Shown here: piece after piece, positions 1 through 55,939 of the stretch | Numbering within the stretch: the first letter of the stretch is position 1 | Layout: the number at the start of each line of letters is the position of its first letter | Virus record (IMG/VR): IMGVR_UViG_3300042987_002196 | Location: 1-55,939 of that record | Source: a virus | Lineage: Duplodnaviria; Caudoviricetes | Length of the DNA: 55,939 bases | Strand: one strand, 5' to 3' | The notes under the pieces: generated by a model | What the model saw: the letters and a program-made list of their open reading frames with translations, nothing else | The model's database searches: none | What the model was told of the DNA's origin: nothing | Position numbers and translations under genes: made by a program

Positions 1-132
1 GATCATCGTCGATGAGTGCCACCTGGCTATCGCCGACACCTACAAGAAGGTGATCGAGGCCGCAGGCAACCCACCGCTCCTAGGTCTTTCGGGCTCGCCA
101 TGTCGTCTCGATTCCCGTGGCATGGGCGAGAT
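1..132. repeat. Terminal overlap, copy of 55808-55939 (circular assembly, genome ~55,807 bp)
   Basis: 1-132 matches 55808-55939 except C/T at 127/55934 (synonymous GGC/GGT). Confidence 0.97.
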
Positions 133-1039
133 GTTCGACGTACTGGTCCCCACCTGCTCCACCGGCGACCTGATCGCCGAGGGCCTGCTCGCACCCATCC
201 GCTACTACGCACCCACCAAGCCTGATCTCAGTGACATCCGCACCCGCGCCGGTGACTACGCGCTAGACCAGCTTGCAGAAGCCGTTGATCGGCCGTCCAT
301 CATCGGAGACGCAGTTGCTCACTACCGCAAATACGCCCACGGTCGCCGTGCAGTCGCCTTCTGCGTCAACATCAAGCACGCAGAACACACAGCTGCTGCC
401 TTTACTGAGGCCGGCTACCGCGCTGTCGCTATCTCAGGCAACTCCACCCGCGAAGAGCGGCGGCAAGCGCTAACCGGCCTGCGCCAGGGCACCATCGACA
501 TCGTCTGCAACTGCGCTCTTTGGGTGGCCGGTGTCGACTGCCCAGAGATCGGCTGCGTCATCCTGCTGCGCCCCACCAAGTCGCTCACCATGTACCTGCA
601 GTCCGTTGGTCGTGGTCTGCGCACATGTGCTGGCAAGCCGGATTTGATCGTCTTAGATCACGCAAGTTGCGTCTTTACGCATGGCTTACCGCAGGATCCA
701 CGCGAATGGACGCTTGATGCCAAACCCAAGCGAGCCAATGCCAACGCTCCTGCTGTTCGCGAATGTCCGTCCTGTTTTGCCTGCCATGCTCCAGCTCCTG
801 TTTGCCCCTGCTGTGGCCACGTTTATGTCCGGGAGACAGTGCCGCAAGGCCCTCAACAGATCGACGGCCAGCTGGTGGAGGTGGATGAAGCAGTTGTACG
901 GCGTCAGCGGAATCGGGAGCAGGCAAACGCTCAAACGCTCGAAGAACTGATCGAAATCGGCCGCAAGCGCGGAATGAAGTCGCCCTACGGCTGGGCGAAA
1001 CACGTCCTTGCGGCCCGGCAACGGAAGAGGGCCGCATGA
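1..1039 (+). CDS. SF2 DExH helicase, C-terminal part with Zn finger (gene starts at 55479, ~455 aa across the junction)
   Basis: IIVDECH motif II at the junction, QSVGRGLR motif VI, CPSC/CPCC; in frame with ATG 55479. Confidence 0.93.
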   Translation, partial: IIVDECHLAIADTYKKVIEAAGNPPLLGLSGSPCRLDSRGMGEMFDVLVPTCSTGDLIAEGLLAPIRYYAPTKPDLSDIRTRAGDYALDQLAEAVDRPSIIGDAVAHYRKYAHGRRAVAFCVNIKHAEHTAAAFTEAGYRAVAISGNSTREERRQALTGLRQGTIDIVCNCALWVAGVDCPEIGCVILLRPTKSLTMYLQSVGRGLRTCAGKPDLIVLDHASCVFTHGLPQDPREWTLDAKPKRANANAPAVRECPSCFACHAPAPVCPCCGHVYVRETVPQGPQQIDGQLVEVDEAVVRRQRNREQANAQTLEELIEIGRKRGMKSPYGWAKHVLAARQRKRAA

Positions 1040-1245
1040 CAAACGACTACACCTACCCAGGTCAGGCGCACCTAGCAGACTCATCCATCGGCGCTGACTG
1101 TAAGGACTGCCTCTATTACGTTCCCCGACCCTTCGTACAGATCAAGCGGAACTGCTGCTCCAAAGCCAAGCAGATGGCTGGCAAGTGGCTCAAGCCGATC
1201 CCGCCTTACGCCACCGCCTGCAAATACTTCACGCGGCGAACATGA
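1036..1245 (+). CDS. Small Cys-rich hypothetical protein
   Basis: ATGA overlap with helicase stop; CKDC...CC...C pattern. Confidence 0.7.
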   Translation: MTNDYTYPGQAHLADSSIGADCKDCLYYVPRPFVQIKRNCCSKAKQMAGKWLKPIPPYATACKYFTRRT

Positions 1246-1270
1246 TGGGAGCCAGCTGCTGCCCGGCTCC

Positions 1271-1654
1271 ATGGCGAACCAGGAAACCGATCTGCAGCAG
1301 CGGATACGGTTGGCCCTCGGCCAGCTGCCCGACATCCGTCTCTGGCGCAACAACTCCGGCAAGCTCCCCGACCCACGTACTGGCCGCTGGGTCCAGTTCG
1401 GTGTCGCCTCGCCCGGTGGCTCCGATCTCATCGGCTACCGCTCCATCACCATCACACCCGACATGGTCGGCCGTACCGTTGCCGTCTTTACCGCAATCGA
1501 GGTCAAGACGCCCACTGGCCGGGCAACACCAGCTCAGCGGCACTTCATCGATCACATCCGGCGGGCTGGTGGGATCGCGGGCATTGTCAGGTCGGTAGCC
1601 GATGCGCAGCGGATCCTTGGCGATTCAGCACCTCCTTCACGCGAGCACCAGTGA
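1271..1654 (+). CDS. VRR-NUC family nuclease
   Basis: GSDLIG...AIEVKTPTGR...Q..F PD-(D/E)xK signature. Confidence 0.9.
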   Translation: MANQETDLQQRIRLALGQLPDIRLWRNNSGKLPDPRTGRWVQFGVASPGGSDLIGYRSITITPDMVGRTVAVFTAIEVKTPTGRATPAQRHFIDHIRRAGGIAGIVRSVADAQRILGDSAPPSREHQ

Positions 1655-3002
1655 GCTCCTGCCCTGTCTCTACCTGCCACATCAGCGCCAGCGTGTAGTA
1701 GTGCAGGCCCGGCTCAGCATGCTTCCAAGCCAGCAGCTGCGCCCTAGCGCGTTCGGCAAACTCCTGCTTGGCCTGTTCAATCCTCCGCTTCTCCTCCTGT
1801 TGCCTTTCGACTTGCAGGCGCTCCCGCAGCGCCAGCTCCTTCGCCCATTCTTCGCGCTCACGACGGTCGATCTCCTCCCTTTCTTTGCGCAGCTCCTCGT
1901 TTCGACGCCGATACTCAGCCATTCGCTTCTGAAACTCTTCCTCCGAAATCTTTCGCGCCTCCTCAAGCTCCCGCTGCCGCTGTTCTTCCTCCGCCCTTTG
2001 CTTGATCTCCAGACGGATGCGTTCCGCCTCAGCAGCCTCACGCAGCGACCGCTCGTGCTTCAGCCGCTCCTGCTCCTTCCTCTCCCACTCAGCCTGTTTC
2101 CTCAGCTCGCGAATCCGCTCCTTCTCGGCAAACACCTTCAAGTCGGCAATGGCTTTTTCCGCCGCCTCAAATTCCACGTCAGCGTGTTCAATGAATTCTT
2201 CATCAATGAAGCGGTCAACTCCGCTCGAGGAGACCAGCCAGGTCGGTGGGTTACTGAATTCCGACGCCCACCAAAAGCGCCTTCGGTACTCGTCCGGCGC
2301 CTTCGTCCACTGACGCCTCAATCGCGTCATTTCGTCGAACACGTGCTCTCGCCGCTTCCGCGCCTCCGACAGCACTCGATCCCGTTCGTGCCATTCGTGC
2401 GGCACTACCGGTACATCATCGCCACAGACCATGGTGTACAGCTCCTGCGAGGTCAGATAGCGCCCCACAGCGGCTTGGTGCCTTGTCGAATGACTGAGCT
2501 GAAACAACCCGCCGGGCAAATCCAAGATGATCGGTTTTGTCGCGTCCGCAAAACTGCGCTTCGGGCCTTTGCGCTTCCAACGGTAGAAGTACCTGCCCTT
2601 GCCTTCATAAGAAATTGCTATGTCGTCCGCAAACCCTGTGCCCCCAAATCTCACGGCGTCAAGCACCCACAGCATCTCGCCGTAGAACTCTTCTCGCTCA
2701 CGGATCGCCGTCAAACTGATACTGCTGTGCTGCACCTCAAGAACCGCCAGCGGACCCTTAACGTCGGCGCGATGGTTCTCGATCGAGACTTCCTGGCACT
2801 CAATCGGGAACCGGCTCTTCCAATCGAGGTGCCACTCAGTCTCCGGCTCAGACAGGTAGTTGCACTCGGCCACCCGGTGCGCCCAGTGCCAGACAACCTT
2901 CTCGCCGCACTTGGCGACAACCTCGCCACCGCACCCAGGGCAGGCCCCGCGAAAGCCGGGCTTGGGCTGCGAACGCTGCCCGTCGACCAAGGCGACCAGC
3001 AT
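1587..3002 (-). CDS. CoiA-like nuclease domain protein with long charged coiled coil
   Basis: CPGCGGEVVAKCG..WHWAH, ETEWHLDWK, HRADV, LEVQHS; E/R/K-rich C-terminal half. Confidence 0.75.
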   Translation of the reverse strand: MLVALVDGQRSQPKPGFRGACPGCGGEVVAKCGEKVVWHWAHRVAECNYLSEPETEWHLDWKSRFPIECQEVSIENHRADVKGPLAVLEVQHSSISLTAIREREEFYGEMLWVLDAVRFGGTGFADDIAISYEGKGRYFYRWKRKGPKRSFADATKPIILDLPGGLFQLSHSTRHQAAVGRYLTSQELYTMVCGDDVPVVPHEWHERDRVLSEARKRREHVFDEMTRLRRQWTKAPDEYRRRFWWASEFSNPPTWLVSSSGVDRFIDEEFIEHADVEFEAAEKAIADLKVFAEKERIRELRKQAEWERKEQERLKHERSLREAAEAERIRLEIKQRAEEEQRQRELEEARKISEEEFQKRMAEYRRRNEELRKEREEIDRREREEWAKELALRERLQVERQQEEKRRIEQAKQEFAERARAQLLAWKHAEPGLHYYTLALMWQVETGQELTGARVKEVLNRQGSAAHRLPT

Positions 3003-3082
3003 GACGATTTGAGAAAAACTGGTCGAACCGTAGCACCCCTCAGGGTCATCGGGGTATCATTCCAAGCACACTCAATGCACAC

Positions 3083-3220
3083 ATGAAACGCATTCCGCTC
3101 TTGCTGCCTCCAGACATGCTTGCCTGGCTCGATGCCAAGACCAGAGGCGTCGAAAACCGGAACACCTTTATCCGCCGGCTGATCGCCGAAGCCATGAAGC
3201 ACGACCAGGAGGCCCGCTGA
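3083..3220 (+). CDS. Small ribbon-helix-helix-like DNA-binding protein (45 aa, not in ORF track)
   Basis: MKRIPLLLPPDMLAWLDAKTRGVENRNTFIRRLIAEAMKHDQEAR; TGATG coupling to primase. Confidence 0.7.
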   Translation: MKRIPLLLPPDMLAWLDAKTRGVENRNTFIRRLIAEAMKHDQEAR

Positions 3221-5865
3221 TGCAGGCGCCTGATTTCGACGCCGCACGCCAGTTCCTGGCTGCCCTCGGCAAACCCAAGGGCGCCATACGCCTGCGTGGC
3301 TTCTACGCCAAGACCGACCCGCGCAAGGCCAACGATCACGGCGCCAAGGGTGACCCCACCAAGGCCCTGATCGAGGGCTGGGTGGCCGACAAACGCGGCG
3401 TCTACGTCGTGATCAACAACGGCGGTGACAAGGATGTCGACATCACCGGCTGCATTGCCCTGTTCTGCGAATGGGACGATCGCCCCAAGGACTGGCAGGT
3501 CACGGCATGGCAGGAACTCGGCCTGCCCGAGCCCAGCCTTCAGGTCGACACTGGCGGTAAATCCATCCACAACTACTGGATCCTCTCCGAGCCGGTGACC
3601 GCCGAGCAGTGGAAGCCCATCCAAACCCGCCTGCTTGACTACGCCGACGCCGACCGCCAGCTCAAGAACCCCTCGCGGGTCATGCGCCTACCTGGCACGC
3701 CGCACCCCGAGACCGGACAGCAGGCAGCGATCATCCACCAGAGCGACGCCCGCTACACGCTCGCGGATTTTGCAGCCAGGCTCCCCGAGCCGGTGGTTGA
3801 TCGCCGCATTGAGCAGGCCCGCACCTTCACCGACTACGAGGCCCAAGGGCTTGACGAGATCCAGAAGGCGCTCAGCTGCATACCGCCTCGAGTACCCGGT
3901 GGTGGCACATATCCGATGTACCGCAACATCCTCTGGGGCTTGATCAAAGCCTGCGAGGAGGCCGGCAGCTCAGCCGATACCGCCATCTCGATGATGGCCA
4001 GCCACAGCCCGCAGTGGACCGGCATCGAACAGATTGCACGATCCGGTGGTGCAGATATCACCGCCGGCAGCTTCTGGTACTGGGCCAAGCACCACGGCTA
4101 CCAGGCGCCGCGCAAGGTGCGACCTGGGCCGCCGGAGCTGCGCAACTTGCCTCCCACGCCCGCTGCAGAACCTGCTCACGAGCCGGCCGAGATCCCAGAC
4201 GAGGAGCCGGATCTCGAGGACGATGCTCCGGGATCTTCCCTGCCATTTCGCCCCCTAGGCTTCGATCACGGCATCTACTACTACTTGCCGGCCGCGGCCT
4301 GCCAGGTTCTTGCCCTGACCGCCGCCCAGCACAACAAGTCCCATTTCTTGCAGCTCGCAAATCTCGAGTGGTGGGCAAACGGCTTCGGCAATGAGCGCGG
4401 CCGCATCGACTGGGATTCGGCGCAGAACGCCGTCATGAGTTCCTGCATCGCGCAGGGCGTCTACGATCCGTCACGTCTGCGTGGTCGCGGCGCCTGGGCT
4501 GATGCCGATCGCGTCATCCTGCACCTCGGCAACCGACTGGTAATCGATGGGTGCTCAAGCCCCATCACCAAGTTGCCCAAAGGTTTCAAGAGCTACTACT
4601 TCTACGAAAACGCCAAGGCCATTGACGGTCCCGGCAACGAATCTCTGTCCGACGACCTTTGCAACAGCATCAAGAAGATCGCTCGTCGGTTCAGGTGGGA
4701 AACTCCAGCATCGGCCAACCTGTTGCTCGGCTTCATCGTCCTCGCACCTGTTTGCGGCTCCCTCAAGTGGCGCCCGCACATCTGGGTCACCGGTGGTGCC
4801 GGCACCGGCAAGACCACAATCCTGGGCTCTTTCATGAAGCCCTTGCTCGGTGGCATGTTCGAGGGCGCGACCGGTGGAACCACGGAGGCCGGCCTGCGCG
4901 GCCAGCTGCGCTCTGACGCCATCCCGGTAGTGTTCGACGAGCTCGAGCAGAACGAGCTCAAGGACAAGCTGCAGGTTCAGAACATCCTCGCCCTCGCCCG
5001 GATCGCGTCATCTGAAGGCGGCAAAATATACAAGGGCACGACAAGTGGTGGCTCGAATACGTTTGAGATCCGCTCAATGTTCTGCGTCAGCTCAATCAAC
5101 GTCGCCCTGATCCAACGCGCCGACCTCGACCGTTTTTGCGTACTTGGCCTGCGCAAAGATCAGATGGACAAGGATGATTGGACCGAATTTGAGCAGGAAA
5201 TCTTGAAGACCTGCACCGAAGACAACGGCCGCCGTTTGGTGGCACGCACGATTAAGCAAATCCCCACGATTCGCACCAACGCCAAGACACTTGCATCGGT
5301 GCTTTCGCAGTGTTTCGGGCAGCGATTTGGTGATCAGTACGGCACCTTGCTTGCCGGCGCGTGGACCCTCGAGGCCAACGGCGGTGGCGAGCTAACGGTC
5401 GAGGCCGCAAAGAAATGGGTCGACGGCATGGACTGGAACAGCCGTGAAGTCGATCGCAACGACGCCGATGAGATGAAGTGCCTCAACCACATCCTTCAGG
5501 CCATGGTGCAGGTGGATGGCGGCCGCCGTATGACCCTGCTGGAGCTGGTGCAGATGGCCGTCGACGATGTCTTGTACGTCGGACACAGCACCACGGAGGA
5601 GGTGGCAACGGTGCTGGGGCGGCACGGCCTCAAGGTGACCGCCGGCTGCCTTGCGATCTCGAATAACAGCACCGCGCTGCAGAACCTGCTTAAGGACACC
5701 CCTTGGGCAGGCAACGCATACCGTCAAGCGCTGCGTCGATTACCCAATGCAACGGCGTCGACGACCACGGTGCGGTTCCCGGCGAGCGGAGTGGCTCGCG
5801 CAACGTTAATCCCACTTGAGACACTTGAGACTGAGGGTGAAACGGCCGAAACCGTTACAAAGTAA
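3220..5865 (+). CDS. Primase-helicase (RepB-like primase, PriCT-2-like domain, P-loop helicase)
   Basis: DTGGKSIHNYW and NPSRVMRLPG primase motifs; GGAGTGKTT Walker A; VVFDE Walker B. Confidence 0.88.
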   Translation: MQAPDFDAARQFLAALGKPKGAIRLRGFYAKTDPRKANDHGAKGDPTKALIEGWVADKRGVYVVINNGGDKDVDITGCIALFCEWDDRPKDWQVTAWQELGLPEPSLQVDTGGKSIHNYWILSEPVTAEQWKPIQTRLLDYADADRQLKNPSRVMRLPGTPHPETGQQAAIIHQSDARYTLADFAARLPEPVVDRRIEQARTFTDYEAQGLDEIQKALSCIPPRVPGGGTYPMYRNILWGLIKACEEAGSSADTAISMMASHSPQWTGIEQIARSGGADITAGSFWYWAKHHGYQAPRKVRPGPPELRNLPPTPAAEPAHEPAEIPDEEPDLEDDAPGSSLPFRPLGFDHGIYYYLPAAACQVLALTAAQHNKSHFLQLANLEWWANGFGNERGRIDWDSAQNAVMSSCIAQGVYDPSRLRGRGAWADADRVILHLGNRLVIDGCSSPITKLPKGFKSYYFYENAKAIDGPGNESLSDDLCNSIKKIARRFRWETPASANLLLGFIVLAPVCGSLKWRPHIWVTGGAGTGKTTILGSFMKPLLGGMFEGATGGTTEAGLRGQLRSDAIPVVFDELEQNELKDKLQVQNILALARIASSEGGKIYKGTTSGGSNTFEIRSMFCVSSINVALIQRADLDRFCVLGLRKDQMDKDDWTEFEQEILKTCTEDNGRRLVARTIKQIPTIRTNAKTLASVLSQCFGQRFGDQYGTLLAGAWTLEANGGGELTVEAAKKWVDGMDWNSREVDRNDADEMKCLNHILQAMVQVDGGRRMTLLELVQMAVDDVLYVGHSTTEEVATVLGRHGLKVTAGCLAISNNSTALQNLLKDTPWAGNAYRQALRRLPNATASTTTVRFPASGVARATLIPLETLETEGETAETVTK

Positions 5866-6106
5866 CGGTGCCTGTTTCGCCCAAAACCCTTGCGCCGCAA
5901 CGGTTTTTGAAATTCGTAACGGTGTAACGGTTTCTCCCGAGAAACACCCAGAGAGATATACAGACCCCCTCCCTGTCACAGACCCCCTCTCCCTCTCTAC
6001 TACTACTATCTATTTTTATAAAGATTATTGTTACAACGTTACAAGCCAGATCCAGCAAGGGGTTTGGGCGTAACGGTCGATGTTTCACGCTGTTACACCG
6101 TTTCAC
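5851..6106. promoter_or_regulatory. Putative replication origin with GTAAC/GTTAC iterons around an AT-rich core
   Basis: Eight GTAAC/GTTAC copies in both orientations, ACAGACCCCCTC direct repeat (5960, 5978), AT-rich 5998-6035, directly after primase-helicase. Confidence 0.6.
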
Positions 6107-6107
6107 C

Positions 6108-6323
6108 ATGCCCCAGCCCACTCCTGACCACCAGCGCCTCGTCGCTAGCCCCACCAGATGGCCCGCTAAGCCCCGCGGAACCGCCTGCAAGGTCTTCATG
6201 GGCTCCCAGTGGGCCTCAGGCACCTGGGAGGGCCTGCAGGGCGATCGTGGGGCCATCTGGGTGGGCAGGGAGCAGCGGATGGTCTTCTGCAGCGATTCAC
6301 GCAATGTCCGCTTCGGCTCTTGA
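6108..6323 (+). CDS. Hypothetical protein
   Basis: ATG-started ORF in operon direction. Confidence 0.5.
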   Translation: MPQPTPDHQRLVASPTRWPAKPRGTACKVFMGSQWASGTWEGLQGDRGAIWVGREQRMVFCSDSRNVRFGS

Positions 6324-6410
6324 CGACCTGCTACCTTTGGAGCGCGATGGGAGCTCTCGGACCTGCCAGCATGGTGCTGGCTCCGAGGGCTTTTTCTTTG
6401 CGAGGGCGTC

Positions 6411-7166
6411 ATGGCCGGTGAGATCCAGTTCGAAGGCAACAAGCTGGTGCGCGACCTCGATGTGTTCGCCAAGGTCCAGCTGCCGTTCATGTCGTCGCTG
6501 GCGATCAACCGCACCGCCACCCACGTCCGCGATTCGCTGCGTGGCTCGATGCGTGGGACGTTCACCTACCTGACGCCCTACACGCAGAACTCGCTGTTCA
6601 TGCGCGTCAGCACCAAGCAGAAGCTTTACGCCGACGTTGGCATCAAGGAATTTGGCTCTAAGGGCAACGCAGCTGCTGATTACCTGCGGCCGCAAATCTT
6701 TGGCGGTCCGGTCTATCGAACGCGGTTCCAACGCCGCCTAGAACGTCAGGTCGGGCTGGGGTCTGGTTATATGCTTCCGCTGCACAGCAGTGACGCTGCG
6801 CAGCTGGGGCCGAGCGGCCGGATCATCGCAGGACAGTACACCGCAGCGCTGTACGGAATTCGAGCGATGGAAGATATTCGCGGCTCGGGGAGATATGGCA
6901 AGTTCGACTACAAAACACTCGGCACCTACACCTACATCCGGCCGGGGCAGCTGGTGTTTGGGCGCAACAGCAACAGGCCGCTGGCGCCGGGCATCTACCG
7001 GGTGCAGGGCACGGACCTGTCAATGCTGTTCAAGCAGCTGCGGCGGACGCCGAGCGTGCAGAAGAAGTGGGACTTCTACGGCATCGCGCAGACAAGCGCC
7101 GAGCGGAAGCTGCCCAAAGCGTTCGACGAGGTGTTCCGCGAGGTGATGGGCAAACCGAATGTGTAA
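6411..7166 (+). CDS. Phage protein, possibly gpZ-like morphogenesis family
   Basis: 251 aa; SLAINRTA...TPYTQNSL motif resembling basic phage proteins found upstream of terminases. Confidence 0.6.
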   Translation: MAGEIQFEGNKLVRDLDVFAKVQLPFMSSLAINRTATHVRDSLRGSMRGTFTYLTPYTQNSLFMRVSTKQKLYADVGIKEFGSKGNAAADYLRPQIFGGPVYRTRFQRRLERQVGLGSGYMLPLHSSDAAQLGPSGRIIAGQYTAALYGIRAMEDIRGSGRYGKFDYKTLGTYTYIRPGQLVFGRNSNRPLAPGIYRVQGTDLSMLFKQLRRTPSVQKKWDFYGIAQTSAERKLPKAFDEVFREVMGKPNV

Positions 7167-7238
7167 CGGTTTGTTACAGCAGTGGGCGTGAGCTGGGCAT
7201 GCGTGGGGTACGGTGGCGGGGTATTTGACGCATTACCC

Positions 7239-7427
7239 ATGGCCACCGACCCCAAGGTCGCCATTGCTTTGCACGGCCTCGTCAGCAACCAGCTCAACCG
7301 CGGCCGCACGCTGGAGCAGATCCGCGATCAGTTCTTCGATGCCGACACCGATCTTGAGCTGATCGAGGCATTCAGCGAGCCCGAGTGGCTGCAGTCTGTG
7401 CTGATCGAAGCGAGGGCAGCGCAATGA
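7239..7427 (+). CDS. Hypothetical protein
   Basis: ATG 7239; ATGA overlap with next gene. Confidence 0.6.
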   Translation: MATDPKVAIALHGLVSNQLNRGRTLEQIRDQFFDADTDLELIEAFSEPEWLQSVLIEARAAQ

Positions 7428-7660
7428 CGGCGGTTGAGAGCTACGTGATGGCGCTGGTGCTCGGCGCCATTGATGGCGGCAGCCGTGAGCTGTGCCAAGA
7501 CATCGCAGTGGAGCTGGCACTGAGCAACGACTTCAGCTTTGAGGAGCGGCTGGCGATGCGCGACGCAGCTGCAATGGTCCTGCGCACCCGTCATCCTGAG
7601 GTTGAGCTGCTGGATGCCATCCGCATTGCACTGGATTGCTATCTGATACCAGCGGGCTAA
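7424..7660 (+). CDS. Hypothetical protein
   Basis: ATGA-coupled ORF ending before a terminator. Confidence 0.6.
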   Translation: MTAVESYVMALVLGAIDGGSRELCQDIAVELALSNDFSFEERLAMRDAAAMVLRTRHPEVELLDAIRIALDCYLIPAG

Positions 7661-7689
7661 GCTGCGTGCGGACAAGGAGAGAGGACCAG

Positions 7690-7718
7690 CGGTCTGTCGG
7701 GAGGCAGGCCGTTTTTTT
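7690..7718 (+). terminator. Rho-independent terminator
   Basis: CGGTCTGTC-GGGA-GGCAGGCCG stem followed by T7. Confidence 0.75.
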
Positions 7719-7739
7719 GTGGCCTTGAGTCCCCTCGAC

Positions 7740-8246
7740 CTATCCGAAGTTCGCAAATTCACCGAAGTGGTCGTGGGCGGCCTGGCAATACGCCATGTGG
7801 GCGGCCAGCTCGTCATGAAAGTAGCCGAGATGAGTCGATCTACCGTTGATGCGGATCTGGGCCATCCACTTGCGCTTGCGCTTGTACCAGCTCACGCCTT
7901 TATAGGCAGAAGTGGTACTGCTTCTTTTTCGCTGGTTGCGCACGTTTTCTGCAGCGGTGGCAAGTCGCAAATTGCAAATTCTGTTGTCGCTTGGGTTTCC
8001 GTTGATATGGTCAATTGCTTTCTCGCCTGGATTTTCACCATAAGCAAATAGCCATGCAAGGCGATGGGACTGCATGTTTATCCCGTGCAAGCGAATTTGC
8101 TTATAGCCGCTTCCGTTCGTCCAGCCAGCCTTCTTGCCTGGTTGCATCTTCTTGCCTGAGCACTTTAGCCAGAAGAACTCGCCAGTTTCCGCGTCGTAAC
8201 GCAGCCACTCCCTCAGCTTCGCGAGGTGCGGTAAACTCTTTGCCAT
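7740..8246 (-). CDS. HNH homing endonuclease with C-terminal AP2 domain
   Basis: HRLAW...IDHINGNPSDNRICNLR...N; SAYKGVSW..KWMAQI...HLGYF. Confidence 0.93.
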   Translation of the reverse strand: MAKSLPHLAKLREWLRYDAETGEFFWLKCSGKKMQPGKKAGWTNGSGYKQIRLHGINMQSHRLAWLFAYGENPGEKAIDHINGNPSDNRICNLRLATAAENVRNQRKRSSTTSAYKGVSWYKRKRKWMAQIRINGRSTHLGYFHDELAAHMAYCQAAHDHFGEFANFG

Positions 8247-8324
8247 CAGCCTGGGTTTGCGGGTTGATCACGCCTCGGGAGTTTGCGGCTCGCCGGGGCA
8301 CAAAAATCCTACCGCAGGCCATCG

Positions 8325-8446
8325 AAAAACTTAGGGACCCGGGCACTCGAGGCTTAATAGGAGTGTGTTTTGAAGCTCCTGGCCGTTCAAAAAAATTAGG
8401 GACCCGGGGGGCAAAGGTTTAATAGGGGGTGTTTTTGACCCTCCTG
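8325..8446. repeat. Two imperfect ~57-bp direct repeats (period 65)
   Basis: AAAAA(C/A)TTAGGGACCCGGG...TTAATAGG..GTGTTTT..CTCCTG at 8325-8381 and 8390-8446. Confidence 0.85.
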
Positions 8447-8465
8447 TTTTCGTGTTTTGGCTGAA

Positions 8466-8480
8466 AATGAGAATCATTCT
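8466..8480. promoter_or_regulatory. Fur-box-like site
   Basis: AATGAGAATCATTCT, core of the 19-mer repeated at 12073-12161. Confidence 0.55.
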
Positions 8481-8520
8481 GAATAGGGCCAATGTCAGCG
8501 ATTCCACACACACACACGAC

Positions 8521-8658
8521 TAGTACATCCGTTCGCTAATACATTTGTACTACCCGTATTTGTAGTACATTTGTACTACTTAAAGAGTACATTTGTACGC
8601 TAGTACATTTGTACTATTGTCATTTGCAGTACATTTGTACGCTAGTACATTTGTACTA
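8521..8658. promoter_or_regulatory. Tandem array of cyanobacterial-type LexA (SOS) boxes
   Basis: Perfect TAGTACATTTGTACTA at 8563, 8601, 8643; variants at 8537, 8585, 8627; degenerate copy at 8521. Confidence 0.75.
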
Positions 8659-8670
8659 TTAAGCCCGGCC

Positions 8671-8689
8671 GAGAATGAGAATCATTCCC
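8671..8689. promoter_or_regulatory. Fur-box-like site
   Basis: GAGAATGAGAATCATTC, exact reverse complement of the core at 12074, 12111, 12145. Confidence 0.6.
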
Positions 8690-8928
8690 ACGGCCAGGCC
8701 GGCAGGATCCCCCCACCCGACGCGCCGCGGTTTCGATCGGCGCTCTCCTTATGTATGGGGCGGCCAGGCCGACCCATTGCCTAGGTGCGTCCGCACAGTC
8801 GCAAGGAGCGCCGCGCCAGTGGCAACTAGGCCAATTGGCAAACTGACCCCACGCCCTCGCATCCGGGCCGGCCAGGGGGCATCATTCCCGCAGGCGCCAT
8901 CGCGCCATCCCATCGCGCCTAACACCAA

Positions 8929-9270
8929 ATGACCCTTACAATCACCCGGGCGCCCGCGCCCGCCTTCCCTCCCATTGATGATGCGATCGCCGCCCTTAGC
9001 GCGATCGATTGGCAAGCGGCCGCCGCCCGCGCCCTCGCCCTCGCCCTGACCGTTGCCGCGGTCTGCCACGCCCTCGCTGTTCGCCTGGCCCCGATCGTGG
9101 CCGCCGCCCTACGCGCCCTCGCCGATCGGATCGACCGGCCCGCGCCCATCGCGCCCGCCGCCCGCCTGACCGTGGCCGAACTGCGCGCCGCCGCCCGCGC
9201 CGCCGGTCTGCCGCGCCGCCTTTATATGTACGGCCGCCGGGCCGAGCTCCTGGCCGCCCTCGCCGTGTGA
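8929..9270 (+). CDS. Ala-rich protein with C-terminal Rho-N/HeH-like motif
   Basis: LTVAELRAAARAAGL...RRAELLAAL; preceded by the conserved leader. Confidence 0.65.
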   Translation: MTLTITRAPAPAFPPIDDAIAALSAIDWQAAAARALALALTVAAVCHALAVRLAPIVAAALRALADRIDRPAPIAPAARLTVAELRAAARAAGLPRRLYMYGRRAELLAALAV

Positions 9271-9365
9271 CGGTCGACAATCCGCACGCCCGCCCCTTGA
9301 TGGCGCCCCGTGAGGCGCCATCATTCCATCAACGGCCGAACGGTCGTTCCATCGCATCTAACACC

Positions 9366-9608
9366 ATGCCTGCCCCTTCCTTCCGCATCGAAACGTTCCG
9401 TGGCACGGCCGCCGGATGGGCGCCCGCCTCGCCCGCCGCTGTCAGTGCTGATACGGCCGCCCGTCGGCTCCGCCTGTATCAGGCCGTACGCGGCGACGCC
9501 CGCCTGTATCGGGTCGCGCCCGTGATCCTGCCGGGCGAATCTGCCGCCGCTGTCGCCGCCCTGCCGCGCCCCGTTGTCACCGGCGCCGCCCTTCCGGCGA
9601 TCGCCTGA
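9366..9608 (+). CDS. Hypothetical protein (80 aa)
   Basis: ATG follows CCATCGCATCTAACACC leader. Confidence 0.65.
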   Translation: MPAPSFRIETFRGTAAGWAPASPAAVSADTAARRLRLYQAVRGDARLYRVAPVILPGESAAAVAALPRPVVTGAALPAIA

Positions 9609-9633
9609 CCCTTCCCCATCGCATCTATCACCC

Positions 9634-9864
9634 ATGGCACGTATCACGCCCAATCAGCTCCACAAGGCCGCCGAGCGGGTCAGTTGCGCCCTCTACGGCG
9701 ACAGCCGCCCTAGCGAAATCTTCTGCCAACGTTCGGCCACCGGTTGGCACGTCATGCGCCGGTTCGGCGCCGGAGCTCAGCCGCTCGGCGAATGCTTAAC
9801 GCCCGGCGAGGCTCAGCAGTTGCTGAGCGGTCTGGCCATCGGCGCCGCCCTCGTTCGGTCATGA
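9634..9864 (+). CDS. Hypothetical protein (76 aa)
   Basis: ATG follows CCCATCGCATCTATCACCC leader. Confidence 0.7.
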   Translation: MARITPNQLHKAAERVSCALYGDSRPSEIFCQRSATGWHVMRRFGAGAQPLGECLTPGEAQQLLSGLAIGAALVRS

Positions 9865-10037
9865 CCCGCCCCGATCGCGCCCCGTGGCGCCAGTTACCGG
9901 CGGGCATGGTTGCCTCGTCCGATCCGGCCATGGCCGATCAGCTCGCCGCGATTCTCGCCGCCTACGCCGCCCGCGTCGCCGCCGGCCACCACGCCGCGCC
10001 ATCGCCTGATCGTTGGGCGATCAGCGACCGCGACTGA
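9861..10037 (+). CDS. Hypothetical protein (58 aa)
   Basis: ATGA overlap with upstream gene. Confidence 0.5.
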   Translation: MTRPDRAPWRQLPAGMVASSDPAMADQLAAILAAYAARVAAGHHAAPSPDRWAISDRD

Positions 10038-10067
10038 TCGCCCGCCCATCCCATCGTACCTAGCACC

Positions 10068-10631
10068 ATGCCTACTGTTCAGACCTGCCGCGTCGCCACC
10101 AAGATGGGCGACGCTATGGCGCCCGCCCATTGGGTGGGCCAATGGGTCGCCCTGACCCCGCCCTGTGATTCCGCCCGCCATTTCCCGGTTTGCCGCGGCC
10201 AATGGGTGATCACCCATAGGGCATCAGGCCTTAGCGCCGGGACTCTTCGCTGCAGCAAGCGGCGGGCCGCTGAGATCGCCCGCCAATGGGATCACCGGTT
10301 CGCGCTGATCGATCCTGCCGACGCCCGCGCCTGGCCGTTCGCCCGCCAATGGGCCGATCTGGTTGCGTCGATTAATGCACCATGGCGCGATCCGGCGCCC
10401 GCCGCCAATGATTCCACCGAGACCGCTTGTGAGCTCGCCGCCCGCGCCGGTCTGCCGATCGATCAGGCCGGCGGCGCCCGCCGGATCTGGTGGCGCGGCA
10501 AATTCTGGCCGCCCCCCACCAACGGCGAGCTCGAGCTCTGGACTCTGGACAGCTGCTGCGAGACGCCCGACGGCCGAACTGTTGAGCCGGACGCGCCCGA
10601 TTCTTGGCTGTCGATTCTCCGCCTGATCTGA
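10068..10631 (+). CDS. Hypothetical Trp-rich protein
   Basis: Leader motif; C-terminal WTLDSCCETPDGRTVEPDAPDSWL. Confidence 0.7.
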   Translation: MPTVQTCRVATKMGDAMAPAHWVGQWVALTPPCDSARHFPVCRGQWVITHRASGLSAGTLRCSKRRAAEIARQWDHRFALIDPADARAWPFARQWADLVASINAPWRDPAPAANDSTETACELAARAGLPIDQAGGARRIWWRGKFWPPPTNGELELWTLDSCCETPDGRTVEPDAPDSWLSILRLI

Positions 10632-10650
10632 TCACCCCGCACCTAACACC

Positions 10651-11718
10651 ATGCCCGCCGCTCTGATCCGCTCAAACGCCCGCGTTGCCCTGCCCGCCGA
10701 CGTGGCCGCCCATCTCGCTCGGTTCGGCCTGACCCTGGCCGACGTGCTGACAGACTCGAACCAGAAGCTAGGCAAAGGCGCCGAGATCGCCCGCGCCGTC
10801 ATTCACCACGGATTGCCGGGCCGCGCCCTCGCCGCCGCGATCGATCCCGCGAACCGGTCGACCGTGGCGCCCCGCGGCCATCTCGCCGCCCTCGCCGCCC
10901 TCGCCGATCGCGAGGGTATGACGGCCGCCGCGTCGGTGTTCAATGCCTGCCCGTGGGCTACGGAAGGTTGCGCGTCGGCCTGTCTAGCGTGGGCCGGCCA
11001 CGGCGGATTGTCGCCCGCGGTCGCCGCCGCCCGTGGCCGCCGGACTCTGGCAATGATCGCCGACCCCGCCCTCTACGGCCGGGCGATCCTATGGGCGATC
11101 GCCCGCCAATGGTCCCGCGCCCAGGCCGACGGTCTGCCCCTGGCCGTTCGGCTCCGTGGCACGGATGATCAGCCATGGCACGTTCGGCGGTTAAATGTCG
11201 ATCTGCCGGAGGCGATCGCGATCCGTCGCCGGTTCGGTCTGCTGATCGCGAACGGCGAGGGCCGGACTCTGGCCGAGCTGCTGTCGCCGGCCACGGCCGA
11301 CGGATCGATTCGCCTATATGAATACAGCAAAGCGCCGGTCGACGGGCCGCTCGGTCTGATCGCGCAACGGGCCGCCGGCTGGGATATCACCGCCAGCCTG
11401 GCCGGCGATCGCCCGACGGCCGCCGCCGACGCGATGGCCGCCGCCCTCGCCGGCTTCCGTCTCGCCGTGCCGATCGATCTACCTAAGGGCGCCCCGATCC
11501 CGGCCCGCGTGCTGATCAGCCATGGCGGCCAGACCGCCGCCCTGCGGGCGATCGATGGCGACGCCACCGACCACCGGTGGGCGGATCCTGCGCCCGTGGC
11601 TGTGATCCTGAGGGCGAAGCGATCCCGCGGCGCTGATCCGAACCTGGCCGGATTCATCCTGCCCAACGCGCCGCTAGTCCGCCTGCCCGACGGAATCATT
11701 CAGCTGATGCCCGCGTGA
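10651..11718 (+). CDS. GP88-like protein with Cys cluster
   Basis: SNQKLGK, CPWATEGCASACL, VRLRGTDD, YEYSK resemble the phage gene-product-88 family. Confidence 0.65.
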   Translation: MPAALIRSNARVALPADVAAHLARFGLTLADVLTDSNQKLGKGAEIARAVIHHGLPGRALAAAIDPANRSTVAPRGHLAALAALADREGMTAAASVFNACPWATEGCASACLAWAGHGGLSPAVAAARGRRTLAMIADPALYGRAILWAIARQWSRAQADGLPLAVRLRGTDDQPWHVRRLNVDLPEAIAIRRRFGLLIANGEGRTLAELLSPATADGSIRLYEYSKAPVDGPLGLIAQRAAGWDITASLAGDRPTAAADAMAAALAGFRLAVPIDLPKGAPIPARVLISHGGQTAALRAIDGDATDHRWADPAPVAVILRAKRSRGADPNLAGFILPNAPLVRLPDGIIQLMPA

Positions 11719-11742
11719 TCCGTTCCGGCGATCGATCGACCG

Positions 11743-11766
11743 GCCCGCCAGTTCGGCGGGCTTTTT
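11743..11766 (+). terminator. Rho-independent terminator of the island operon
   Basis: GCCCGCC-AGTTC-GGCGGGC-TTTTT. Confidence 0.85.
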
Positions 11767-11775
11767 AGTTTGCAT

Positions 11776-11802
11776 AAAGAAAGGGGGGCAATTGCCCCCC
11801 TA
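11776..11802 (-). terminator. Terminator for the minus-strand small gene
   Basis: GGGGGGCAATTGCCCCCC palindrome followed on the minus strand by TTTCTTT. Confidence 0.65.
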
Positions 11803-11803
11803 T

Positions 11804-11953
11804 TTAGTATTCAGTTTCGAGATCGATTGCTTCGATCTCTTTAATTAATGCTCGCGTCCGTTTGAGTAACTCTTGCGTCCGACGGTTCGACTCTTCATCG
11901 ATGCGGCGCAGTTCTTCTAATCGAGCTGCGAACATATCAGCGATTGATTGCAT
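11804..11953 (-). CDS. 49-aa charged helical protein (not in ORF track)
   Basis: MQSIADMFAARLEELRRIDEESNRRTQELLKRTRALIKEIEAIDLETEY; TATAAT in palindrome at 11994-12004 upstream, terminator downstream. Confidence 0.65.
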   Translation of the reverse strand: MQSIADMFAARLEELRRIDEESNRRTQELLKRTRALIKEIEAIDLETEY

Positions 11954-12072
11954 AAATTAAAGTGCAACGAAAAGTGAGCAGAACTGCTCACACTATAATT
12001 ATAGCAAATACTGGCGCGATCGGGCGAGATTGTAACAATTCTTAATGAGTAGTTCCGTACTACTCTCGGGTA

Positions 12073-12233
12073 AGAATGATTCTCATTCTCGCGGCCCCGC
12101 CGTTTAATGAGAATGATTCTCATTCTCCTGGCCATGGGTATTGAGAATGATTCTCATTCTCGCGGCCCCGGCTTATTGATTCTCAATTGCAAGTGTTATT
12201 GATTCTCAATGGGTCCCTGCAAATGATTCTCAG
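12073..12233. promoter_or_regulatory. Cluster of Fur-box-like sites
   Basis: GAGAATGATTCTCATTCTC at 12109 and 12143, near copy at 12073, degenerate TTATTGATTCTCAAT at 12173 and 12196; reverse complement matches GATAATGATAATCATTATC at 16/19. Confidence 0.65.
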
Positions 12234-12260
12234 CGGGGGTGAATTCGAATCTCGTTATTG
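12211..12260 (+). other. Candidate cos region
   Basis: GGGTCCCT (lambda cosQ is GGGTCCT) ~220 bp upstream of a lambda-type terminase. Confidence 0.4.
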
Positions 12261-12430
12261 ATCTAGGCATCGGCCGCGCAACTTGGTTTGAGTCCAGCCT
12301 GTCTCACGCAAAGACCCCCCTTTCCCCGCCAACGAGGCAACCGACCAGACTACCCTCCAGGACAGCGTTTTGGGGAGAGTGTCAACCAAGACTGTAAACC
12401 TGTAACATCGGTTCACATCAACGGCATCCC

Positions 12431-12967
12431 GTGCCGCTCATCACCAAGTCAGAGGCGGCCGACGCGCTGGGCGTGTCCCGCACGGCGGTCTACAAGGCGA
12501 TCAAGCAGGGCCGGCTCCCGGTCGTGCGGACCTCTGATGGCAAGGAGCTGATCAAGTCCGAGACGCTGCGCGAGGACTGGTTCGCCAACACCATGGCCAA
12601 GATCGGCGTTGGCCCCAAGCCGCCGATGGGCGAGACCGCCTTTCCTCCAGAGCGACCCAAGCGAGACCGATCACTCACCGAGCCCGAACCCGGTGACATT
12701 GTCCCCGACTACAACGAAAGCCGAGCCCGCACCGAGTACCTCAAGGCCGAGCTGCTTGAGCTGGAGCGCAAGGAGAAGGAAGGGCTGCTGGTGCGGGCGG
12801 CCGAGGTCGAGGCGAAGTGGGTCGAGGTAATCACGATCAGCCGCACCAAGGTGCTCGGCATCGCCAGCAAGGCGAAGCAGCGGATCCCCGATCTCACCCA
12901 AGATCAGATCGCGATCTTGGAAGACATCGTGCGCGAGGCGCTCGAGGAGCTGGCGAGCGATGGCTGA
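12431..12967 (+). CDS. terS: Terminase small subunit (HTH plus Nu1-like coiled coil)
   Basis: SEAADALGVSRTAVYKAI HTH; ESRARTEYLKAELLELE...EGLLV; overlaps terL. Confidence 0.88.
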   Translation: MPLITKSEAADALGVSRTAVYKAIKQGRLPVVRTSDGKELIKSETLREDWFANTMAKIGVGPKPPMGETAFPPERPKRDRSLTEPEPGDIVPDYNESRARTEYLKAELLELERKEKEGLLVRAAEVEAKWVEVITISRTKVLGIASKAKQRIPDLTQDQIAILEDIVREALEELASDG

Positions 12968-14813
12968 CATCAGCGACATCGCGAAGGCCGCGCTGCAGGC
13001 GTGGAAGCCACCGGAGAAACTGACGCTGAGCGAGTGGGCAGACCGGTATTTCTACCTATCGGCGGAGTCGAGCGCTGAGGCCGGCCGCTGGCACACGCTG
13101 CCCTACCAGAAGGGCATCATGAACGCGATCACGGATCCAGCGATCGAGCAGATCTCGGTGATGAAGAGCGCTCGAGTGGGATACACCAAGTGCCTCAACG
13201 CCTGCATCGCGTTCCACATCCACCAGGATCCGTGCCCGATGATGCTGGTGCAGCCGACGATCGAGGACGCCCAGGGCTACTCGAAAGAGGAGATCGCGCC
13301 GATGCTGCGCGACGTGCCGGTGCTCAAGGGATTGGTGAGCGACAGCAAGGCCAAGGACGGCGCCAACACGATCCTGCAGAAGCAGTATCCGGGCGGCACT
13401 CTCGGCCTGGTGGGTGCTAACTCGCCGCGGGGCTTCCGTCGTGTGAGCCGCCGGATTGTGATGTTCGACGAGACCGACGGCTACCCACCGAGTGCTGGCC
13501 CCGAGGGCGACCAGATCAAGCTCGGTATCCGACGGACGGAGTATTACTGGAACCGCAAGATCGTGGCTGGGTCGACGCCGACCCTCAAGGACGCGAGTCG
13601 GATCGAGCGGCTGTTCAGCCAGGGCGACCAGCGGCGGTATTTCGTGCCCTGCCCCGATTGCGGACACATGCAATACCTGAAGTGGGCAAACATGCGCTGG
13701 GACGATCAGCTGTCGCCAGTGAATTACGTGTGCGAGAGCTGCGGCGTCCTGATCCCGCATTCAAAGAAGCGCTGGATGGTGGAGCGCGGCCAGTGGCGGG
13801 CGACAGCACCGGGCAACGGCAAGCACGCGAGCTTCCACATCTGGGCGGCCTACAGCTACTCACCGAACGCCAGCTGGGACAACCTGCGCGATGAATTCCT
13901 CGAGGCGAAGTCTGACCCTGAAGCGCTGAAGACGTTCGTCAACACGGTGCTTGGCGAGAGCTGGGAGGACGATTATGCGGCGAAGGTGGGCGCCGACAGC
14001 CTGCTGGAGCGTGCGGAGTTCTACGAGAGCCAGATGGTGCCGGCCGAGGCATCAGCGGTGACGATCGGATGCGACGTGCAGGACAACAGGCTGAGCCTGT
14101 CGATCTGGGCATGGGGCCGCGAAGAAGAAGGCTGGCTGATCGATCGCCAGGTGATTCACGGCGACCCGAGCCGGCCGGAGCCGTGGAAGCAGCTGGATGA
14201 GATTTTGCTGAAGCCGTTCAAGCATGCGCTGGGCGCCGAGATCAGGCCGGACGTTGTCTGCATCGACTCTGGCGGCCACCACACAATGGAGGTGTACCAA
14301 TACGCGAGGGAGCGCCAGAACATGGGCGTGATCGCGATCAAGGGTCAGAGCCAGAAGGGCAAGCCACCGATCGGCAAGCCAGCGAAGGTGGATCTGAACC
14401 ACAAGGGCAAGGCGCTGAAGAAAGGCGCTGAGGTGTATCCGGTCGGATCTGACACGGTGAAGAGCCTGCTGTTTGGCCGGTTGAAGCACAACGAGCCTGG
14501 GCCGGGCTACCTGCACTTCTATGCAGAAGCCGGGAAGGAGTATTTCGAGGAACTGACTGCAGAAAAGCAGATCACAAGGTTCGTGCGGGGCTACCCCGAA
14601 AGGGTATGGGTAAAGAAATCAAGCCAGCGCAATGAAGCGTTAGACGAACTGGTTTATGCGTACGCAGGATTAAATCGGCTGTACCAGCGGTACGACCGAA
14701 GAACAATCTGGGATCAGCTGGAGAAACGGCTCGAAAAGCCCGTAGAAAGGGAGCGAAAGGCCCCGCTAAGATCGAACAAGGCTCCAAAACGGAGTTTTGT
14801 CCGCCAGTGGTGA
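12960..14813 (+). CDS. terL: Terminase large subunit, lambda gpA family
   Basis: KSARVGYT Walker A, MFDETD, GSTPT, IGCDVQ, RNEALD. Confidence 0.97.
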   Translation: MADISDIAKAALQAWKPPEKLTLSEWADRYFYLSAESSAEAGRWHTLPYQKGIMNAITDPAIEQISVMKSARVGYTKCLNACIAFHIHQDPCPMMLVQPTIEDAQGYSKEEIAPMLRDVPVLKGLVSDSKAKDGANTILQKQYPGGTLGLVGANSPRGFRRVSRRIVMFDETDGYPPSAGPEGDQIKLGIRRTEYYWNRKIVAGSTPTLKDASRIERLFSQGDQRRYFVPCPDCGHMQYLKWANMRWDDQLSPVNYVCESCGVLIPHSKKRWMVERGQWRATAPGNGKHASFHIWAAYSYSPNASWDNLRDEFLEAKSDPEALKTFVNTVLGESWEDDYAAKVGADSLLERAEFYESQMVPAEASAVTIGCDVQDNRLSLSIWAWGREEEGWLIDRQVIHGDPSRPEPWKQLDEILLKPFKHALGAEIRPDVVCIDSGGHHTMEVYQYARERQNMGVIAIKGQSQKGKPPIGKPAKVDLNHKGKALKKGAEVYPVGSDTVKSLLFGRLKHNEPGPGYLHFYAEAGKEYFEELTAEKQITRFVRGYPERVWVKKSSQRNEALDELVYAYAGLNRLYQRYDRRTIWDQLEKRLEKPVERERKAPLRSNKAPKRSFVRQW

Positions 14814-14817
14814 GGCC

Positions 14818-15402
14818 GTGAAGATTCCTTCCAAAATCCGGGCAGGTGACACGGTGGTGTGGCTCGACGAGCCCACGGTGGATGTGTTTGGCGCAGCCAT
14901 CGACAGTTCGACCCATACCCTCACCTACTACCTGCGCACCAACACCGCGAGTGAGGGTGCAACCGTGGTCGGCGTAGCTGAAGGCAGCGGTTGGAAGGTA
15001 ACCCTCCCTGCTAATACAACCGCGAACTTCGACGCAGGCACTTGGTATTTCCAGGCGGTCGGCACAGCCGTTGCCGGAGGTGCCAAGACAACCCTCGGCT
15101 CGGGGCAGATCGAAGTTCTTCCCAGCCTCAGCTACGCCGGCACCCCCGGCGCGTTCGATGGCCGCAGCCAGGCGCAGAAAGATCTGGATGCAGTGCAGTC
15201 GGCAATTCGCAGCTTGATGAGCGGCGGTGCGGTGCAGGAGTACCGGATCGGCACTCGCAACCTGAAGCGCTATGACCTGGCCGAGCTGCTGGCGCTTGAA
15301 TCACGGCTCAAGGCTGTGGTCGCCCGCGAGGGCAAGGCGGCGATGATCGCCAACGGCCTGGGTAATCCCCACAACCTGTTTGTTCGCTTCGGTGGCCGCT
15401 GA
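14818..15402 (+). CDS. Head-tail joining protein with gpW-like C-terminus
   Basis: Between terL and portal; VQEYRIGTRNLKRYDLAELL. Confidence 0.75.
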   Translation: MKIPSKIRAGDTVVWLDEPTVDVFGAAIDSSTHTLTYYLRTNTASEGATVVGVAEGSGWKVTLPANTTANFDAGTWYFQAVGTAVAGGAKTTLGSGQIEVLPSLSYAGTPGAFDGRSQAQKDLDAVQSAIRSLMSGGAVQEYRIGTRNLKRYDLAELLALESRLKAVVAREGKAAMIANGLGNPHNLFVRFGGR

Positions 15403-17018
15403 TGGGACTCCGCACTCGCGTAATGACCGCCCTTGGATTCGGGCCAAAGCAGCAGCCGGAGCAGCCGCGTCGCCGGCGCCGCACCTATGCCGGCGCGATC
15501 ATCAACCGACTGACCAGCGACTGGATCAGCAACGGCACCAGCGCTGACGCTGAGATCAAGACGAGCCTGCGCAAGCTGCGTGATCGCAGCCGCCAGATGG
15601 TGCGGGACAACCCGTATGCACGGCAGGCGAAGCGCACCACGCAGATCAACGTGGTCGGCCAAGGCGTCAAGCTGCAGTCGCAGGTGATGAGCCTGCGCGG
15701 TAACAAGCGGGACGATCGGATCAATGGGCTGATCGAAGCGAAGTGGGAGCGCTGGTGCCGCAAGGACCACTGCGATGTGGCTGGCAAGAGCAGCTTCAAC
15801 ATCTTTGAATGGCTGGCAGTTGGCGCCCTGCCCGAGAGCGGCGAGGTGCTGTTCAGAATCCACCGCAAGCCGTTCGGCGGCAGCAAGGTGCCTATCGCCC
15901 TGGAGATCATCGAGAGCGACCTGCTCGACGATGAGTACAACGGCGCAGTGAGCGCCAAGGGCAACGAGTGGCGCATGGGGGTCGAGATCGACCGCTACGG
16001 CCGGCCGGTGCAGTATGCCTTCCTGACGCGGCATCCGGGCGATTACTGGTTTGCGGGCTCCACCGAGAAGGCCGGCTCGAAGCATGTCTTCCTGCCGGCC
16101 AAGGACGTGATTCATTTGTTCGTGCCGGAACGCCCGTCGCAGCACCGCGGTGTGCCCTGGTTTGCGCCGGTGATCACCGATGCCCACCAGCTGGCCGGCT
16201 ATGAAGAGGCTGCGGTGGTGCGTGCTCGTGCCGCCAGCTCGATCATGGGCTTCGTGAATTCGCCTGAAGGTGAGCTCGAGGCTGATGACGTTGAAGGCGA
16301 ACAGCGGATCACCGAGTTTGAGCCTGGGGTCTTCAAGTACCTCGAGCCTGGCCAAAGCGTGACGGTGCCGGATCTCAAGTCACCAGACGCGCAGTACGAA
16401 GAGTTTGTGCGGGCCAAGACGCGCCGGTTCGCGTCGGGCTTCGGTTGCTCGTACGAGACCTTGTCGAGGGATTTCAGTGAGACGAACTACAGCAGCAGCC
16501 GCCTGAGCCTGCTTGAGGACCGTGACCACTGGAAGGTGGTGCAGCAGTACCTGATCGAGAACTTCCACATGCGGGTGTTCCGCGAGTGGCTGGATGTGGC
16601 GGTGCTGAGCGGTGAGCTGGCTCTGCCGGATTACGAGCTACGGCCTGAGCGTTACGACAGCCCGAAATGGCTGGCCCGCGGCTGGAGCTGGGTGGATCCA
16701 CTCAAGGAAGTCAAGGCTTACCGCGAAATGGAAATGGCGGGTTATATGACGAAGGCACAGATCTGCGCTCAGCTGGGCGGTGATCTGGATGACAACCTTC
16801 AGCAGATTGCACGCGAGCGCAAGACTGCTACCGACCTCGGCGTTTCACTGGATGCCGACATCAATCCGGCTGCTCCCCTTCCCCAGGAGCAGCCGGTAGG
16901 CGGGGAGGCCGCGAGCCCCACCGATGAGCTTCCCCGCCGCCCCGCCAGATCGCGTCGCAAGAAAGCGTCTAAGGTGGATGAAGTTCAATCTGAGCGTCCA
17001 GAAGGACCGCTTAACTGA
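15402..17018 (+). CDS. Portal protein, lambda family
   Basis: RDRSRQMVRDNPYA, RGVPWFAP, NYSSSR, WVDPLKE. Confidence 0.96.
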   Translation: MGLRTRVMTALGFGPKQQPEQPRRRRRTYAGAIINRLTSDWISNGTSADAEIKTSLRKLRDRSRQMVRDNPYARQAKRTTQINVVGQGVKLQSQVMSLRGNKRDDRINGLIEAKWERWCRKDHCDVAGKSSFNIFEWLAVGALPESGEVLFRIHRKPFGGSKVPIALEIIESDLLDDEYNGAVSAKGNEWRMGVEIDRYGRPVQYAFLTRHPGDYWFAGSTEKAGSKHVFLPAKDVIHLFVPERPSQHRGVPWFAPVITDAHQLAGYEEAAVVRARAASSIMGFVNSPEGELEADDVEGEQRITEFEPGVFKYLEPGQSVTVPDLKSPDAQYEEFVRAKTRRFASGFGCSYETLSRDFSETNYSSSRLSLLEDRDHWKVVQQYLIENFHMRVFREWLDVAVLSGELALPDYELRPERYDSPKWLARGWSWVDPLKEVKAYREMEMAGYMTKAQICAQLGGDLDDNLQQIARERKTATDLGVSLDADINPAAPLPQEQPVGGEAASPTDELPRRPARSRRKKASKVDEVQSERPEGPLN

Positions 17019-19003
17019 TGGACGAACTCAAAGAACAAAACCAGACACCCGAGGAAGATCGCGCTCTTGCTGATCTGACCGAAGAGCAAGTGGCCGCTGT
17101 CAGCGAAGCTATCGCTGAAGTTGTGGCCGAGCACATGGACGAAATCGTCGAGGACACGGTCGAGACATTAATGGGTGTCGACCCCGAGGCTGAGTCCGAT
17201 GCGCAGGAAATAGCCGAAGGTGGCGATCGCTCACTGGAGGGCAAGTACCAGCGCACCGAGGTCACTTCATTCTCCGAGCTTGAAGATCGAACTTTCGAGT
17301 TCCCCTTCAGCTCCGAGTATCCCGTGGCCCGGTACTTCGGCAACGAAGTTCTGAGCCACGAGATGGACGCCGCCGACCTCAGTCGCCTGAACGACGGCGC
17401 TCCACTGCTCTTCAACCACAACCCTGACAAGGTCGTGGGTGTCGTCGAGCGTGCCTGGATCGACGGCAAGAAGAAGCGGGGCTACGTCAAAGTACGTTTC
17501 TCCCGCAACAGCTTCGCCAAGGAAGTGATGGCTGATGTCAAAGATGGCGTTCTTCGGGGCGTCAGCTTTGGCTACTCCATCAACAAAATGGAGGAGCGAG
17601 GCGACAACTTCGTAGCTACTCAATGGAGTCCGTACGAAGTCTCGGTTTGTAGCATCGCTGCAGACCCGAGCGTCGGCCTTGGCCGGTCGCTTGCGATCGA
17701 CTCTGCGGCCACCGCCGCATCACCAACCCCTCAAGAACCTGAGGTTCACATGGAGAACACCACCCCTGACGTGGAGGTGATCCGGTCCAAGGCCGTCGAG
17801 GCCGAGCGCAGCCGTATCGCTTCCATCACCGCCCTCGGCGACAAGCACGGCATGACCGAGCTTGCACGCGAGCTCATCGACGGTGGCCGCAGCCTCGACG
17901 AGGCCCGTGCTGCCTTCCTCGAAAAAATCGACACCCGCAGCACCAAAGTGGAGCACCGCATCGCCGAGACCCAGGAAGTGGGTCTGAACGACAAAGAGAC
18001 CCGCAGCTACTCCTTCCTGCGTGCTCTGAACTACCTCGCCAACCCTGGCGACAAGCAGGCTGCTGAAGCCGCCGCTTTCGAGCGTGAGGTTTCTGACGCT
18101 GCTGCCAAGGCTTATGGCAAGCCCGCCAACGGTCTGATGGTGCCCAACGAGGTGCTCCGTCGTGACCTGAACGTCGGCACCGCAAGCGCCGGCGGCAACC
18201 TGGTTGCTACCGACCTGCTGGCCGGTTCGTTCATCGAGCTGCTCCGCAACAAGCTGGCTCTGGCCAACGTGGGCGCCACCGTGCTCAACGGCCTGCAGGG
18301 CAACATCGCAATTCCCAAACAGACCGGCGCGGCGACCGCGTACTGGGTCGGCGAGGGCAGCGCTCCTACCGAGAGCCAGGAAACCCTCGGTCAGGTGACC
18401 ATGTCGCCCAAGACTGTGGGCGCCTTCGTGGATTACAGCCGCCGCCTGCTGCTCCAGAGCTCCATCGACGTGGAGCAGATGGTGCGCAACGACCTGGCTC
18501 GCGTGATCGCTCTCGAGATCGACCGCGCTGGCATCTACGGCTCCGGCTCCAGCAACCAGCCCCTCGGCCTGGTGAACACCGTTGGCATCAACACCAAGGC
18601 TCTAACCGGCTACGGCACCTTCGCCGAGCTGATCGACATGGAGACCGAGGTGGCCAAGGACAACGCCGACGCCGGCTCGCTGTTCTACCTGATGAACGCT
18701 GCTGCTCGCGGCGCTCTCAAGTCCACCGCCAAGTCTGCCTCTGCTGTGGCTGCTGGCTTCGTGTACGAGAACAACGAGGTGAACGGCTATCCCGCCGTGA
18801 TCTCCAACCAGCTGGCCTTCGACGACATCATCTTCGGTGCCTTCGACCAGATGATCATGGGCCTGTGGTCCGGTCTGGATCTGACCCTCGATCCTTATGC
18901 CGGCGCCACCAGCGGCACCGTTCGCATCATTGCTCTGCAGGATGTGGACTTCGCTGTGAAGCAAGCTGGCGCCTTCTGCTACGGCACCGGCGCTCTGAGC
19001 TGA
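17018..19003 (+). CDS. Prohead protease-major capsid protein fusion (HK97 fold)
   Basis: LLFNHN and VSFGY...EVSVCSIAAD protease motifs, then AGGNLV...AYWVGEG capsid. Confidence 0.95.
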   Translation: MDELKEQNQTPEEDRALADLTEEQVAAVSEAIAEVVAEHMDEIVEDTVETLMGVDPEAESDAQEIAEGGDRSLEGKYQRTEVTSFSELEDRTFEFPFSSEYPVARYFGNEVLSHEMDAADLSRLNDGAPLLFNHNPDKVVGVVERAWIDGKKKRGYVKVRFSRNSFAKEVMADVKDGVLRGVSFGYSINKMEERGDNFVATQWSPYEVSVCSIAADPSVGLGRSLAIDSAATAASPTPQEPEVHMENTTPDVEVIRSKAVEAERSRIASITALGDKHGMTELARELIDGGRSLDEARAAFLEKIDTRSTKVEHRIAETQEVGLNDKETRSYSFLRALNYLANPGDKQAAEAAAFEREVSDAAAKAYGKPANGLMVPNEVLRRDLNVGTASAGGNLVATDLLAGSFIELLRNKLALANVGATVLNGLQGNIAIPKQTGAATAYWVGEGSAPTESQETLGQVTMSPKTVGAFVDYSRRLLLQSSIDVEQMVRNDLARVIALEIDRAGIYGSGSSNQPLGLVNTVGINTKALTGYGTFAELIDMETEVAKDNADAGSLFYLMNAAARGALKSTAKSASAVAAGFVYENNEVNGYPAVISNQLAFDDIIFGAFDQMIMGLWSGLDLTLDPYAGATSGTVRIIALQDVDFAVKQAGAFCYGTGALS

Positions 19004-19005
19004 GC

Positions 19006-20022
19006 ATGATCGCTGGGCTAATCGAGGCCAAGCGGAACTACAACCCCTCCCTGGTTTCGGCCGGGGAGGGCTTTCTGTTGGCGTACCGGTCTGAACCGAA
19101 AGACTTCAAGGTCAGCGAGATCATTCTTGCTGAGATGGATGCGGCGCAAAATGTGCTGCGCAACCAGCGCCTGAAGGTGCCTGGAATTGAGAAGGGATGC
19201 TCATTAGAGGATCCGCGGCTGTTTATGTACGGCGATTGTCCGTACATCGCGTTCTCGATCGCCCGGTATCGGCTTGAGCAAGGTTGGAAGTGCGTGCAGG
19301 CGTACGGCCGACTGATCAAGAAAAGCCGCAGCTGGAGCCTGACTGATGTGTGGGTACCGAAGTACGGTGTCAACGACTGGAGCAGCAAGGAAAAGAACTG
19401 GACGTTCTTCGAGGCTGAGGGTGCCCTGCGCTGCATCTACGACATGGGTGCGAGCGGCTGGGTCGTACTTGAACTTGATGGCGACGAGGTGGTGCAGGAG
19501 TGGAGGCACCCTCCCCTGCGCTGGCGCTGGGGCCGGATGAGCGGCGGCACGCCTGCTGTCGACTGGCAGGGCCAGAAGCTGACGATGTTTCACAGCTGGG
19601 AGAAACACCCGCGCCGCAGTCGGCTGTATCACGCCGCATGGGTGGCATTTGGTGCTACGGCGCCGCATGCGCCTTCGATGATGTCGACGGCACCGGTGCT
19701 GACTGCAAAAGAGGAATGGGGTGCGCCAGATGGTGCGCAGGGCTGGCAGCCGCTTTGCGTGTTCCCAGGCGGGCTTGAGGTGATTGGCCAGAAGGCACTG
19801 ATCGCCTACGGCAGGAACGACCTGGACTGCGCGATCGATGCGATCCGGGTGGAGCAGATGCGGCGCATCTCTACCGCCGTTTCGTCACGCGGCGAGGTAA
19901 GGATCCGCCTTACCGGAGATGTGATGATCAAGGGCCAGCCAGCCTGGGCTGGAACTGAAGTCGCTGTGCTGGCAAGCGATGCGGCTAGCCTGATTGCACG
20001 ACAGAAGGCGGTGCCGTTGTGA
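19006..20022 (+). CDS. GH130/GH43-like beta-propeller protein fused to a small post-capsid module
   Basis: NYNPSL, EDPRLF, EKNWTFF, SGGTP, VFPGGL, YGRND; likely start ATG 19006. Confidence 0.65.
   Translation: MIAGLIEAKRNYNPSLVSAGEGFLLAYRSEPKDFKVSEIILAEMDAAQNVLRNQRLKVPGIEKGCSLEDPRLFMYGDCPYIAFSIARYRLEQGWKCVQAYGRLIKKSRSWSLTDVWVPKYGVNDWSSKEKNWTFFEAEGALRCIYDMGASGWVVLELDGDEVVQEWRHPPLRWRWGRMSGGTPAVDWQGQKLTMFHSWEKHPRRSRLYHAAWVAFGATAPHAPSMMSTAPVLTAKEEWGAPDGAQGWQPLCVFPGGLEVIGQKALIAYGRNDLDCAIDAIRVEQMRRISTAVSSRGEVRIRLTGDVMIKGQPAWAGTEVAVLASDAASLIARQKAVPL
19045..19077 (+). terminator. Post-capsid terminator inside a coding sequence
   Basis: CCCTCCCTGG-TTTCGG-CCGGGGAGGG-CTTTCTG. Confidence 0.6.
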
Positions 20023-20450
20023 TCACCGAGAACCTTGGAATGTTCCTCGAGGATTTCGGGGTCACCTGTACGGCTGGCGTGGTGACGGCCAAGGGCATCC
20101 TCGACATGCCCAGCCAGATCGTGGCTGACGGGATGGTGCTGACCACCGACTACAAGTTGACAGTGCGGACGGCTGATTTTGGCGGTTTGCTTTATGGCGC
20201 CGGCATCACGGTGGACGGTGTCAATTACCAGGTGCGCGAGGCGCTGAAGGTCGACGATGGTGCAATGACCGAGCTGATGCTGACGAGGCTGGCGCCCGAA
20301 AGCAGCGCACCAGGTCAGGATCCGAGACAGTTCGGCCTGGCTGATCTGACTGATGTGAACATCACCAACGCCCAGCAAGGCGATGCGCTGATCTACGACG
20401 GATCAGAATGGGTGGACACCAATGAGATCGACGGCGGAGGCGCGAGCTGA
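20019..20450 (+). CDS. Head-tail adaptor (gpFII-like) with C-terminal extension
   Basis: GILDMP...YKLTV...ITVDGVNYQVR...DDG; position in head module. Confidence 0.75.
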   Translation: MITENLGMFLEDFGVTCTAGVVTAKGILDMPSQIVADGMVLTTDYKLTVRTADFGGLLYGAGITVDGVNYQVREALKVDDGAMTELMLTRLAPESSAPGQDPRQFGLADLTDVNITNAQQGDALIYDGSEWVDTNEIDGGGAS

Positions 20451-21568
20451 TGGCTACTACTCGCCAACGGATCAAGCTGCGGCGCGATACAGCGGCGAAC
20501 TGGACGGCGGCCAATCCCGTGTTGGCTGCTGGTGAGCTGGGCTACGAGACCGATACGAAGCAGGCCAAGATCGGCAATGGCAGCTCGACCTGGAGTCAGC
20601 TTGAGTATGCGCCGCTGAACCGCAATCCAACTCTTCAGTCGATTCAGCTACTGACGACGGGCGGTAACGCGGACAATGCCGGTGAGCTGGCCTGGAACGA
20701 GGACGAGCAGACGCTTGATGTCGCCAAGGGTGGCGGCACGGTGCTGCAGGTCGGCCAAGAGATGTCCTTCCTGGTTCACAACAACACTGCCAACACCATC
20801 GCGAACGGTGCTGCGGTGATGTATGTGGGCACCAACGGCAACAGCGGCCGACTGCAGGTGGCGCCAATGATCGCCAACGGCACGCTGCCTGGGCATGTGT
20901 TCCTTGGCGTGATGACCGAGGAAGTGCCCGCGGGTGGCGATGGGTTTGTCACGACCTTCGGCAAGGTGCGCGGCATCAATACCAGCGCGTATCCCGAGGA
21001 TTCAATTCTGTATTGCGACCCTGCCAACCCTGGCGGCTATGTGACCGCCGAACCTGATGGGCCGAACCTGAAGCTGTCGGTGGCGGCGGTGATTAGCTCA
21101 GCCAATAACGGCACGATCTTCGTGCGTGCAGCGACTGGTCAGTTCTTGAAGGACTGCCACGATGTTGTGACCAGCGACGCTCACGACGGCGATGTGCTGA
21201 CCTGGATTGATCCGATGAACCGCTGGGAGCATCGGCCGCCTGTGAATGGCAGCGCTCCTCGCAGCGTCACGATCGCCGGTCCGCAGGTCAATGACAGCTT
21301 CACGCTGTTCCGTACATCCCGCGAGACCACGATCAGCAGCGTGGTTGGCTTGGTGTCAGGCGGATCCGTCACCTACGAGCTGCGCTATGCGGCCGATCGC
21401 ACCACTGCGGGCACACTGGCGACCGTTTCTGACACGGTGACGAACACCACCACTGGCGATGCCGCCACGGTGCAGAACCAGCCGATTCCAGCCGACCGCT
21501 GGGTATGGCTGAAAATCACGGGCGTCACCGGCACCGTGGCTGAGTTCAGTTTGTCGGTGGCGTTCTGA
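20450..21568 (+). CDS. Fibre protein with Mtd/hyaluronidase-type N-terminal domain
   Basis: RIKLRRDTAANWTAANPVLAAGELGYETDT..KIGNG. Confidence 0.8.
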   Translation: MATTRQRIKLRRDTAANWTAANPVLAAGELGYETDTKQAKIGNGSSTWSQLEYAPLNRNPTLQSIQLLTTGGNADNAGELAWNEDEQTLDVAKGGGTVLQVGQEMSFLVHNNTANTIANGAAVMYVGTNGNSGRLQVAPMIANGTLPGHVFLGVMTEEVPAGGDGFVTTFGKVRGINTSAYPEDSILYCDPANPGGYVTAEPDGPNLKLSVAAVISSANNGTIFVRAATGQFLKDCHDVVTSDAHDGDVLTWIDPMNRWEHRPPVNGSAPRSVTIAGPQVNDSFTLFRTSRETTISSVVGLVSGGSVTYELRYAADRTTAGTLATVSDTVTNTTTGDAATVQNQPIPADRWVWLKITGVTGTVAEFSLSVAF

Positions 21569-21603
21569 CCTAGACTGACCCCAACAGAGGAGCCCTTCGA
21601 TTC

Positions 21604-22023
21604 ATGGCAACCTTTACCAAGTTCAACTCCTTCGTAGAGGCGCTTGCCGAGAAGGTCCACAACCTCGGCAGCGACACGCTGACGGTGGCGCTGACCAATA
21701 CGCTGCCCGTGAACACGAACACGCAGCTGAGCAACATCACGCAGATCAGCTACACCAACATTCAGAACGGCACTACCACCGGCCGCAACCTGACTGGCGT
21801 AACTTCGGCGCAGACCAGCGGCACCTACAAGTTGGATGCCAACGATCTGGTGCTCACAGCGACGGGCACGGTTCCCGACTTCAGGTACGTTGTGCTGTAC
21901 AACTCCACAGCTACCAACGGCGAGCTGATCGGGTTCTACGACTATGGCGCGACCGTTTCGCTTCAGAACGGCGAGACCTTCACGATCACCTGGGACGCTG
22001 CTGGCATCCTGACCTTGGCCTGA
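21604..22023 (+). CDS. Conserved phage structural protein
   Basis: Strong GAGGAG RBS; Thr-rich beta protein in virion module. Confidence 0.8.
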   Translation: MATFTKFNSFVEALAEKVHNLGSDTLTVALTNTLPVNTNTQLSNITQISYTNIQNGTTTGRNLTGVTSAQTSGTYKLDANDLVLTATGTVPDFRYVVLYNSTATNGELIGFYDYGATVSLQNGETFTITWDAAGILTLA

Positions 22024-22048
22024 TTTACCTGAGTGACGGAGGCGGACC

Positions 22049-24067
22049 GTGGCTGTAGCCCATAGCGCTGCCTCCGAGAGCCACACAGGTACAACAGGCT
22101 CAACTAACCAGGCGTCATTCAGCTGGACGCACACGCAAAGCGGCACGCCGCAGGGTGTGCTCGTTTTTGTTCACACGATCAGCGCCAGCGATTTCATCAC
22201 GTCGGTCACCTATGGCGGCACGGCACTGACTCGTGTCGCTGGCGCGGTCGCGATCGACTCGGCCGGTGAGCCTGGTCGCACCGACATGTTCTTCTTGGGC
22301 TCCGGGCTTGGCACCGGCAACCAGACGATCACGGTCAACCGGACCAATAACGCCACGGTCATGTATGCGTCGGCGGCGACCGTTACCGCCGCGACAAACA
22401 CCACCTGGGCCGGCGTTCAGATCAGGGAGGGTGACCAAGCGCTGGCGGTGGTCTCCATCGACGATGGAAGCGTCGGCGTTAACAGCCTGCGCTATGCCGC
22501 CACCTATTCCGGCCTGGCGACGCCACCGGGAGCCGGCACTGGCAGCACGGCTCTGACCAGCATTGACTTTGGCCAGTTCGGCGCCGCGATGGTCCGCGAG
22601 ACCACGGCGGGGCAAGGTGCTCGGAACGTTGGCTTCAGTGCCGGCTCAGATGACGTGGCTGCGGTCTATTTCGCGGTCCGCGAGCTGGTCAACCGGACTG
22701 AGACGCCGATCGTCGGCGACTTCACGCTGACAGGCAATGCCGCAGACCTCACGCGCAATCGTGTGATGACCGGCGAGCGCGGTGCGTTCACGCTTACGGG
22801 CAACCCGGCCGACACGCGGCACAACATCAACATTGCCGGCGAGACTGGCCTGTTTGCGCTGGTCGGCAACGACGCCACGCTTCAGCACCAGCACCAGCTG
22901 GCGGCGGACACCGGATCGTTCGCGCTGGTCGGCAACGACGCCACTTTTTCGATAGCAGCGGCCGAGGAGCTGCAGGCAGAAGCTGGCACCTTTGCCCTGG
23001 ACGGAAAGGCTGCCTCATTCAGCCGCACCTACTCGATCACGGCCGAGGCCGGCACGTTCGACCTTGTAGGCCATCCTGCCGGACTGGCTGACACCGACGA
23101 GTTGGCGGGCCAGACGGGCGCCTTCACGCTGACGGGCGGCGAACCAAGCCTGACCCGCAGCTACTCGCTGGTCGTTGAGGCTGGATCCTTTGCCTTGGTA
23201 GGCAACAATGCCGCTCTGCTACATGATCATGATCTGGCGGCCGACGCTGGATCGTTCGCGCTTAGCGGTGGCGAGCCCGCCCTGCTCCGCGGCTACTACC
23301 TCAGCGGCGGCGCCGGCACGTTCATCGAGACCGGGCAGTCGGTCACCTTCAGTCGCACCTGGGCGCTGGGCGCCGACGCTGGGCAGTTCTCGCTCACCGG
23401 CCAGCCCGCAGTGCTCACCACGCTGGGCGCATTTGAAATCGACCCGATCGTCGGCAGCTTTGCGCTGACAGGCCAACAGGCCGGATTGGCTCACAACCGC
23501 CTCTTCGGCGTCGACGCAGGCGGCTACAGCGTCACCGGCCAGCAGGCGAATTTCACGCAAAGTCAGGCTGTCGCTGCAGAAGCTGGGCAGTTTCAACTAG
23601 ACGGCCAACCAGTTGACCTTGTTCGCAGCTATGTGCTGCCGGTCGACAGCGGCAACTTCAGCTTCACCGGCCAGTCCATTACCTTTGCCGACAGTGAGCA
23701 GTTGGCGGCTGAGGCCGGCCAGTTCCTGCTCACAGGCGGCGGAGTCGCGATTTCGCGCAGCCATGTGCTGTCGGCTGACACGGGCGCGTTTGCGCTCAGT
23801 GGCGGCAATGCTGCATTTGCAACAAGCCGCACCCTATTTGCCGCAAATGCAGCATTCACGCTCACAGGTCGGCCGGCGGTCTTCAACCGCACCCGTGTTG
23901 TGCAGGCCAGTGCTGGCGTTTTCGCTCTCACCGGCAACAGCGCTGCGTTGACCGAGACGGGTGCCTTTGAGCTGCCGGCTGATGCTGGAACGTTTGCATT
24001 CACCGGCAATGCTGCAACGCTGGAGAAAACCAGCACAGCACGGCGCCGCAACGTGCTGATCTTCTAG
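22049..24067 (+). CDS. Repetitive fibre-like virion protein
   Basis: About 20 repeats of (D/E)xGxFxLxG with ~21-aa period. Confidence 0.8.
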   Translation: MAVAHSAASESHTGTTGSTNQASFSWTHTQSGTPQGVLVFVHTISASDFITSVTYGGTALTRVAGAVAIDSAGEPGRTDMFFLGSGLGTGNQTITVNRTNNATVMYASAATVTAATNTTWAGVQIREGDQALAVVSIDDGSVGVNSLRYAATYSGLATPPGAGTGSTALTSIDFGQFGAAMVRETTAGQGARNVGFSAGSDDVAAVYFAVRELVNRTETPIVGDFTLTGNAADLTRNRVMTGERGAFTLTGNPADTRHNINIAGETGLFALVGNDATLQHQHQLAADTGSFALVGNDATFSIAAAEELQAEAGTFALDGKAASFSRTYSITAEAGTFDLVGHPAGLADTDELAGQTGAFTLTGGEPSLTRSYSLVVEAGSFALVGNNAALLHDHDLAADAGSFALSGGEPALLRGYYLSGGAGTFIETGQSVTFSRTWALGADAGQFSLTGQPAVLTTLGAFEIDPIVGSFALTGQQAGLAHNRLFGVDAGGYSVTGQQANFTQSQAVAAEAGQFQLDGQPVDLVRSYVLPVDSGNFSFTGQSITFADSEQLAAEAGQFLLTGGGVAISRSHVLSADTGAFALSGGNAAFATSRTLFAANAAFTLTGRPAVFNRTRVVQASAGVFALTGNSAALTETGAFELPADAGTFAFTGNAATLEKTSTARRRNVLIF

Positions 24068-24122
24068 CAATGTCCCGGAATTGCCCGCGCTTCGACCTGT
24101 CGAATGCAGCTAATCTGAAGCC

Positions 24123-24545
24123 ATGACCAAGCGCGAACAGATCCTGGCCGCAATCCGATCGGCCCTCAATGGCACCACTGGTGTCGGCAACAGGATCTAT
24201 CGCAGCCGGGTCGAGCCAATGGCACGGCAGGAGAGCCCAGCGATTGTTGTCGAGCCGCTTGAAGACACCGCACAGCAGAACACCAGCCTGCCAACCCTGG
24301 ACTGGTCACTGACCGTGCGCGTGGCAGTAGTCGTGCGGGCCAATGTCCCTGATCAGGCTGCGGATCCGATTGTGGAATCGCTGCACAGCAAAGTGATGGC
24401 TGACTTAACCCTTGGCGGGCTTGCCATGGACATCCAGCCGTTGCGAGTAGAGTTCCAAACAGTCGAGGCTGATCAACCGGCGGGTGTCGTCATGTGCGAT
24501 TACCTTGTTCGGTACAGATCCTCTGTCACCAACCTGGCGGCTTAA
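24123..24545 (+). CDS. Tail terminator (gpU-like)
   Basis: REQILAAI...IYRSR...PAIVV...ADLTLGGLA; upstream of tail tube. Confidence 0.75.
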   Translation: MTKREQILAAIRSALNGTTGVGNRIYRSRVEPMARQESPAIVVEPLEDTAQQNTSLPTLDWSLTVRVAVVVRANVPDQAADPIVESLHSKVMADLTLGGLAMDIQPLRVEFQTVEADQPAGVVMCDYLVRYRSSVTNLAA

Positions 24546-24727
24546 TGATGGCTACCACGACCGATGAATACCATGGGCAAGGAGGCACATACCTCCAAGA
24601 CCCCAAAACCGGCAAGCGGAAGCTCATCGAGCGTACTGAGCCGGCCATCACCCCCGCTCACGCAACTCCTGAGGTAATCACCGATGGCTCTGCTGACCCG
24701 CAAGCGCCTGATTCTGGCGAAGACTGA
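24545..24727 (+). CDS. Small hypothetical protein
   Basis: DEYHGQGGTYLQDPKTGKRKLIERT; TAATG coupling. Confidence 0.6.
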   Translation: MMATTTDEYHGQGGTYLQDPKTGKRKLIERTEPAITPAHATPEVITDGSADPQAPDSGED

Positions 24728-25616
24728 ATCGACTTACGCCACCGACAGCACGCCTGCCGGCACTGATGCGATTCTGGTCCGCAATCTCGAGATCACCCCG
24801 CTCGATGCTGACACCGTCAGCCGCGACCTGATCCGCCCCTACCTGGGCAACTCCGAGCAGCTGCTCGCCAACACCCGCGTCGGCATCACCTTTGAGGTGG
24901 AACTGGCTGGTTCCGGCACTGCTGGCACCGCTCCGAAGTACGGCTCTCTACTGAAAGCCTGCGGCTTCTCTGAAACCGTCGTGGCTACCACCAGCGTGAC
25001 CTATGCGCCGGTGAGCTCCAGCTTCTCCAGCGCCACCATCTACTTCAACAACGATGGTGTACTGCACAAGGCGACCGGCTGTCGCGGCACCTTCACGATG
25101 ACCTGCAACCTGAATGAGATCCCGGTGATCTCGTTCACGATGACCGGCATCTACAACGCCCCAACCGACACTGCCGCTCCGTCTGTCACCTACTCGGCTC
25201 AGGCCACACCGCTGATCTTCAAGGAAGGCAACACCTCCGCGTTCAGCCTGCTGAGCTACAGCGGCTGCCTGATGAACTGCAGCTTCGACATCGCCAACGA
25301 GGTGGTGTACCGCGAGCTGATTGGCTGCACCAAGTCTGTCCTGATCACCAACCGCGCCCCCGCTGGTGAGGTCGTGATTGAAGCGCCCACCATTGCGCAA
25401 AAGGACTACTTCACGATCGCCAACAACAACACCACCGGCAGCCTGACCTTCGCGCACGGCACTACGGCTGGCAATATCGTGACCTTCACCGCACAGAAGG
25501 TCGACATTGGCAACCCCACGTATAGTGACAGCGACGGCATCCAGATGCTGAACCTGCCTTACGTGGCCATTCCCACCAGCGCAGGTAACGACGAGGTTTC
25601 GCTCGTTTACACCTGA
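24684..25616 (+). CDS. Major tail tube protein
   Basis: ILAKTESTY..D, FEVELAGSG, LLKACG; precedes chaperones and tape measure. Confidence 0.88.
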   Translation: MALLTRKRLILAKTESTYATDSTPAGTDAILVRNLEITPLDADTVSRDLIRPYLGNSEQLLANTRVGITFEVELAGSGTAGTAPKYGSLLKACGFSETVVATTSVTYAPVSSSFSSATIYFNNDGVLHKATGCRGTFTMTCNLNEIPVISFTMTGIYNAPTDTAAPSVTYSAQATPLIFKEGNTSAFSLLSYSGCLMNCSFDIANEVVYRELIGCTKSVLITNRAPAGEVVIEAPTIAQKDYFTIANNNTTGSLTFAHGTTAGNIVTFTAQKVDIGNPTYSDSDGIQMLNLPYVAIPTSAGNDEVSLVYT

Positions 25617-25634
25617 TCACCGGAGCACCCCTGC

Positions 25635-25961
25635 ATGGCATTCGTCCGCAAGAAGTCTTCGACCTTCAAATGGCCGGTCACCGTCGAATCACCCGTCGAC
25701 GGCGGCCGGTTTGAGAACGAGACCTTCGATGCTGTTTTCAAGCGCATCGGTCGTTCTGAATTTCAGAAGCTGATCGATAAAGGCGACATCGAGTTGATCG
25801 AGGCCGTCCTCCAGGGCTGGGAAGGCATCACGGACGAAGCCGGCAAGGAGCTGCCTTTCACCAAGGCCACCGTCAAGGAGCAGCTGGATGATCCCTACTT
25901 CACCCGTGGGATCATCGCTGCCTATCTGGCAAGCCTGGAAGGCAGCAAAGCAAAAAACTAG
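25635..25961 (+). CDS. Tail assembly chaperone (gpG-like)
   Basis: Position; ends GCA AAA AAC TAG slippery site. Confidence 0.88.
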   Translation: MAFVRKKSSTFKWPVTVESPVDGGRFENETFDAVFKRIGRSEFQKLIDKGDIELIEAVLQGWEGITDEAGKELPFTKATVKEQLDDPYFTRGIIAAYLASLEGSKAKN

Positions 25962-26284
25962 AGGAGGCGGCCCGCCACTGGGCCGCAGGTGGATCGGTGA
26001 AGGATGACACGGAGGACGATGCCAGGTTGATGGGTGTCGTCCTCCCTGAACCTGAGCCGGAAAAGGATTTTGAAGTCTGGGACGAGAACTGGGACATCGT
26101 AATGATGTTCATGCGCATGCAGACGCAGTGGAACGTCGTCATGGGTGGCTTCACAGGCTTGAAGTACGAGGTGCTCCGGTGGCTGTGCGACCTATACTCT
26201 GTTGAGGATCCAAAGGCCATGCTGGAGGGCATCCAGGTCATGGAAGCGGCCGCTCTTCAGGTGCTGAACGACCATGGCAAATGA
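25952..26284 (+). CDS. gpGT-like extension via -1 frameshift at A AAA AAC
   Basis: -1 frame is open from the slippery site: LEEAARHWAAGG...TQWNVVMGGFTGLKYE. Confidence 0.85.
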   Translation, partial: KKLEEAARHWAAGGSVKDDTEDDARLMGVVLPEPEPEKDFEVWDENWDIVMMFMRMQTQWNVVMGGFTGLKYEVLRWLCDLYSVEDPKAMLEGIQVMEAAALQVLNDHGK

Positions 26285-29200
26285 GACGATCAGAGCCAGG
26301 ATCGAGGTCCTCCTCAAGGGGATGGATCAGGTCGAAAGCCTGAAGAATGCCGTTCGTCAGCTTCAGACCACCGCATCACCGGCTGCAGCCGACCTTCAGA
26401 AGCTCAAGAATGCTGCCCTGCAGCTAGGCGGCGCCGCTGACCGCAGCGAGAACGACCTGCGGCGATCAATTAACGCACTGAAGGATGTGCGTGCTCAGCT
26501 GTCCATAACGGACGCTGAGTACCGCAAGCTCACCGGCACGATCAACAAGTATCAGGCGCAGCTCGACAAGGCGACTGGCGCACAGCAGCGCGGCGGTAAA
26601 GCGCTGCAGTTCGCGCAGACCGCTGGTGCGGTCGCCGCATCGGGTGTGTTCGGCGGCCCCGAGGGCCTGATCGGCGCAGGCATCGGCGCTTTCTTCGGCC
26701 CGCAAGGAGCATTGGCTGGTGGCGCCATCGGAGCGCAAGTTTCGATCGTCCGGCAGCAGATTGCCGCGATGGCCGATCAGGCCGCTCAGTTCCAGCGCTT
26801 GCAGATCGCGCTCAAAGGCGTGACGCAGTCGTCTCGAGAGTACGAGGCGGCGATGGGCGTTATCAATAACGCCACTCGCTCATTCAACGTCACCAAGCAG
26901 GAGGCAATTCAAGGCTTCACCGGCCTTGCGGCTGCTGTTATTGGCGCCGGCGGCAAGGTCAGGGACGCAGAGCTGGTATTCAATGGCGTCTCCTCCGCTA
27001 TCCGAGCGACCGGCGGCAGCGCGGAAGACGTGCAAGGCGCACTGGTCGCCATGGCTCAGGTCTTCTCGAAAGGCAAAGCCACAGCGGAGGAAATCCAAGG
27101 TCAGCTGGGTGAACGCCTACCCGGTGCCGTAACGCTGTTCGCAGAGGCCACTGGCCGCACCGGCGCCGAACTTGCCAAGGCTTTTGAGCAGGGTACGGTC
27201 GGGCTGAACGACGTAATGAAGTTCGCCATTGCCCTTGGCGACAAGTACGCAGAGACCAACGAAAAAATTGCCTCGTCCTCTGAGGCTTCGGGCGAGCGCT
27301 TGAAGGTCGCATTTGCGACCTTGCGCGAAGAATTTGGCCGCACCTTCCAGCCGCTCGGAAGCGCGATTCAAGATATGACGGCCAGTCTGGCCGAAGCGGC
27401 TTCGCAGATGCTGTTGACCGCTCGCAATAGCGAAGAGCTGAATGCGGCGCTTGGCGAGGCAACAAAGAATTCAACTTCTGCAGCAAAGGCGCTTGAAGAG
27501 TTCAAGAAAACAGGCACAACAGGCGTCGATGGCGGCATCGGTGACGCCATACTTCAGTGGTTTAGCGGCACCACCGAACTTGAAACGCAGCTGCGAAACA
27601 CCGACACGCAACTGCAGGCAAGCATCACGCGCTTCTATGAAGCAGAGGGCGCCGTCGCCGCTCACCGAAAGGCTTTATTGGCCAGTGGCCAATCACTAGA
27701 AGAGCAAGGCAAAGCAATCAGCGCCGCCCAGGGTGCGTTGATTATTTTTGAGGGGCGCCTAAGAACCCTGGCGCTGCAGAACAAGAACAACACCAAGGAA
27801 GCCGAGTTTTACCGCGCCAAAGTCGCGGAGCTGAAAGGGGTACTTGATTCCGTCAAGGGGACCTACAAGGCCAAAATCGAAATTCAACAGATTTTCAGTG
27901 GCAATGCGCCCGGCGCTGGACCGAACGCTGGCAAAAGCATTCCTGACGGCTATCGCAAAATCGCCGGGAAGCTGGCTTATCAAGTGCCTGGCGTTGGCTG
28001 GGTTGATGCAAGAACGGGTCAGCCAATTTTCAAGTCCGGCTCCGGTGGGGACCGTGGGCAAAGCACCTTTCAGAATCCCGATAGCAAAGATGGATCTGGC
28101 GAGTCGGAAGCGAAGAAGGCTGCCGCGGCGGCCAAACGTGACGCAGATGAGCGACAGCGCACTGAAGAATCACTAGCGAAAGCACGCATTGCTCTTGATG
28201 ACGCAGTCCATCGCAATGCGATGGAACTGATCCGCAAGCGCTATGAGTACGAGCAGGAGCTGATCAACAAGCAGCGCGACAATTGGGTCAAGAGCCAGAC
28301 CGGCGCTGCGAGAACCACTGCCGGCATTGTTGCTCAGTTCTTGGGCGAGCTGGATCAGATGCAAGGCCGAATGGTTCAGGCCCAGCAGCAGCTTGCCGAT
28401 TCGACGCAGAAGCTTAAATCCACTCAAGCAATGGCAGTCACGACCGTTGGTGGTGGCGTCATGAGCGGGCCGGGCTTTTCGGCGGCCCAGCTGCAAGCTG
28501 CCGCTCAGGAGGCGAGCCGCTTTACCGGCATCGCCAACATGTGCGCCGAGTCGGTGAAGGCGTTTTACAAATCGCTCGGAATCTCCCTGCCAGGCGTCAC
28601 TGCTTGGGCCGACACCGTGCGCAAGGCCGGTCAGGTGATGACTGACTGGAGCAAACTCCAGCCAGGCGACATCGTCGCGACTGGGCGCCCTGGAGACACT
28701 CCTCACGTCGGCGTTTATACCGGTGGAGACAGCGTCTTCCATCAATCCAGAAGTCGTGGATTGGCGGTTGGCAACTATCCCGACCTTGGCTACTTCAAGA
28801 GTGGTGGCTACTTTGTTCGGCCCAGCGCTGGCGGCGGAGTCGGTGCTGCCGGACGCCGCGACATTGCGGCAGAGGGTTCTGCAAACATCGCTGAGCAGGA
28901 TCTGGCCACAGCAAATCAGTTGCTCAATCTTTACAACGAGCAATTAAGCAAACTCACGCCGGAGGCAGTCAAGGGCTTTGTGCTGAACCTCACCGACGAC
29001 CTTCGCCAGCAGAACGCTGCGCTTAAAGACAGCGCTGCAATTACCGCGTTAAGGAACCGGCTTCAGTTGGAGGGCGTTCGTCCCGAGATTATTGATAGCG
29101 AGGTCAAAAAGGCTGAGGCAGTTCAGCAGAACAGCCAGAGCCTCGCGACTTTGCAGACCTTGCTGGACGCGGCGAAAGCAAAGCTACAAGAGCTTGAGGC

Positions 29201-30089
29201 GGCAAACAAAGGCAACACGCAAGAAGCGATCAACGCCAAGACGCAGGTAGACGCCTACAGCCAAGGTATCGCCGCGCTGAATCCTCAGCTTGAAGAATTC
29301 AAGAATCGCACCGACGCAGCCACTGCGGCTCAAATCGCGTTCAGCGACGCCATGCGTTTCCGCCAAGACATGAACATCGGCGCCGGCATCCGCGAGGGTG
29401 CCCAGCAGTACGTCGACTCGATCGGCACAATGCGCGAGGCCACAGCCCAGCTGGCGCAGACCGGCATCAAGGGTGTCGAGGATGCTCTGGTGAGCCTGGT
29501 GACCACCGGCACTGCCAACTTCCGCGAGTTCGCGGCTTCGATCCTCAAGGACACGGCGCGGATGATCATTCAGCAGCTCGTCCTGCGCACGATTATGCAG
29601 GTGATCGGGGCGATTGGGGGTGGTGTTGGCGGTGGCGGGTTTAGCGGCTTCTCGGGCGCTGGCCCGGTGTCTGGCGCGTCGGTGTTCAGCAGTGGGCAGG
29701 CCGGGTTTAATCCGGGAGCCTTTTCCATGCCCAGCCTGCTTTCGGCCCAGGGCAACGTTTTCGACACCAAAGGCGTCGTGCCTTACGCAATGGGCGGCAT
29801 CGTCACCCGCCCCACCCTCTTCAAGTTCGCTAACGGCGGCTACATGAACACCGGCCTGATGGGCGAAGCCGGCCCCGAGGCGATCATCCCGCTGCGCCGT
29901 GGTCGTGATGGCAAGCTGGGCGTGGCTGGCGGCGGTGGCGCCACGAATGTGACCGTGAACGTGGACGCCAAAGGCACCAGTGTGCAGGGCAACAGCGGTC
30001 AGGGCGAGCAACTGGGTCGTGCAATCTCGCAGGCGGTGCAGGCAGAATTGGTCAGACAGAAACGGCCTGGCGGCCTGCTGGCGGCATAA
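26274..30089 (+). CDS. Tape measure protein with internal NlpC/P60-like domain
   Basis: QVFSKGK..AEEIQGQLGERLPG; CAESV..GDIV..HVGVY; lambda-H-like C-terminus MGEAGPEAI. Confidence 0.95.
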   Translation: MANETIRARIEVLLKGMDQVESLKNAVRQLQTTASPAAADLQKLKNAALQLGGAADRSENDLRRSINALKDVRAQLSITDAEYRKLTGTINKYQAQLDKATGAQQRGGKALQFAQTAGAVAASGVFGGPEGLIGAGIGAFFGPQGALAGGAIGAQVSIVRQQIAAMADQAAQFQRLQIALKGVTQSSREYEAAMGVINNATRSFNVTKQEAIQGFTGLAAAVIGAGGKVRDAELVFNGVSSAIRATGGSAEDVQGALVAMAQVFSKGKATAEEIQGQLGERLPGAVTLFAEATGRTGAELAKAFEQGTVGLNDVMKFAIALGDKYAETNEKIASSSEASGERLKVAFATLREEFGRTFQPLGSAIQDMTASLAEAASQMLLTARNSEELNAALGEATKNSTSAAKALEEFKKTGTTGVDGGIGDAILQWFSGTTELETQLRNTDTQLQASITRFYEAEGAVAAHRKALLASGQSLEEQGKAISAAQGALIIFEGRLRTLALQNKNNTKEAEFYRAKVAELKGVLDSVKGTYKAKIEIQQIFSGNAPGAGPNAGKSIPDGYRKIAGKLAYQVPGVGWVDARTGQPIFKSGSGGDRGQSTFQNPDSKDGSGESEAKKAAAAAKRDADERQRTEESLAKARIALDDAVHRNAMELIRKRYEYEQELINKQRDNWVKSQTGAARTTAGIVAQFLGELDQMQGRMVQAQQQLADSTQKLKSTQAMAVTTVGGGVMSGPGFSAAQLQAAAQEASRFTGIANMCAESVKAFYKSLGISLPGVTAWADTVRKAGQVMTDWSKLQPGDIVATGRPGDTPHVGVYTGGDSVFHQSRSRGLAVGNYPDLGYFKSGGYFVRPSAGGGVGAAGRRDIAAEGSANIAEQDLATANQLLNLYNEQLSKLTPEAVKGFVLNLTDDLRQQNAALKDSAAITALRNRLQLEGVRPEIIDSEVKKAEAVQQNSQSLATLQTLLDAAKAKLQELEAANKGNTQEAINAKTQVDAYSQGIAALNPQLEEFKNRTDAATAAQIAFSDAMRFRQDMNIGAGIREGAQQYVDSIGTMREATAQLAQTGIKGVEDALVSLVTTGTANFREFAASILKDTARMIIQQLVLRTIMQVIGAIGGGVGGGGFSGFSGAGPVSGASVFSSGQAGFNPGAFSMPSLLSAQGNVFDTKGVVPYAMGGIVTRPTLFKFANGGYMNTGLMGEAGPEAIIPLRRGRDGKLGVAGGGGATNVTVNVDAKGTSVQGNSGQGEQLGRAISQAVQAELVRQKRPGGLLAA

Positions 30090-30091
30090 TC

Positions 30092-30427
30092 ATGGCAAGC
30101 TTCACCTACGTCCCAAGCTTTGAGGCAACCGAGAGCAGCCAGCCTCGGGTACGGAAGTTTCAGGCTGGGGACGGGTATGAGCAGCGCGTGCGGTTTGGCC
30201 TTCACACCGATCCAAAGGAGTGGAGTCTGACGTTCGCAAACCGCACCGACACCGAGCGCGACGACATCCTGGTGTTCCTAGAAGCACGCGGCGGCGTGGA
30301 GTCATTCGACTGGATACCGCCACGCGGTACCGCTGGCAAGTACGTTTGCGAGAAGTGGCAGACCACGCTGAGCAACTGCAACAACAACCAGATTCAGGCC
30401 ACCTTCCGTGAGGTGTTTGAGCCCTAA
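30092..30427 (+). CDS. Minor tail protein M
   Basis: GDGYEQR, FLEARGGVESFDWIPP, ATFREVFEP. Confidence 0.92.
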   Translation: MASFTYVPSFEATESSQPRVRKFQAGDGYEQRVRFGLHTDPKEWSLTFANRTDTERDDILVFLEARGGVESFDWIPPRGTAGKYVCEKWQTTLSNCNNNQIQATFREVFEP

Positions 30428-31899
30428 TGGCAGTCCCATTCTCCGATCTACAAGCCATTGCACCCAGCTCTGTGATCGAGCTGTTTGTACTGGAGCTGAA
30501 CGTCAAGCAGCACGGCGTAGCGGATGTCTACCGCTTTCACGCTGGCAGCAACCTGAACGCCAACGGCGAACTGGTCTGGGCTGGCAATAGTTATCTTCGG
30601 TTTCCAGTTGAAGCAGATGGCTTCGAGTACAGCGGCAACGGTCAGCTGCCGCGTCCGAAGATTCGCGTCGCCAACCTGCTCAGCACGATCACAGCAGTTC
30701 TCCTGACGCTGCCTGATGGATTGGAAGGTGCGAAGGTTACGCGCATCCGCACGCTGGCACGGTATCTCGACGCCGCCAACTTCCCTGGAGCGGTGAACCC
30801 GTATGGCACACCGGATCCGACCGCAGAGTTTCCACGCGAGGTCTATTACATCGACCGCAAGACGACTGAGAACCGTGATGTAGTGGAGTTCGAGCTGGCA
30901 GCAGCATTTGACTTGGCTGGTGTCCGCGCTCCAAAGCGTCAGTGTATCGCCAACGTCTGTCAGTGGGAATACAGATCAGCAGAATGTGGATATAGCGCGG
31001 CGGTTTACTACACGACTGATGACAAGCTGATCCGCACTGGTAGTGGCGCCCCATCGGCGGGAACCGGAACAGATGGGCAGTATTACTACGACACCACAAA
31101 CAATCTGTACTACGGACCGAAGACTGCTGGTGCATGGGGAACTGGCGTGAGCAAAAGCGGCATTGCTGCTGTTGATTTCTGCGGCAAGCGTTTGAGCAGC
31201 TGCAAGCTGCGGTTTGGCGCTCTCGTAAAGACTGGCACTATCACATCGGGCAGCACCACGTTAACTTTGAACAATACTGATGGGATTATCGCTGGTTTTC
31301 CTATTACCGGCCCTGGCATCCCTTCGGGCGCAACTGTTTCTAGCGTTTCAAGTGCAACGGTCGTTGTGATGAGCGCTGCTGCAACAGCGACCACCTCTCT
31401 ATCGAAAACAGGCACTGCCTCTGCGACAGCCCGTTCGATGACCGTCACCAGCGCAGCGGGATTGATTGCTGGCATGACCGTCACTGGCCTTTACATGCCA
31501 GCGAATACCACTATTGCCTCGATCTCTGGCACGACATTGACGCTCAATCAGCGGCCTTATCAGTACAAGAGGACAGCATGGACGTTGCCTGGACTTGTGC
31601 TACAGCTCACTGACGTAACTGGCCTTAGCGTTGGAATGCGAGTTCGCGGCGCTAACGGAATCAATACTACCATTGCTAGTAAAGACGCATCGCTAAATCG
31701 GATCACGCTCACGAACACGTCGGGATTGACTTTCAGCGGTTTCGCGCAACCAGATAAAATCACCCTCTATTTTATGCCAGCCTCCCCCGGCTCATCCACT
31801 TACACAATTCAAATAGCTACTCCGAACTATTCCTTCCGCAGCAATAACGAGTTACTTCCGTTTGGCTCTTTTCCTGGCGTTGGGAGCTATTACCAATGA
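30427..31899 (+). CDS. Minor tail protein L with large Thr/Ser-rich insertions
   Basis: [33 protein letters not shown]. Confidence 0.9.
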
Positions 31900-32618
31900 G
31901 TTGGCGTGATGCTGCACTAGAGCACGCCAAGGCCGAGGATCCGCGTGAGTCTTGCGGTTTGGTCGTGGTAGTCAAAGGGCGCGAGCGTTACTGGCCCTGC
32001 CGCAACCTATGCTCTGGCATCGACCAATTCATTCTTAATCCAGACGACTACGCAGCTGCAGAGGACGCTGGCGAGATAGCGGCTGTGGTTCATAGCCATC
32101 CGATCACGCCACCTGAGCCGAGCCAGGCCGACCTTGTGGCGATCGAGCGCGGCGACCTGCCTTGGTTCATCGTTAACCCCAAGACCGATCAGTGGAGCGC
32201 CGAGCTGCTGCCAACCGGTTACAAGGCGCCGCTGATCGGGCGGCAATGGGCATGGGGCCTAACGGACTGCTGGACGCTGGCGCGTGACTGGTACGGCGAG
32301 CACGGTTTGCTGCTGCGCGACTGGGAACGGCCTCTGACGCCGGAGCAATTCGAGGCGGAGCCGATGTTCGACGGCTGCTGGCGCGAAGCTGGTTTCCGAG
32401 AGCTGGAGGAAGATGAGCAGCTGGAGCCCGGCGACTTCATGCTGATGAACATCAGCGGCACCGGGCTCAACCACTGCGGCGTCTACCTGGGCGACCAGCT
32501 GCTGTTGCATCACGTCAGGGGCAGGCTGAGCAGCCGTGATCTCTACGGCGGTTGGCTGATGAAATGCACAGGGCGCAGGCTCCGCCACCCTGAGCTGCCT
32601 ACAATGGCGGGAGGTTAG
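31896..32618 (+). CDS. Tail assembly protein K (JAB plus NlpC/P60)
   Basis: ESCG, HSHP...[19 protein letters not shown]. Confidence 0.93.
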
Positions 32619-32626
32619 AGCGGGCC

Positions 32627-33226
32627 ATGCTGCGGAAGATCCGGCTCTATGGAAGGCTTGCCAAGTTCATCGGCAGGCGCGTGCTTGAAGCCGATGTGGC
32701 AACCGCTGCTGAGGCTGTGCGGTTTCTGCTGACGAACTGGCCGGAGCTGGAGAAGCACATGGCGGATCAGCACTATCGCGTGAGCGTCGGTGACTACGAC
32801 CTGAGCGCAGACGAGCTGCATCATCCTGCAGGACAGCAGGAGATCAAGATTGTGCCGGTGGTTGCTGGCGCTGGTGCTACGGCGCGGATTATCGCTGGTG
32901 TAGCACTGTTTGCGATTGCAACTTTGGCCACAGCAGGAGGTGGGGCTATCTTCGGCGCAGCATTCGCCAAGAACATTGGCTTGCTAACTGTCCTGCAAGG
33001 CGTGGGTGTTAGTTTGGCGCTCGGCGGCGTGGCTCAACTGCTCACGCCTGTCCCCACAATGCCCTCCGGCAGCGATTCAATCAAGGATCCTCGAAAGTCC
33101 TACAGTTTTAGCGGCGTGCAAAACACCAGCCGCCAAGGTGTTCCGGTCCCGATTGTCTACGGCGAGATGATAGTGGGTTCGATTGTGATTTCCGCTGGCA
33201 TTGACACTGTTCGGGTGAAGGCATGA
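32627..33226 (+). CDS. Tail assembly protein I
   Basis: IRLYGRL, SYSFSG..NTSRQGVPVPIVYGE. Confidence 0.93.
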   Translation: MLRKIRLYGRLAKFIGRRVLEADVATAAEAVRFLLTNWPELEKHMADQHYRVSVGDYDLSADELHHPAGQQEIKIVPVVAGAGATARIIAGVALFAIATLATAGGGAIFGAAFAKNIGLLTVLQGVGVSLALGGVAQLLTPVPTMPSGSDSIKDPRKSYSFSGVQNTSRQGVPVPIVYGEMIVGSIVISAGIDTVRVKA

Positions 33227-36200
33227 CATTACTAATTGGCAGCGGCGGCGGCGGCGGCAAAGGTAGCGGCGGTGGCGGCGGCGGCACGCCTGATGAGGCT
33301 CAGGACAACCTCGAATCGACGCAATACGCAGAGGGCATAGATCTCATCAGCGAAGGAGAAATCCAGGGCCTTGTGGATGGCGATAAATCTATCTACCTCA
33401 ACAATACGCCGATTCGCAGCATTGGCGGCACACTTAACTTCAAAAACGTACAATGGGGCGTTGCAACCGGCTATCAGAACCAACCGCAGCTGAGACTGGC
33501 AAACACTGTCGAGGACATTAGGTCAGTCGATGTCGCTGTCGAAAAGGACGAGCCCATTATTAGAACTATTACTGATACCAACGTCACTGCGGTTAAAGTC
33601 ACGATTGGAGTCCCAGCTCTTCAAAGAGTCACGGACGATGGTGACATCGTTGGCGAAAGCGTTCGCTTTTGGATTCAAGCGCAGTACAACGGTGGAGGCT
33701 ATGCAACCACCGGTAGCGGCTTTATAGATGCCACGATTACAGGACGCACTCCAGACCTCTTTCAGCGTGACTACCAGCTAGCCCTGAATGGCGCTTTCCC
33801 CGTAGACATCAAAGTCACCAGAATCACACCTGATAGCACCAGCGCCAAGAAAGCAAACAGCATCACTTGGACTTCATACACGGAAATCATCAACGCAAAA
33901 CTAAACTATCCAAACAGTGCCATAGTAGCATTGCGGGCAGATGCAAAGCAATTCAGTAGCATCCCACAGCGCAGTTACCATATAAGAGGTATTAAAGTAC
34001 GCATCCCAAGCAACGCCACTGTTGACGCCACTACTGGGCGGTTGATCTATAGCGGGGTCTGGAATGGAACGTTTGCTGCAGCGCAATGGTGCAGCGACCC
34101 AGCTTGGATCCTGTGGGATTTGCTGACCTCAACGCGCTACGGTTTTGGGGACCACATTCTTACTGACGCCGAAAAAGCATCGTTTAACGGCAACGCTGCA
34201 AACCTAGACAAGTGGGCCTTCTACGCAGCCAGCCAGTACGCCTCAGAGCTGGTGCCTGATGGCTTTGGCGGCACGGAGCCTCGCTTCAGCTGCAACGTCA
34301 ACATCCAGACGCAGGAAGAAGCTTACAAGCTGATCAACGACATGTGCTCGGTGTTCCGCGCCATGCCGTACTGGAGCACTGGTGCGCTCACCGTTAGCCA
34401 AGACAAGCCATCTGATCCGGCTTACCTGTTCACGCTTGCCAACGTAACGGAGGAAGGCTTCAGCTATTCAGGCTCAAGCAAAAAGACTCGGCCAACAGTT
34501 GCGGTAGTCAGCTACTTTGACATGGCCACCCGCGACATGGCCTACGAGTCGGTCGAGGACGCAGACGGCATTGACAAGTACGGCGTCGTCAAAACCGAGG
34601 TCTCAGCATTCGCCTGCACATCTCGTGGCCAGGCCAGCCGCATCGGTGAGTGGCTCCTCTTTTCAGAACGCTACGAGTCTGAGGTAGTCAGTTTCACCGC
34701 TTCGATCGACGCAGGCGTCTTGGTGCGCCCTGGACAGATCATTCAGATCAGCGATCCGGTACGAGCTGGCTCTCGTCGTGGTGGTCGCATTACGTCCGCC
34801 ACGACAACTGCTGTGACCGTCGATGATGCCACTGGGCTTCCGACATCAGGCGGCACGCTCTCAGTCATCCTAAGCAACGGCTCAATACAGAAAACTGTGA
34901 TGACAAGCCGGACTGGCAATGTCATCACGGTCAGCACGCCTTTCACAACAGCGCCGAATAGTAACAGCGTTTGGATCTACGAAAACAGCACCCTGCAGAC
35001 AAGTACCTGGCGCGTTCTCAGCGTTCAGGAGCAGGATCAAGCGCAATACGCCATTTCGGCGCTTGCTTACAACTCAAGCAAATATAACTACATCGAACGC
35101 GGCGCTCCCCTTGAACCTCGTGACGTAACAGACCTTAACCAAATACCAGCTGCCCCAAGTAATCTTGCGTTTGCGGAAGCTCTCTATGAGTACCAAGGGC
35201 AGGTCAGGGCCAAGGTAATTACCTCTTGGCAGCCGGTCAATGGTGTCGCGCAGTATCGCGTCCGCTGGCGCAAGGATGAAGGGAACTGGACGACTGAGAC
35301 CGTAACCGGGCCTGACTACGAGATTTACGACATCACGCCTGGCACATTTGACTTTGAAGTCTATTCGCTCAGTGCCACCTTCAAGCAATCCGCCACCTCG
35401 CTGACCGGCAGCATTGCGGCATTAGGTAAGACAGCGCCGCCTAGTGATGTCACGAACCTTAACTACACGGCAGACAAGGATCTCGGCATCCTGCTGACAT
35501 GGACTTCAATCACGGACATCGACGTTGACCAATATGAGATCCGCCGTGGCACCAACTGGGGCACCGCCACGCTGGTGACACAGGTCAAGGCATCAACCTA
35601 CAAGTTGGGTTCACTGGATGACGGCACATACACCTATCTGGTGAAGGCAATCGACACCTCGGGCGTCTACAGCGCTAACGCCGCAAGCATTGCCGTCAGC
35701 GTCTCACCTCCTAATCCGGCGATCATCAGCAGCACAATCGAGGGCACTGATCTGGTGCTGAGCTGGACCACGCCAGTCGTAACCACCTATCAGATCGCTA
35801 ACTGCCGGGTTTCCTACGGCGGCACCTACGCCACATCTACAGAGTTAGCAGTCACGCAGAGCACCAGCTTCAAGGTGCCGATCACTTGGGCTGGTGCTCG
35901 CACCTTCTGGGTTGCCCCGATCGACTTAGTGGGCAAGGTCCCGGCATCGCCCGACAGCGAAGTCGTCACCATCAACACTGCAGGTGCTACGACAATCACC
36001 ACCACAGTCGGCGGCACCGACGCCACGCTCAGCTGGACTGCAGTAGCGGGCACCCTGCCCACCTCGGGCTATGAGATCCGGCAAGGCGTGACCTTCGCCA
36101 CGGCGACGGTGCTAGCCAACATCACCGGCACCACCTACACGCTGAGAGCCAGCTGGTCGGGCTCGCAGACCTTCTGGGTGGTGGCGCGTGATGTGAACGG

Positions 36201-37692
36201 CAACTACGGCACTCAGGCATCTGCGGTGATCTCCGTTTTGGCGGCTGGAGCACCTGCTCTGTCGTCAAGCTTTGCTGGCCAGAACGTTGTTTTGAGTTGG
36301 GCTGCTATCAAGGGCACCCTCGATACCGACTATTACCGGCTGAAGCGCGGCGCAACATGGGGTGCTGCGACAACGGTTGCCACTATCAATGGCACCGCCT
36401 ACACGCTGAAGGCCGACTGGAGCGGCACGCAGAAGTTCTGGCTGGCAGCGGTGGATGTCAACGGCACCGAAGGCACGCCGGACGATACCGATGTGATCGT
36501 GACCGTACCGTCAGCGCCGACCATCACGCAGCAGGTGATCGACAACAACGTCCTACTGCGCTGGAACGATGTCACGCAGACCCTGCCGATCTTGAGCTAC
36601 GAGCTGCGCAAGGGCGCAAGCTGGGCCGGCGGCACGGTGATCGGCACCAAGCAGGGCGGCTTCACCACGGTTTTCGAGACGCAATCCGGCACCTACACCT
36701 ACTGGCTGGCCGGTATCGACTCAGCTGGCAACTACGGCACGCCTGGCAGCGTCAGCGCGATCGTCAACCAGCCGCCGGACTATGTGCTGCAGCTCAACCA
36801 GAACAGCACCTGGGCTGGAGCCGAGACCAACATCTACACCGACTCGGTGCTTGGCCAGATCGTCAACGTCAACACAACCGAGACCTGGGAGGGTCACTTC
36901 ACCAGCCGCGGCTACACCAGCCCGCAGGACCAGATCAACGCTGGCTTCACCTACTACCTGATGCCGTCCACCACGACGGCCGCCTACGAGGAAGAGTTTG
37001 ATTACGGTACAGTGCTGGCTGGCACCAAGGTGAGCGCCACGCTGACCAGCAGCACCGTTGCCGGCTCGACCACCATCACGCCGACCATCCGCGTACGCGG
37101 CACCACCAGCACAGCTGCCACCTACTCGCAGACCACCACGACCATCACGGTCACCTCAACGGCGCACGGTCTGGTGGCGGGCGATTATGTCTACCTAGAC
37201 TTCACCAGCGGCACCGCAGTCGATGGCACCTACGAGGTGGCGACCGCTGCGACCAACAGCTTCACGGTCACGGCTGCCAGCGCCACGACCAGCGGCAACG
37301 TTAACTGGATCAAGTGGACCAGCTACGCCGGCCTGAGCGAGGTGTTCTCGACGCAGTTCCGCTACTTCCGCATCCGCTACGACTTCACCAGCTCAGGCAA
37401 CAACGACCTGCTCCTGCTGACCGCCCTGAACGTCCGGTTGGATTCCAAGCTCAGGAATGACGCCGGCACCGGAACCGCAAATAGTGGTGACAGCGGCGGG
37501 ACGACCGTGAACTTCAACGTGGCTTTCGTGGATGTGCAGAGCATCACGGTCACGCCGACCTCTACCACTGGCGTGATAGCGGTCTATGATTTCGTTGACG
37601 CGCCAAACCCCACGAGCTTCAAGGTGCTCCTCTTCAATACCTCAGGCACACGGGTGAGCGGCGGCTTTAGCTGGAGCGCGAGGGGGGTCTAA
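33223..37692 (+). CDS. Tail tip/host specificity protein J with FN3-like repeats
   Basis: DLISEGEIQGL, DPAWILWD, EPRFSCN, ACTSRGQA. Confidence 0.95.
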   Translation: MTLLIGSGGGGGKGSGGGGGGTPDEAQDNLESTQYAEGIDLISEGEIQGLVDGDKSIYLNNTPIRSIGGTLNFKNVQWGVATGYQNQPQLRLANTVEDIRSVDVAVEKDEPIIRTITDTNVTAVKVTIGVPALQRVTDDGDIVGESVRFWIQAQYNGGGYATTGSGFIDATITGRTPDLFQRDYQLALNGAFPVDIKVTRITPDSTSAKKANSITWTSYTEIINAKLNYPNSAIVALRADAKQFSSIPQRSYHIRGIKVRIPSNATVDATTGRLIYSGVWNGTFAAAQWCSDPAWILWDLLTSTRYGFGDHILTDAEKASFNGNAANLDKWAFYAASQYASELVPDGFGGTEPRFSCNVNIQTQEEAYKLINDMCSVFRAMPYWSTGALTVSQDKPSDPAYLFTLANVTEEGFSYSGSSKKTRPTVAVVSYFDMATRDMAYESVEDADGIDKYGVVKTEVSAFACTSRGQASRIGEWLLFSERYESEVVSFTASIDAGVLVRPGQIIQISDPVRAGSRRGGRITSATTTAVTVDDATGLPTSGGTLSVILSNGSIQKTVMTSRTGNVITVSTPFTTAPNSNSVWIYENSTLQTSTWRVLSVQEQDQAQYAISALAYNSSKYNYIERGAPLEPRDVTDLNQIPAAPSNLAFAEALYEYQGQVRAKVITSWQPVNGVAQYRVRWRKDEGNWTTETVTGPDYEIYDITPGTFDFEVYSLSATFKQSATSLTGSIAALGKTAPPSDVTNLNYTADKDLGILLTWTSITDIDVDQYEIRRGTNWGTATLVTQVKASTYKLGSLDDGTYTYLVKAIDTSGVYSANAASIAVSVSPPNPAIISSTIEGTDLVLSWTTPVVTTYQIANCRVSYGGTYATSTELAVTQSTSFKVPITWAGARTFWVAPIDLVGKVPASPDSEVVTINTAGATTITTTVGGTDATLSWTAVAGTLPTSGYEIRQGVTFATATVLANITGTTYTLRASWSGSQTFWVVARDVNGNYGTQASAVISVLAAGAPALSSSFAGQNVVLSWAAIKGTLDTDYYRLKRGATWGAATTVATINGTAYTLKADWSGTQKFWLAAVDVNGTEGTPDDTDVIVTVPSAPTITQQVIDNNVLLRWNDVTQTLPILSYELRKGASWAGGTVIGTKQGGFTTVFETQSGTYTYWLAGIDSAGNYGTPGSVSAIVNQPPDYVLQLNQNSTWAGAETNIYTDSVLGQIVNVNTTETWEGHFTSRGYTSPQDQINAGFTYYLMPSTTTAAYEEEFDYGTVLAGTKVSATLTSSTVAGSTTITPTIRVRGTTSTAATYSQTTTTITVTSTAHGLVAGDYVYLDFTSGTAVDGTYEVATAATNSFTVTAASATTSGNVNWIKWTSYAGLSEVFSTQFRYFRIRYDFTSSGNNDLLLLTALNVRLDSKLRNDAGTGTANSGDSGGTTVNFNVAFVDVQSITVTPTSTTGVIAVYDFVDAPNPTSFKVLLFNTSGTRVSGGFSWSARGV

Positions 37693-39224
37693 TGGCTAAC
37701 TGGTCGAACCCGGTGCTCACGAGCACCTATACCGACTTCATGAACCAGCTGAAGGATCGGGACACCGACCTCGCCCTTCAGTTCGACGGCACGACCAGCA
37801 GCAACCTCGCCACTGGCACCGTCCGATGGGACAGCAGCGCAGGACGCTGGAAGAAATGGACCGGCAGCGCATGGGGTGAGCTGGCGGCAACCTATGCACT
37901 GACTGCGCTCAGCACCACCGGCAACGCCACAATCGGCGGAACACTGGGCGTTACAGGCACGACGAGCCTGGCAGCAGCCACAGCCACAACCCCAGCCACC
38001 GGCGATAACAACACCAACGTCGCCACGACGGCCTTCGTTAAGGCGCAGAACTACGCACCACTGGCCAGCCCCACGCTGACGGGAACGCCTGCGGCGCCCA
38101 CTGCGTCGGTTGGCACCAACACGACGCAGATCGCCACCACGGCGTTCGTCAACGCTGAGATCGCCAACGACGCGCTGCTGCTGACTGGCGGCACCATGAC
38201 GGGGGCGATCTCCCTGTCAGGCGATCCCACGGCCGAGCTACATGCCACCTCGAAACATTGGGTTGAGTCGCGGGCGGCAAAGGATGCTTGTCGTGTTGCA
38301 ACCACTGCAGCGCTGACAGTCACGGCAACCAGCACCACGCTGACCAACGCCGGCACCCTTGCTTCGCTGTCGATTGATGGCATTTCGCTGTCGGTGAACG
38401 ATCGCGTGCTGGTCAAAGACCAAGCCACCACCAACCAGAACGGCATCTACACGGTCACCACGGTTGGCTCCGGTTCTGTGGCGTGGGTGCTTACCAGGGG
38501 AACTGACGCCGATGTTTGGGCGGACCTGGTGGGCGCCTACACGACGGTGGAGCAAGGCACCACCAACGACGACACCTTCTGGATGTCCGAGACCTCCACC
38601 GGCGGCACGCTCGGCTCCACGGCGATCACCTGGCAGCTGGTGAGCAATGCCCAGCTGGCGGCAATCGGTGCGCTGGCCACGAACGGTCTGATCGCACGCA
38701 CTGGCTCTGACACGGTCGCCAGCCGCTCGATTGCTGTGTCGGGCACCGGCCTGACTGTCAGCAACGCAGACGGCGTTTCTGGTGATCCAACCGTTACCAG
38801 CAACGCGACCAGCACCGGCACCACGTCCGGCACGATCATCGCTCGCGGCACGAACGGCGACTTCACCGCCGGCACCGCCACGCTCACCTCGTTCAGCTAT
38901 TCCGGCAACCCGACCAGCTCTTCAACGGGTGCGATCCAACTGCCGCAGGGCACCACAGCGCAGCGGCCGACCGCAGCAACCGGCTTTGTTCGGTTCAACA
39001 GCACCCTGACGCAGTTTGAGGGCTACAACGGCACTGCCTGGGGCAAGATCGGCGGTGGTGCCACGGGTGGCGGTTCTGATGACGTGTTCATTGAGAATGG
39101 CCAGACCGTCACGACCAACTACACTTTGACCAGTGGCAAGAACGCCGTGAGCGCTGGCCCCGTTACCGTCAACTCTGGCATCACTGTCACAATTCCGTCC
39201 GGCGCGAGCTGGGTGATCGTCTAA
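37692..39224 (+). CDS. Tail fibre protein
   Basis: IATTAFV repeats, DRVLVKDQ...NGIY, GTTAQRP...FEGY. Confidence 0.88.
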   Translation: MANWSNPVLTSTYTDFMNQLKDRDTDLALQFDGTTSSNLATGTVRWDSSAGRWKKWTGSAWGELAATYALTALSTTGNATIGGTLGVTGTTSLAAATATTPATGDNNTNVATTAFVKAQNYAPLASPTLTGTPAAPTASVGTNTTQIATTAFVNAEIANDALLLTGGTMTGAISLSGDPTAELHATSKHWVESRAAKDACRVATTAALTVTATSTTLTNAGTLASLSIDGISLSVNDRVLVKDQATTNQNGIYTVTTVGSGSVAWVLTRGTDADVWADLVGAYTTVEQGTTNDDTFWMSETSTGGTLGSTAITWQLVSNAQLAAIGALATNGLIARTGSDTVASRSIAVSGTGLTVSNADGVSGDPTVTSNATSTGTTSGTIIARGTNGDFTAGTATLTSFSYSGNPTSSSTGAIQLPQGTTAQRPTAATGFVRFNSTLTQFEGYNGTAWGKIGGGATGGGSDDVFIENGQTVTTNYTLTSGKNAVSAGPVTVNSGITVTIPSGASWVIV

Positions 39225-39236
39225 CCCGAAAGGATC

Positions 39237-39683
39237 ATGCCCATTTCGATTGACGGCACAGGGAGCATCACGGGGTTGACGGCCGGAGGGCTGCCGGATG
39301 GATCGGTGGCAACGGCAGACATTGCAAGTGGTGCTATTACCGCACCGAAACTGGATGGTGCGCAATCCGGGTCTGCGCCGATCTATGGCGCAAGGGCGTG
39401 GGTGAACTTCGCTGGAGCCACTGGCACAATCAACGCATCTGGCAACGTGATCGGTGTCACCAGAAACAGCACTGGGACATATACCATCACCTTCTCGACA
39501 GCGATGGCTGATGCGAACTACAGCGTGGTGGGGACTGCTCTTCTCAACACGGCAGCTCAATACGCCAACGTCAAAGTCGCAACAATCGCTGCCGGTTCTG
39601 TGCAAATCACAACGACAACGCAAAACAGCGGCAACCCGGCGGTCTTTGATCCGACGACTGTGTGCGTGACCATCTTCCGGTGA
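39237..39683 (+). CDS. Tail fibre-associated protein
   Basis: ARAWVNF..GTYTITF..DANY. Confidence 0.75.
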   Translation: MPISIDGTGSITGLTAGGLPDGSVATADIASGAITAPKLDGAQSGSAPIYGARAWVNFAGATGTINASGNVIGVTRNSTGTYTITFSTAMADANYSVVGTALLNTAAQYANVKVATIAAGSVQITTTTQNSGNPAVFDPTTVCVTIFR

Positions 39684-39699
39684 TACCAGAGGTAACCCA

Positions 39700-40368
39700 A
39701 TGACTCTCAGACTCAACGGCTCCACCTCTGGCTACACCGAGATCGACGCACCAGCATCGGCCGGAAACAATACGCTGGTGCTGCCAACGGGGAATGGGAC
39801 TGCTCGGCAAACAATGATGACTGATGGCGCCGGTGCGTTGTCATTTGTGAATGATGCGGGGGCGCTTTACTACCGCCTCAACGCTGATCTTGCTGGCGCT
39901 AACGCCACTGGCGCACAGTCGGTGTTTGGTGTTGGTGTGACGTTGGCGGCTAGTACGGTTTATGGGTTTCAAGCAGTATACGGAATGACAAAAACCGCTG
40001 GAACCACATCGCACACTCTAGCTATTGGTTTTGGCGGCACCGCGACCGTCAACAATGTCGCCTATGAAGCCTTGCAAGCCACCGATGCTAGCTCAACTTT
40101 TACGGCTTTGACTTATGCGACAGGCGCCATCAATTTTTTAACAACAGCAACATCAAGCGTCATCAGCGCTGCATCAACAAGCGCCGCCCGTTGCTGGCTG
40201 GTCAAACTTTCTGGCACCGTCAGCATCAACGCAGGCGGCACCTTCATCCCGCAATACACCCTTAGCGCAGCTCCTGGTGGCGCCTACTCCACCGTCGCCG
40301 GTAGCTACATCCGGTTCACGCCCATCGGTGCCGCCGGCAGCAACTCGTCCCAAGGCACCTGGAGTTAA
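39700..40368 (+). CDS. Tail fibre-associated protein
   Basis: LRLNGSTSGY...TDGAGALSF. Confidence 0.75.
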   Translation: MTLRLNGSTSGYTEIDAPASAGNNTLVLPTGNGTARQTMMTDGAGALSFVNDAGALYYRLNADLAGANATGAQSVFGVGVTLAASTVYGFQAVYGMTKTAGTTSHTLAIGFGGTATVNNVAYEALQATDASSTFTALTYATGAINFLTTATSSVISAASTSAARCWLVKLSGTVSINAGGTFIPQYTLSAAPGGAYSTVAGSYIRFTPIGAAGSNSSQGTWS

Positions 40369-40371
40369 GCC

Positions 40372-41055
40372 ATGAGCACTCTCGCAGCCACAAATCTCAA
40401 GAACGCCAGCTCTGGCAGCAACAACATCGTTCTTAACAGTGATGGAACTGTTGGTGGAGCAGCTCTAGCCAGTACTAGTGACATGGCTGGTGTAACAACC
40501 ACCGGCACTAACACAGCCGGTAGCACGACCCTCACTGTTGGATCCGCTACCGGTGTCAGCGCAGGCATGTTCATCGTTGGCGAGGGCATTGCTCCTGGTA
40601 CCACGGTGAGTACGATTGTTGGCACCACGGTAACGATGAGCCAAGCATCGGCGGCATCGCCCAACCTTGGTTTAACTGGAACCGAACCAGTTACCTTCTA
40701 CGCCAACAACAAACTGGTCAGCCCCGGCGTGATTGGTCCCATGCTGTGCCGCGCCTGGGTCAATTTCAACGGCACCGGCACCGTGGCAATCCGCGCCAGC
40801 TACAACGTGAGCAGCATTACTGATAATGGAGTTGGATTGTTCACGCTAAACATGATCTCAGCTCTAGCAGATACGAATTATGTCATGATTGGCACTACGG
40901 GAACGACAACTACGACTGGAGGCACGGCCAACACCGCAGTGCAGGACACCTCGGCGGTTACGGCAAGAACTACAATCGCCGTGCAATTCAGGTGCAATAG
41001 TTCAGCGGGTGCAAATACTGATCATGACTTCAATAACGTCGCCATCTTCCGCTGA
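40372..41055 (+). CDS. Tail fibre-associated protein
   Basis: CRAWVNFNG...NVSSITDNG; paralog of 39237 gene. Confidence 0.75.
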   Translation: MSTLAATNLKNASSGSNNIVLNSDGTVGGAALASTSDMAGVTTTGTNTAGSTTLTVGSATGVSAGMFIVGEGIAPGTTVSTIVGTTVTMSQASAASPNLGLTGTEPVTFYANNKLVSPGVIGPMLCRAWVNFNGTGTVAIRASYNVSSITDNGVGLFTLNMISALADTNYVMIGTTGTTTTTGGTANTAVQDTSAVTARTTIAVQFRCNSSAGANTDHDFNNVAIFR

Positions 41056-41064
41056 GGTATCACC

Positions 41065-41472
41065 ATGCAACGCATCATCTACTCTCAACCCGATGGCACC
41101 GTTGCTGTCATCATCCCCGCCGAGTCCGTCGAACTGGCGCTCAAGGATGTGCCTGAGGGCGTTCTCTATGAGATCGTCTCTACCGACGATGTTCCAGCCG
41201 ATCGCACCTTCCGTGGTGCCTGGGTAATGGGCGACTGCTGCGTTGAGCACGACATCGACCGCTGCCGTGCCATCGGCCACGACATGCGCCGTGCCAAGCG
41301 TGCCGAGGAGTTCGCGCCGCACGATGAGGTGATCGCCAAGCAGATTCCTGGCGCTGATGCTGCCGCCGCCGAGGAGGCCCGCCAGGAGATCCGCGACCGC
41401 TACGCCGGTATCCAGGCGGCCATCGACGCAGCTGCCACGCCTGATGAAATCAAAGCCGCTCTCGAATCCTGA
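41065..41472 (+). CDS. Tail fibre assembly-like protein
   Basis: KDVPEG..DRTFRGAW; follows fibre genes. Confidence 0.7.
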   Translation: MQRIIYSQPDGTVAVIIPAESVELALKDVPEGVLYEIVSTDDVPADRTFRGAWVMGDCCVEHDIDRCRAIGHDMRRAKRAEEFAPHDEVIAKQIPGADAAAAEEARQEIRDRYAGIQAAIDAAATPDEIKAALES

Positions 41473-41609
41473 TGGCAGTCCGCAGCAAAACTGGCACCGC
41501 TCGCGTTGAGCATCAGCCGGGGCCTCCCAAGACCACCCGCCAAGGGCACGGCCAGCACAGCCGGCCGCGGCGGCGTGGTCGCAAGCCACTACGCGGGCAA
41601 GGTCGGTAA
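41472..41609 (+). CDS. Small basic protein ending RGQGR (45 aa, not in ORF track)
   Basis: MAVRSKTG...KTTRQGHG...RKPLRGQGR; coupled on both sides. Confidence 0.7.
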   Translation: MAVRSKTGTARVEHQPGPPKTTRQGHGQHSRPRRRGRKPLRGQGR

Positions 41610-41752
41610 TGGACGCCCAAACCCGCGAAAATTGGCGCAAAGTCAAGGAAGCGCTAGAGCGGGCGGGAAAAACCGACAACCACTACTATCGCCGGGCTCT
41701 TGCGATCCTAGCCACTGGTCGCGATCCTTTCGACAGCGAGCTGCCTCGGTAG
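41609..41752 (+). CDS. Small hypothetical protein (47 aa, not in ORF track)
   Basis: MDAQTRENWRKVKEALERAGKTDNHYYRRA; TAATG coupling. Confidence 0.7.
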   Translation: MDAQTRENWRKVKEALERAGKTDNHYYRRALAILATGRDPFDSELPR

Positions 41753-41776
41753 CATCGTTCAGTCGAAGGAAGGGGC

Positions 41777-42049
41777 ATGGAGCGCGAGGTGTCACACAAT
41801 GACATCTACCGTGAGCTCGGTGAGCTCAAGGGCATGATGTCTGCCCTCATCCTTCACCGGGATAGGGACAACGACGAAAAGAAAGACATTTTTAAGCGGA
41901 TCGGTACTCTTGAAACCCGCATGGGTCAGGTGGTCATCCTGGCCGTCGTCGCCAGCTTGGTCTTACCCCCGGTATTCTCCTTCGTTGGCCAGCACTTCCA
42001 GCTCAACATCAGGCCCACTGCTGCTGTTTTAAGCGGCAAGCAGGGCTAG
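41777..42049 (+). CDS. Coiled-coil plus TM lysis-module protein
   Basis: Coiled coil then VVILAVVASLVLPPVF TM segment. Confidence 0.7.
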   Translation: MEREVSHNDIYRELGELKGMMSALILHRDRDNDEKKDIFKRIGTLETRMGQVVILAVVASLVLPPVFSFVGQHFQLNIRPTAAVLSGKQG

Positions 42050-42076
42050 CCTTGGAGAAACCTCATGGTTCTCGGT

Positions 42077-42214
42077 ATGGATCCCACCACTGCCGCCATC
42101 ATTGCGATCGGCGTTGCTGCGCTGTCTGAGGCAATCGCCCTCAGCCCACTGCGTGCCAACAGCATCATCCAGCTGATCCTGCAGTTCCTGCGCCTTGCAT
42201 TCCCAAAGCGCTGA
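42077..42214 (+). CDS. Putative holin (45 aa, not in ORF track)
   Basis: MDPTTAAIIAIGVAALSEAIALSPLRANSIIQLILQFLRLAFPKR, hydrophobic, upstream of endolysin. Confidence 0.7.
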   Translation: MDPTTAAIIAIGVAALSEAIALSPLRANSIIQLILQFLRLAFPKR

Positions 42215-42384
42215 CGATCGGCCCACGGCTCGATCGCGCTATCGAGGACTGGCATGCAACCCAGCCACCCAGCATGCCAGCCCCGGTGATCGAGCACCAT
42301 CCGATCGGCGACGAGCTGCAGACCGGCGATAGCCGGCTGCTTGGTGGTGCGATGGAGATCAAGTCGCCTTGGAGCCGAGAGTGA
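42202..42384 (+). CDS. -1 frameshift extension of the holin
   Basis: C CCA AAG heptamer, 6-nt spacer, hairpin; open -1 frame ends overlapping the endolysin GTG. Confidence 0.55.
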   Translation, partial: PKALTIGPRLDRAIEDWHATQPPSMPAPVIEHHPIGDELQTGDSRLLGGAMEIKSPWSRE

Positions 42385-43556
42385 GCAACACCGCCCCGAT
42401 CAGCCTTGAGCAGCTATTCCGCTACTGGCGGAATCTCCCCCACCAAGCCGGCGCTATCGCTGAATTGGAGGTTGATCTGCGTGAAAACGGCTACGACGAC
42501 GCCATGCGTCGCGATCGGCCGTGGTTTGCCACGTGGAGCCAGGACGGCAAGCAGTCCGACCTGGCGCCGGCCTTGGCTTTGATCAAGTCGTTCGAGGGCT
42601 GTCACCTTGAGGCGTACCCAGACCCGCTGCACGGGTGGGACGTGGCCACGATTGGCTACGGCACCACTCGCTACGGCGACGGCCGCAAGGTGCAGAAAGG
42701 CGACAAGCTGAACGCCATTGAGGTCGACATGCTGCTGCGGCAGGAAGTCGATCGGATCGCCGCCAAGCTGAACAGCACCGTGCCCTTCTGGAAAGAGATG
42801 GGCGACAACCAGAAATCAGCCCTGATCTCCTTTGCTTACAACCTCGGCTCAGGCTTCTACGGCACCGAGGGTTTCAAGACCATCAACGGTGCATTGCGTG
42901 ACCGGCGCTGGAAGGATGTGCCCGCAGCAATGCTGCTCTACCGCAACCCTGGCACTAACGTCGAAGCCGGCCTGAAGCGCCGCCGCAAGGCTGAAGGTGA
43001 TCTCTGGCTGCAGGATATGGACGAGATGCCGGAGGAGCCGGTACGTCTTGCTGTGCCCTACTTCAGCCAGCGCGATAACCAGTCCGGTCAGGGCTATCGC
43101 GAGTGCTTCTCGTCGAGCTGCGCCATGATTGCAGCCTTCTACGGCAAGGTCAAAACCGACGACGAGTACAACACTGCTCGTGCGAAATTCGGAGACACCA
43201 CCGAGCCACTCGCGCAGGTCAAGACTCTGCAGTCTTTGGGGCTGAATGCACGTTTCATTCAGAAGTGCTCCGTCGCACAACTTGAGGCCGAGATCCGCGC
43301 TGGCCGGCCCGTTGCCGTTGGCTGGCTGCACCATGGCACAGCCGCGGCACCATCGGGTGGTGGGCATTGGACCGTGGCGATCGGCTTCAACCCGACACAG
43401 ATCGTCCACAACGATCCATACGGCGAGTGCGACATGATCAACGGCGGCTACCTCAACGCCAAGGGCGCCAGCATCGGCTACAGCCGCAAGAACTGGCTGC
43501 GCCGGTGGGAAGTGGAAGGCCCCGGCACTGGCTGGGCGGTGCTGGTCTCAAAGTGA
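42381..43556 (+). CDS. Endolysin: GH24 lysozyme plus C39-like peptidase
   Basis: FEGCHLEAYPD..TIGYG, SFAYNLG, GLKRRRKAE; VPYFSQRDN, CFSSSCAM, GGHW, HNDPYG. Confidence 0.93.
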   Translation: MSNTAPISLEQLFRYWRNLPHQAGAIAELEVDLRENGYDDAMRRDRPWFATWSQDGKQSDLAPALALIKSFEGCHLEAYPDPLHGWDVATIGYGTTRYGDGRKVQKGDKLNAIEVDMLLRQEVDRIAAKLNSTVPFWKEMGDNQKSALISFAYNLGSGFYGTEGFKTINGALRDRRWKDVPAAMLLYRNPGTNVEAGLKRRRKAEGDLWLQDMDEMPEEPVRLAVPYFSQRDNQSGQGYRECFSSSCAMIAAFYGKVKTDDEYNTARAKFGDTTEPLAQVKTLQSLGLNARFIQKCSVAQLEAEIRAGRPVAVGWLHHGTAAAPSGGGHWTVAIGFNPTQIVHNDPYGECDMINGGYLNAKGASIGYSRKNWLRRWEVEGPGTGWAVLVSK

Positions 43557-43622
43557 CGTTTTGCGACTGAACCGAGACTTGGGCCCGGCGGCCCGTATCT
43601 TGGGGCATCACCTGCGACCCGC

Positions 43623-44144
43623 ATGATCCTTCACGACCGCGAAATCAAGCGCTTCTGCGAAGAGGAGCGGATGATCGTTCCGTTTGATCTCGATCAGCTC
43701 AACCCCGCCTCCTACGATCTGCTCCTCGGCAACGAGATCATGATCGAGAGCGCCACTACCGATGAGCTGATTCGCGTCGACATCAGCGACTGCGACGAGA
43801 ACAACCCCTACCTGCTCAAGCCTGGCCAGTGGATTCTCGCCGAGACCTGGGAGACATTCAACATGCCCGATGACGTGGCCGGGTTCCTCTTTCTCAAGTC
43901 GAGTCGCGCTCGAGAAGGTCTAGAGCACAGCCACGCCGGCTTCGCCGACCCGCAATGGAACGGCTCCAAGCTGACGCTGGAGCTCACCAACGCCCGCCGG
44001 CTGCGGCCGTTGAAGCTTTGGCCCGGCAAGAAGATCGGCCAGATGGTGTTCATGCTGATGGCCGGGATCCCGGATATCTCTTATGCCGCCGTCGGCCATT
44101 ACAACAACCACAAGCAGGTGATGCCGTCATGGGAGTCGAACTGA
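43623..44144 (+). CDS. dcd: dCTP deaminase
   Basis: LNPASYDL, KSSRAREG, AGFADP, LTLEL, IGQMVF. Confidence 0.92.
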   Translation: MILHDREIKRFCEEERMIVPFDLDQLNPASYDLLLGNEIMIESATTDELIRVDISDCDENNPYLLKPGQWILAETWETFNMPDDVAGFLFLKSSRAREGLEHSHAGFADPQWNGSKLTLELTNARRLRPLKLWPGKKIGQMVFMLMAGIPDISYAAVGHYNNHKQVMPSWESN

Positions 44145-44755
44145 TTCACTGCACGCCGGACGCTGAGCGGCTCATCGTCAAGATGGCCCGCGTCAGCAAC
44201 CCGGCCAATCAAGACAACGAAGCGACCGGCCCCAAGCTGCTCCGCTACCTGATCAAGCACCGGCATTGGTCGCCGTTCGAGATGGCATCGATGTGCGTCC
44301 AGATCGATACTGAGCGCGACATCGCCGCTCAGATCCTGCGGCACCGGAGCTTCAGCTTCCAGGAGTTCAGCACTCGCTATGCGAAAACCGGCATGGCGGA
44401 AATTCCAGCACTTAGGCGCCAAGATGCCGTCAACCGGCAAAACAGCATCGACGATCTCCCGGACAACCTGTGCTCCGAGATGGAGCGAAGAATGTGCGTG
44501 CTGATGATGGACTCGTTTCGCTTATACGATGACATGCTGCACGAAGGCATCGCCAAGGAGACCGCTCGCCGGATCCTGCCGCTCTGCACGCCCACCACTC
44601 TCTATATGCACGGCACGCTGCGCAGCTGGCTGCACTACATCGACGTGCGCACCGAGGCCGGCACCCAGCTCGAGCACCGGCAGATCGCTGAGGCGATCAA
44701 AGGTATCTTCCTTGAGCAGTTTCCCATAATCGGAGAAGCAGCCTTCGGGTCATGA
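44129..44755 (+). CDS. thyX: FAD-dependent thymidylate synthase
   Basis: HWSPFE, RHRSFSFQEFSTRY, KETAR, TQLEH. Confidence 0.96.
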   Translation: MGVELIHCTPDAERLIVKMARVSNPANQDNEATGPKLLRYLIKHRHWSPFEMASMCVQIDTERDIAAQILRHRSFSFQEFSTRYAKTGMAEIPALRRQDAVNRQNSIDDLPDNLCSEMERRMCVLMMDSFRLYDDMLHEGIAKETARRILPLCTPTTLYMHGTLRSWLHYIDVRTEAGTQLEHRQIAEAIKGIFLEQFPIIGEAAFGS

Positions 44756-45054
44756 GATTCGCCTCTCGCGACGGCACGGTCACATTCGACGAGGGGCTTG
44801 AGACTGCTTATGAGCTGTTTCGCGAGGGTCGCATCCAAGATGCGGCCATGATGTTCCTCGTCTACGCAGACCCCGACGCGATCGGCATCGTCGGCGAGAG
44901 CGAGTACAACGCTCTCGCTGCCCATTTCAAAGAGATGATGGCGTACGTGAAGCTGTACCAAATGATCTGCGACGAGCTCGCGCAGCCACTGCTCAGCGAA
45001 AACGGCAAGCCGGCCTACATGGTCGGGCCGGCGGCTGAGGACGACGAAGACTAG
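44752..45054 (+). CDS. Hypothetical acidic protein
   Basis: ATGA-coupled to thyX. Confidence 0.65.
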   Translation: MRFASRDGTVTFDEGLETAYELFREGRIQDAAMMFLVYADPDAIGIVGESEYNALAAHFKEMMAYVKLYQMICDELAQPLLSENGKPAYMVGPAAEDDED

Positions 45055-46163
45055 ATCTGATCAGCCACAGCCCTCGCCATCGCTTGCGCTCCATCCTCGA
45101 GTAGGTGCGCGTAGCGGTTGGTGGTCAGCGGGCTGGCATGGCCGAGCAGATTGCCGACCTGCGGCAGCGTCAGGCCAACCTTGGTGATCGCCACCGACGC
45201 CCAGTGGTGCCGCAGGTCATGCACCTTCAGGTTCTTGATGTCGGCAAGGACCATCAGCTCTTCCCATAGGTTCTGATACCCCACCAGATAGCCATCGTCC
45301 TGCCCTGCGATAATCCATTGTGTATTTGATTTGAGTCTCAATTCTCTCAAAATGAGAATTCCTGCAGGAGGAATATGCACTACACGCTTTTGGCCAGTGC
45401 GATTGCCAGTCTTGTGACTGTCGGCGGGTATCGCGATCACGCCTGTTTTCTCGTCGAACCACTCCCATCTAGCGCGGCAGATTTCACTCACGCGGCACCC
45501 CGTCAGCATCAGCAGCCGTATCAGCTGAGCGAACCGCCAGCGCAATGGCGAGGTGGCTATCGCGTCCAGTGCGGCCACCAGCCGCTGTCGCTCTTCGCCT
45601 GACAGGTAACGCCTCCGCTTGCGCTCGGTGTTGGCCGGCACCTTGGCGCAGGGGTTGTCCGCCCGCAGGCCCCACAGGATCGACAGGTTGAACGCCTTGC
45701 GCAGCACCGCCAGCGTCCGGTTGGCTTGGATCGGCCGGATGCGCGACAGCAGACGCATCACCTCGGCGCTTGTGACCACCTGCACCTTCTGTCGCCCCAG
45801 CTTCGGGATGATGTGGACCTGCCAGATGCTCTGGTAGTTCTTCGCCGTGCCCGGCCGGAGCTTCGGGTAGTGCTCGGCCAGCAAGCGCTGGTACAGATCA
45901 GCCATGTCGGGGCCGCGGCGCAGTTCCTGGCGGGCGCTGGTGGGTGCATGCCCACGCGCCACGGCGGCAAGGATCTTGTGCGCCTCCTCGCGGGCCAGCG
46001 TGCGGTTGAGAATGTCAGCCCGGCCGATCTTGTGATGCTGCTGTTTGCCGCTCGGTTCGCGGTAGCGCAGATACCACGTTTCGACACCGCTCGGCAGCAC
46101 CAACAGGCCCAGTCCGGTGACCTTTGAGTCTGGCTTCCACTCGCGTTTCATACGTCCCTCCAT
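45051..46163 (-). CDS. int: Tyrosine integrase with arm-binding domain
   Basis: TGCRVSE, HDLRH, LLGH, RYAH; N-terminal GLGL..SG.ETW..RYR. Confidence 0.96.
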   Translation of the reverse strand: MEGRMKREWKPDSKVTGLGLLVLPSGVETWYLRYREPSGKQQHHKIGRADILNRTLAREEAHKILAAVARGHAPTSARQELRRGPDMADLYQRLLAEHYPKLRPGTAKNYQSIWQVHIIPKLGRQKVQVVTSAEVMRLLSRIRPIQANRTLAVLRKAFNLSILWGLRADNPCAKVPANTERKRRRYLSGEERQRLVAALDAIATSPLRWRFAQLIRLLMLTGCRVSEICRARWEWFDEKTGVIAIPADSHKTGNRTGQKRVVHIPPAGILILRELRLKSNTQWIIAGQDDGYLVGYQNLWEELMVLADIKNLKVHDLRHHWASVAITKVGLTLPQVGNLLGHASPLTTNRYAHLLEDGAQAMARAVADQI

Positions 46164-46434
46164 TCGCGCACTATTCGCGCAGATTTGCGCGAATTTGCGG
46201 TAACTTGCGCGAATCAGTGGGCAAAAGCAATCCCAATAAATGCTGTTTATTCAGATACTTGATGAGATTCCGTGAAGTTGCGTGAGACGTGCGAAAGAGA
46301 CTTTTAATCAGTAGGTCGTGGGTTCGACCCCCACAGCGCTCACCATAAAACACTAATGCGATCAATAACTTAACAAAGATTAAGTTACGGCGCTTGCCCA
46401 GCCGCAGCGGCCGTTCGCGCACTATTCGCGCAAC
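46163..46434. other. attP region with arm-type repeats
   Basis: TTCGCGCACTATTCGCGCA at 46163 and 46414 flanking the tRNA fragment. Confidence 0.8.
46299..46345 (+). other. attP core: 3' part of tRNA-Lys(UUU), not a full tRNA
   Basis: GACTTTTAATCAGTAGGTCGTGGGTTCGACCCCCACAGCGCTCACCA; no 5' half. Confidence 0.88.
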
Positions 46435-46519
46435 TCCAAACCCGCAGTGATCCCAAAGAAAACCTTGGCTCGCGGTGCCTCTGGCTACCGTTTGCAGAGA
46501 CCTTGTCCCGGTGGCGCCC

Positions 46520-46753
46520 ATGGCGGCCTACCTCCTCGAAGTGAGCGCCAAGGTCGTGGTGCATTCCGACGTGGAGTCGATCGAGGAGTTCCTCGAGGAC
46601 ACCTACGCCCGGATCTCCGAGTTCATCCCGAGCGACGAGCATATCGTCGACATTGAGCTGGATGCCTTTCCCTTACCCCAGGAATCAGGTGGATCACCAG
46701 ATCTCGGATACGGAGCTGATCCCGAGGAAGGAGGCGAAGCTCAGGTTTCGTGA
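46520..46753 (+). CDS. Hypothetical acidic protein
   Basis: MAAYLLEVSAKVVVHSD... Confidence 0.6.
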   Translation: MAAYLLEVSAKVVVHSDVESIEEFLEDTYARISEFIPSDEHIVDIELDAFPLPQESGGSPDLGYGADPEEGGEAQVS

Positions 46754-47006
46754 CCAGATCCTGCTGAGATGGGATTACAAGTGCGCATATTGTTCAGAGC
46801 CGCTGGGCCGCTCGGCGACGCTCGATCACGTCATTCCCAAGGCCAAGGGCGGCTCCACCGACCGCCAGAACCTAGTGCCAGCCTGTCTTGCGTGCAACGC
46901 CCACAAGCAGCATCACGACTGGCTGCCGTGGTTCGAGTCTCAGCCGTTTTTTTCTGAGATCAGAGCCCAGATCATCCACGAATGGGTTTCGCAGCCCATA
47001 GAGTGA
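46689..47006 (+). CDS. HNH endonuclease
   Basis: CAYC..TLDHVIPKAKGG...NLVPACLACN. Confidence 0.92.
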   Translation: MDHQISDTELIPRKEAKLRFRDQILLRWDYKCAYCSEPLGRSATLDHVIPKAKGGSTDRQNLVPACLACNAHKQHHDWLPWFESQPFFSEIRAQIIHEWVSQPIE

Positions 47007-47101
47007 TGGTCCATTTGCCGCAAGGTAGTGGGATGTCCGCTGTGGCAGGCAGCGGTGAGGCGTGCGGATGCGTGAGTCGGCGTCACCTGCCACCTATTTC
47101 A

Positions 47102-47172
47102 GGGGAGCGGGCGGACTTGAACCGCCACTGAGTTCCAGTTGTCCTGGCTGCCTCTGCTTGGGCTACGCTCCT
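47102..47172 (-). ncRNA. tRNA-like element with non-canonical anticodon arm
   Basis: GGAGCG/CGCTCC acceptor, TAGCC D-arm start, perfect GGCGG-TTCAAGT-CCGCC T-arm, CCAG-GACAA-CTGG arm. Confidence 0.6.
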
Positions 47173-47180
47173 GGGCCAGC

Positions 47181-47453
47181 CTAACCCGGCGGTAGATCGT
47201 TCAGGATTGACTCATCGCCAATCACCCTGAGCACTGCTTCGTTGTAGGCGCGGGCAGCTTCCAGTTCATCGGCAAAAGCACCGATGTAGTAGCGCCGGCG
47301 GTTGAACGAAAAGCTGACCCGATAGGGCTTCTTGGGATTGTTGTTTTTCTGTACGCCGCGAAAGCGTGAGGTCTTGTTTTTCGGCAGCGGGCGGTTGGCC
47401 ATGCTGCGGTAAAAAGCATCGTCGGAGGAGCGTTTCCGAAAGTAGCGATTCAT
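47181..47453 (-). CDS. Stand-alone AP2-domain protein
   Basis: TSRFRGV...YYIGAFADELEAARAYNEA; no HNH motif. Confidence 0.8.
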   Translation of the reverse strand: MNRYFRKRSSDDAFYRSMANRPLPKNKTSRFRGVQKNNNPKKPYRVSFSFNRRRYYIGAFADELEAARAYNEAVLRVIGDESILNDLPPG

Positions 47454-47623
47454 CGTGCAAGTAGATGATCTAGGTAAATTTCGGCCTGCCATAGGTCGGA
47501 GCTGTAGCGGCAGTAGCCCTTGGCGCAGCTGCGATAGTACAGCTCGCCGCCGCGCTCTGGTTCGAGCGTCTCGATGTAGCCGCCGTCCCGCTCGTGACGG
47601 CTGATCACTATCGGGTTGGGCAT
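47450..47623 (-). CDS. Hypothetical protein
   Basis: GGYIETL...YYRSC..CRYSSDLWQA; coupled. Confidence 0.65.
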   Translation of the reverse strand: MPNPIVISRHERDGGYIETLEPERGGELYYRSCAKGYCRYSSDLWQAEIYLDHLLAR

Positions 47624-47943
47624 GACTTGAAGACCGAGCACTGGGCAGCGAACCTTCCACCAGTCTGGCGAGCCTCGGGCCAGCCGAAGTCACAGTCAGC
47701 GTTCACTGGCAGCCAGTGGATGCACTGCCAGCACATCGGGCGATCCTTGGCGTTCTTCTGGTGCTTGCGGCGGAAGTCGAAGTAGATCCGCTCCGCCTTG
47801 AACACCGCTTCGTTCACGTCGGATGTCTCAAGGCAGGTCTTCAGCTGCTGCTCAGCTGTCGACCCGAGCCTGATGCGTAGATACCAAATGCCAGCCTCCT
47901 GATGGAGGATCATTCGGCCGGCGTGGTATCGCTTCTGGGCCAT
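47608..47943 (-). CDS. Hypothetical protein with Cys cluster
   Basis: CWQCIHW...CDFGWPE...C. Confidence 0.7.
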   Translation of the reverse strand: MAQKRYHAGRMILHQEAGIWYLRIRLGSTAEQQLKTCLETSDVNEAVFKAERIYFDFRRKHQKNAKDRPMCWQCIHWLPVNADCDFGWPEARQTGGRFAAQCSVFKSCPTR

Positions 47944-48470
47944 CCAAGGGCTGCGTCGATCTTGCGACGAAATTCTTCAATGCTGCCGTCATTATCGATG
48001 ACAACATCAAATCCGTCCCAATCGTCTAGGCCGCCTTCCGAAACGTGTTGCCCGTCGTGTACGGCAGATCGCCGTACGATCTTCCACAGCTGGCCGCCGG
48101 CAGCTTTGACTGCCAAAGCCTCGTTCAGGAAGCGCACGTCGTCTGTCACGACATTGTCGTGACGGCTGGCGCGGGCATGCCAACACTGCACCCAGGTATC
48201 TGCACCGATCTGCTCCCGACCCCACTCGGTGCCGAGCGTCTGAAGGATCCGGCGGACACTGCAGCCGAGCTCGGGCACGACGTAGCCCTTGTCAGTCCAG
48301 ACCAGCTTCAGGGCATGGTCTTCGCGATAGCCGAGGCTGACCAAGAACGACGCCGCCATCCGTTTGAGCGGCTCAGCAAAACTGACCGGCTGGAAGCAGT
48401 GGTGCGTGAGAACGGTTGCAACAAAGGTCTTGCCGGACTGCGGTGCCGGGCTGTAGAGGCCGATGATCAT
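47910..48470 (-). CDS. dNMP kinase
   Basis: PQSGKT, SFAEPLK, RRILQTLGTEWGR, DDVRFLNE, HVSE. Confidence 0.92.
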   Translation of the reverse strand: MIIGLYSPAPQSGKTFVATVLTHHCFQPVSFAEPLKRMAASFLVSLGYREDHALKLVWTDKGYVVPELGCSVRRILQTLGTEWGREQIGADTWVQCWHARASRHDNVVTDDVRFLNEALAVKAAGGQLWKIVRRSAVHDGQHVSEGGLDDWDGFDVVIDNDGSIEEFRRKIDAALGWPRSDTTPAE

Positions 48471-49018
48471 CGATCAAATTCCGCGGGGTCGAATTGCTGG
48501 GCAGCCCACCAGGCAGCGCGAGCCTCTTCGGCGCTGTTGCGCTGAAACTCCTGCCAGAGGCCGGTGTAGGTCTGGTGCAGCGGGTGGCCGCTAGGCAAGT
48601 TCGAGCGGCCGGACTGCTCATAGAGGTACTCGAGGAATTCGGCCTTGGGCTGTTCGGTAGCGGGGTGGCAGTCAAACATCGTGTCCAGCAAGCAAGCGAG
48701 CGTGTGCGAGAGCCTCTGAGTGGGTGTCGTAGGACGGACCCCAGGTGACGTAGCTGCCGTCGAAGCACCAAGGCTGGAAGACCATGCCGAGGCCGCGATC
48801 GACGGGGTGGACGCCATAGCAGGGGTGGTTCTGGCCCTTCCAGACGCCCTGCTCAGAGTGAATCACCATTCTGGGGCCAAGCCAAGGACTTCGACCTGGC
48901 AGCCGGGGTGAAGTTCTGCGGCGATCCAGTGGGCGTTGGTGGCGGTGACAGCCCACGTCTGCCAGAGGCTGGTGGTGCCGTCTGGGCGGGTGAGGCGGAT
49001 GCTGTAGAAGCCGGGCAT
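48467..49018 (-). CDS. Three small hypothetical genes (48467-48679, 48672-48869, 48863-49018)
   Basis: Overlapping ATG-started ORFs tiling the minus strand. Confidence 0.6.
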
Positions 49019-49103
49019 CAGGGAAGGATTTTCTTGCAGAGACAGATGGCCGCGATGCAGAGCAGCCAGTAGCCGCAGGCTAGGAAGATGGCGGTTTCGA
49101 GGG

Positions 49104-49493
49104 TCACGCCTCCACCTCCGGCGCCACCAACATCTGCCGGATCCTGGCCGCTGTGAACGACCCGCGGGCAATGCGGTTCCAGATCACGCGCATCGCAGCC
49201 ACAGCCTCCTGGTCAGCCATGCAACTGCCGCATTCATCCAGCGCTTTGGTCACGGCCTGGTGGGTCTCGCGGTACAGCTCAGGGTCAGGCTGCATCAGCG
49301 CATCACGCCACTCGGCAACCTCGCCGAGCGACTGAACGCCGAAGTTCTTGAGCTTCATCAGATCGGCCGTCGTGGCCAACATGATCTGCTCAGCAGTGAA
49401 GTAGCCGCCCTGCAGCAGGGCGTTGATGGTGCGGGTGCGCATGTAGCGCAGTGTTTCCGGGATCAGCCGGAAATCATCTTCAGTCGGGTGCAT
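49104..49493 (-). CDS. RNA polymerase alpha-CTD-like protein
   Basis: RTINALLQGGYFTAEQI...DLMKLKNFGVQSLGEV resembles alpha-CTD R..N.L...DLL...NFG.KSL.EI. Confidence 0.75.
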   Translation of the reverse strand: MHPTEDDFRLIPETLRYMRTRTINALLQGGYFTAEQIMLATTADLMKLKNFGVQSLGEVAEWRDALMQPDPELYRETHQAVTKALDECGSCMADQEAVAAMRVIWNRIARGSFTAARIRQMLVAPEVEA

Positions 49494-49995
49494 TGATCGA
49501 GTTGAGGTGATCGATAAGTTCTTGGCGGGTCTGCCACATCGGGCGGCCGTCGATCTGGCGCTCCATCTCGGCAATAGCGCGATGGATGCCTTTCAGGAAC
49601 CAGAACCGGCTGATCGCAGCGACCTTGGGTGCATGGTCAAGCAGTTGGTCCCAGATCTTGTCTGGGCAGCTGTTCCAGTCGATGTCTTCGCGGAGAGTCA
49701 TCCAGGGCTCAAGCGCCTGCTGGAGTGTCATCTTCCGGGTCGAGCCACTCGATGAGGTTCCACCAGGGGCCGTATTCATCGAAGGCTTTGGCTTTGGCAT
49801 CGGTGAAACTGGCGGCGGTGACGTAGTCGAAGACGTTCGACTGGGGAATGGTGAAGTGATAGTGGCGTTCTGTCATTCGCAAACGGGGAAAGGCCCGGCA
49901 GCAGGATGGTGAGCGACGCGACAGCTGACCGCGTGTTCGTGGACGATCAGCGCGATCGTGGCCACGGGGATCAAGAAAATCAGCAGGCGTTTCAT
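49480..49995 (-). CDS. Three small hypothetical genes (49480-49731, 49709-49876, 49873-49995)
   Basis: Overlapping ORFs; 49873-49995 has a hydrophobic N-terminus. Confidence 0.55.
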
Positions 49996-50054
49996 GTCTG
50001 ATGTGGTGGACAAGTCAATGATGCCGGGTGCCGCCGAGCGGTGGGTGCGAGTTG

Positions 50055-50531
50055 TCACACTTCGTAAAGGTCGCAGTCGCCGGCGAAACTGGTGCCCTCC
50101 TCCAGTGGATCCGGGAAGCCGATTCCACACTCAGTGCCACTCCAATGCCGGCACTGCGAGCAGTCGCTCCATGGCCGCCGCGGCAGCTCCGGGAACGCAC
50201 TGGCCCAACTGATGCCACGCCGGATCTGGCTGATCGCCTGGCGGCTGACACCAAGCTCCCGCGACAGCTTCACGTCAGAGATCTGCTGATCGGTAAGCGC
50301 ACGTCGGACCTGCTCCACGGTCAGCTTTTTCGGTGCCAGACGGCCCGGCTTGCGCTTTCGTGGTGGCTTGCGATCAGGCCCGATCGTCGTCCAGCGCTCG
50401 CAGCAGTCGTTGCATTGCCACCGGCGCCGCACCAACCCATCAAGGCGTGGCCTGCTTTCACGAACAAATCGGTTGTTGTGTTCACAGACAGGCGTGCCTA
50501 CCGTTGAAGAATCGCTGCTGTTGGAATCCAT
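50055..50531 (-). CDS. NrdR-like Zn ribbon plus HTH plus Cys-rich protein
   Basis: ESR...RRRWQCNDCCERWTT; LSRELGVSRQAISQIR; CSQC..C. Confidence 0.75.
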   Translation of the reverse strand: MDSNSSDSSTVGTPVCEHNNRFVRESRPRLDGLVRRRWQCNDCCERWTTIGPDRKPPRKRKPGRLAPKKLTVEQVRRALTDQQISDVKLSRELGVSRQAISQIRRGISWASAFPELPRRPWSDCSQCRHWSGTECGIGFPDPLEEGTSFAGDCDLYEV

Positions 50532-50724
50532 GCAATTTGGTAGCTGGCTTCAAGCGGAAATGAGTACAGAGGAAAAGTGGGCGATCGAAACCGTCGCACG
50601 CAAGGAAAATCCACGCACGGCCATGCTTTACAGGCTGTGCTGTCAGCAGCAGTTTCAGCTCCAGAGGGCGGTTAACGAAATCGCCCGCCTGGAGCTCCTG
50701 CTGATGGATCACTCAAACAGCTGA
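50530..50724 (+). CDS. Hypothetical protein, lone plus-strand gene
   Basis: MQFGSWL...LQRAVNEIARLE coiled coil. Confidence 0.5.
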   Translation: MQFGSWLQAEMSTEEKWAIETVARKENPRTAMLYRLCCQQQFQLQRAVNEIARLELLLMDHSNS

Positions 50725-51947
50725 ATCGCTTGCTCGTAGGTCGGCGCCTGGACGTGCCGGCTAAGCACCGTGCCATCGGGCTGCGGTATCTCCACCACAA
50801 ACGTCGGCATCTCGTCGCGCCACAGCCGCATCAGCTCGTTCACTTCATCCACCAGCGTGCCGGCTTGTTCGTAGGTCCAGCTGCGGCGAGCGACATTGAA
50901 CTGCGCCAGAGTCTCGATGCGATTGCACCAGCGGATCAGCGTCACCACATCCGGCGTCACCGGTGGCGACATCTGCTCGCGGTAGATCTCACGCAGGCGG
51001 TTTTGTGGGTAGGTCATCGCCCATGCAGGTAATAGGTCCAGTCCTTCTTGAGACCGCCGAATTCGTTCAGGTTGCCTACGGCGGTCTTCTTGCCGCACAC
51101 ATCACAGCAGCGCAGCGTGTAGGTGGCAATGTGCGTCGCCGGGCCGACGAAGCGTTCGTCGATGTAGAAGCCGCCGAGTTTGCGGCCGCAGGGTTGGCAA
51201 AGTTTTTCGGGTGTCTTCATTGCTTTGGTTGATTGAGCCCCCACTCAGCCGCAAGATAAGCGACGTGGAAGGGGATTGTCTCGGGAGAGATTACGCCTTC
51301 ATGCACCATGTCGATGGCATCTTCAACCCAGTGTTCGACGAGCTCGAGGGGTGGTTCGGTCACGCCGCCACCTCCACCTCAGCGCCAGGCCAGCGGTTGG
51401 TCGCATAGCGCACCGCCAGCTGCTTGTTTTCGGCCATCAACGTGACCTTCATCGCCCTTGACTTGCCATGCTTCACGTGAAGCACAAACGGCTTAGCCCG
51501 CTTTGGTTCAGCTGGCCGGCTGACACCAGGCCCGAAGCTGCCAGTGGGATGTTCATGCCACTGGAATGTGATCGGTTCGCCTTTCATAGTTTCGAGAGTC
51601 CAACGATGAGATTGATGAGCTGAATTGCGACGATGGCGATCAGCATCAGTTCATGCCGGCGCAGCATCCGCCGCACCTCCTTGATCTGGCGCACGGTGGC
51701 CAGCTGCTGATCAACTGTCACGGCTGCTCCGCACGTTGGCGACAGCCTTTCGCATGTTTCCAGCGAGTTCTTCATGTCCTTCGATGGTTGCCATGTCAGC
51801 AGCAGCAAGGATGCCGGCCTCAAAGGCGCCGCGCACCATTCGCTGCTCCAGTTCAAGGTTGTGCTTGGGACGACTGAACAGCCATGTAATTAACTGGCCA
51901 GCAACAGTGCCGAGCGCCACAGCGCCGACGATTTCAAGGGGTGTCAT
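50709..51947 (-). CDS. Cluster of small hypothetical genes (50709-51017, 51014-51220, 51360-51587, 51584-~51775, 51711-51947)
   Basis: Coupled minus-strand ORFs. Confidence 0.55.
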
Positions 51948-52020
51948 CAAGTCCTCCTGTGTGGGACGCGCCTATCAAAGCAAGTTCGGCACCAAAACGG
52001 CCGGACTCTGTTGTAAAACT

Positions 52021-52506
52021 TCACGTCACATAAACCGGCTGGTGCCCTTCTTTCTCCAGCCATGCCTTGAACAGCTCCTCCGCTTCCTCGTGCGCCTCGC
52101 ACTCGATCTCCTCGAGCACACCAGGCCCCATCTCCTCCTTCAGTAGCTCCCGGAGGCGGTCGTTGCGGATGATCAAAAACTTGTCGCGCTGCATCTCGTA
52201 GGCCGAGCGCTTGCGGCGCACATCAGCGCCCTCAAGCCCCTCCAGCCGCAGCAGCCGGCGCTTCGTCTCACTGGCAAACATGATCGTGATCCGGCGCTTC
52301 TTCCGCGCCTTGTGCATCCAGTTTCGATCGAACGGGATGCCGGCATCATTCTCAAGGCGTTGTGCCTCGCGGATCGCATCATCCAGGCTCTGGACGCTCA
52401 GTGTCAGCTCCACATGGAACTGCCGGGCGTCGTCCAGATCCATCTCCCACACCTGCGGCAGCGTGATCTGGCGGTCGAGCTCACGGCTCGGAAAAATCAA
52501 AGTCAT
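52021..52506 (-). CDS. Hypothetical helical protein
   Basis: ATGA-coupled ORF. Confidence 0.7.
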   Translation of the reverse strand: MTLIFPSRELDRQITLPQVWEMDLDDARQFHVELTLSVQSLDDAIREAQRLENDAGIPFDRNWMHKARKKRRITIMFASETKRRLLRLEGLEGADVRRKRSAYEMQRDKFLIIRNDRLRELLKEEMGPGVLEEIECEAHEEAEELFKAWLEKEGHQPVYVT

Positions 52507-52970
52507 TGCGTTACGAATTGCACAGGGTCGATTTCGATGCTCCATTTGCTCAGCAGTCGGTAGCAGCCCGTCCGCCGGCTCAGGAAGTTGCGTAGTGAAT
52601 TCTTGTCGATGCCCAGCCTTTCGGCTGCCTCGCTCTCCTTGCCCAGCAGCACCTCTACCTGACGCACCGCATTGGCACGTAGCACCCAGCGTGGAAATTG
52701 CGTCGCAGGATCCGGCCGCAGGTTGTTCCAGTCAGCCACCCACCAGACCAGCCGGCCTTTTTTCGGCCAGCCCTGGTAGCGCAGCAGCCCGGTGCATTGC
52801 AGCCGGGCAAGCGACGCCTGGATCACACTTGCGGTGATGCCTAGCAGTCTTGTCAGCTCCTCGCTGGTGTAGAGCCCCGGCCCGAGTGCGTGAAGCTGGA
52901 GCAGCGTCAGGACAGTCTCAGGCCGGTGCCGCTGGCGCAGATCAGCAATCCATGCCAGCCGCTCGTCCAT
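52503..52970 (-). CDS. Putative HTH DNA-binding protein
   Basis: EELTRLLGITASVIQASL and EAAERLGIDKNSL. Confidence 0.6.
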   Translation of the reverse strand: MDERLAWIADLRQRHRPETVLTLLQLHALGPGLYTSEELTRLLGITASVIQASLARLQCTGLLRYQGWPKKGRLVWWVADWNNLRPDPATQFPRWVLRANAVRQVEVLLGKESEAAERLGIDKNSLRNFLSRRTGCYRLLSKWSIEIDPVQFVTQ

Positions 52971-53380
52971 CAGAACGGGATCTCGTCGTCGTAGGCAGGT
53001 GCCGGCGCTGCCTGTCGCTGGACCGGAGCGGGCTGCTGCTGCATCGGCAGCGGCACAGGAGCGGCCTCCTCGGAGCGAGCCTGCCAGCTCTCCACCGAAG
53101 CGTTCCGAATCACCACGGCCTTCTTCAGCTCGCCGGTGTTCTTGTCGTTCCAGCTCTCCTCCGCCACCTGGCCGGTGACGCAGACGCTGTTGCCCTTCTT
53201 CAGGTAGTTGGCCACATACTCGGCTTGCTTACCCCAGACTTCCACCTTCACCCAGAACGCCGGAGCGTCCTTCTTCGGTTGGCGGACAGCCAGGGAGAAC
53301 TTGGCGACCATCTGGCCAGACTGCGTGGTCTGGAAGTCAGGGTCGCGGCCGAGATTGCCGGTGAGTGTTCCGTTGAACAT
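52970..53380 (-). CDS. ssb: Single-stranded DNA-binding protein
   Basis: LTGNLGRDP, FSLAV, WGKQAE, DDEIPF tail. Confidence 0.96.
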   Translation of the reverse strand: MFNGTLTGNLGRDPDFQTTQSGQMVAKFSLAVRQPKKDAPAFWVKVEVWGKQAEYVANYLKKGNSVCVTGQVAEESWNDKNTGELKKAVVIRNASVESWQARSEEAAPVPLPMQQQPAPVQRQAAPAPAYDDEIPF

Positions 53381-53383
53381 GAT

Positions 53384-53635
53384 TCAGTTCTCAGTGGGTT
53401 TGCAGATGATGAAGCAGCCGAGGCCGTCGCGACGCTTGCGCACCGAGTAACGGCGGCTCAGCTCACGGCGGCTCAAGTTGCCCACCACCTGGGTGATCGT
53501 TCCGGGCTTGTACTCGTCAAACCCGACTTCGATGGCTTCGCCAGGCTCAAGATCAAGGATCTCGGCACGCAGGGGCGCGGTCATCGATCGACGACCAACC
53601 TGAGCGAGCGCCTGTTCAGCAGTGATGCGGTTCAT
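53384..53635 (-). CDS. Hypothetical protein
   Basis: Coupled ORF. Confidence 0.65.
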   Translation of the reverse strand: MNRITAEQALAQVGRRSMTAPLRAEILDLEPGEAIEVGFDEYKPGTITQVVGNLSRRELSRRYSVRKRRDGLGCFIICKPTEN

Positions 53636-53850
53636 TTCTCTGGTCGTGGGGTATTGGGGAAGCCGCGCATGTTGCGCTGCTCGAATTGAACGATTTCGTG
53701 GATTGGATAGAGCACTCGACCGCCGGCTTTGAACCAGCGCGGACCACGTTGCTGAGATCGCCAGTTGTCTAGCGTGCTCAGGCTGACGACATTACGCCAG
53801 CGCTCAGCCAGCTCACGTGGGGTCAAGTACGTCTCACCAGACTGAATCAT
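53632..53850 (-). CDS. MerR/Xis-like HTH protein (possible excisionase)
   Basis: YLTPRELAERW...TLDNWR...GP...GGRVLY. Confidence 0.8.
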   Translation of the reverse strand: MIQSGETYLTPRELAERWRNVVSLSTLDNWRSQQRGPRWFKAGGRVLYPIHEIVQFEQRNMRGFPNTPRPEK

Positions 53851-54499
53851 CCGTTGCCTCTTGTGGTTCAGTTTCTTGCTGAATTTTTTTGTTCAGGTCA
53901 TTCACGATGGTGGTTTGCTCTGTTACCTGCACCTCTTCAATATCAACGACTTCCTCCTGCGTCTTCATCCCAACCAAGAACTCCGGCACGTAAAGACGGC
54001 CCCAGAAGGCAGCTGCTCTGTACCTGCACATCAAGTCCGGCATCGTTTGCCATTTTGAGCCAGACTTCGTCGCCCATCCTTCGCGCTTCGCCATTGCCAT
54101 GGTCACAACCGGACCCTTCAGCTCCTTGCCGGTGGCAAGCTCTGTGGCATAGGCAAAACAACTGAGACTGTCCCCTTCGCCGCTGACGTTGTAGTCCAAC
54201 GGCGAGAACCTCCCGCACCCATTGATCATCGCGATGATGAACTGCGACGACCAGCTAGGGCGTCCATGGATGATGTGAAGGTTCTGCATCACCTGCAAGG
54301 GGCTGAGTCCCATGCGGCCAGCGATCTCCATCGCCACCAACGTGTTGGCCAGGCCCTGTTGTCCTTGGTATTCCTTGGGCACCAGCGCTGATGAAGAAAG
54401 CGCCTTGCCTATTCTCTGGGCATTTTCAAATTGTTGAATCCCAGTGAACACACCGTCACTCGGCTGGGTTACGACCAGCGCATTTTTTTCGTTTGTCAT
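53834..54499 (-). CDS. RecT-like single-strand annealing protein
   Basis: LVPKEYQG, MQNLHIIHGRPSW, AKREGW..KW...M; next to RecE-like gene. Confidence 0.8.
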   Translation of the reverse strand: MTNEKNALVVTQPSDGVFTGIQQFENAQRIGKALSSSALVPKEYQGQQGLANTLVAMEIAGRMGLSPLQVMQNLHIIHGRPSWSSQFIIAMINGCGRFSPLDYNVSGEGDSLSCFAYATELATGKELKGPVVTMAMAKREGWATKSGSKWQTMPDLMCRYRAAAFWGRLYVPEFLVGMKTQEEVVDIEEVQVTEQTTIVNDLNKKIQQETEPQEATDDSVW

Positions 54500-55320
54500 T
54501 AGAAACCTTCGATTTCAGTGATGGAGTCAGACTGATCTTCTTGAAGCCAGTCGGGAACTACTAGCGACTGTATTTCGTCGCCGTAGCCCGGCCACTTGTT
54601 TTCTTCCTTGCATGCGGCAAGGAGTCGCAGGTCTTGTAATGCATCCCGTGAACCACGTTCGAGCAGTTCTGGTGGCGTTGCGTACACCGCGACGCAGTAA
54701 GGCGGTTTCTTTTCGACTGCGATGAACAGAAACTCTTCTGCGCCAATGCCTTGACTGTAAAACGCTGCCTGCACGTGGTAGCGATACTTGATTACCGAAC
54801 GAATGAAGCTGCGAGGACTTGCGTCATCTGTCGTTTTGACATCGGCAATTAACTTTCGGTTATCGCTGTGCCAGTCCGGCCGGCACTTGCAGGCAACACC
54901 AGTAGTCTCGTCAGTCCAAAAGTAAGACTGCTCGCATTTACCAGGCAGTCGCAGGATCGTGCTGGCTGCGGGGTGGCGATGCACCGCCTTAGCCATCGCC
55001 TCGATCTGGGCAGCATCCTCGGACTTGAGCACCGTCTTGCCCTCGGCCTCGGCCTCGAAATCCGCCCACCGCAGCTTGCCCTCCTTGGTGCGGCGATCGA
55101 TGCCCTCCGGCGCGACCACGTATTCGTCGTCGAATAGATGCGGCTCCAGCACCCGTGCATGCAGCGCCGAACCGATCACCATCGCAGCAGTCGGTGGCTC
55201 AACGATCCGGTTCGGATTGAGGTAGCGGTTCCAGTAGTGCAGCGGCGAACGCCGGATCAGATCCAGCCCGCTTTTCGAGATCTCGGGTCTCGCGTGGTAC
55301 TCCGCGTTGGTCAGCCCCAT
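54499..55320 (-). CDS. RecE/exonuclease VIII-like nuclease
   Basis: YHA..ISKSGL, GSALH, CKCRPD, DVKTT, YHVQAAFY. Confidence 0.92.
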   Translation of the reverse strand: MGLTNAEYHARPEISKSGLDLIRRSPLHYWNRYLNPNRIVEPPTAAMVIGSALHARVLEPHLFDDEYVVAPEGIDRRTKEGKLRWADFEAEAEGKTVLKSEDAAQIEAMAKAVHRHPAASTILRLPGKCEQSYFWTDETTGVACKCRPDWHSDNRKLIADVKTTDDASPRSFIRSVIKYRYHVQAAFYSQGIGAEEFLFIAVEKKPPYCVAVYATPPELLERGSRDALQDLRLLAACKEENKWPGYGDEIQSLVVPDWLQEDQSDSITEIEGF

Positions 55321-55478
55321 AGGCTTAACTTGCGTCTGTGGACAAAAGCTTACCGCTGTTTCCCGCACCTTCATCGCTCCTTGTCGCATTTCTTCGCACT
55401 TCACGGGAATTCCCGACTAAGTGCTTATTATTGCTTGGTTTTTTGATTTATCCCTTGCAGACCAGTTAGGTCAAGACC
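55321..55478. promoter_or_regulatory. Divergent promoter region between the recombination arm and helicase
   Basis: AT-rich intergenic stretch between divergent ATGs. Confidence 0.55.
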
Positions 55479-55939
55479 ATGCTCAGACCCCGTCAACAGA
55501 AAGCCATCCAAGACGTTCGGGCGGCCTACGCCGCTGGACACAAGCGCGTGCTCCTAGTTGCAAGCACCGGTTTTGGGAAAACTCACACTGCTGCTGAGAT
55601 CATTAAGTCAGCAATTAAGCGTGGAAACGACGTGTGGTTTCTTGCGCACCTGCGCGAGATCCTCGACGACACCGCTCGCCGCCTCCAAGCTGCCGACATC
55701 CCGCACGGCTTCATCATGGCCGGCATGCCTCGCAACCCGTTCAAGCCGGTGCAGATCGTCTCTGTGCAGACCGCTGTCCGCCGGCCGGTGGCTCGCAAGC
55801 CTGGTCTGATCATCGTCGATGAGTGCCACCTGGCTATCGCCGACACCTACAAGAAGGTGATCGAGGCCGCAGGCAACCCACCGCTCCTAGGTCTTTCGGG
55901 CTCGCCATGTCGTCTCGATTCCCGTGGCATGGGTGAGAT
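55479..55939 (+). CDS. SF2 helicase, N-terminal part (continues at position 1)
   Basis: MLRPRQ Q-motif, STGFGKT Walker A, DECH. Confidence 0.93.
   Translation, partial: MLRPRQQKAIQDVRAAYAAGHKRVLLVASTGFGKTHTAAEIIKSAIKRGNDVWFLAHLREILDDTARRLQAADIPHGFIMAGMPRNPFKPVQIVSVQTAVRRPVARKPGLIIVDECHLAIADTYKKVIEAAGNPPLLGLSGSPCRLDSRGMGE

Follow-up and report, generated by a model that had tools for sequence, protein, structure and literature searches.

Why would a phage carry arrays of predicted binding sites for two stress regulators of its host around a small-gene operon that lies directly upstream of its terminase genes? The preliminary description of the window (the whole 55,939-bp stretch of viral DNA that was analysed) had reported, for a block of about 4 kb, six to seven SOS boxes and two Fur-like boxes on the left edge and at least five oppositely oriented Fur-like boxes on the right edge, and this observation was confirmed (Table 1). 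Both motif types occurred far above chance and were almost confined to two places in the window. Five of the seven boxes in the left LexA-type array matched RGTACNNNDGTWCB exactly (starts 8564, 8586, 8602, 8628 and 8644), one carried a single mismatch (8538) and one was degenerate (8522). This pattern gave nine strand-matches in the 55,939 bp against 0.15 expected, with nine or more in none of 100 shuffles, and eight of the nine came from the five exact boxes. The ninth, at 19353, looks like a chance match. The Fur-type motif GAGAATCATTC, allowing at most one mismatch, likewise gave nine strand-matches (0.88 expected; at least nine in 0 of 100 shuffles), with 8469 and 8677 as the left-hand positions and 12074, 12109/12111, 12143/12145 and 12221 as the right-hand ones; an outlier at 47905 looks like chance. 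The left and right Fur-type 19-mers are mirror images of each other in the window phage (18 nt, 100% complementary), an orientation that is not conserved in the distant relative L190.

Table 1. Features of the right-end block and of other loci discussed in the text.
Feature	Position	Strand	Remarks
Two direct repeats of about 60 nt	8322-8446	+	TTAGGGAC...GGYTTAATAGG
Left Fur-type box 1	8463-8485		GAAAATGAGAATCATTCTGAATA
LexA-type array, 7 boxes	8522-8657		AGTACATTTGTACT; start-to-start spacing 16, 26, 22, 16, 26, 16
Left Fur-type box 2	8667-8690		GAGAATGAGAATCATTCCCA
Promoter-like element, non-coding, conserved	8746-8800	+	CCTTATGTATGGGG, palindrome, TGCCTAGGTGC; family-wide
Island gene A, 113 aa	8929-9270	+	Hydrophobic central segment, weak SAP-like C-terminus
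Island gene B, 80 aa	9366-9608	+	No family found
Island gene C, 76 aa	9634-9864	+	No family found
Island gene D, 58 aa	9861-10037	+	Start overlaps stop of C (ATGA)
Island gene E, 187 aa	10068-10631	+	Cys- and Trp-rich, no family found
Island gene F, 355 aa, GP88 family	10651-11718	+	PF17338, phrog_1617
Two intrinsic-terminator-like hairpins	11742-11801		Second bidirectional
Helical 46-aa ORF	11814-11953	-	
LexA-like box	12048-12064		AGTAGTTCCGTACT, 3 mismatches; counterpart AGTAGTTTTGTACT in L006 and L077, 1 mismatch
Right Fur-type array, 3 strong and 3 weaker boxes	12068-12235		Last box ends 6 nt before cohesive end
Full 19-mers of right array	12072-12090, 12109-12127, 12143-12161		
Weaker half-type boxes of right array	12173-12187, 12196-12210, 12219-12231		
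13-nt cohesive end, cos cleavage region	12238-12250		GGTGAATTCGAAT; from contig ends of relatives
Small terminase terS, Nu1-like	12431-12967	+	N-terminal HTH; phrog_57, HTH_17
Large terminase terL, lambda gpA type	12960-14813	+	PF05876, PF20454
Integrase	45051-46163		
Candidate HTH protein	50055-50531		

The boxes were also of the predicted types. In the phage the box is AGTACATTTGTACT, the same as AGTACWNWTGTACT, the 14-bp palindromic LexA consensus of cyanobacteria (Li 2010; PMC3091678), and binding by the LexA of a presumed cyanobacterial host is predicted from this identity. The Fur-type boxes TGAGAATGATTCTCA and GAGAATGAGAATCATTC conform to the 7-1-7 inverted repeat TGAnAATnATTnTCA or to the 19-bp three-hexamer form and are likewise predicted to be bound. 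The 15-mer TGAGAATGATTCTCA is identical to a Fur box listed for Enterococcus faecalis, where loss of fur derepresses the operon concerned 12-18-fold (PMC6056675), and the core ATTCTCAAT is common to the phage boxes and the Anabaena FurA consensus AAATAAATTCTCAATAAAT (PMC4005646). The Fur-family protein at these boxes would most likely be Fur itself, the box sequence not separating Fur from Zur or PerR. In the genomes of relatives, Fur-type boxes were present only in each genome's two arrays and a reversed-pattern control gave no matches; those of G007 alternate between GAGAAT and the canonical GATAAT. The phage itself encodes neither Fur nor a LexA DNA-binding domain. This temperate freshwater phage probably infects a cyanobacterium. 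One scan of genome contigs for the host returned only an Acidobacteria prophage-like match, and the loci that matched the box in a metagenome scan were unrelated; of 10 ORFs tested there, none was an SOS gene next to a box. Both outcomes weigh against the reading favoured below.

Where the block lies in the genome was derived from the contig ends of relatives. In one genome (G001) the two contig ends are identical over 13 nt, i.e. a 13-nt terminal redundancy. Of 80 TerL loci, 12 start with this motif, and it terminates 3 of the 16 loci whose sequence breaks off shortly downstream of GP88. These ends place the cohesive end directly to the right of the last Fur-type box, so that the 4-kb block occupies the far right of a lambda-like cos genome, in support of the proposed location at a genome end. 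In line with lambda-type cos packaging, a gpA-type TerL and a Nu1-like TerS were found, with the cohesive end just upstream of terS; by analogy with the packaging direction of lambda, the block would be the last-packaged end.

A right array ending 6 nt from the cos nick could also be read as a set of sites for phage proteins or as DNA architecture: origin iterons, accessory cos sites in the manner of lambda cosQ or IHF sites, or operators of a phage repressor that resemble host boxes. Relatives and Synechococcus phage S-LBS1 have AT-rich tracts of different repeats at this site, direct repeats of 35-60 nt precede the left array with replication genes just upstream, the cumulative GC skew reaches its lowest value at about 12-13 kb, and the adjacent 46-aa ORF shows a weak match to the regulator CapH (E = 0.0017), all of which would suit such sites. 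However, genomes that have the right array and genomes that lack it encode TerS proteins 85-98% identical to one another, and the conserved DNA that may represent cosB is found beyond the nick, towards terS. L190 has both Fur arrays and lacks the 46-aa ORF, both motifs equal published host consensus sequences, and the occurrence of 7-1-7 arrays in viral contigs ranging in GC from 0.29 to 0.65 fits a near-universal protein of the hosts better than a single phage protein. We therefore consider phage-protein sites unlikely. As a special case, iterons of the primase-helicase (P4 ori/crr type) were rejected: five complete relatives have no Fur boxes, yet in four of them this protein is 77-80% identical, and 69% in the remaining one, whereas in G006, which has 13 Fur boxes, it has diverged and only its N-terminus is conserved, so that box type does not co-vary with it.

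The preliminary description had presented the island as a candidate new system, but it is not a self-contained novelty of this phage. Arrays, small genes, the GP88-family protein and cos co-occur in relatives with only 41-48% TerL identity, and the island is a family-wide module ending in the GP88-family gene rather than a recent insert; for the same reason, a moron (a recent promoter-gene-terminator cassette) was rejected. The composition of the island does differ, however (GC 0.69-0.73 against about 0.60, and five of six HIP1 sites). L190 (TerL 48% identical) and G013 (38.9-kb genome) show the same succession of arrays, island, Fur boxes, cos, terS and terL, and in G012 (38.8 kb) the left arrays lie about 1.8 kb from the right end. 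Box columns were invariant in 88 of 98 cases compared with 15 of 38 spacer columns (Fisher p = 5e-9), indicating purifying selection on the boxes. Among six complete relatives, five carry 3-5 LexA boxes at the same place and the sixth has eight Fur boxes there. Upstream sequence of at least 2.5 kb was available for 34 distinct GP88 loci, of which 16 contained two or more LexA-type boxes and 12 a Fur-type box, compared with 0 and 5, respectively, of 680 shuffles; a lack of conservation in relatives, which the preliminary description had named as one refuting outcome, was thus not seen. In 15 of the 34 loci, however, the 4 kb upstream lacked any LexA-type box, which speaks against gating. The right Fur array was present in 8 of 43 distinct loci and missing in the other 35, again an argument against gating; being lineage-specific, it makes the bracketing of the island by two arrays a property of the window phage and some relatives, not a universal one.

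The same comparison bears on the possibility that the arrays have no role in cis and act as decoys, replicated copies titrating LexA and Fur and derepressing SOS genes and iron uptake to the benefit of the phage. The boxes are numerous, of consensus strength and tightly packed, and their type and copy number change fast among close relatives (7 LexA plus 2 Fur, 6 LexA plus 3 Fur, or 0 LexA plus 8 Fur). Moreover, the right array of L190 has boxes without an adjoining promoter or gene, leaving nothing on its left to control, an observation that also counts against gating. Titration of Fur by multicopy Fur boxes is a standard laboratory effect, which favours this reading. A pure sponge, however, would not need the strongly conserved placing of the left array, which always comes after the direct repeats and before the island leader, even where TerL is only 41-48% identical, and it sits poorly with the loci that have no LexA-type box. 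Among the matches listed, no precedent for phage LexA/SOS-box decoys was evident from titles or the start of abstracts. A decoy function seems rather improbable to us.

Between the arrays are six plus-strand ORFs, followed by the two terminator-like hairpins and the 46-aa minus-strand ORF. Proteins A-E belong to no Pfam, PHROG or PADLOC family. In protein F, residues C100, C107, C111 and H117 are invariant, and its confidently predicted model matched no solved fold. Ahead of the 46-aa ORF, on its own strand, lie TGCTATAAT (12006-11998) and a palindrome of 18 bp (11974-11991). Of six relatives compared as whole genomes, G006 alone has this ORF; the L077 stretch of G007 shares its start region and L128 has a 43% identical copy. 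Upstream of the left array, a terminator-like hairpin (8425-8443) with a T-run behind it closes the second direct repeat. Three to four repeat units are present at this site in relatives, and the RNA fold of the two repeats in the window was no better than that of shuffles (z = 0.64). The promoter-like element was found in 14 distinct sequences of the phage family, the window's own included, some of them without LexA or Fur boxes, and in L260, L265 and L266 the first ATG follows about 33 nt past it. No other promoter-like element is family-wide, and the arrays lie 60-230 nt upstream of this one (8746-8758) without overlap, and in relatives other repeat arrays separate the boxes from it. Classical repressors act elsewhere, so this placement argues against gating, and it is in keeping with decoys and with a further alternative, in which bound LexA and Fur at the boundaries act as roadblocks that insulate the island until stress removes them, so that transcription of the replication operon would not run on into the island, nor that of the island past cos into the late genes. 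The arrays directly follow the terminator-like repeats on the left and the two terminators on the right, and a Fur site serves as a transcriptional roadblock at isiA in Synechocystis (PMC8634477). Yet strong intrinsic terminators already close the island and most relatives lack the right array, and we hold roadblocks to be improbable.

The explanation we favour, at about an even chance, is that host LexA and Fur occupy the arrays, so that expression of the right-end operon is gated by DNA damage and iron/redox state. LexA would occupy five to seven near-contiguous consensus boxes and a Fur-family protein the 19-bp boxes, the arrays serving as landing pads at the head of the last operon before cos (genes A-E and the GP88-family gene) and, in the lineage of the window phage, also between the operon's terminators and the cos nick. 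With both proteins bound, as would be the case in lysogens free of stress and in cells just infected, the operon would be kept in a single state, most probably silent; either an upstream or read-through promoter would be blocked or a repressive nucleoprotein complex would form. The switch would come with DNA damage, when LexA is cleaved, or with iron starvation or redox stress, when Fur no longer binds. The cos-side Fur boxes may further restrain transcription from passing cos into terS, or may control the small divergent ORF. A six-frame search detected no Peptidase_S24 domain, hence no self-cleaving repressor of that type; an HTH protein is a candidate for the phage repressor (Table 1). Since an integrase is present and a self-cleaving repressor is lacking, both as had been claimed, the right-end operon is the likely entry of host stress into the prophage, and it could work in the manner of LexA-controlled antirepressor modules. 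LexA-controlled antirepressors outside the immunity region are an established means of inducing phages with non-cleavable repressors (PMC3121763). Against gating, a search for sigma-70-type promoters in 8200-12500 found none (1.0 expected), and no island protein resembles a known antirepressor or regulator. LexA acts as an activator at far-upstream sites of the hox genes, so that control at the arrays may be of either sign. Such far-upstream binding in cyanobacteria is reported in PMC3091678. The original interpretation, that lysis/lysogeny is gated jointly by host damage and iron sensors or that the arrays are decoys, is partly supported.

The combination of arrays and cos-side layout, common to distant relatives, has apparently not been described before, and known systems resemble it in parts. 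Many high-affinity sites on a multicopy replicon recall Fur titration assays (FURTA) and synthetic transcription-factor decoys; we know of no report of a natural decoy array on a phage. The lambda cos region consists of cosQ-cosN-cosB with IHF sites and has a 12-nt overhang. As in lambda, a gpA-type TerL and a Nu1-like TerS are encoded directly right of the cohesive end, the nick is flanked by repeats for protein binding, and a DNA-binding protein of the host may be involved, whereas the overhang derived from contig ends is 13 nt and the cosQ-side repeats are Fur boxes that are dispensable in most relatives. In Bacillus phage GIL01, host LexA reportedly is the prophage repressor, together with a small phage co-factor. 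There too, DNA damage is sensed by host LexA and not by a CI-type protein, but the GIL01 dinBoxes lie at early lytic promoters, while no LexA box was found in the early divergent region of the window phage and its boxes are restricted to the right-end operon. The p95-tum locus of coliphage 186 is located near the right genome end. Like the window phage, 186 is a temperate phage without a self-cleaving repressor and has host LexA boxes at a small-gene locus outside the immunity region. The same is true of the Gifsy prophages with their LexA-controlled antirepressor modules (PMC3121763). The window phage differs in having 5-7 LexA boxes plus Fur boxes instead of one or two boxes, in their position upstream of a promoter-like element with no sigma-70-like promoter found, and in an operon that encodes no protein like Tum or GfoA and ends in a large GP88-family protein. 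Colicin promoters combine tandem SOS boxes with a second, iron-related repressor in a 'double lock'. Whereas these are plasmid toxin operons with two overlapping boxes over the promoter and the present arrays, of up to eight boxes, are phage-borne and lie beside cos, both place adjacent LexA boxes and an iron-linked regulator on an operon whose expression would be costly if untimely.

The preliminary description had reported arrays of LexA and Fur boxes on the two edges of a ~4-kb gene island, and both box types are indeed present in the window far above expectation and confined to these two places (see the table of features), apart from one chance-like match per motif elsewhere in the genome. 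The LexA-type pattern RGTACNNNDGTWCB gave nine strand-matches against 0.15 expected and the Fur-type pattern nine against 0.88 expected; the 6-7 SOS boxes of that description correspond to five exact RGTACNNNDGTWCB boxes at 8564-8657 and two weaker ones before them. Li et al. (PMC3091678) derived AGTACWNWTGTACT as the LexA consensus of cyanobacteria, the presumed host group of this phage, and AGTACATTTGTACT conforms to it exactly. As to the Fur-type boxes, the 15-mer TGAGAATGATTCTCA is listed in PMC6056675 as the Fur box of an Enterococcus faecalis iron-transporter operon whose repression is relieved by a fur mutation, and the Anabaena FurA consensus AAATAAATTCTCAATAAAT (PMC4005646) includes the core ATTCTCAAT, which is also found in the phage boxes. 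In the boxes of the relative G007 the hexamer alternates between GAGAAT and the canonical GATAAT. Fur, Zur and PerR are indistinguishable by sequence as the putative binder of these boxes. Neither a Fur protein nor a LexA DNA-binding domain nor an S24 peptidase is encoded by the phage in any frame, in agreement with the preliminary description, in which no CI-like repressor was recognisable, and host proteins are therefore the simplest binders of the boxes.

Features of the window and the way in which they were recognised
Feature	Position	Basis
Primase-helicase	3220-5865	
Fur-type boxes, left	8463-8485; 8667-8690	pattern scan
Between the arrays: six plus-strand ORFs, two terminator-like hairpins, 46-aa minus-strand ORF		
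CCATCGCRYCTAACACC motif	8910-8926; 9349-9365; 9616-9632; 10051-10067; 10634-10650	
Fur-type boxes, right array	12068-12235	pattern scan
Small terminase, Nu1-like (terS)	12431-12967	family match
Large terminase, gpA-type (terL)	12960-14813	family match
Tyrosine integrase	45051-46163	
Zinc-ribbon/HTH protein	50055-50531	

The phage is a lambda-like temperate siphovirus, and the 55,939-bp window, a whole IMG/VR virus record rated complete by CheckV, also carries structural genes downstream of the terminases and genes for a lysozyme-peptidase, a dCTP deaminase, RecT, an exonuclease, SSB and a helicase. The record is a circular permutation of the genome: as the collinear relative L182 shows, its ends join within the divergent early region. 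The stretch was found in freshwater and lake metagenome assemblies. By TerL, the nearest isolated phage is Synechococcus phage S-LBS1 (44.8% identity), with Roseobacter phages scoring nearly equal; a TerL scan of genome contigs returned one Acidobacteria locus (35% identity), which gives no host handle. DNA searches against isolated phages yielded no match for the array and island region and a single 60-nt match for the structural region, an Rfam scan of 7000-13000 gave nothing approaching the gathering score, and no tRNA was found by a tRNA search. An HNH-AP2 homing-type endonuclease (7740-8246, minus strand) and a 162-aa ORF (7328-7816, minus strand) separate the replication operon from the arrays; they were present only in G006 among the six complete relatives compared, and thus look like an insertion.

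Many related contigs start at the base equivalent to window position 12237 or 12238, 12 of 80 TerL loci begin with GGTNAWTTCGAAT, and the contig of the complete relative G001 both starts and finishes with the same 13 nt, GGTTAATTCGAAT. Among loci stopping shortly past the GP88-family gene, the last gene of the island, three of 16 end with the cos motif and two more with near variants. We read window positions 12238-12250 as the 13-nt cohesive end, which would make the 4-kb block the final stretch of the mature genome, with the last Fur-type box ending 6 nt from the genome end. The contig ends thus bear out the earlier placement of the block at a genome end, whereas the view that it is the last part to be packaged and the first to be ejected is drawn solely by analogy with lambda. 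The cumulative GC skew of the whole window has its minimum at ~12-13 kb, the island-cos junction, although the genes from 50 to 39,000 are all on one strand save four short minus-strand stretches. In many relatives, whether or not they have Fur boxes, the cos sequence GGGTCC...GGTNAWTTCGAAT is closely preceded by a GCAATTGC / TTGCAATYGCAA-type palindrome (window 12180-12215; near cos in L190, L225, L251 and L265), which may be a cos accessory site. Since genomes that have the right array and genomes that lack it share 85-98% identity in TerS, the boxes of this array are unlikely to be TerS sites. A role of the right array in serving the 46-aa ORF was rejected, as the related locus L190 has the array without that ORF, and Fur boxes as iterons of the primase-helicase were excluded by the lack of co-variation between the two.

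Five of six complete relatives have three to five LexA boxes at the equivalent place, where they follow tandem direct repeats and precede the island, while the sixth, G006, has eight Fur-type boxes in place of the LexA boxes; the contig of G004 ends within the LexA array. The direct repeats ahead of the left array in the window were rejected as terminators or structured RNA, folding no better than shuffles. When three genomes with arrays were aligned, the boxes had 88 invariant columns out of 98 and the spacers 15 out of 38 (p = 5e-9). Pattern scans of IMG/VR found LexA- and Fur-type motifs adjacent in six further contigs (L179, L187, L190, L193, L198 and L204; GC 0.52-0.61), the flanking genes of which are only distant homologues (26-28% identity for the ORF at 6411-7166, 43% for the GP88 gene and 41-48% for TerL). 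The whole order recurs in L190. There a flanking gene is followed by three direct repeats, boxes in the order Fur-LexA-Fur-Fur and the conserved leader; after a small membrane/HTH protein come two small ORFs, then a GP88-like protein, a terminator and three Fur boxes, and a cos-like sequence precedes terS and terL. Seeding a survey with the GP88 alignment gave 57 loci (45 distinct), and upstream boxes were counted in the 34 distinct loci with at least 2.5 kb of sequence on that side. At least one LexA-type box was present in 19 of these 34 distinct loci and none in 15; at least two occurred in 16 of 34 versus 0 of 680 shuffles, and a Fur-type box in 12 of 34 versus 5 of 680. In 8 of 43 distinct loci, a Fur-type box followed the GP88 gene at a distance of up to 650 nt. 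Conservation of arrays upstream of terS, which the preliminary description had raised as a check, therefore makes the left LexA array a frequent though non-universal family trait and the cos-side Fur array a minority trait.

The LexA boxes are separated from the island leader by other repeat arrays in G001, G005, G010, L024, L006 (3650-3720) and L182 (12830-13100); these consist of AAACAGYGCTGTTT palindromes (3-4 copies), CACGGTTAGGTG direct repeats or TATAACG-N4-CGTTATA palindromes, and in L182 of a 26-nt unit in many copies. At the right end of S-LBS1 (L214:6260-6642), dense CCTAACCT / AGGTTGGGC repeat arrays lie between the primase-polymerase gene and the record end and directly precede terS; LexA and Fur boxes are absent there. 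Fur-type 7-1-7 box arrays were also present in low-GC viral contigs (L197, GC 0.36, 8 boxes; L175, GC 0.39, 5 boxes; L181, L201 and L202), so that Fur-box arrays may be a wider phage feature; L175 and L197 have no protein in common with the window by tblastn. LexA-type arrays of 3-8 boxes were likewise seen in viral contigs of GC 0.41-0.53 (L128/L130, L143, L158 and L168); in L128 and L130 they precede a GP88 homologue by ~1.1 kb, and in L168 (GC 0.41) they fall in the first 300 nt of a 43-kb contig. A metagenome scan for TAGTACANNTGTACTA listed 80 loci of 119 stretches, 19 of which remained after those of GC <0.5 were dropped; among the matches listed, ten flanking ORFs hand-picked from nine of the 19 coded for response regulators, TetR, LysE, PIN and a TonB-receptor-like protein, and none of the ten was an SOS gene, a result uninformative on the host either way. 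In L184 and L185, the ORFs next to pairs of Fur boxes resembled phage genes (DUF932, DUF7227, radical SAM) and not host iron genes. Most of 48 IMG/VR matches to a triple AGTAC-N4-GTACT pattern represented one near-identical repeat common to low-GC contigs, coding as judged from its look, and were set aside.

The island has a GC content of 0.69-0.73 against ~0.60 elsewhere, and five of the six HIP1 sites (GCGATCGC) of the genome fall within it (8983-11412), which hints at adaptation to, or derivation from, a HIP1-rich, high-GC cyanobacterium. A recent moron was rejected despite the differing composition, as the module is present family-wide. Its constant member is the GP88-family protein (PF17338, phrog_1617), with invariant Cys100, Cys107, Cys111 and His117 and a confident predicted structure (pLDDT 89.9). 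No match to it was found in the PDB by sequence or fold, and its structure matches in Atlas and BFVD were only GP88 or Gp37/Gp68-like viral proteins of unassigned function; the small island proteins had no family in Pfam/PHROG-type searches. The 17-nt motif CCATCGCRYCTAACACC ends 0-2 nt ahead of the ATG in five of the six island genes and is absent elsewhere in the genome (five matches versus 0.45 expected), and no Shine-Dalgarno sequence is visible. The 'start-associated sequences' of some mycobacteriophages resemble this arrangement.

No sigma-70-like promoter was found in a promoter scan of the region. The sole family-wide promoter-like element is CCTTATRTATGGG (8746-8758), which persists even where a relative has neither LexA nor Fur boxes and lies ~33 nt before the first ATG in three loci; in the window it sits 60-230 nt downstream of the arrays, and in other relatives further palindrome arrays intervene. 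An ORF over the leader (8675-8932) was rejected on account of frame-breaking indels among relatives, as was a small ORF from the ATG of the conserved element, by eye open only in L190 (stop after 9 codons in the window and ~37 in L187). A 156-aa protein (49104-49574, minus strand) has a region like the C-terminal domain of RNA polymerase alpha (PF03118, E = 9e-7); it could steer the host polymerase towards phage promoters of a non-canonical type, for instance the element at 8746.

In the reading that we prefer, host LexA and Fur would bind the arrays and thereby control the right-end operon, so that a phage with an integrase and without a self-cleaving repressor would receive DNA-damage and iron/redox signals. 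Given the position of the arrays relative to CCTTATRTATGGG, the promoter scan and the intervening palindromes, this control could operate through occlusion, roadblock, looping or activation, and with either sign. The arrays may instead act as a decoy for LexA and Fur, which the numerous, consensus-quality boxes and their quick turnover would suit but their fixed position would not; among the literature matches listed, nothing relevant to phage LexA/SOS-box decoys was apparent from titles or the beginnings of abstracts. More broadly, and in our estimate improbably, expandable and swappable arrays of consensus host-regulator sites (LexA, Fur, other palindromes) at the first-ejected end in a family of temperate freshwater siphoviruses would form a sponge or a read-out of regulator pools, soaking up or counting free LexA and Fur on entry and during replication, so that the SOS and iron regulons would be derepressed or the lysis-lysogeny choice set by the number of filled sites. 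Arrays working in either way would be a cis-DNA counterpart of protein anti-repressors, and as sponges they would be a new viral route to host reprogramming.

Under control by host LexA and Fur, the conserved combination of DNA-damage and iron/redox regulator sites would offer a specific switch, open to experiment, through which UV, oxidative stress or iron limitation could induce prophages in lakes. Lysogeny in picocyanobacteria matters ecologically, with debate over what triggers it, and to our knowledge very little has been reported on host sensing by temperate cyanophages; a literature search joining 'LexA box' and 'cyanophage' found a single, unrelated paper. Host-regulator control of phage modules is already known, host-LexA control of prophages being described for a handful of enteric, Vibrio and Bacillus phages. 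New are the arrays of four to eight consensus boxes, the combined use of LexA and Fur sites, the replacement of one box type by another between close relatives, and an array site conserved beside cos across a large group of uncultured freshwater phages, for which the cos site and genome orientation are now given; the multiplicity of the boxes and their rapid exchange among LexA, Fur and other palindromes are unusual. Double control of colicins by Fur and LexA found no confirmation in PMC7374059. The same logic as proposed here is shown by the LexA-controlled antirepressors of the Gifsy prophages (PMC3121763).

Follow-up and report, generated by a model that had tools for sequence, protein, structure and literature searches.

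It is an open question by what means phages obtain ORFan accessory genes and have them expressed at once, and it is raised here by an uncultured freshwater phage known from a complete record of 55,939 bp (analysed over its whole length, and called the window in what follows). The phage is temperate and siphovirus-like, and at about 8.7-11.77 kb it carries a polycistronic accessory operon running from g1 to g6 (Table 1; hereafter, the island), in which a shared leader, YCCCATCGCAYCTANCACC, adjoins the plus-strand starts at 8929, 9366, 9634, 10068 and 10651. Both parts of the question appear to be answered by this one short element, which would give an SD-independent (that is, Shine-Dalgarno-independent) start to any ORF placed downstream and offer homology for the movement of cassettes from one related phage to another.

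Table 1. Features of the island, its flanks and the recombination genes of the phage (positions in the window).
Feature	Position	Strand	Remarks
Upstream control region	8318..8690	.	composition varies among relatives
Leader 1	8905..8928	+	CCATCCCATCGCGCCTAACACCAA; 0 nt to g1 ATG
g1	8929..9270	+	113 aa
Leader 2	9349..9365	+	CCATCGCATCTAACACC
g2	9366..9608	+	80 aa; ORFan cassette
Leader 3	9615..9633	+	CCCATCGCATCTATCACCC
g3	9634..9864	+	76 aa; cassette
g4	9861..10037	+	58 aa; start overlaps g3 stop (ATGA); without leader
Leader 4	10045..10067	+	CCCATCCCATCGTACCTAGCACC
g5	10068..10631	+	187 aa; Cys-rich; no family
Leader 5	10635..10650	+	degenerate in the window: CCCCGCACCTAACACC
g6	10651..11718	+	355 aa; Pfam GP88 (PF17338) / phrog_1617
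Intrinsic terminator-like hairpin and T run	11742..11762	+	closes the operon
RecT-like annealing protein	53834-54499	-	candidate short-homology exchange machinery
RecE / exonuclease VIII-like protein	54499-55404	-	candidate short-homology exchange machinery

Accessory units of non-essential genes with their own promoter and terminator are known in phages as morons. In the island, no terminator-like hairpin was found between the genes, and a consensus scan of 8200-12500 gave 0 sigma-70-like promoters, against 1.0 expected from shuffles. A TATATA-containing block upstream of g1 is conserved in 6 of the 8 aligned relatives, and the operon terminator is also present. The control region contains two direct repeats of about 55 nt (8318-8440), the palindrome GAATGAGAATCATTC at 8465 and again at 8673, and 6-7 copies of AGTACATTTGTAC (8538-8656). 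A candidate upstream ORF ending at the g1 ATG (8675-8932) was rejected, as its frame is open for 12-89 codons only in the relatives. The product of g1, the first gene in 9 islands among those seen, is hydrophobic in its middle part and has, towards the C-terminus, a SAP/HeH-like motif that falls below the Pfam cut-off (SAP, E=0.009); g4 is a sixth island gene, which the original prediction had passed over, and g6 is the constant final gene. Pfam assigned no family to the cassette ORFs, and Rfam, searched over 8200-12500, returned only three sub-threshold matches at chance level, none of them on a leader. For GP88, a Foldseek search against PDB found nothing, and the neighbours from a wide VIA search of the fold were radical-SAM-like and all weak (Z 5.0-5.8).

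The leader is closely associated with start codons. Its core word is CCATCGCAC, and the five leaders end 0-2 nt upstream of the ATG of g1, g2, g3, g5 and g6. A scan with CCATCGCATCTAACACC, allowing at most 3 mismatches on both strands, gave 4 sites, each of them on the plus strand of the island, against 0.09 expected from shuffles (0/100 shuffles reached 4); the fifth copy, before g6, is more degenerate and is detected only at 3-4 mismatches, and part of the core is repeated in tandem just before leader 1 (8898-8909). No leader copy was found elsewhere in the record, and the motif is also restricted to the island in two relatives, with 3 matches in a complete record of 55.8 kb and 4 in a record of 33 kb. 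Among the 45 instances (36 distinct) collected at 14 loci, every one (45/45) ends 0-2 nt before an ATG or GTG on the coding strand, and the core CCATCGCAYC lies at a fixed distance from the ATG, at about -17 to -8. The leader forms the end of a spacer module of about 19-40 nt that fills the interval between the TGA of the preceding gene and the following ATG. It is not merely a re-initiation spacer, since g1 carries it without having a conserved upstream ORF.

The leader starts differ sharply from the other starts of this phage. GGAG, GAGG or AGGA occurs at -20 to -4 in 0/5 of them, against 13/30 other family-supported phage genes; the mean number of G per 20 nt is 1.6, against 6.3 in other genes; and the energy of the duplex with the anti-SD is +0.5 to +1.9 kcal/mol, compared with a mean of -5.6 for the 30 other phage genes and -3.3 for random windows. 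The original prediction had placed near-identical leaders before five island ATGs, had noticed the motif nowhere else and had seen no SD at these starts, and it is right on all three points, the motif preceding none of the other genes of the record. Pairing of the leader with rRNA through the anti-SD can be discarded, given this lack of complementarity; the leader may resemble another segment of rRNA, but that segment is base-paired in the ribosome.

Because the module is almost free of G, no SD pairing is possible and it should stay single-stranded within a GC-rich, G-limited mRNA. This openness is a consequence of the scarcity of G and of a thermodynamic model for which transcript ends had to be assumed. 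In that model the leaders have an unpaired probability of 0.67-0.88, where the mean over the transcript is 0.415 (96th-99.7th percentile), and the leader starts rank 1, 2, 3, 4 and 7 among the 37 AUG triplets of the modelled RNA. For the start region of g4 the model predicts structure (31st percentile). Leaders of four relatives (L125, L126, L128 and L157) are likewise predicted to be open, at the 86th-99.9th percentile against the 1st-53rd for coupled starts, three of them despite having different leader sequences. SD-independent starts have been described as lacking an SD and having a predicted minimum of folding at true AUGs, internal AUGs being structured (Scharff et al. 2011, PMC3121790; Nakagawa et al. 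2017, PMC5397173). The leader starts present the combination used by the former authors (PMC3121790), namely no SD and, in the model, a local minimum of structure at the true start and not at internal AUGs. The original prediction had also suggested an SD-independent translation enhancer. Such an element has indirect support, since the motif adjoins the start, is strand-specific, is missing at the coupled start, does not pair with the anti-SD and lies in what is predicted to be the most open mRNA; the translational role itself is what we infer from these features.

Starts of this unstructured type, as portrayed in those same accounts, need no conserved motif, whereas here a specific word of 17-19 nt is repeated and conserved, which suggests that more than openness is acting, be it exchange or a factor. 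The identity of the leader 17-mers to those of L172 is 0.84-0.86, with 0.50-0.54 at third codon positions, and the core CCATCGCAYC is kept as far as L128, a relative with only 70% identity in g6. As openness alone would permit drift, this persistence calls for something further, either a constraint on the sequence itself or homogenisation through exchange; the specific word is conserved more than openness demands.

Comparison of related loci places changes of gene content at the same element. The motif precedes 11 unrelated ORF families (13 related loci), and a canonical leader links no fewer than 17 different pairs of upstream and downstream genes. Cassettes are present, absent or replaced, always in a fixed order and with junctions at the leader. 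The g2 slot is occupied in relatives by the unrelated ORFs c57, c67 and c69 (an orthologue of g2 being present in L157), and the g3 slot by c92 or c85; g5 gives way to c58b in L162 and is missing in L174, where a single leader links c67 directly to g6. The g6 ATG is fused in L162 to a g5-type leader, and the leader before g6 is canonical (CCATCGCACCTAGCACC) in L162, L166 and L171-L174. In a contig from another freshwater run, positions 9348-9614, from leader 2 to leader 3, are swapped for 241 other letters. One replacement joint, X5 (9301/9908), is not located on leaders. The metagenome scan gave at least 17 loci, and L159, L160, L163, L164, L168 and L169 were set aside as chance, each having one isolated match in an unrelated context; a first viral scan with a loose pattern gave mostly single chance matches, L050 alone being informative. 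A scan for the L128-type leader gave, beyond the L128 contig, 11 single matches among those listed, which is about the estimated chance level, and CCCACCACTACCACC words before distant GP88 genes, considered as possible leaders, resemble a coding N-terminus instead.

To call the island a cassette-like array, as the original prediction did, is a fair description, and the breakpoints that it expected at the motif are found when island gene order is compared in relatives, the cassettes differing exactly between conserved leaders with X5 as the exception. Its proposal of RecET-mediated cassette shuffling by microhomology has to be reworded. The phage encodes RecT- and RecE-like proteins and the junctions lie at leaders, so that the comparison supports exchange by such an apparatus, but the cassette order never permutes, so that "shuffling" is too strong a word; and since the repeated unit, from stop to ATG, measures about 20-40 nt, we are dealing with short homology and not with microhomology.

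The reading towards which we lean, by a modest preference, sees in the leader an unstructured module for SD-independent translation initiation, which, being repeated, also provides the homology for cassette turnover. The leader would drive translation by acting as a landing and start-selection site, allowing SD-independent initiation at every non-coupled cistron. Since 20-40 nt recur in direct orientation at each junction, these repeats could also serve as the homology for deletion, insertion and replacement of ORFan cassettes. Judging from the genes present, exchange at the leader repeats is likely to be carried out by RecT and the RecE-like exonuclease of the phage itself; an SSB is also encoded. 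The exact motif is dispensable for several of these genes, given that their orthologues have other leaders (g2, g4 and g6 in L157; g3, g5 and g6 in L126), and non-canonical or coupled starts also occur within motif-bearing islands (c58b in L162 and the middle genes of L172).

One may ask whether the repeat persists for no other reason than recombination: cassettes would come and go by homologous exchange at the junctions, copying the spacer over and over, and the repeat would have no role in translation other than not blocking it. Several observations would suit this hypothesis, beginning with the exactness of cassette gain, loss and replacement at the junctions and the RecT and RecE-like exonuclease genes of the phage. 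Neighbouring leaders share private variants: CGCATC occurs in only two of the 45 leaders, both flanking the g2 cassette that is specific to the window, TAGAACC occurs twice in L166/L172, and CCCACACC surrounds c67 in L165. The leader of c57, of type A in most islands, is replaced in L126 by a different leader of 12 nt that is common to its neighbour, and the shared sequence can extend into the ORFs themselves (ATGACCCTT in g1 and c57; ATGCTTTCC in four L157 genes). We nevertheless consider this hypothesis unlikely, because it leaves unexplained that leaders are G-poor, SD-free and open in every lineage whatever their sequence, that the repeat is flush with the start codon in all 45 instances, and that the coupled start has no leader.

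Alternatively, a trans-acting factor of the phage or of the island (g1 being a candidate) might recognise the leader as its specific operator sequence, either in the RNA, as the target of a translational repressor or activator, or in the DNA; an RNA-binding or processing site was also among the options of the original prediction. Cluster A mycobacteriophages have repressor sites in one orientation, and some translational repressors with multiple targets bind several initiation regions. Against an operator, the leader has no dyad symmetry, and its extreme G-poor strand asymmetry is a more usual mark of something acting at the RNA level than of a protein-binding site in double-stranded DNA. The fixed distance of the core CCATCGCAYC from the ATG agrees with an operator, as does its conservation beyond synonymous sites and down to L128. 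The core is moreover retained in the 9 islands that have g1, and leaders are degenerate or different in the two that lack it (L126 and L157); however, this correlation rests on two g1-less islands, the islands are not phylogenetically independent, and the nucleic-acid-binding motif of g1 is below the Pfam cut-off. The authors who described the SAS of Cluster K phages also left open a binding factor of host or phage origin (PMC3203893). On balance, an operator seems to us distinctly unlikely.

A more ambitious version, which we regard as quite improbable, would combine these ideas: the leader would be a specific recognition word read by an island-encoded factor (again with g1 as candidate), in an integrase-free and self-contained cassette platform where the word both licenses SD-independent translation and marks the junctions of RecT/RecE-like capture, word and factor changing together by lineage (L128-, L126- and L157-type leaders).

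Rho entry sites are C-rich, G-poor and unstructured. The leaders have these same properties, and repeated regulatory cassettes between ORFs are described in T4-type phages, but that each leader promotes transcription of its cassette, is cut by an endonuclease or lets Rho enter to enforce polarity is very improbable, considering that 8200-12500 has 0 sigma-70-like promoters, that the TA-containing part, at -7 to -2, is too near the ATG for a -10 box even with leaderless mRNA (a leaderless-mRNA promoter was rejected for this spacing), that intergenic hairpins, terminators and Rfam matches on leaders were not found, and that each leader is merely about 20-40 nt long.

If the leader is an initiation module supplying homology for cassette turnover, as we favour, it works like two known phage elements, the SAS of mycobacteriophages and the PeSL of T4-type phages, and is a member of neither. 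The SAS of Cluster K mycobacteriophages, as presented in the available text of its description, is 5'-GGGATAGGAGCCC, which contains the SD core AGGAG and can pair with 16S rRNA; it occurs in 11-19 copies over the non-structural half of the genome, prefers ATG, is stated there not to occur in the host or in other phages, and has a proposed, unproven role in translation initiation (Pope et al. 2011, PMC3203893). Both are short, asymmetric repeats in one orientation a few nt upstream of the starts of unrelated genes (many non-structural genes for SAS), and ATG is preferred in both. The two have no sequence similarity, and the leader, with 1-2 G per 20 nt, lacks an SD core and pairing potential and is present in five copies in one 3-kb operon (8905-10650), whereas SAS is dispersed. 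The gene families bearing SAS differ among Cluster K phages, and cassette exchange at SAS is not described in that text (PMC3203893).

PeSL stands for promoter-early stem-loop. Such a repeat consists of a strong sigma-70-like early promoter and a terminator hairpin, so that each ORF is its own transcription unit, and mini-circles form when neighbouring repeats recombine (Arbiol et al. 2010, PMC2839356; Comeau et al. 2014, PMC4122927). Here as there, small conserved repeats lie between small ORFans, and the junctions of indels or replacements between relatives fall at the repeats (for PeSL, in a hyperplastic region where the repeats act as sites of homologous exchange). In contrast, the leader has no promoter-like site or hairpin, belongs to the most unpaired windows of the modelled RNA, and lies inside one operon as a translation-start spacer; PeSLs belong to T4-type myoviruses, whereas our phage is siphovirus-like and temperate, with RecT and a RecE-like exonuclease.

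A third comparison is with integrons. Their arrays consist of small promoterless cassettes in one orientation with a common upstream region and variable content, and depend on an IntI-type integrase and attI, with attC, an imperfect inverted repeat, 3' of each ORF. The island also has small cassettes in one orientation, a shared upstream region and a content differing among relatives, but the sole integrase match (phrog_1, 45051-46163) lies some 33 kb off, with none flanking the island. No attC-type repeat is apparent either, judging from the spacers of 19-40 nt, which are G-poor and so cannot self-pair; the repeat precedes each ORF, adjoining its start codon, and the order appears fixed.

If confirmed, the leader would be a translation-level counterpart of the promoter/terminator cassettes of T4-type phages and an SD-free counterpart of the mycobacteriophage SAS, and at about 20 nt it would also be a compact tool for expressing genes independently of an SD in hosts of high GC content. 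No similar DNA was found in isolated phages; the closest isolate match of TerL is to a freshwater Synechococcus siphophage (44.8%), and one contig with g6 was binned in a Gammaproteobacteria MAG.

All five leaders that the original prediction placed flush with the starts of g1, g2, g3, g5 and g6 were located exactly, and its impression that the motif is found nowhere else agrees with a scan of the window for CCATCGCATCTAACACC (up to three mismatches), in which the four sites obtained are confined to the island, the accessory operon g1 to g6, and to its + strand. A second scan agrees, and shuffled sequence gives 0.09 expected sites, with four reached in 0 of 100 shuffles; the g6 leader is a fifth copy, more degenerate than the other four. 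The island (GC of 65-73% over 8700-11720, vs about 60% elsewhere in the window) also contains g4, omitted from the original list of genes. No terminator-like hairpin lies between island genes, and g6 is the only one assigned to a family, a SAP-like match of g1 being below threshold.

Features of the window; genes outside the island, and RecT and RecE, are calls from family scans
Feature	Position	Strand	Remark
g1	8929-9270	+	ORF
g2	9366-9608	+	ORF
g3	9634-9864	+	ORF
g4	9861-10037	+	ORF; ATG overlaps g3 stop; without leader
g5	10068-10631	+	ORF
g6	10651-11718	+	Pfam GP88, PF17338; phrog_1617
Intrinsic terminator-like hairpin	11742-11762		3' of g6
HNH-AP2 endonuclease	7740-8246	-	
RecT-like annealing protein	53834-54499	-	
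RecE / exonuclease VIII-like protein	54499-55404	-	
Primase/helicase			
Terminase, small and large subunits			large subunit gpA-type
Portal, major head protein, tape measure, J-like tail fibre protein			
Endolysin; tyrosine integrase			
SSB			
Palindrome GAATGAGAATCATTC	8465, 8673, 12074, 12105, 12111, 12145		
AGTACATTTGTAC repeat			6-7 copies; flanking cluster
Two direct repeats, ~55 nt			flanking cluster

The predicted lack of a Shine-Dalgarno (SD) sequence also holds: GGAG, GAGG or AGGA occurs between -20 and -4 at 0/5 leader starts vs 13 of 30 other family-supported phage genes, and the 20 nt upstream contain 1-2 G, vs a mean of 6.3 in these genes. The best duplex of the leaders with the anti-SD word has a positive energy (+0.5 to +1.9 kcal/mol), against means of -5.6 kcal/mol for the 30 genes (16 of them at -6 or below) and -3.3 kcal/mol for 2000 random windows. 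When the operon RNA is folded in silico (8760-11775, transcript ends being assumed), the modelled unpaired probability of the 20 nt before leader starts is 0.67-0.88, vs a transcript mean of 0.415, which puts them at the 96th to 99.7th percentile of openness among all 20-nt windows; the leader starts rank 1, 2, 3, 4 and 7 among 37 AUG triplets, internal AUGs have a mean openness of 0.40, and the coupled start of g4 is at the 31st percentile. This predicted openness follows from composition, G being limiting in a C-rich transcript. The modelled pattern matches the signature of SD-independent start selection, an unstructured start region lacking SD, described in the portions cited of Scharff et al. 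2011 (PMC3121790) and Nakagawa et al. 2017 (PMC5397173).

A search with g6 gave 32 viral loci and one contig binned in a gammaproteobacterial MAG, and an exact-pattern scan of metagenome contigs 17 further loci among the matches listed, of which we judged 11 to be island relatives and 6 isolated chance matches. In the window and 13 related loci, we counted 45 leader instances (36 distinct; consensus YCCCATCGCACCTANCACC), every one of which finishes 0-2 nt 5' of an ATG or GTG; the two relatives searched whole (3 and 4 sites) likewise have the motif in the island alone and on a single strand. Identity among the closest islands is 72-83% at third codon positions and 84-94% in leader 17-mers; in the comparison with the more distant L172, the former drops to 50-54% and the latter is still 84-86%. 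L128 (g6 70% identical) retains the core CCATCGCAYC with a different tail (…CATTCC) common to two or three leaders. In L126 (g6 86% identical), the core precedes just two genes, and the two leftmost genes, one a homologue of the cassette family c57, share a second, 12-nt leader. Finally, in L157 (g6 67% identical), the orthologues of g2, g4 and g6 follow unrelated T/C-rich leaders. On these comparisons the leader word is lineage-specific, yet conserved beyond neutral sites. The universally kept property is, according to the folding model, an SD-free, G-poor and open start region, because relatives with other leaders retain low G and openness: in the four relatives tested, non-coupled starts have 1-4 G per 20 nt and lie at the 86th to 99.9th percentile of modelled openness, vs the 1st to 53rd for coupled starts.

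Comparison of island gene order for breakpoints, as the original prediction had proposed, shows that cassette content varies and that the junctions, located at leaders, are constant.

Gene order in the window and related islands (/ leader junction; + coupled start; c-numbers, alternative cassette ORF families)
Island	Order
Window	g1 / g2 / g3+g4 / g5 / g6
L125	g1 / c57 / c92+g4 / g5 / g6
L127	g1 / c69 / g3+g4 / g5 / g6
L161	g1 / c57 / c85+g4 / g5 / g6
L162	g1 / c57 / c92+g4, then c58b / g6 (leader at c58b start non-canonical)
L174	g1 / c67 / g6
L165 (partial)	c67 / c69 / c57 / g3+g4 / g5

The canonical leader precedes 11 unrelated ORF families (g6 being the only leader-following ORF scanned with a Pfam family) and joins at least 17 distinct gene pairs. 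From the same c67 stop, a single leader leads to the g6 ATG in L174, and a leader leads to c69 in L165; L162 has the g6 ATG directly behind a g5-type leader, complete with the 5' extension of the latter. The repeated unit often starts at the upstream stop (TGATCGCCGC...CCC...leader...ATG), which implies a homology of about 20-40 nt. In a contig from another freshwater run, the stretch between 9348 and 9614 of the window, which runs from leader 2 to leader 3, is replaced by 241 other letters. A second contig, replacing 9302-9907, has its limits off leaders (the left one in the g1-g2 spacer, the right one within g4). Cassette families keep an identical order in all islands, and what is seen is gain, loss and allelic replacement, not permutation, so that the word shuffling, as originally used, goes too far.

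Private variants are common to neighbouring leaders: CGCATC is present in only two of the 45, flanking the window-specific g2 cassette, and TAGAACC twice in L166/L172. The unrelated g1 and c57 both open with ATGACCCTT (window 8929-8937; c57 of L161, L165, L167 and L170), and four L157 genes (5014, 5493, 5683, 6004) share …GCC-ATGCTTTCC across the start codon and begin (A/G)TGCTTTCC; leader homogenisation would thus also rewrite first codons. The 5' half of the leader has a 5-nt period of ATCCC/ATCGC units in 2-4 copies (8898-8928, 10045-10060; L128 4988-5010), and upstream of g1 the core forms a one-and-a-half-copy tandem, which suggests slippage or unequal exchange inside the leader.

We think that the leader may be the initiation region of every independently initiated cistron, acting without SD pairing: it is flush with the start codon, present at g1 (although no conserved ORF lies upstream) and absent at the coupled start, anti-SD pairing is avoided, and openness persists where lineages changed the sequence. 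The repeats would double as substrate for cassette turnover, as indicated by the junction-exact differences, the neighbour-shared variants, the shared first codons, and the RecT and RecE-like exonuclease encoded by the phage. We favour this combination, with somewhat more confidence than doubt; it retains two of the three options first put forward, an SD-independent translation element and exchange homology, and does not extend to the third, RNA binding or processing. However, conservation of the core exceeds what openness alone explains. Recombination alone, with the core kept by repeated exchange between lineages, could account for this and is the less improbable of the alternatives, although we consider it unlikely. 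A trans-acting factor could do so as well, the core being kept in the 9 islands seen with g1 and not in two without it, but this sample is small and phylogenetically confounded, and we find the idea more doubtful still. That the leader is a promoter, processing site or Rho-entry site is very improbable, no promoter-like site appearing in 8200-12500, no hairpin between the island genes and no Rfam match on a leader.

The Start-Associated Sequences of Cluster K mycobacteriophages, in the portion of PMC3203893 cited here, are short oriented repeats a few nt 5' of many non-structural gene starts, with a suspected role in translation; the leader resembles them in placement, orientation and suspected role, but lacks their defining sequence and the SD that they contain. 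It would also resemble the PeSL cassettes of T4-type phages, as presented in the parts cited of PMC2839356 and PMC4122927, in mediating ORFan gene indels and replacements, but has neither the PeSL promoter nor the stem-loop. The island is not an integron, since adjacent integrase and attC-like repeat are absent. A limited literature search turned up no account of a start-codon repeat, G-poor and SD-free, that serves as cassette junction in a phage operon; we do not claim that none is in print.

The IMG/VR record of 55,939 bp is rated 100% complete and is circularly permuted, the helicase gene being broken over both ends. Its gene set from family scans points to a temperate, siphovirus-like phage carrying its own short-homology recombination system. 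The best isolate match of TerL is a freshwater Synechococcus siphophage (44.8%), and the sequencing runs containing the island are freshwater metagenomes.

In g6, 20 homologues share an invariant block, N98-x-C100-P-W-A…G-C107…C111-L-x-W-A-G-H117-G-G. AlphaFold models g6 with confidence (pLDDT 86.7); Foldseek found no match in the PDB, and a wide VIA search put radical-SAM partial barrels on top at just Z 5.0-5.8. GP88 proteins are abundant, and always unnamed, in metagenomes, isolate-phage matches being limited to 45 mycobacteriophages and one Pelagibacter phage. In L129-L134, L138 and L144-L154 (about 55-60% identity), an open Q/P/A-rich linker can be read immediately 5' of the GP88 match, and the domain seems to be fused there to an N-terminal domain instead of forming a protein by itself.

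Clusters of protein-binding-type repeats flank the island (8318-8690 and 12074-12159), possibly operators, an origin or a partition site; their palindrome, we presume, resembles iron-regulator boxes. L125 (3590-4070) has about 9 palindrome copies with TATAACG repeats and L128 (4470-4800) five copies of CTGCAGCAC; the mix differs between relatives (including L157, 4370-4720), and at more distant GP88 loci the tandem arrays are of quite another kind. Directly left of the repeat clusters of the window lies the HNH endonuclease, which carries an AP2 DNA-binding domain; it has the same position in L125, is replaced by other genes in L127, and may be a homing element that could promote exchange in its vicinity. 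The interval from the island terminator to the terminase genes contains two short, convergent ORFs of 49 and 72 aa on the - strand (11804-12135), for which our scans gave no family match; the 72-aa product may be an autoregulated protein binding the palindrome, because its start falls within the right-hand cluster. A block of about 180 nt 5' of g1 (8720-8900), which has a CCTTATATATGGGG-type box and is conserved in 6 of the 8 relatives aligned, may be the promoter of the operon with its 5' UTR; 37 nt of the block are missing from L166/L172, and an overlapping ORF (8675-8932) was rejected, not being conserved in relatives.

GATC reaches 17.5 per kb in 8700-11720, vs 2.6 expected from composition and 8.3 in the rest of the phage, and CGATCG 5.0 per kb vs 0.9. 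The octamer GCGATCGC occurs five times in the 3 kb of the island vs once in 53 kb; we take it to be HIP1, a repeat of cyanobacteria, and a cyanobacterial past of the island would agree with this.
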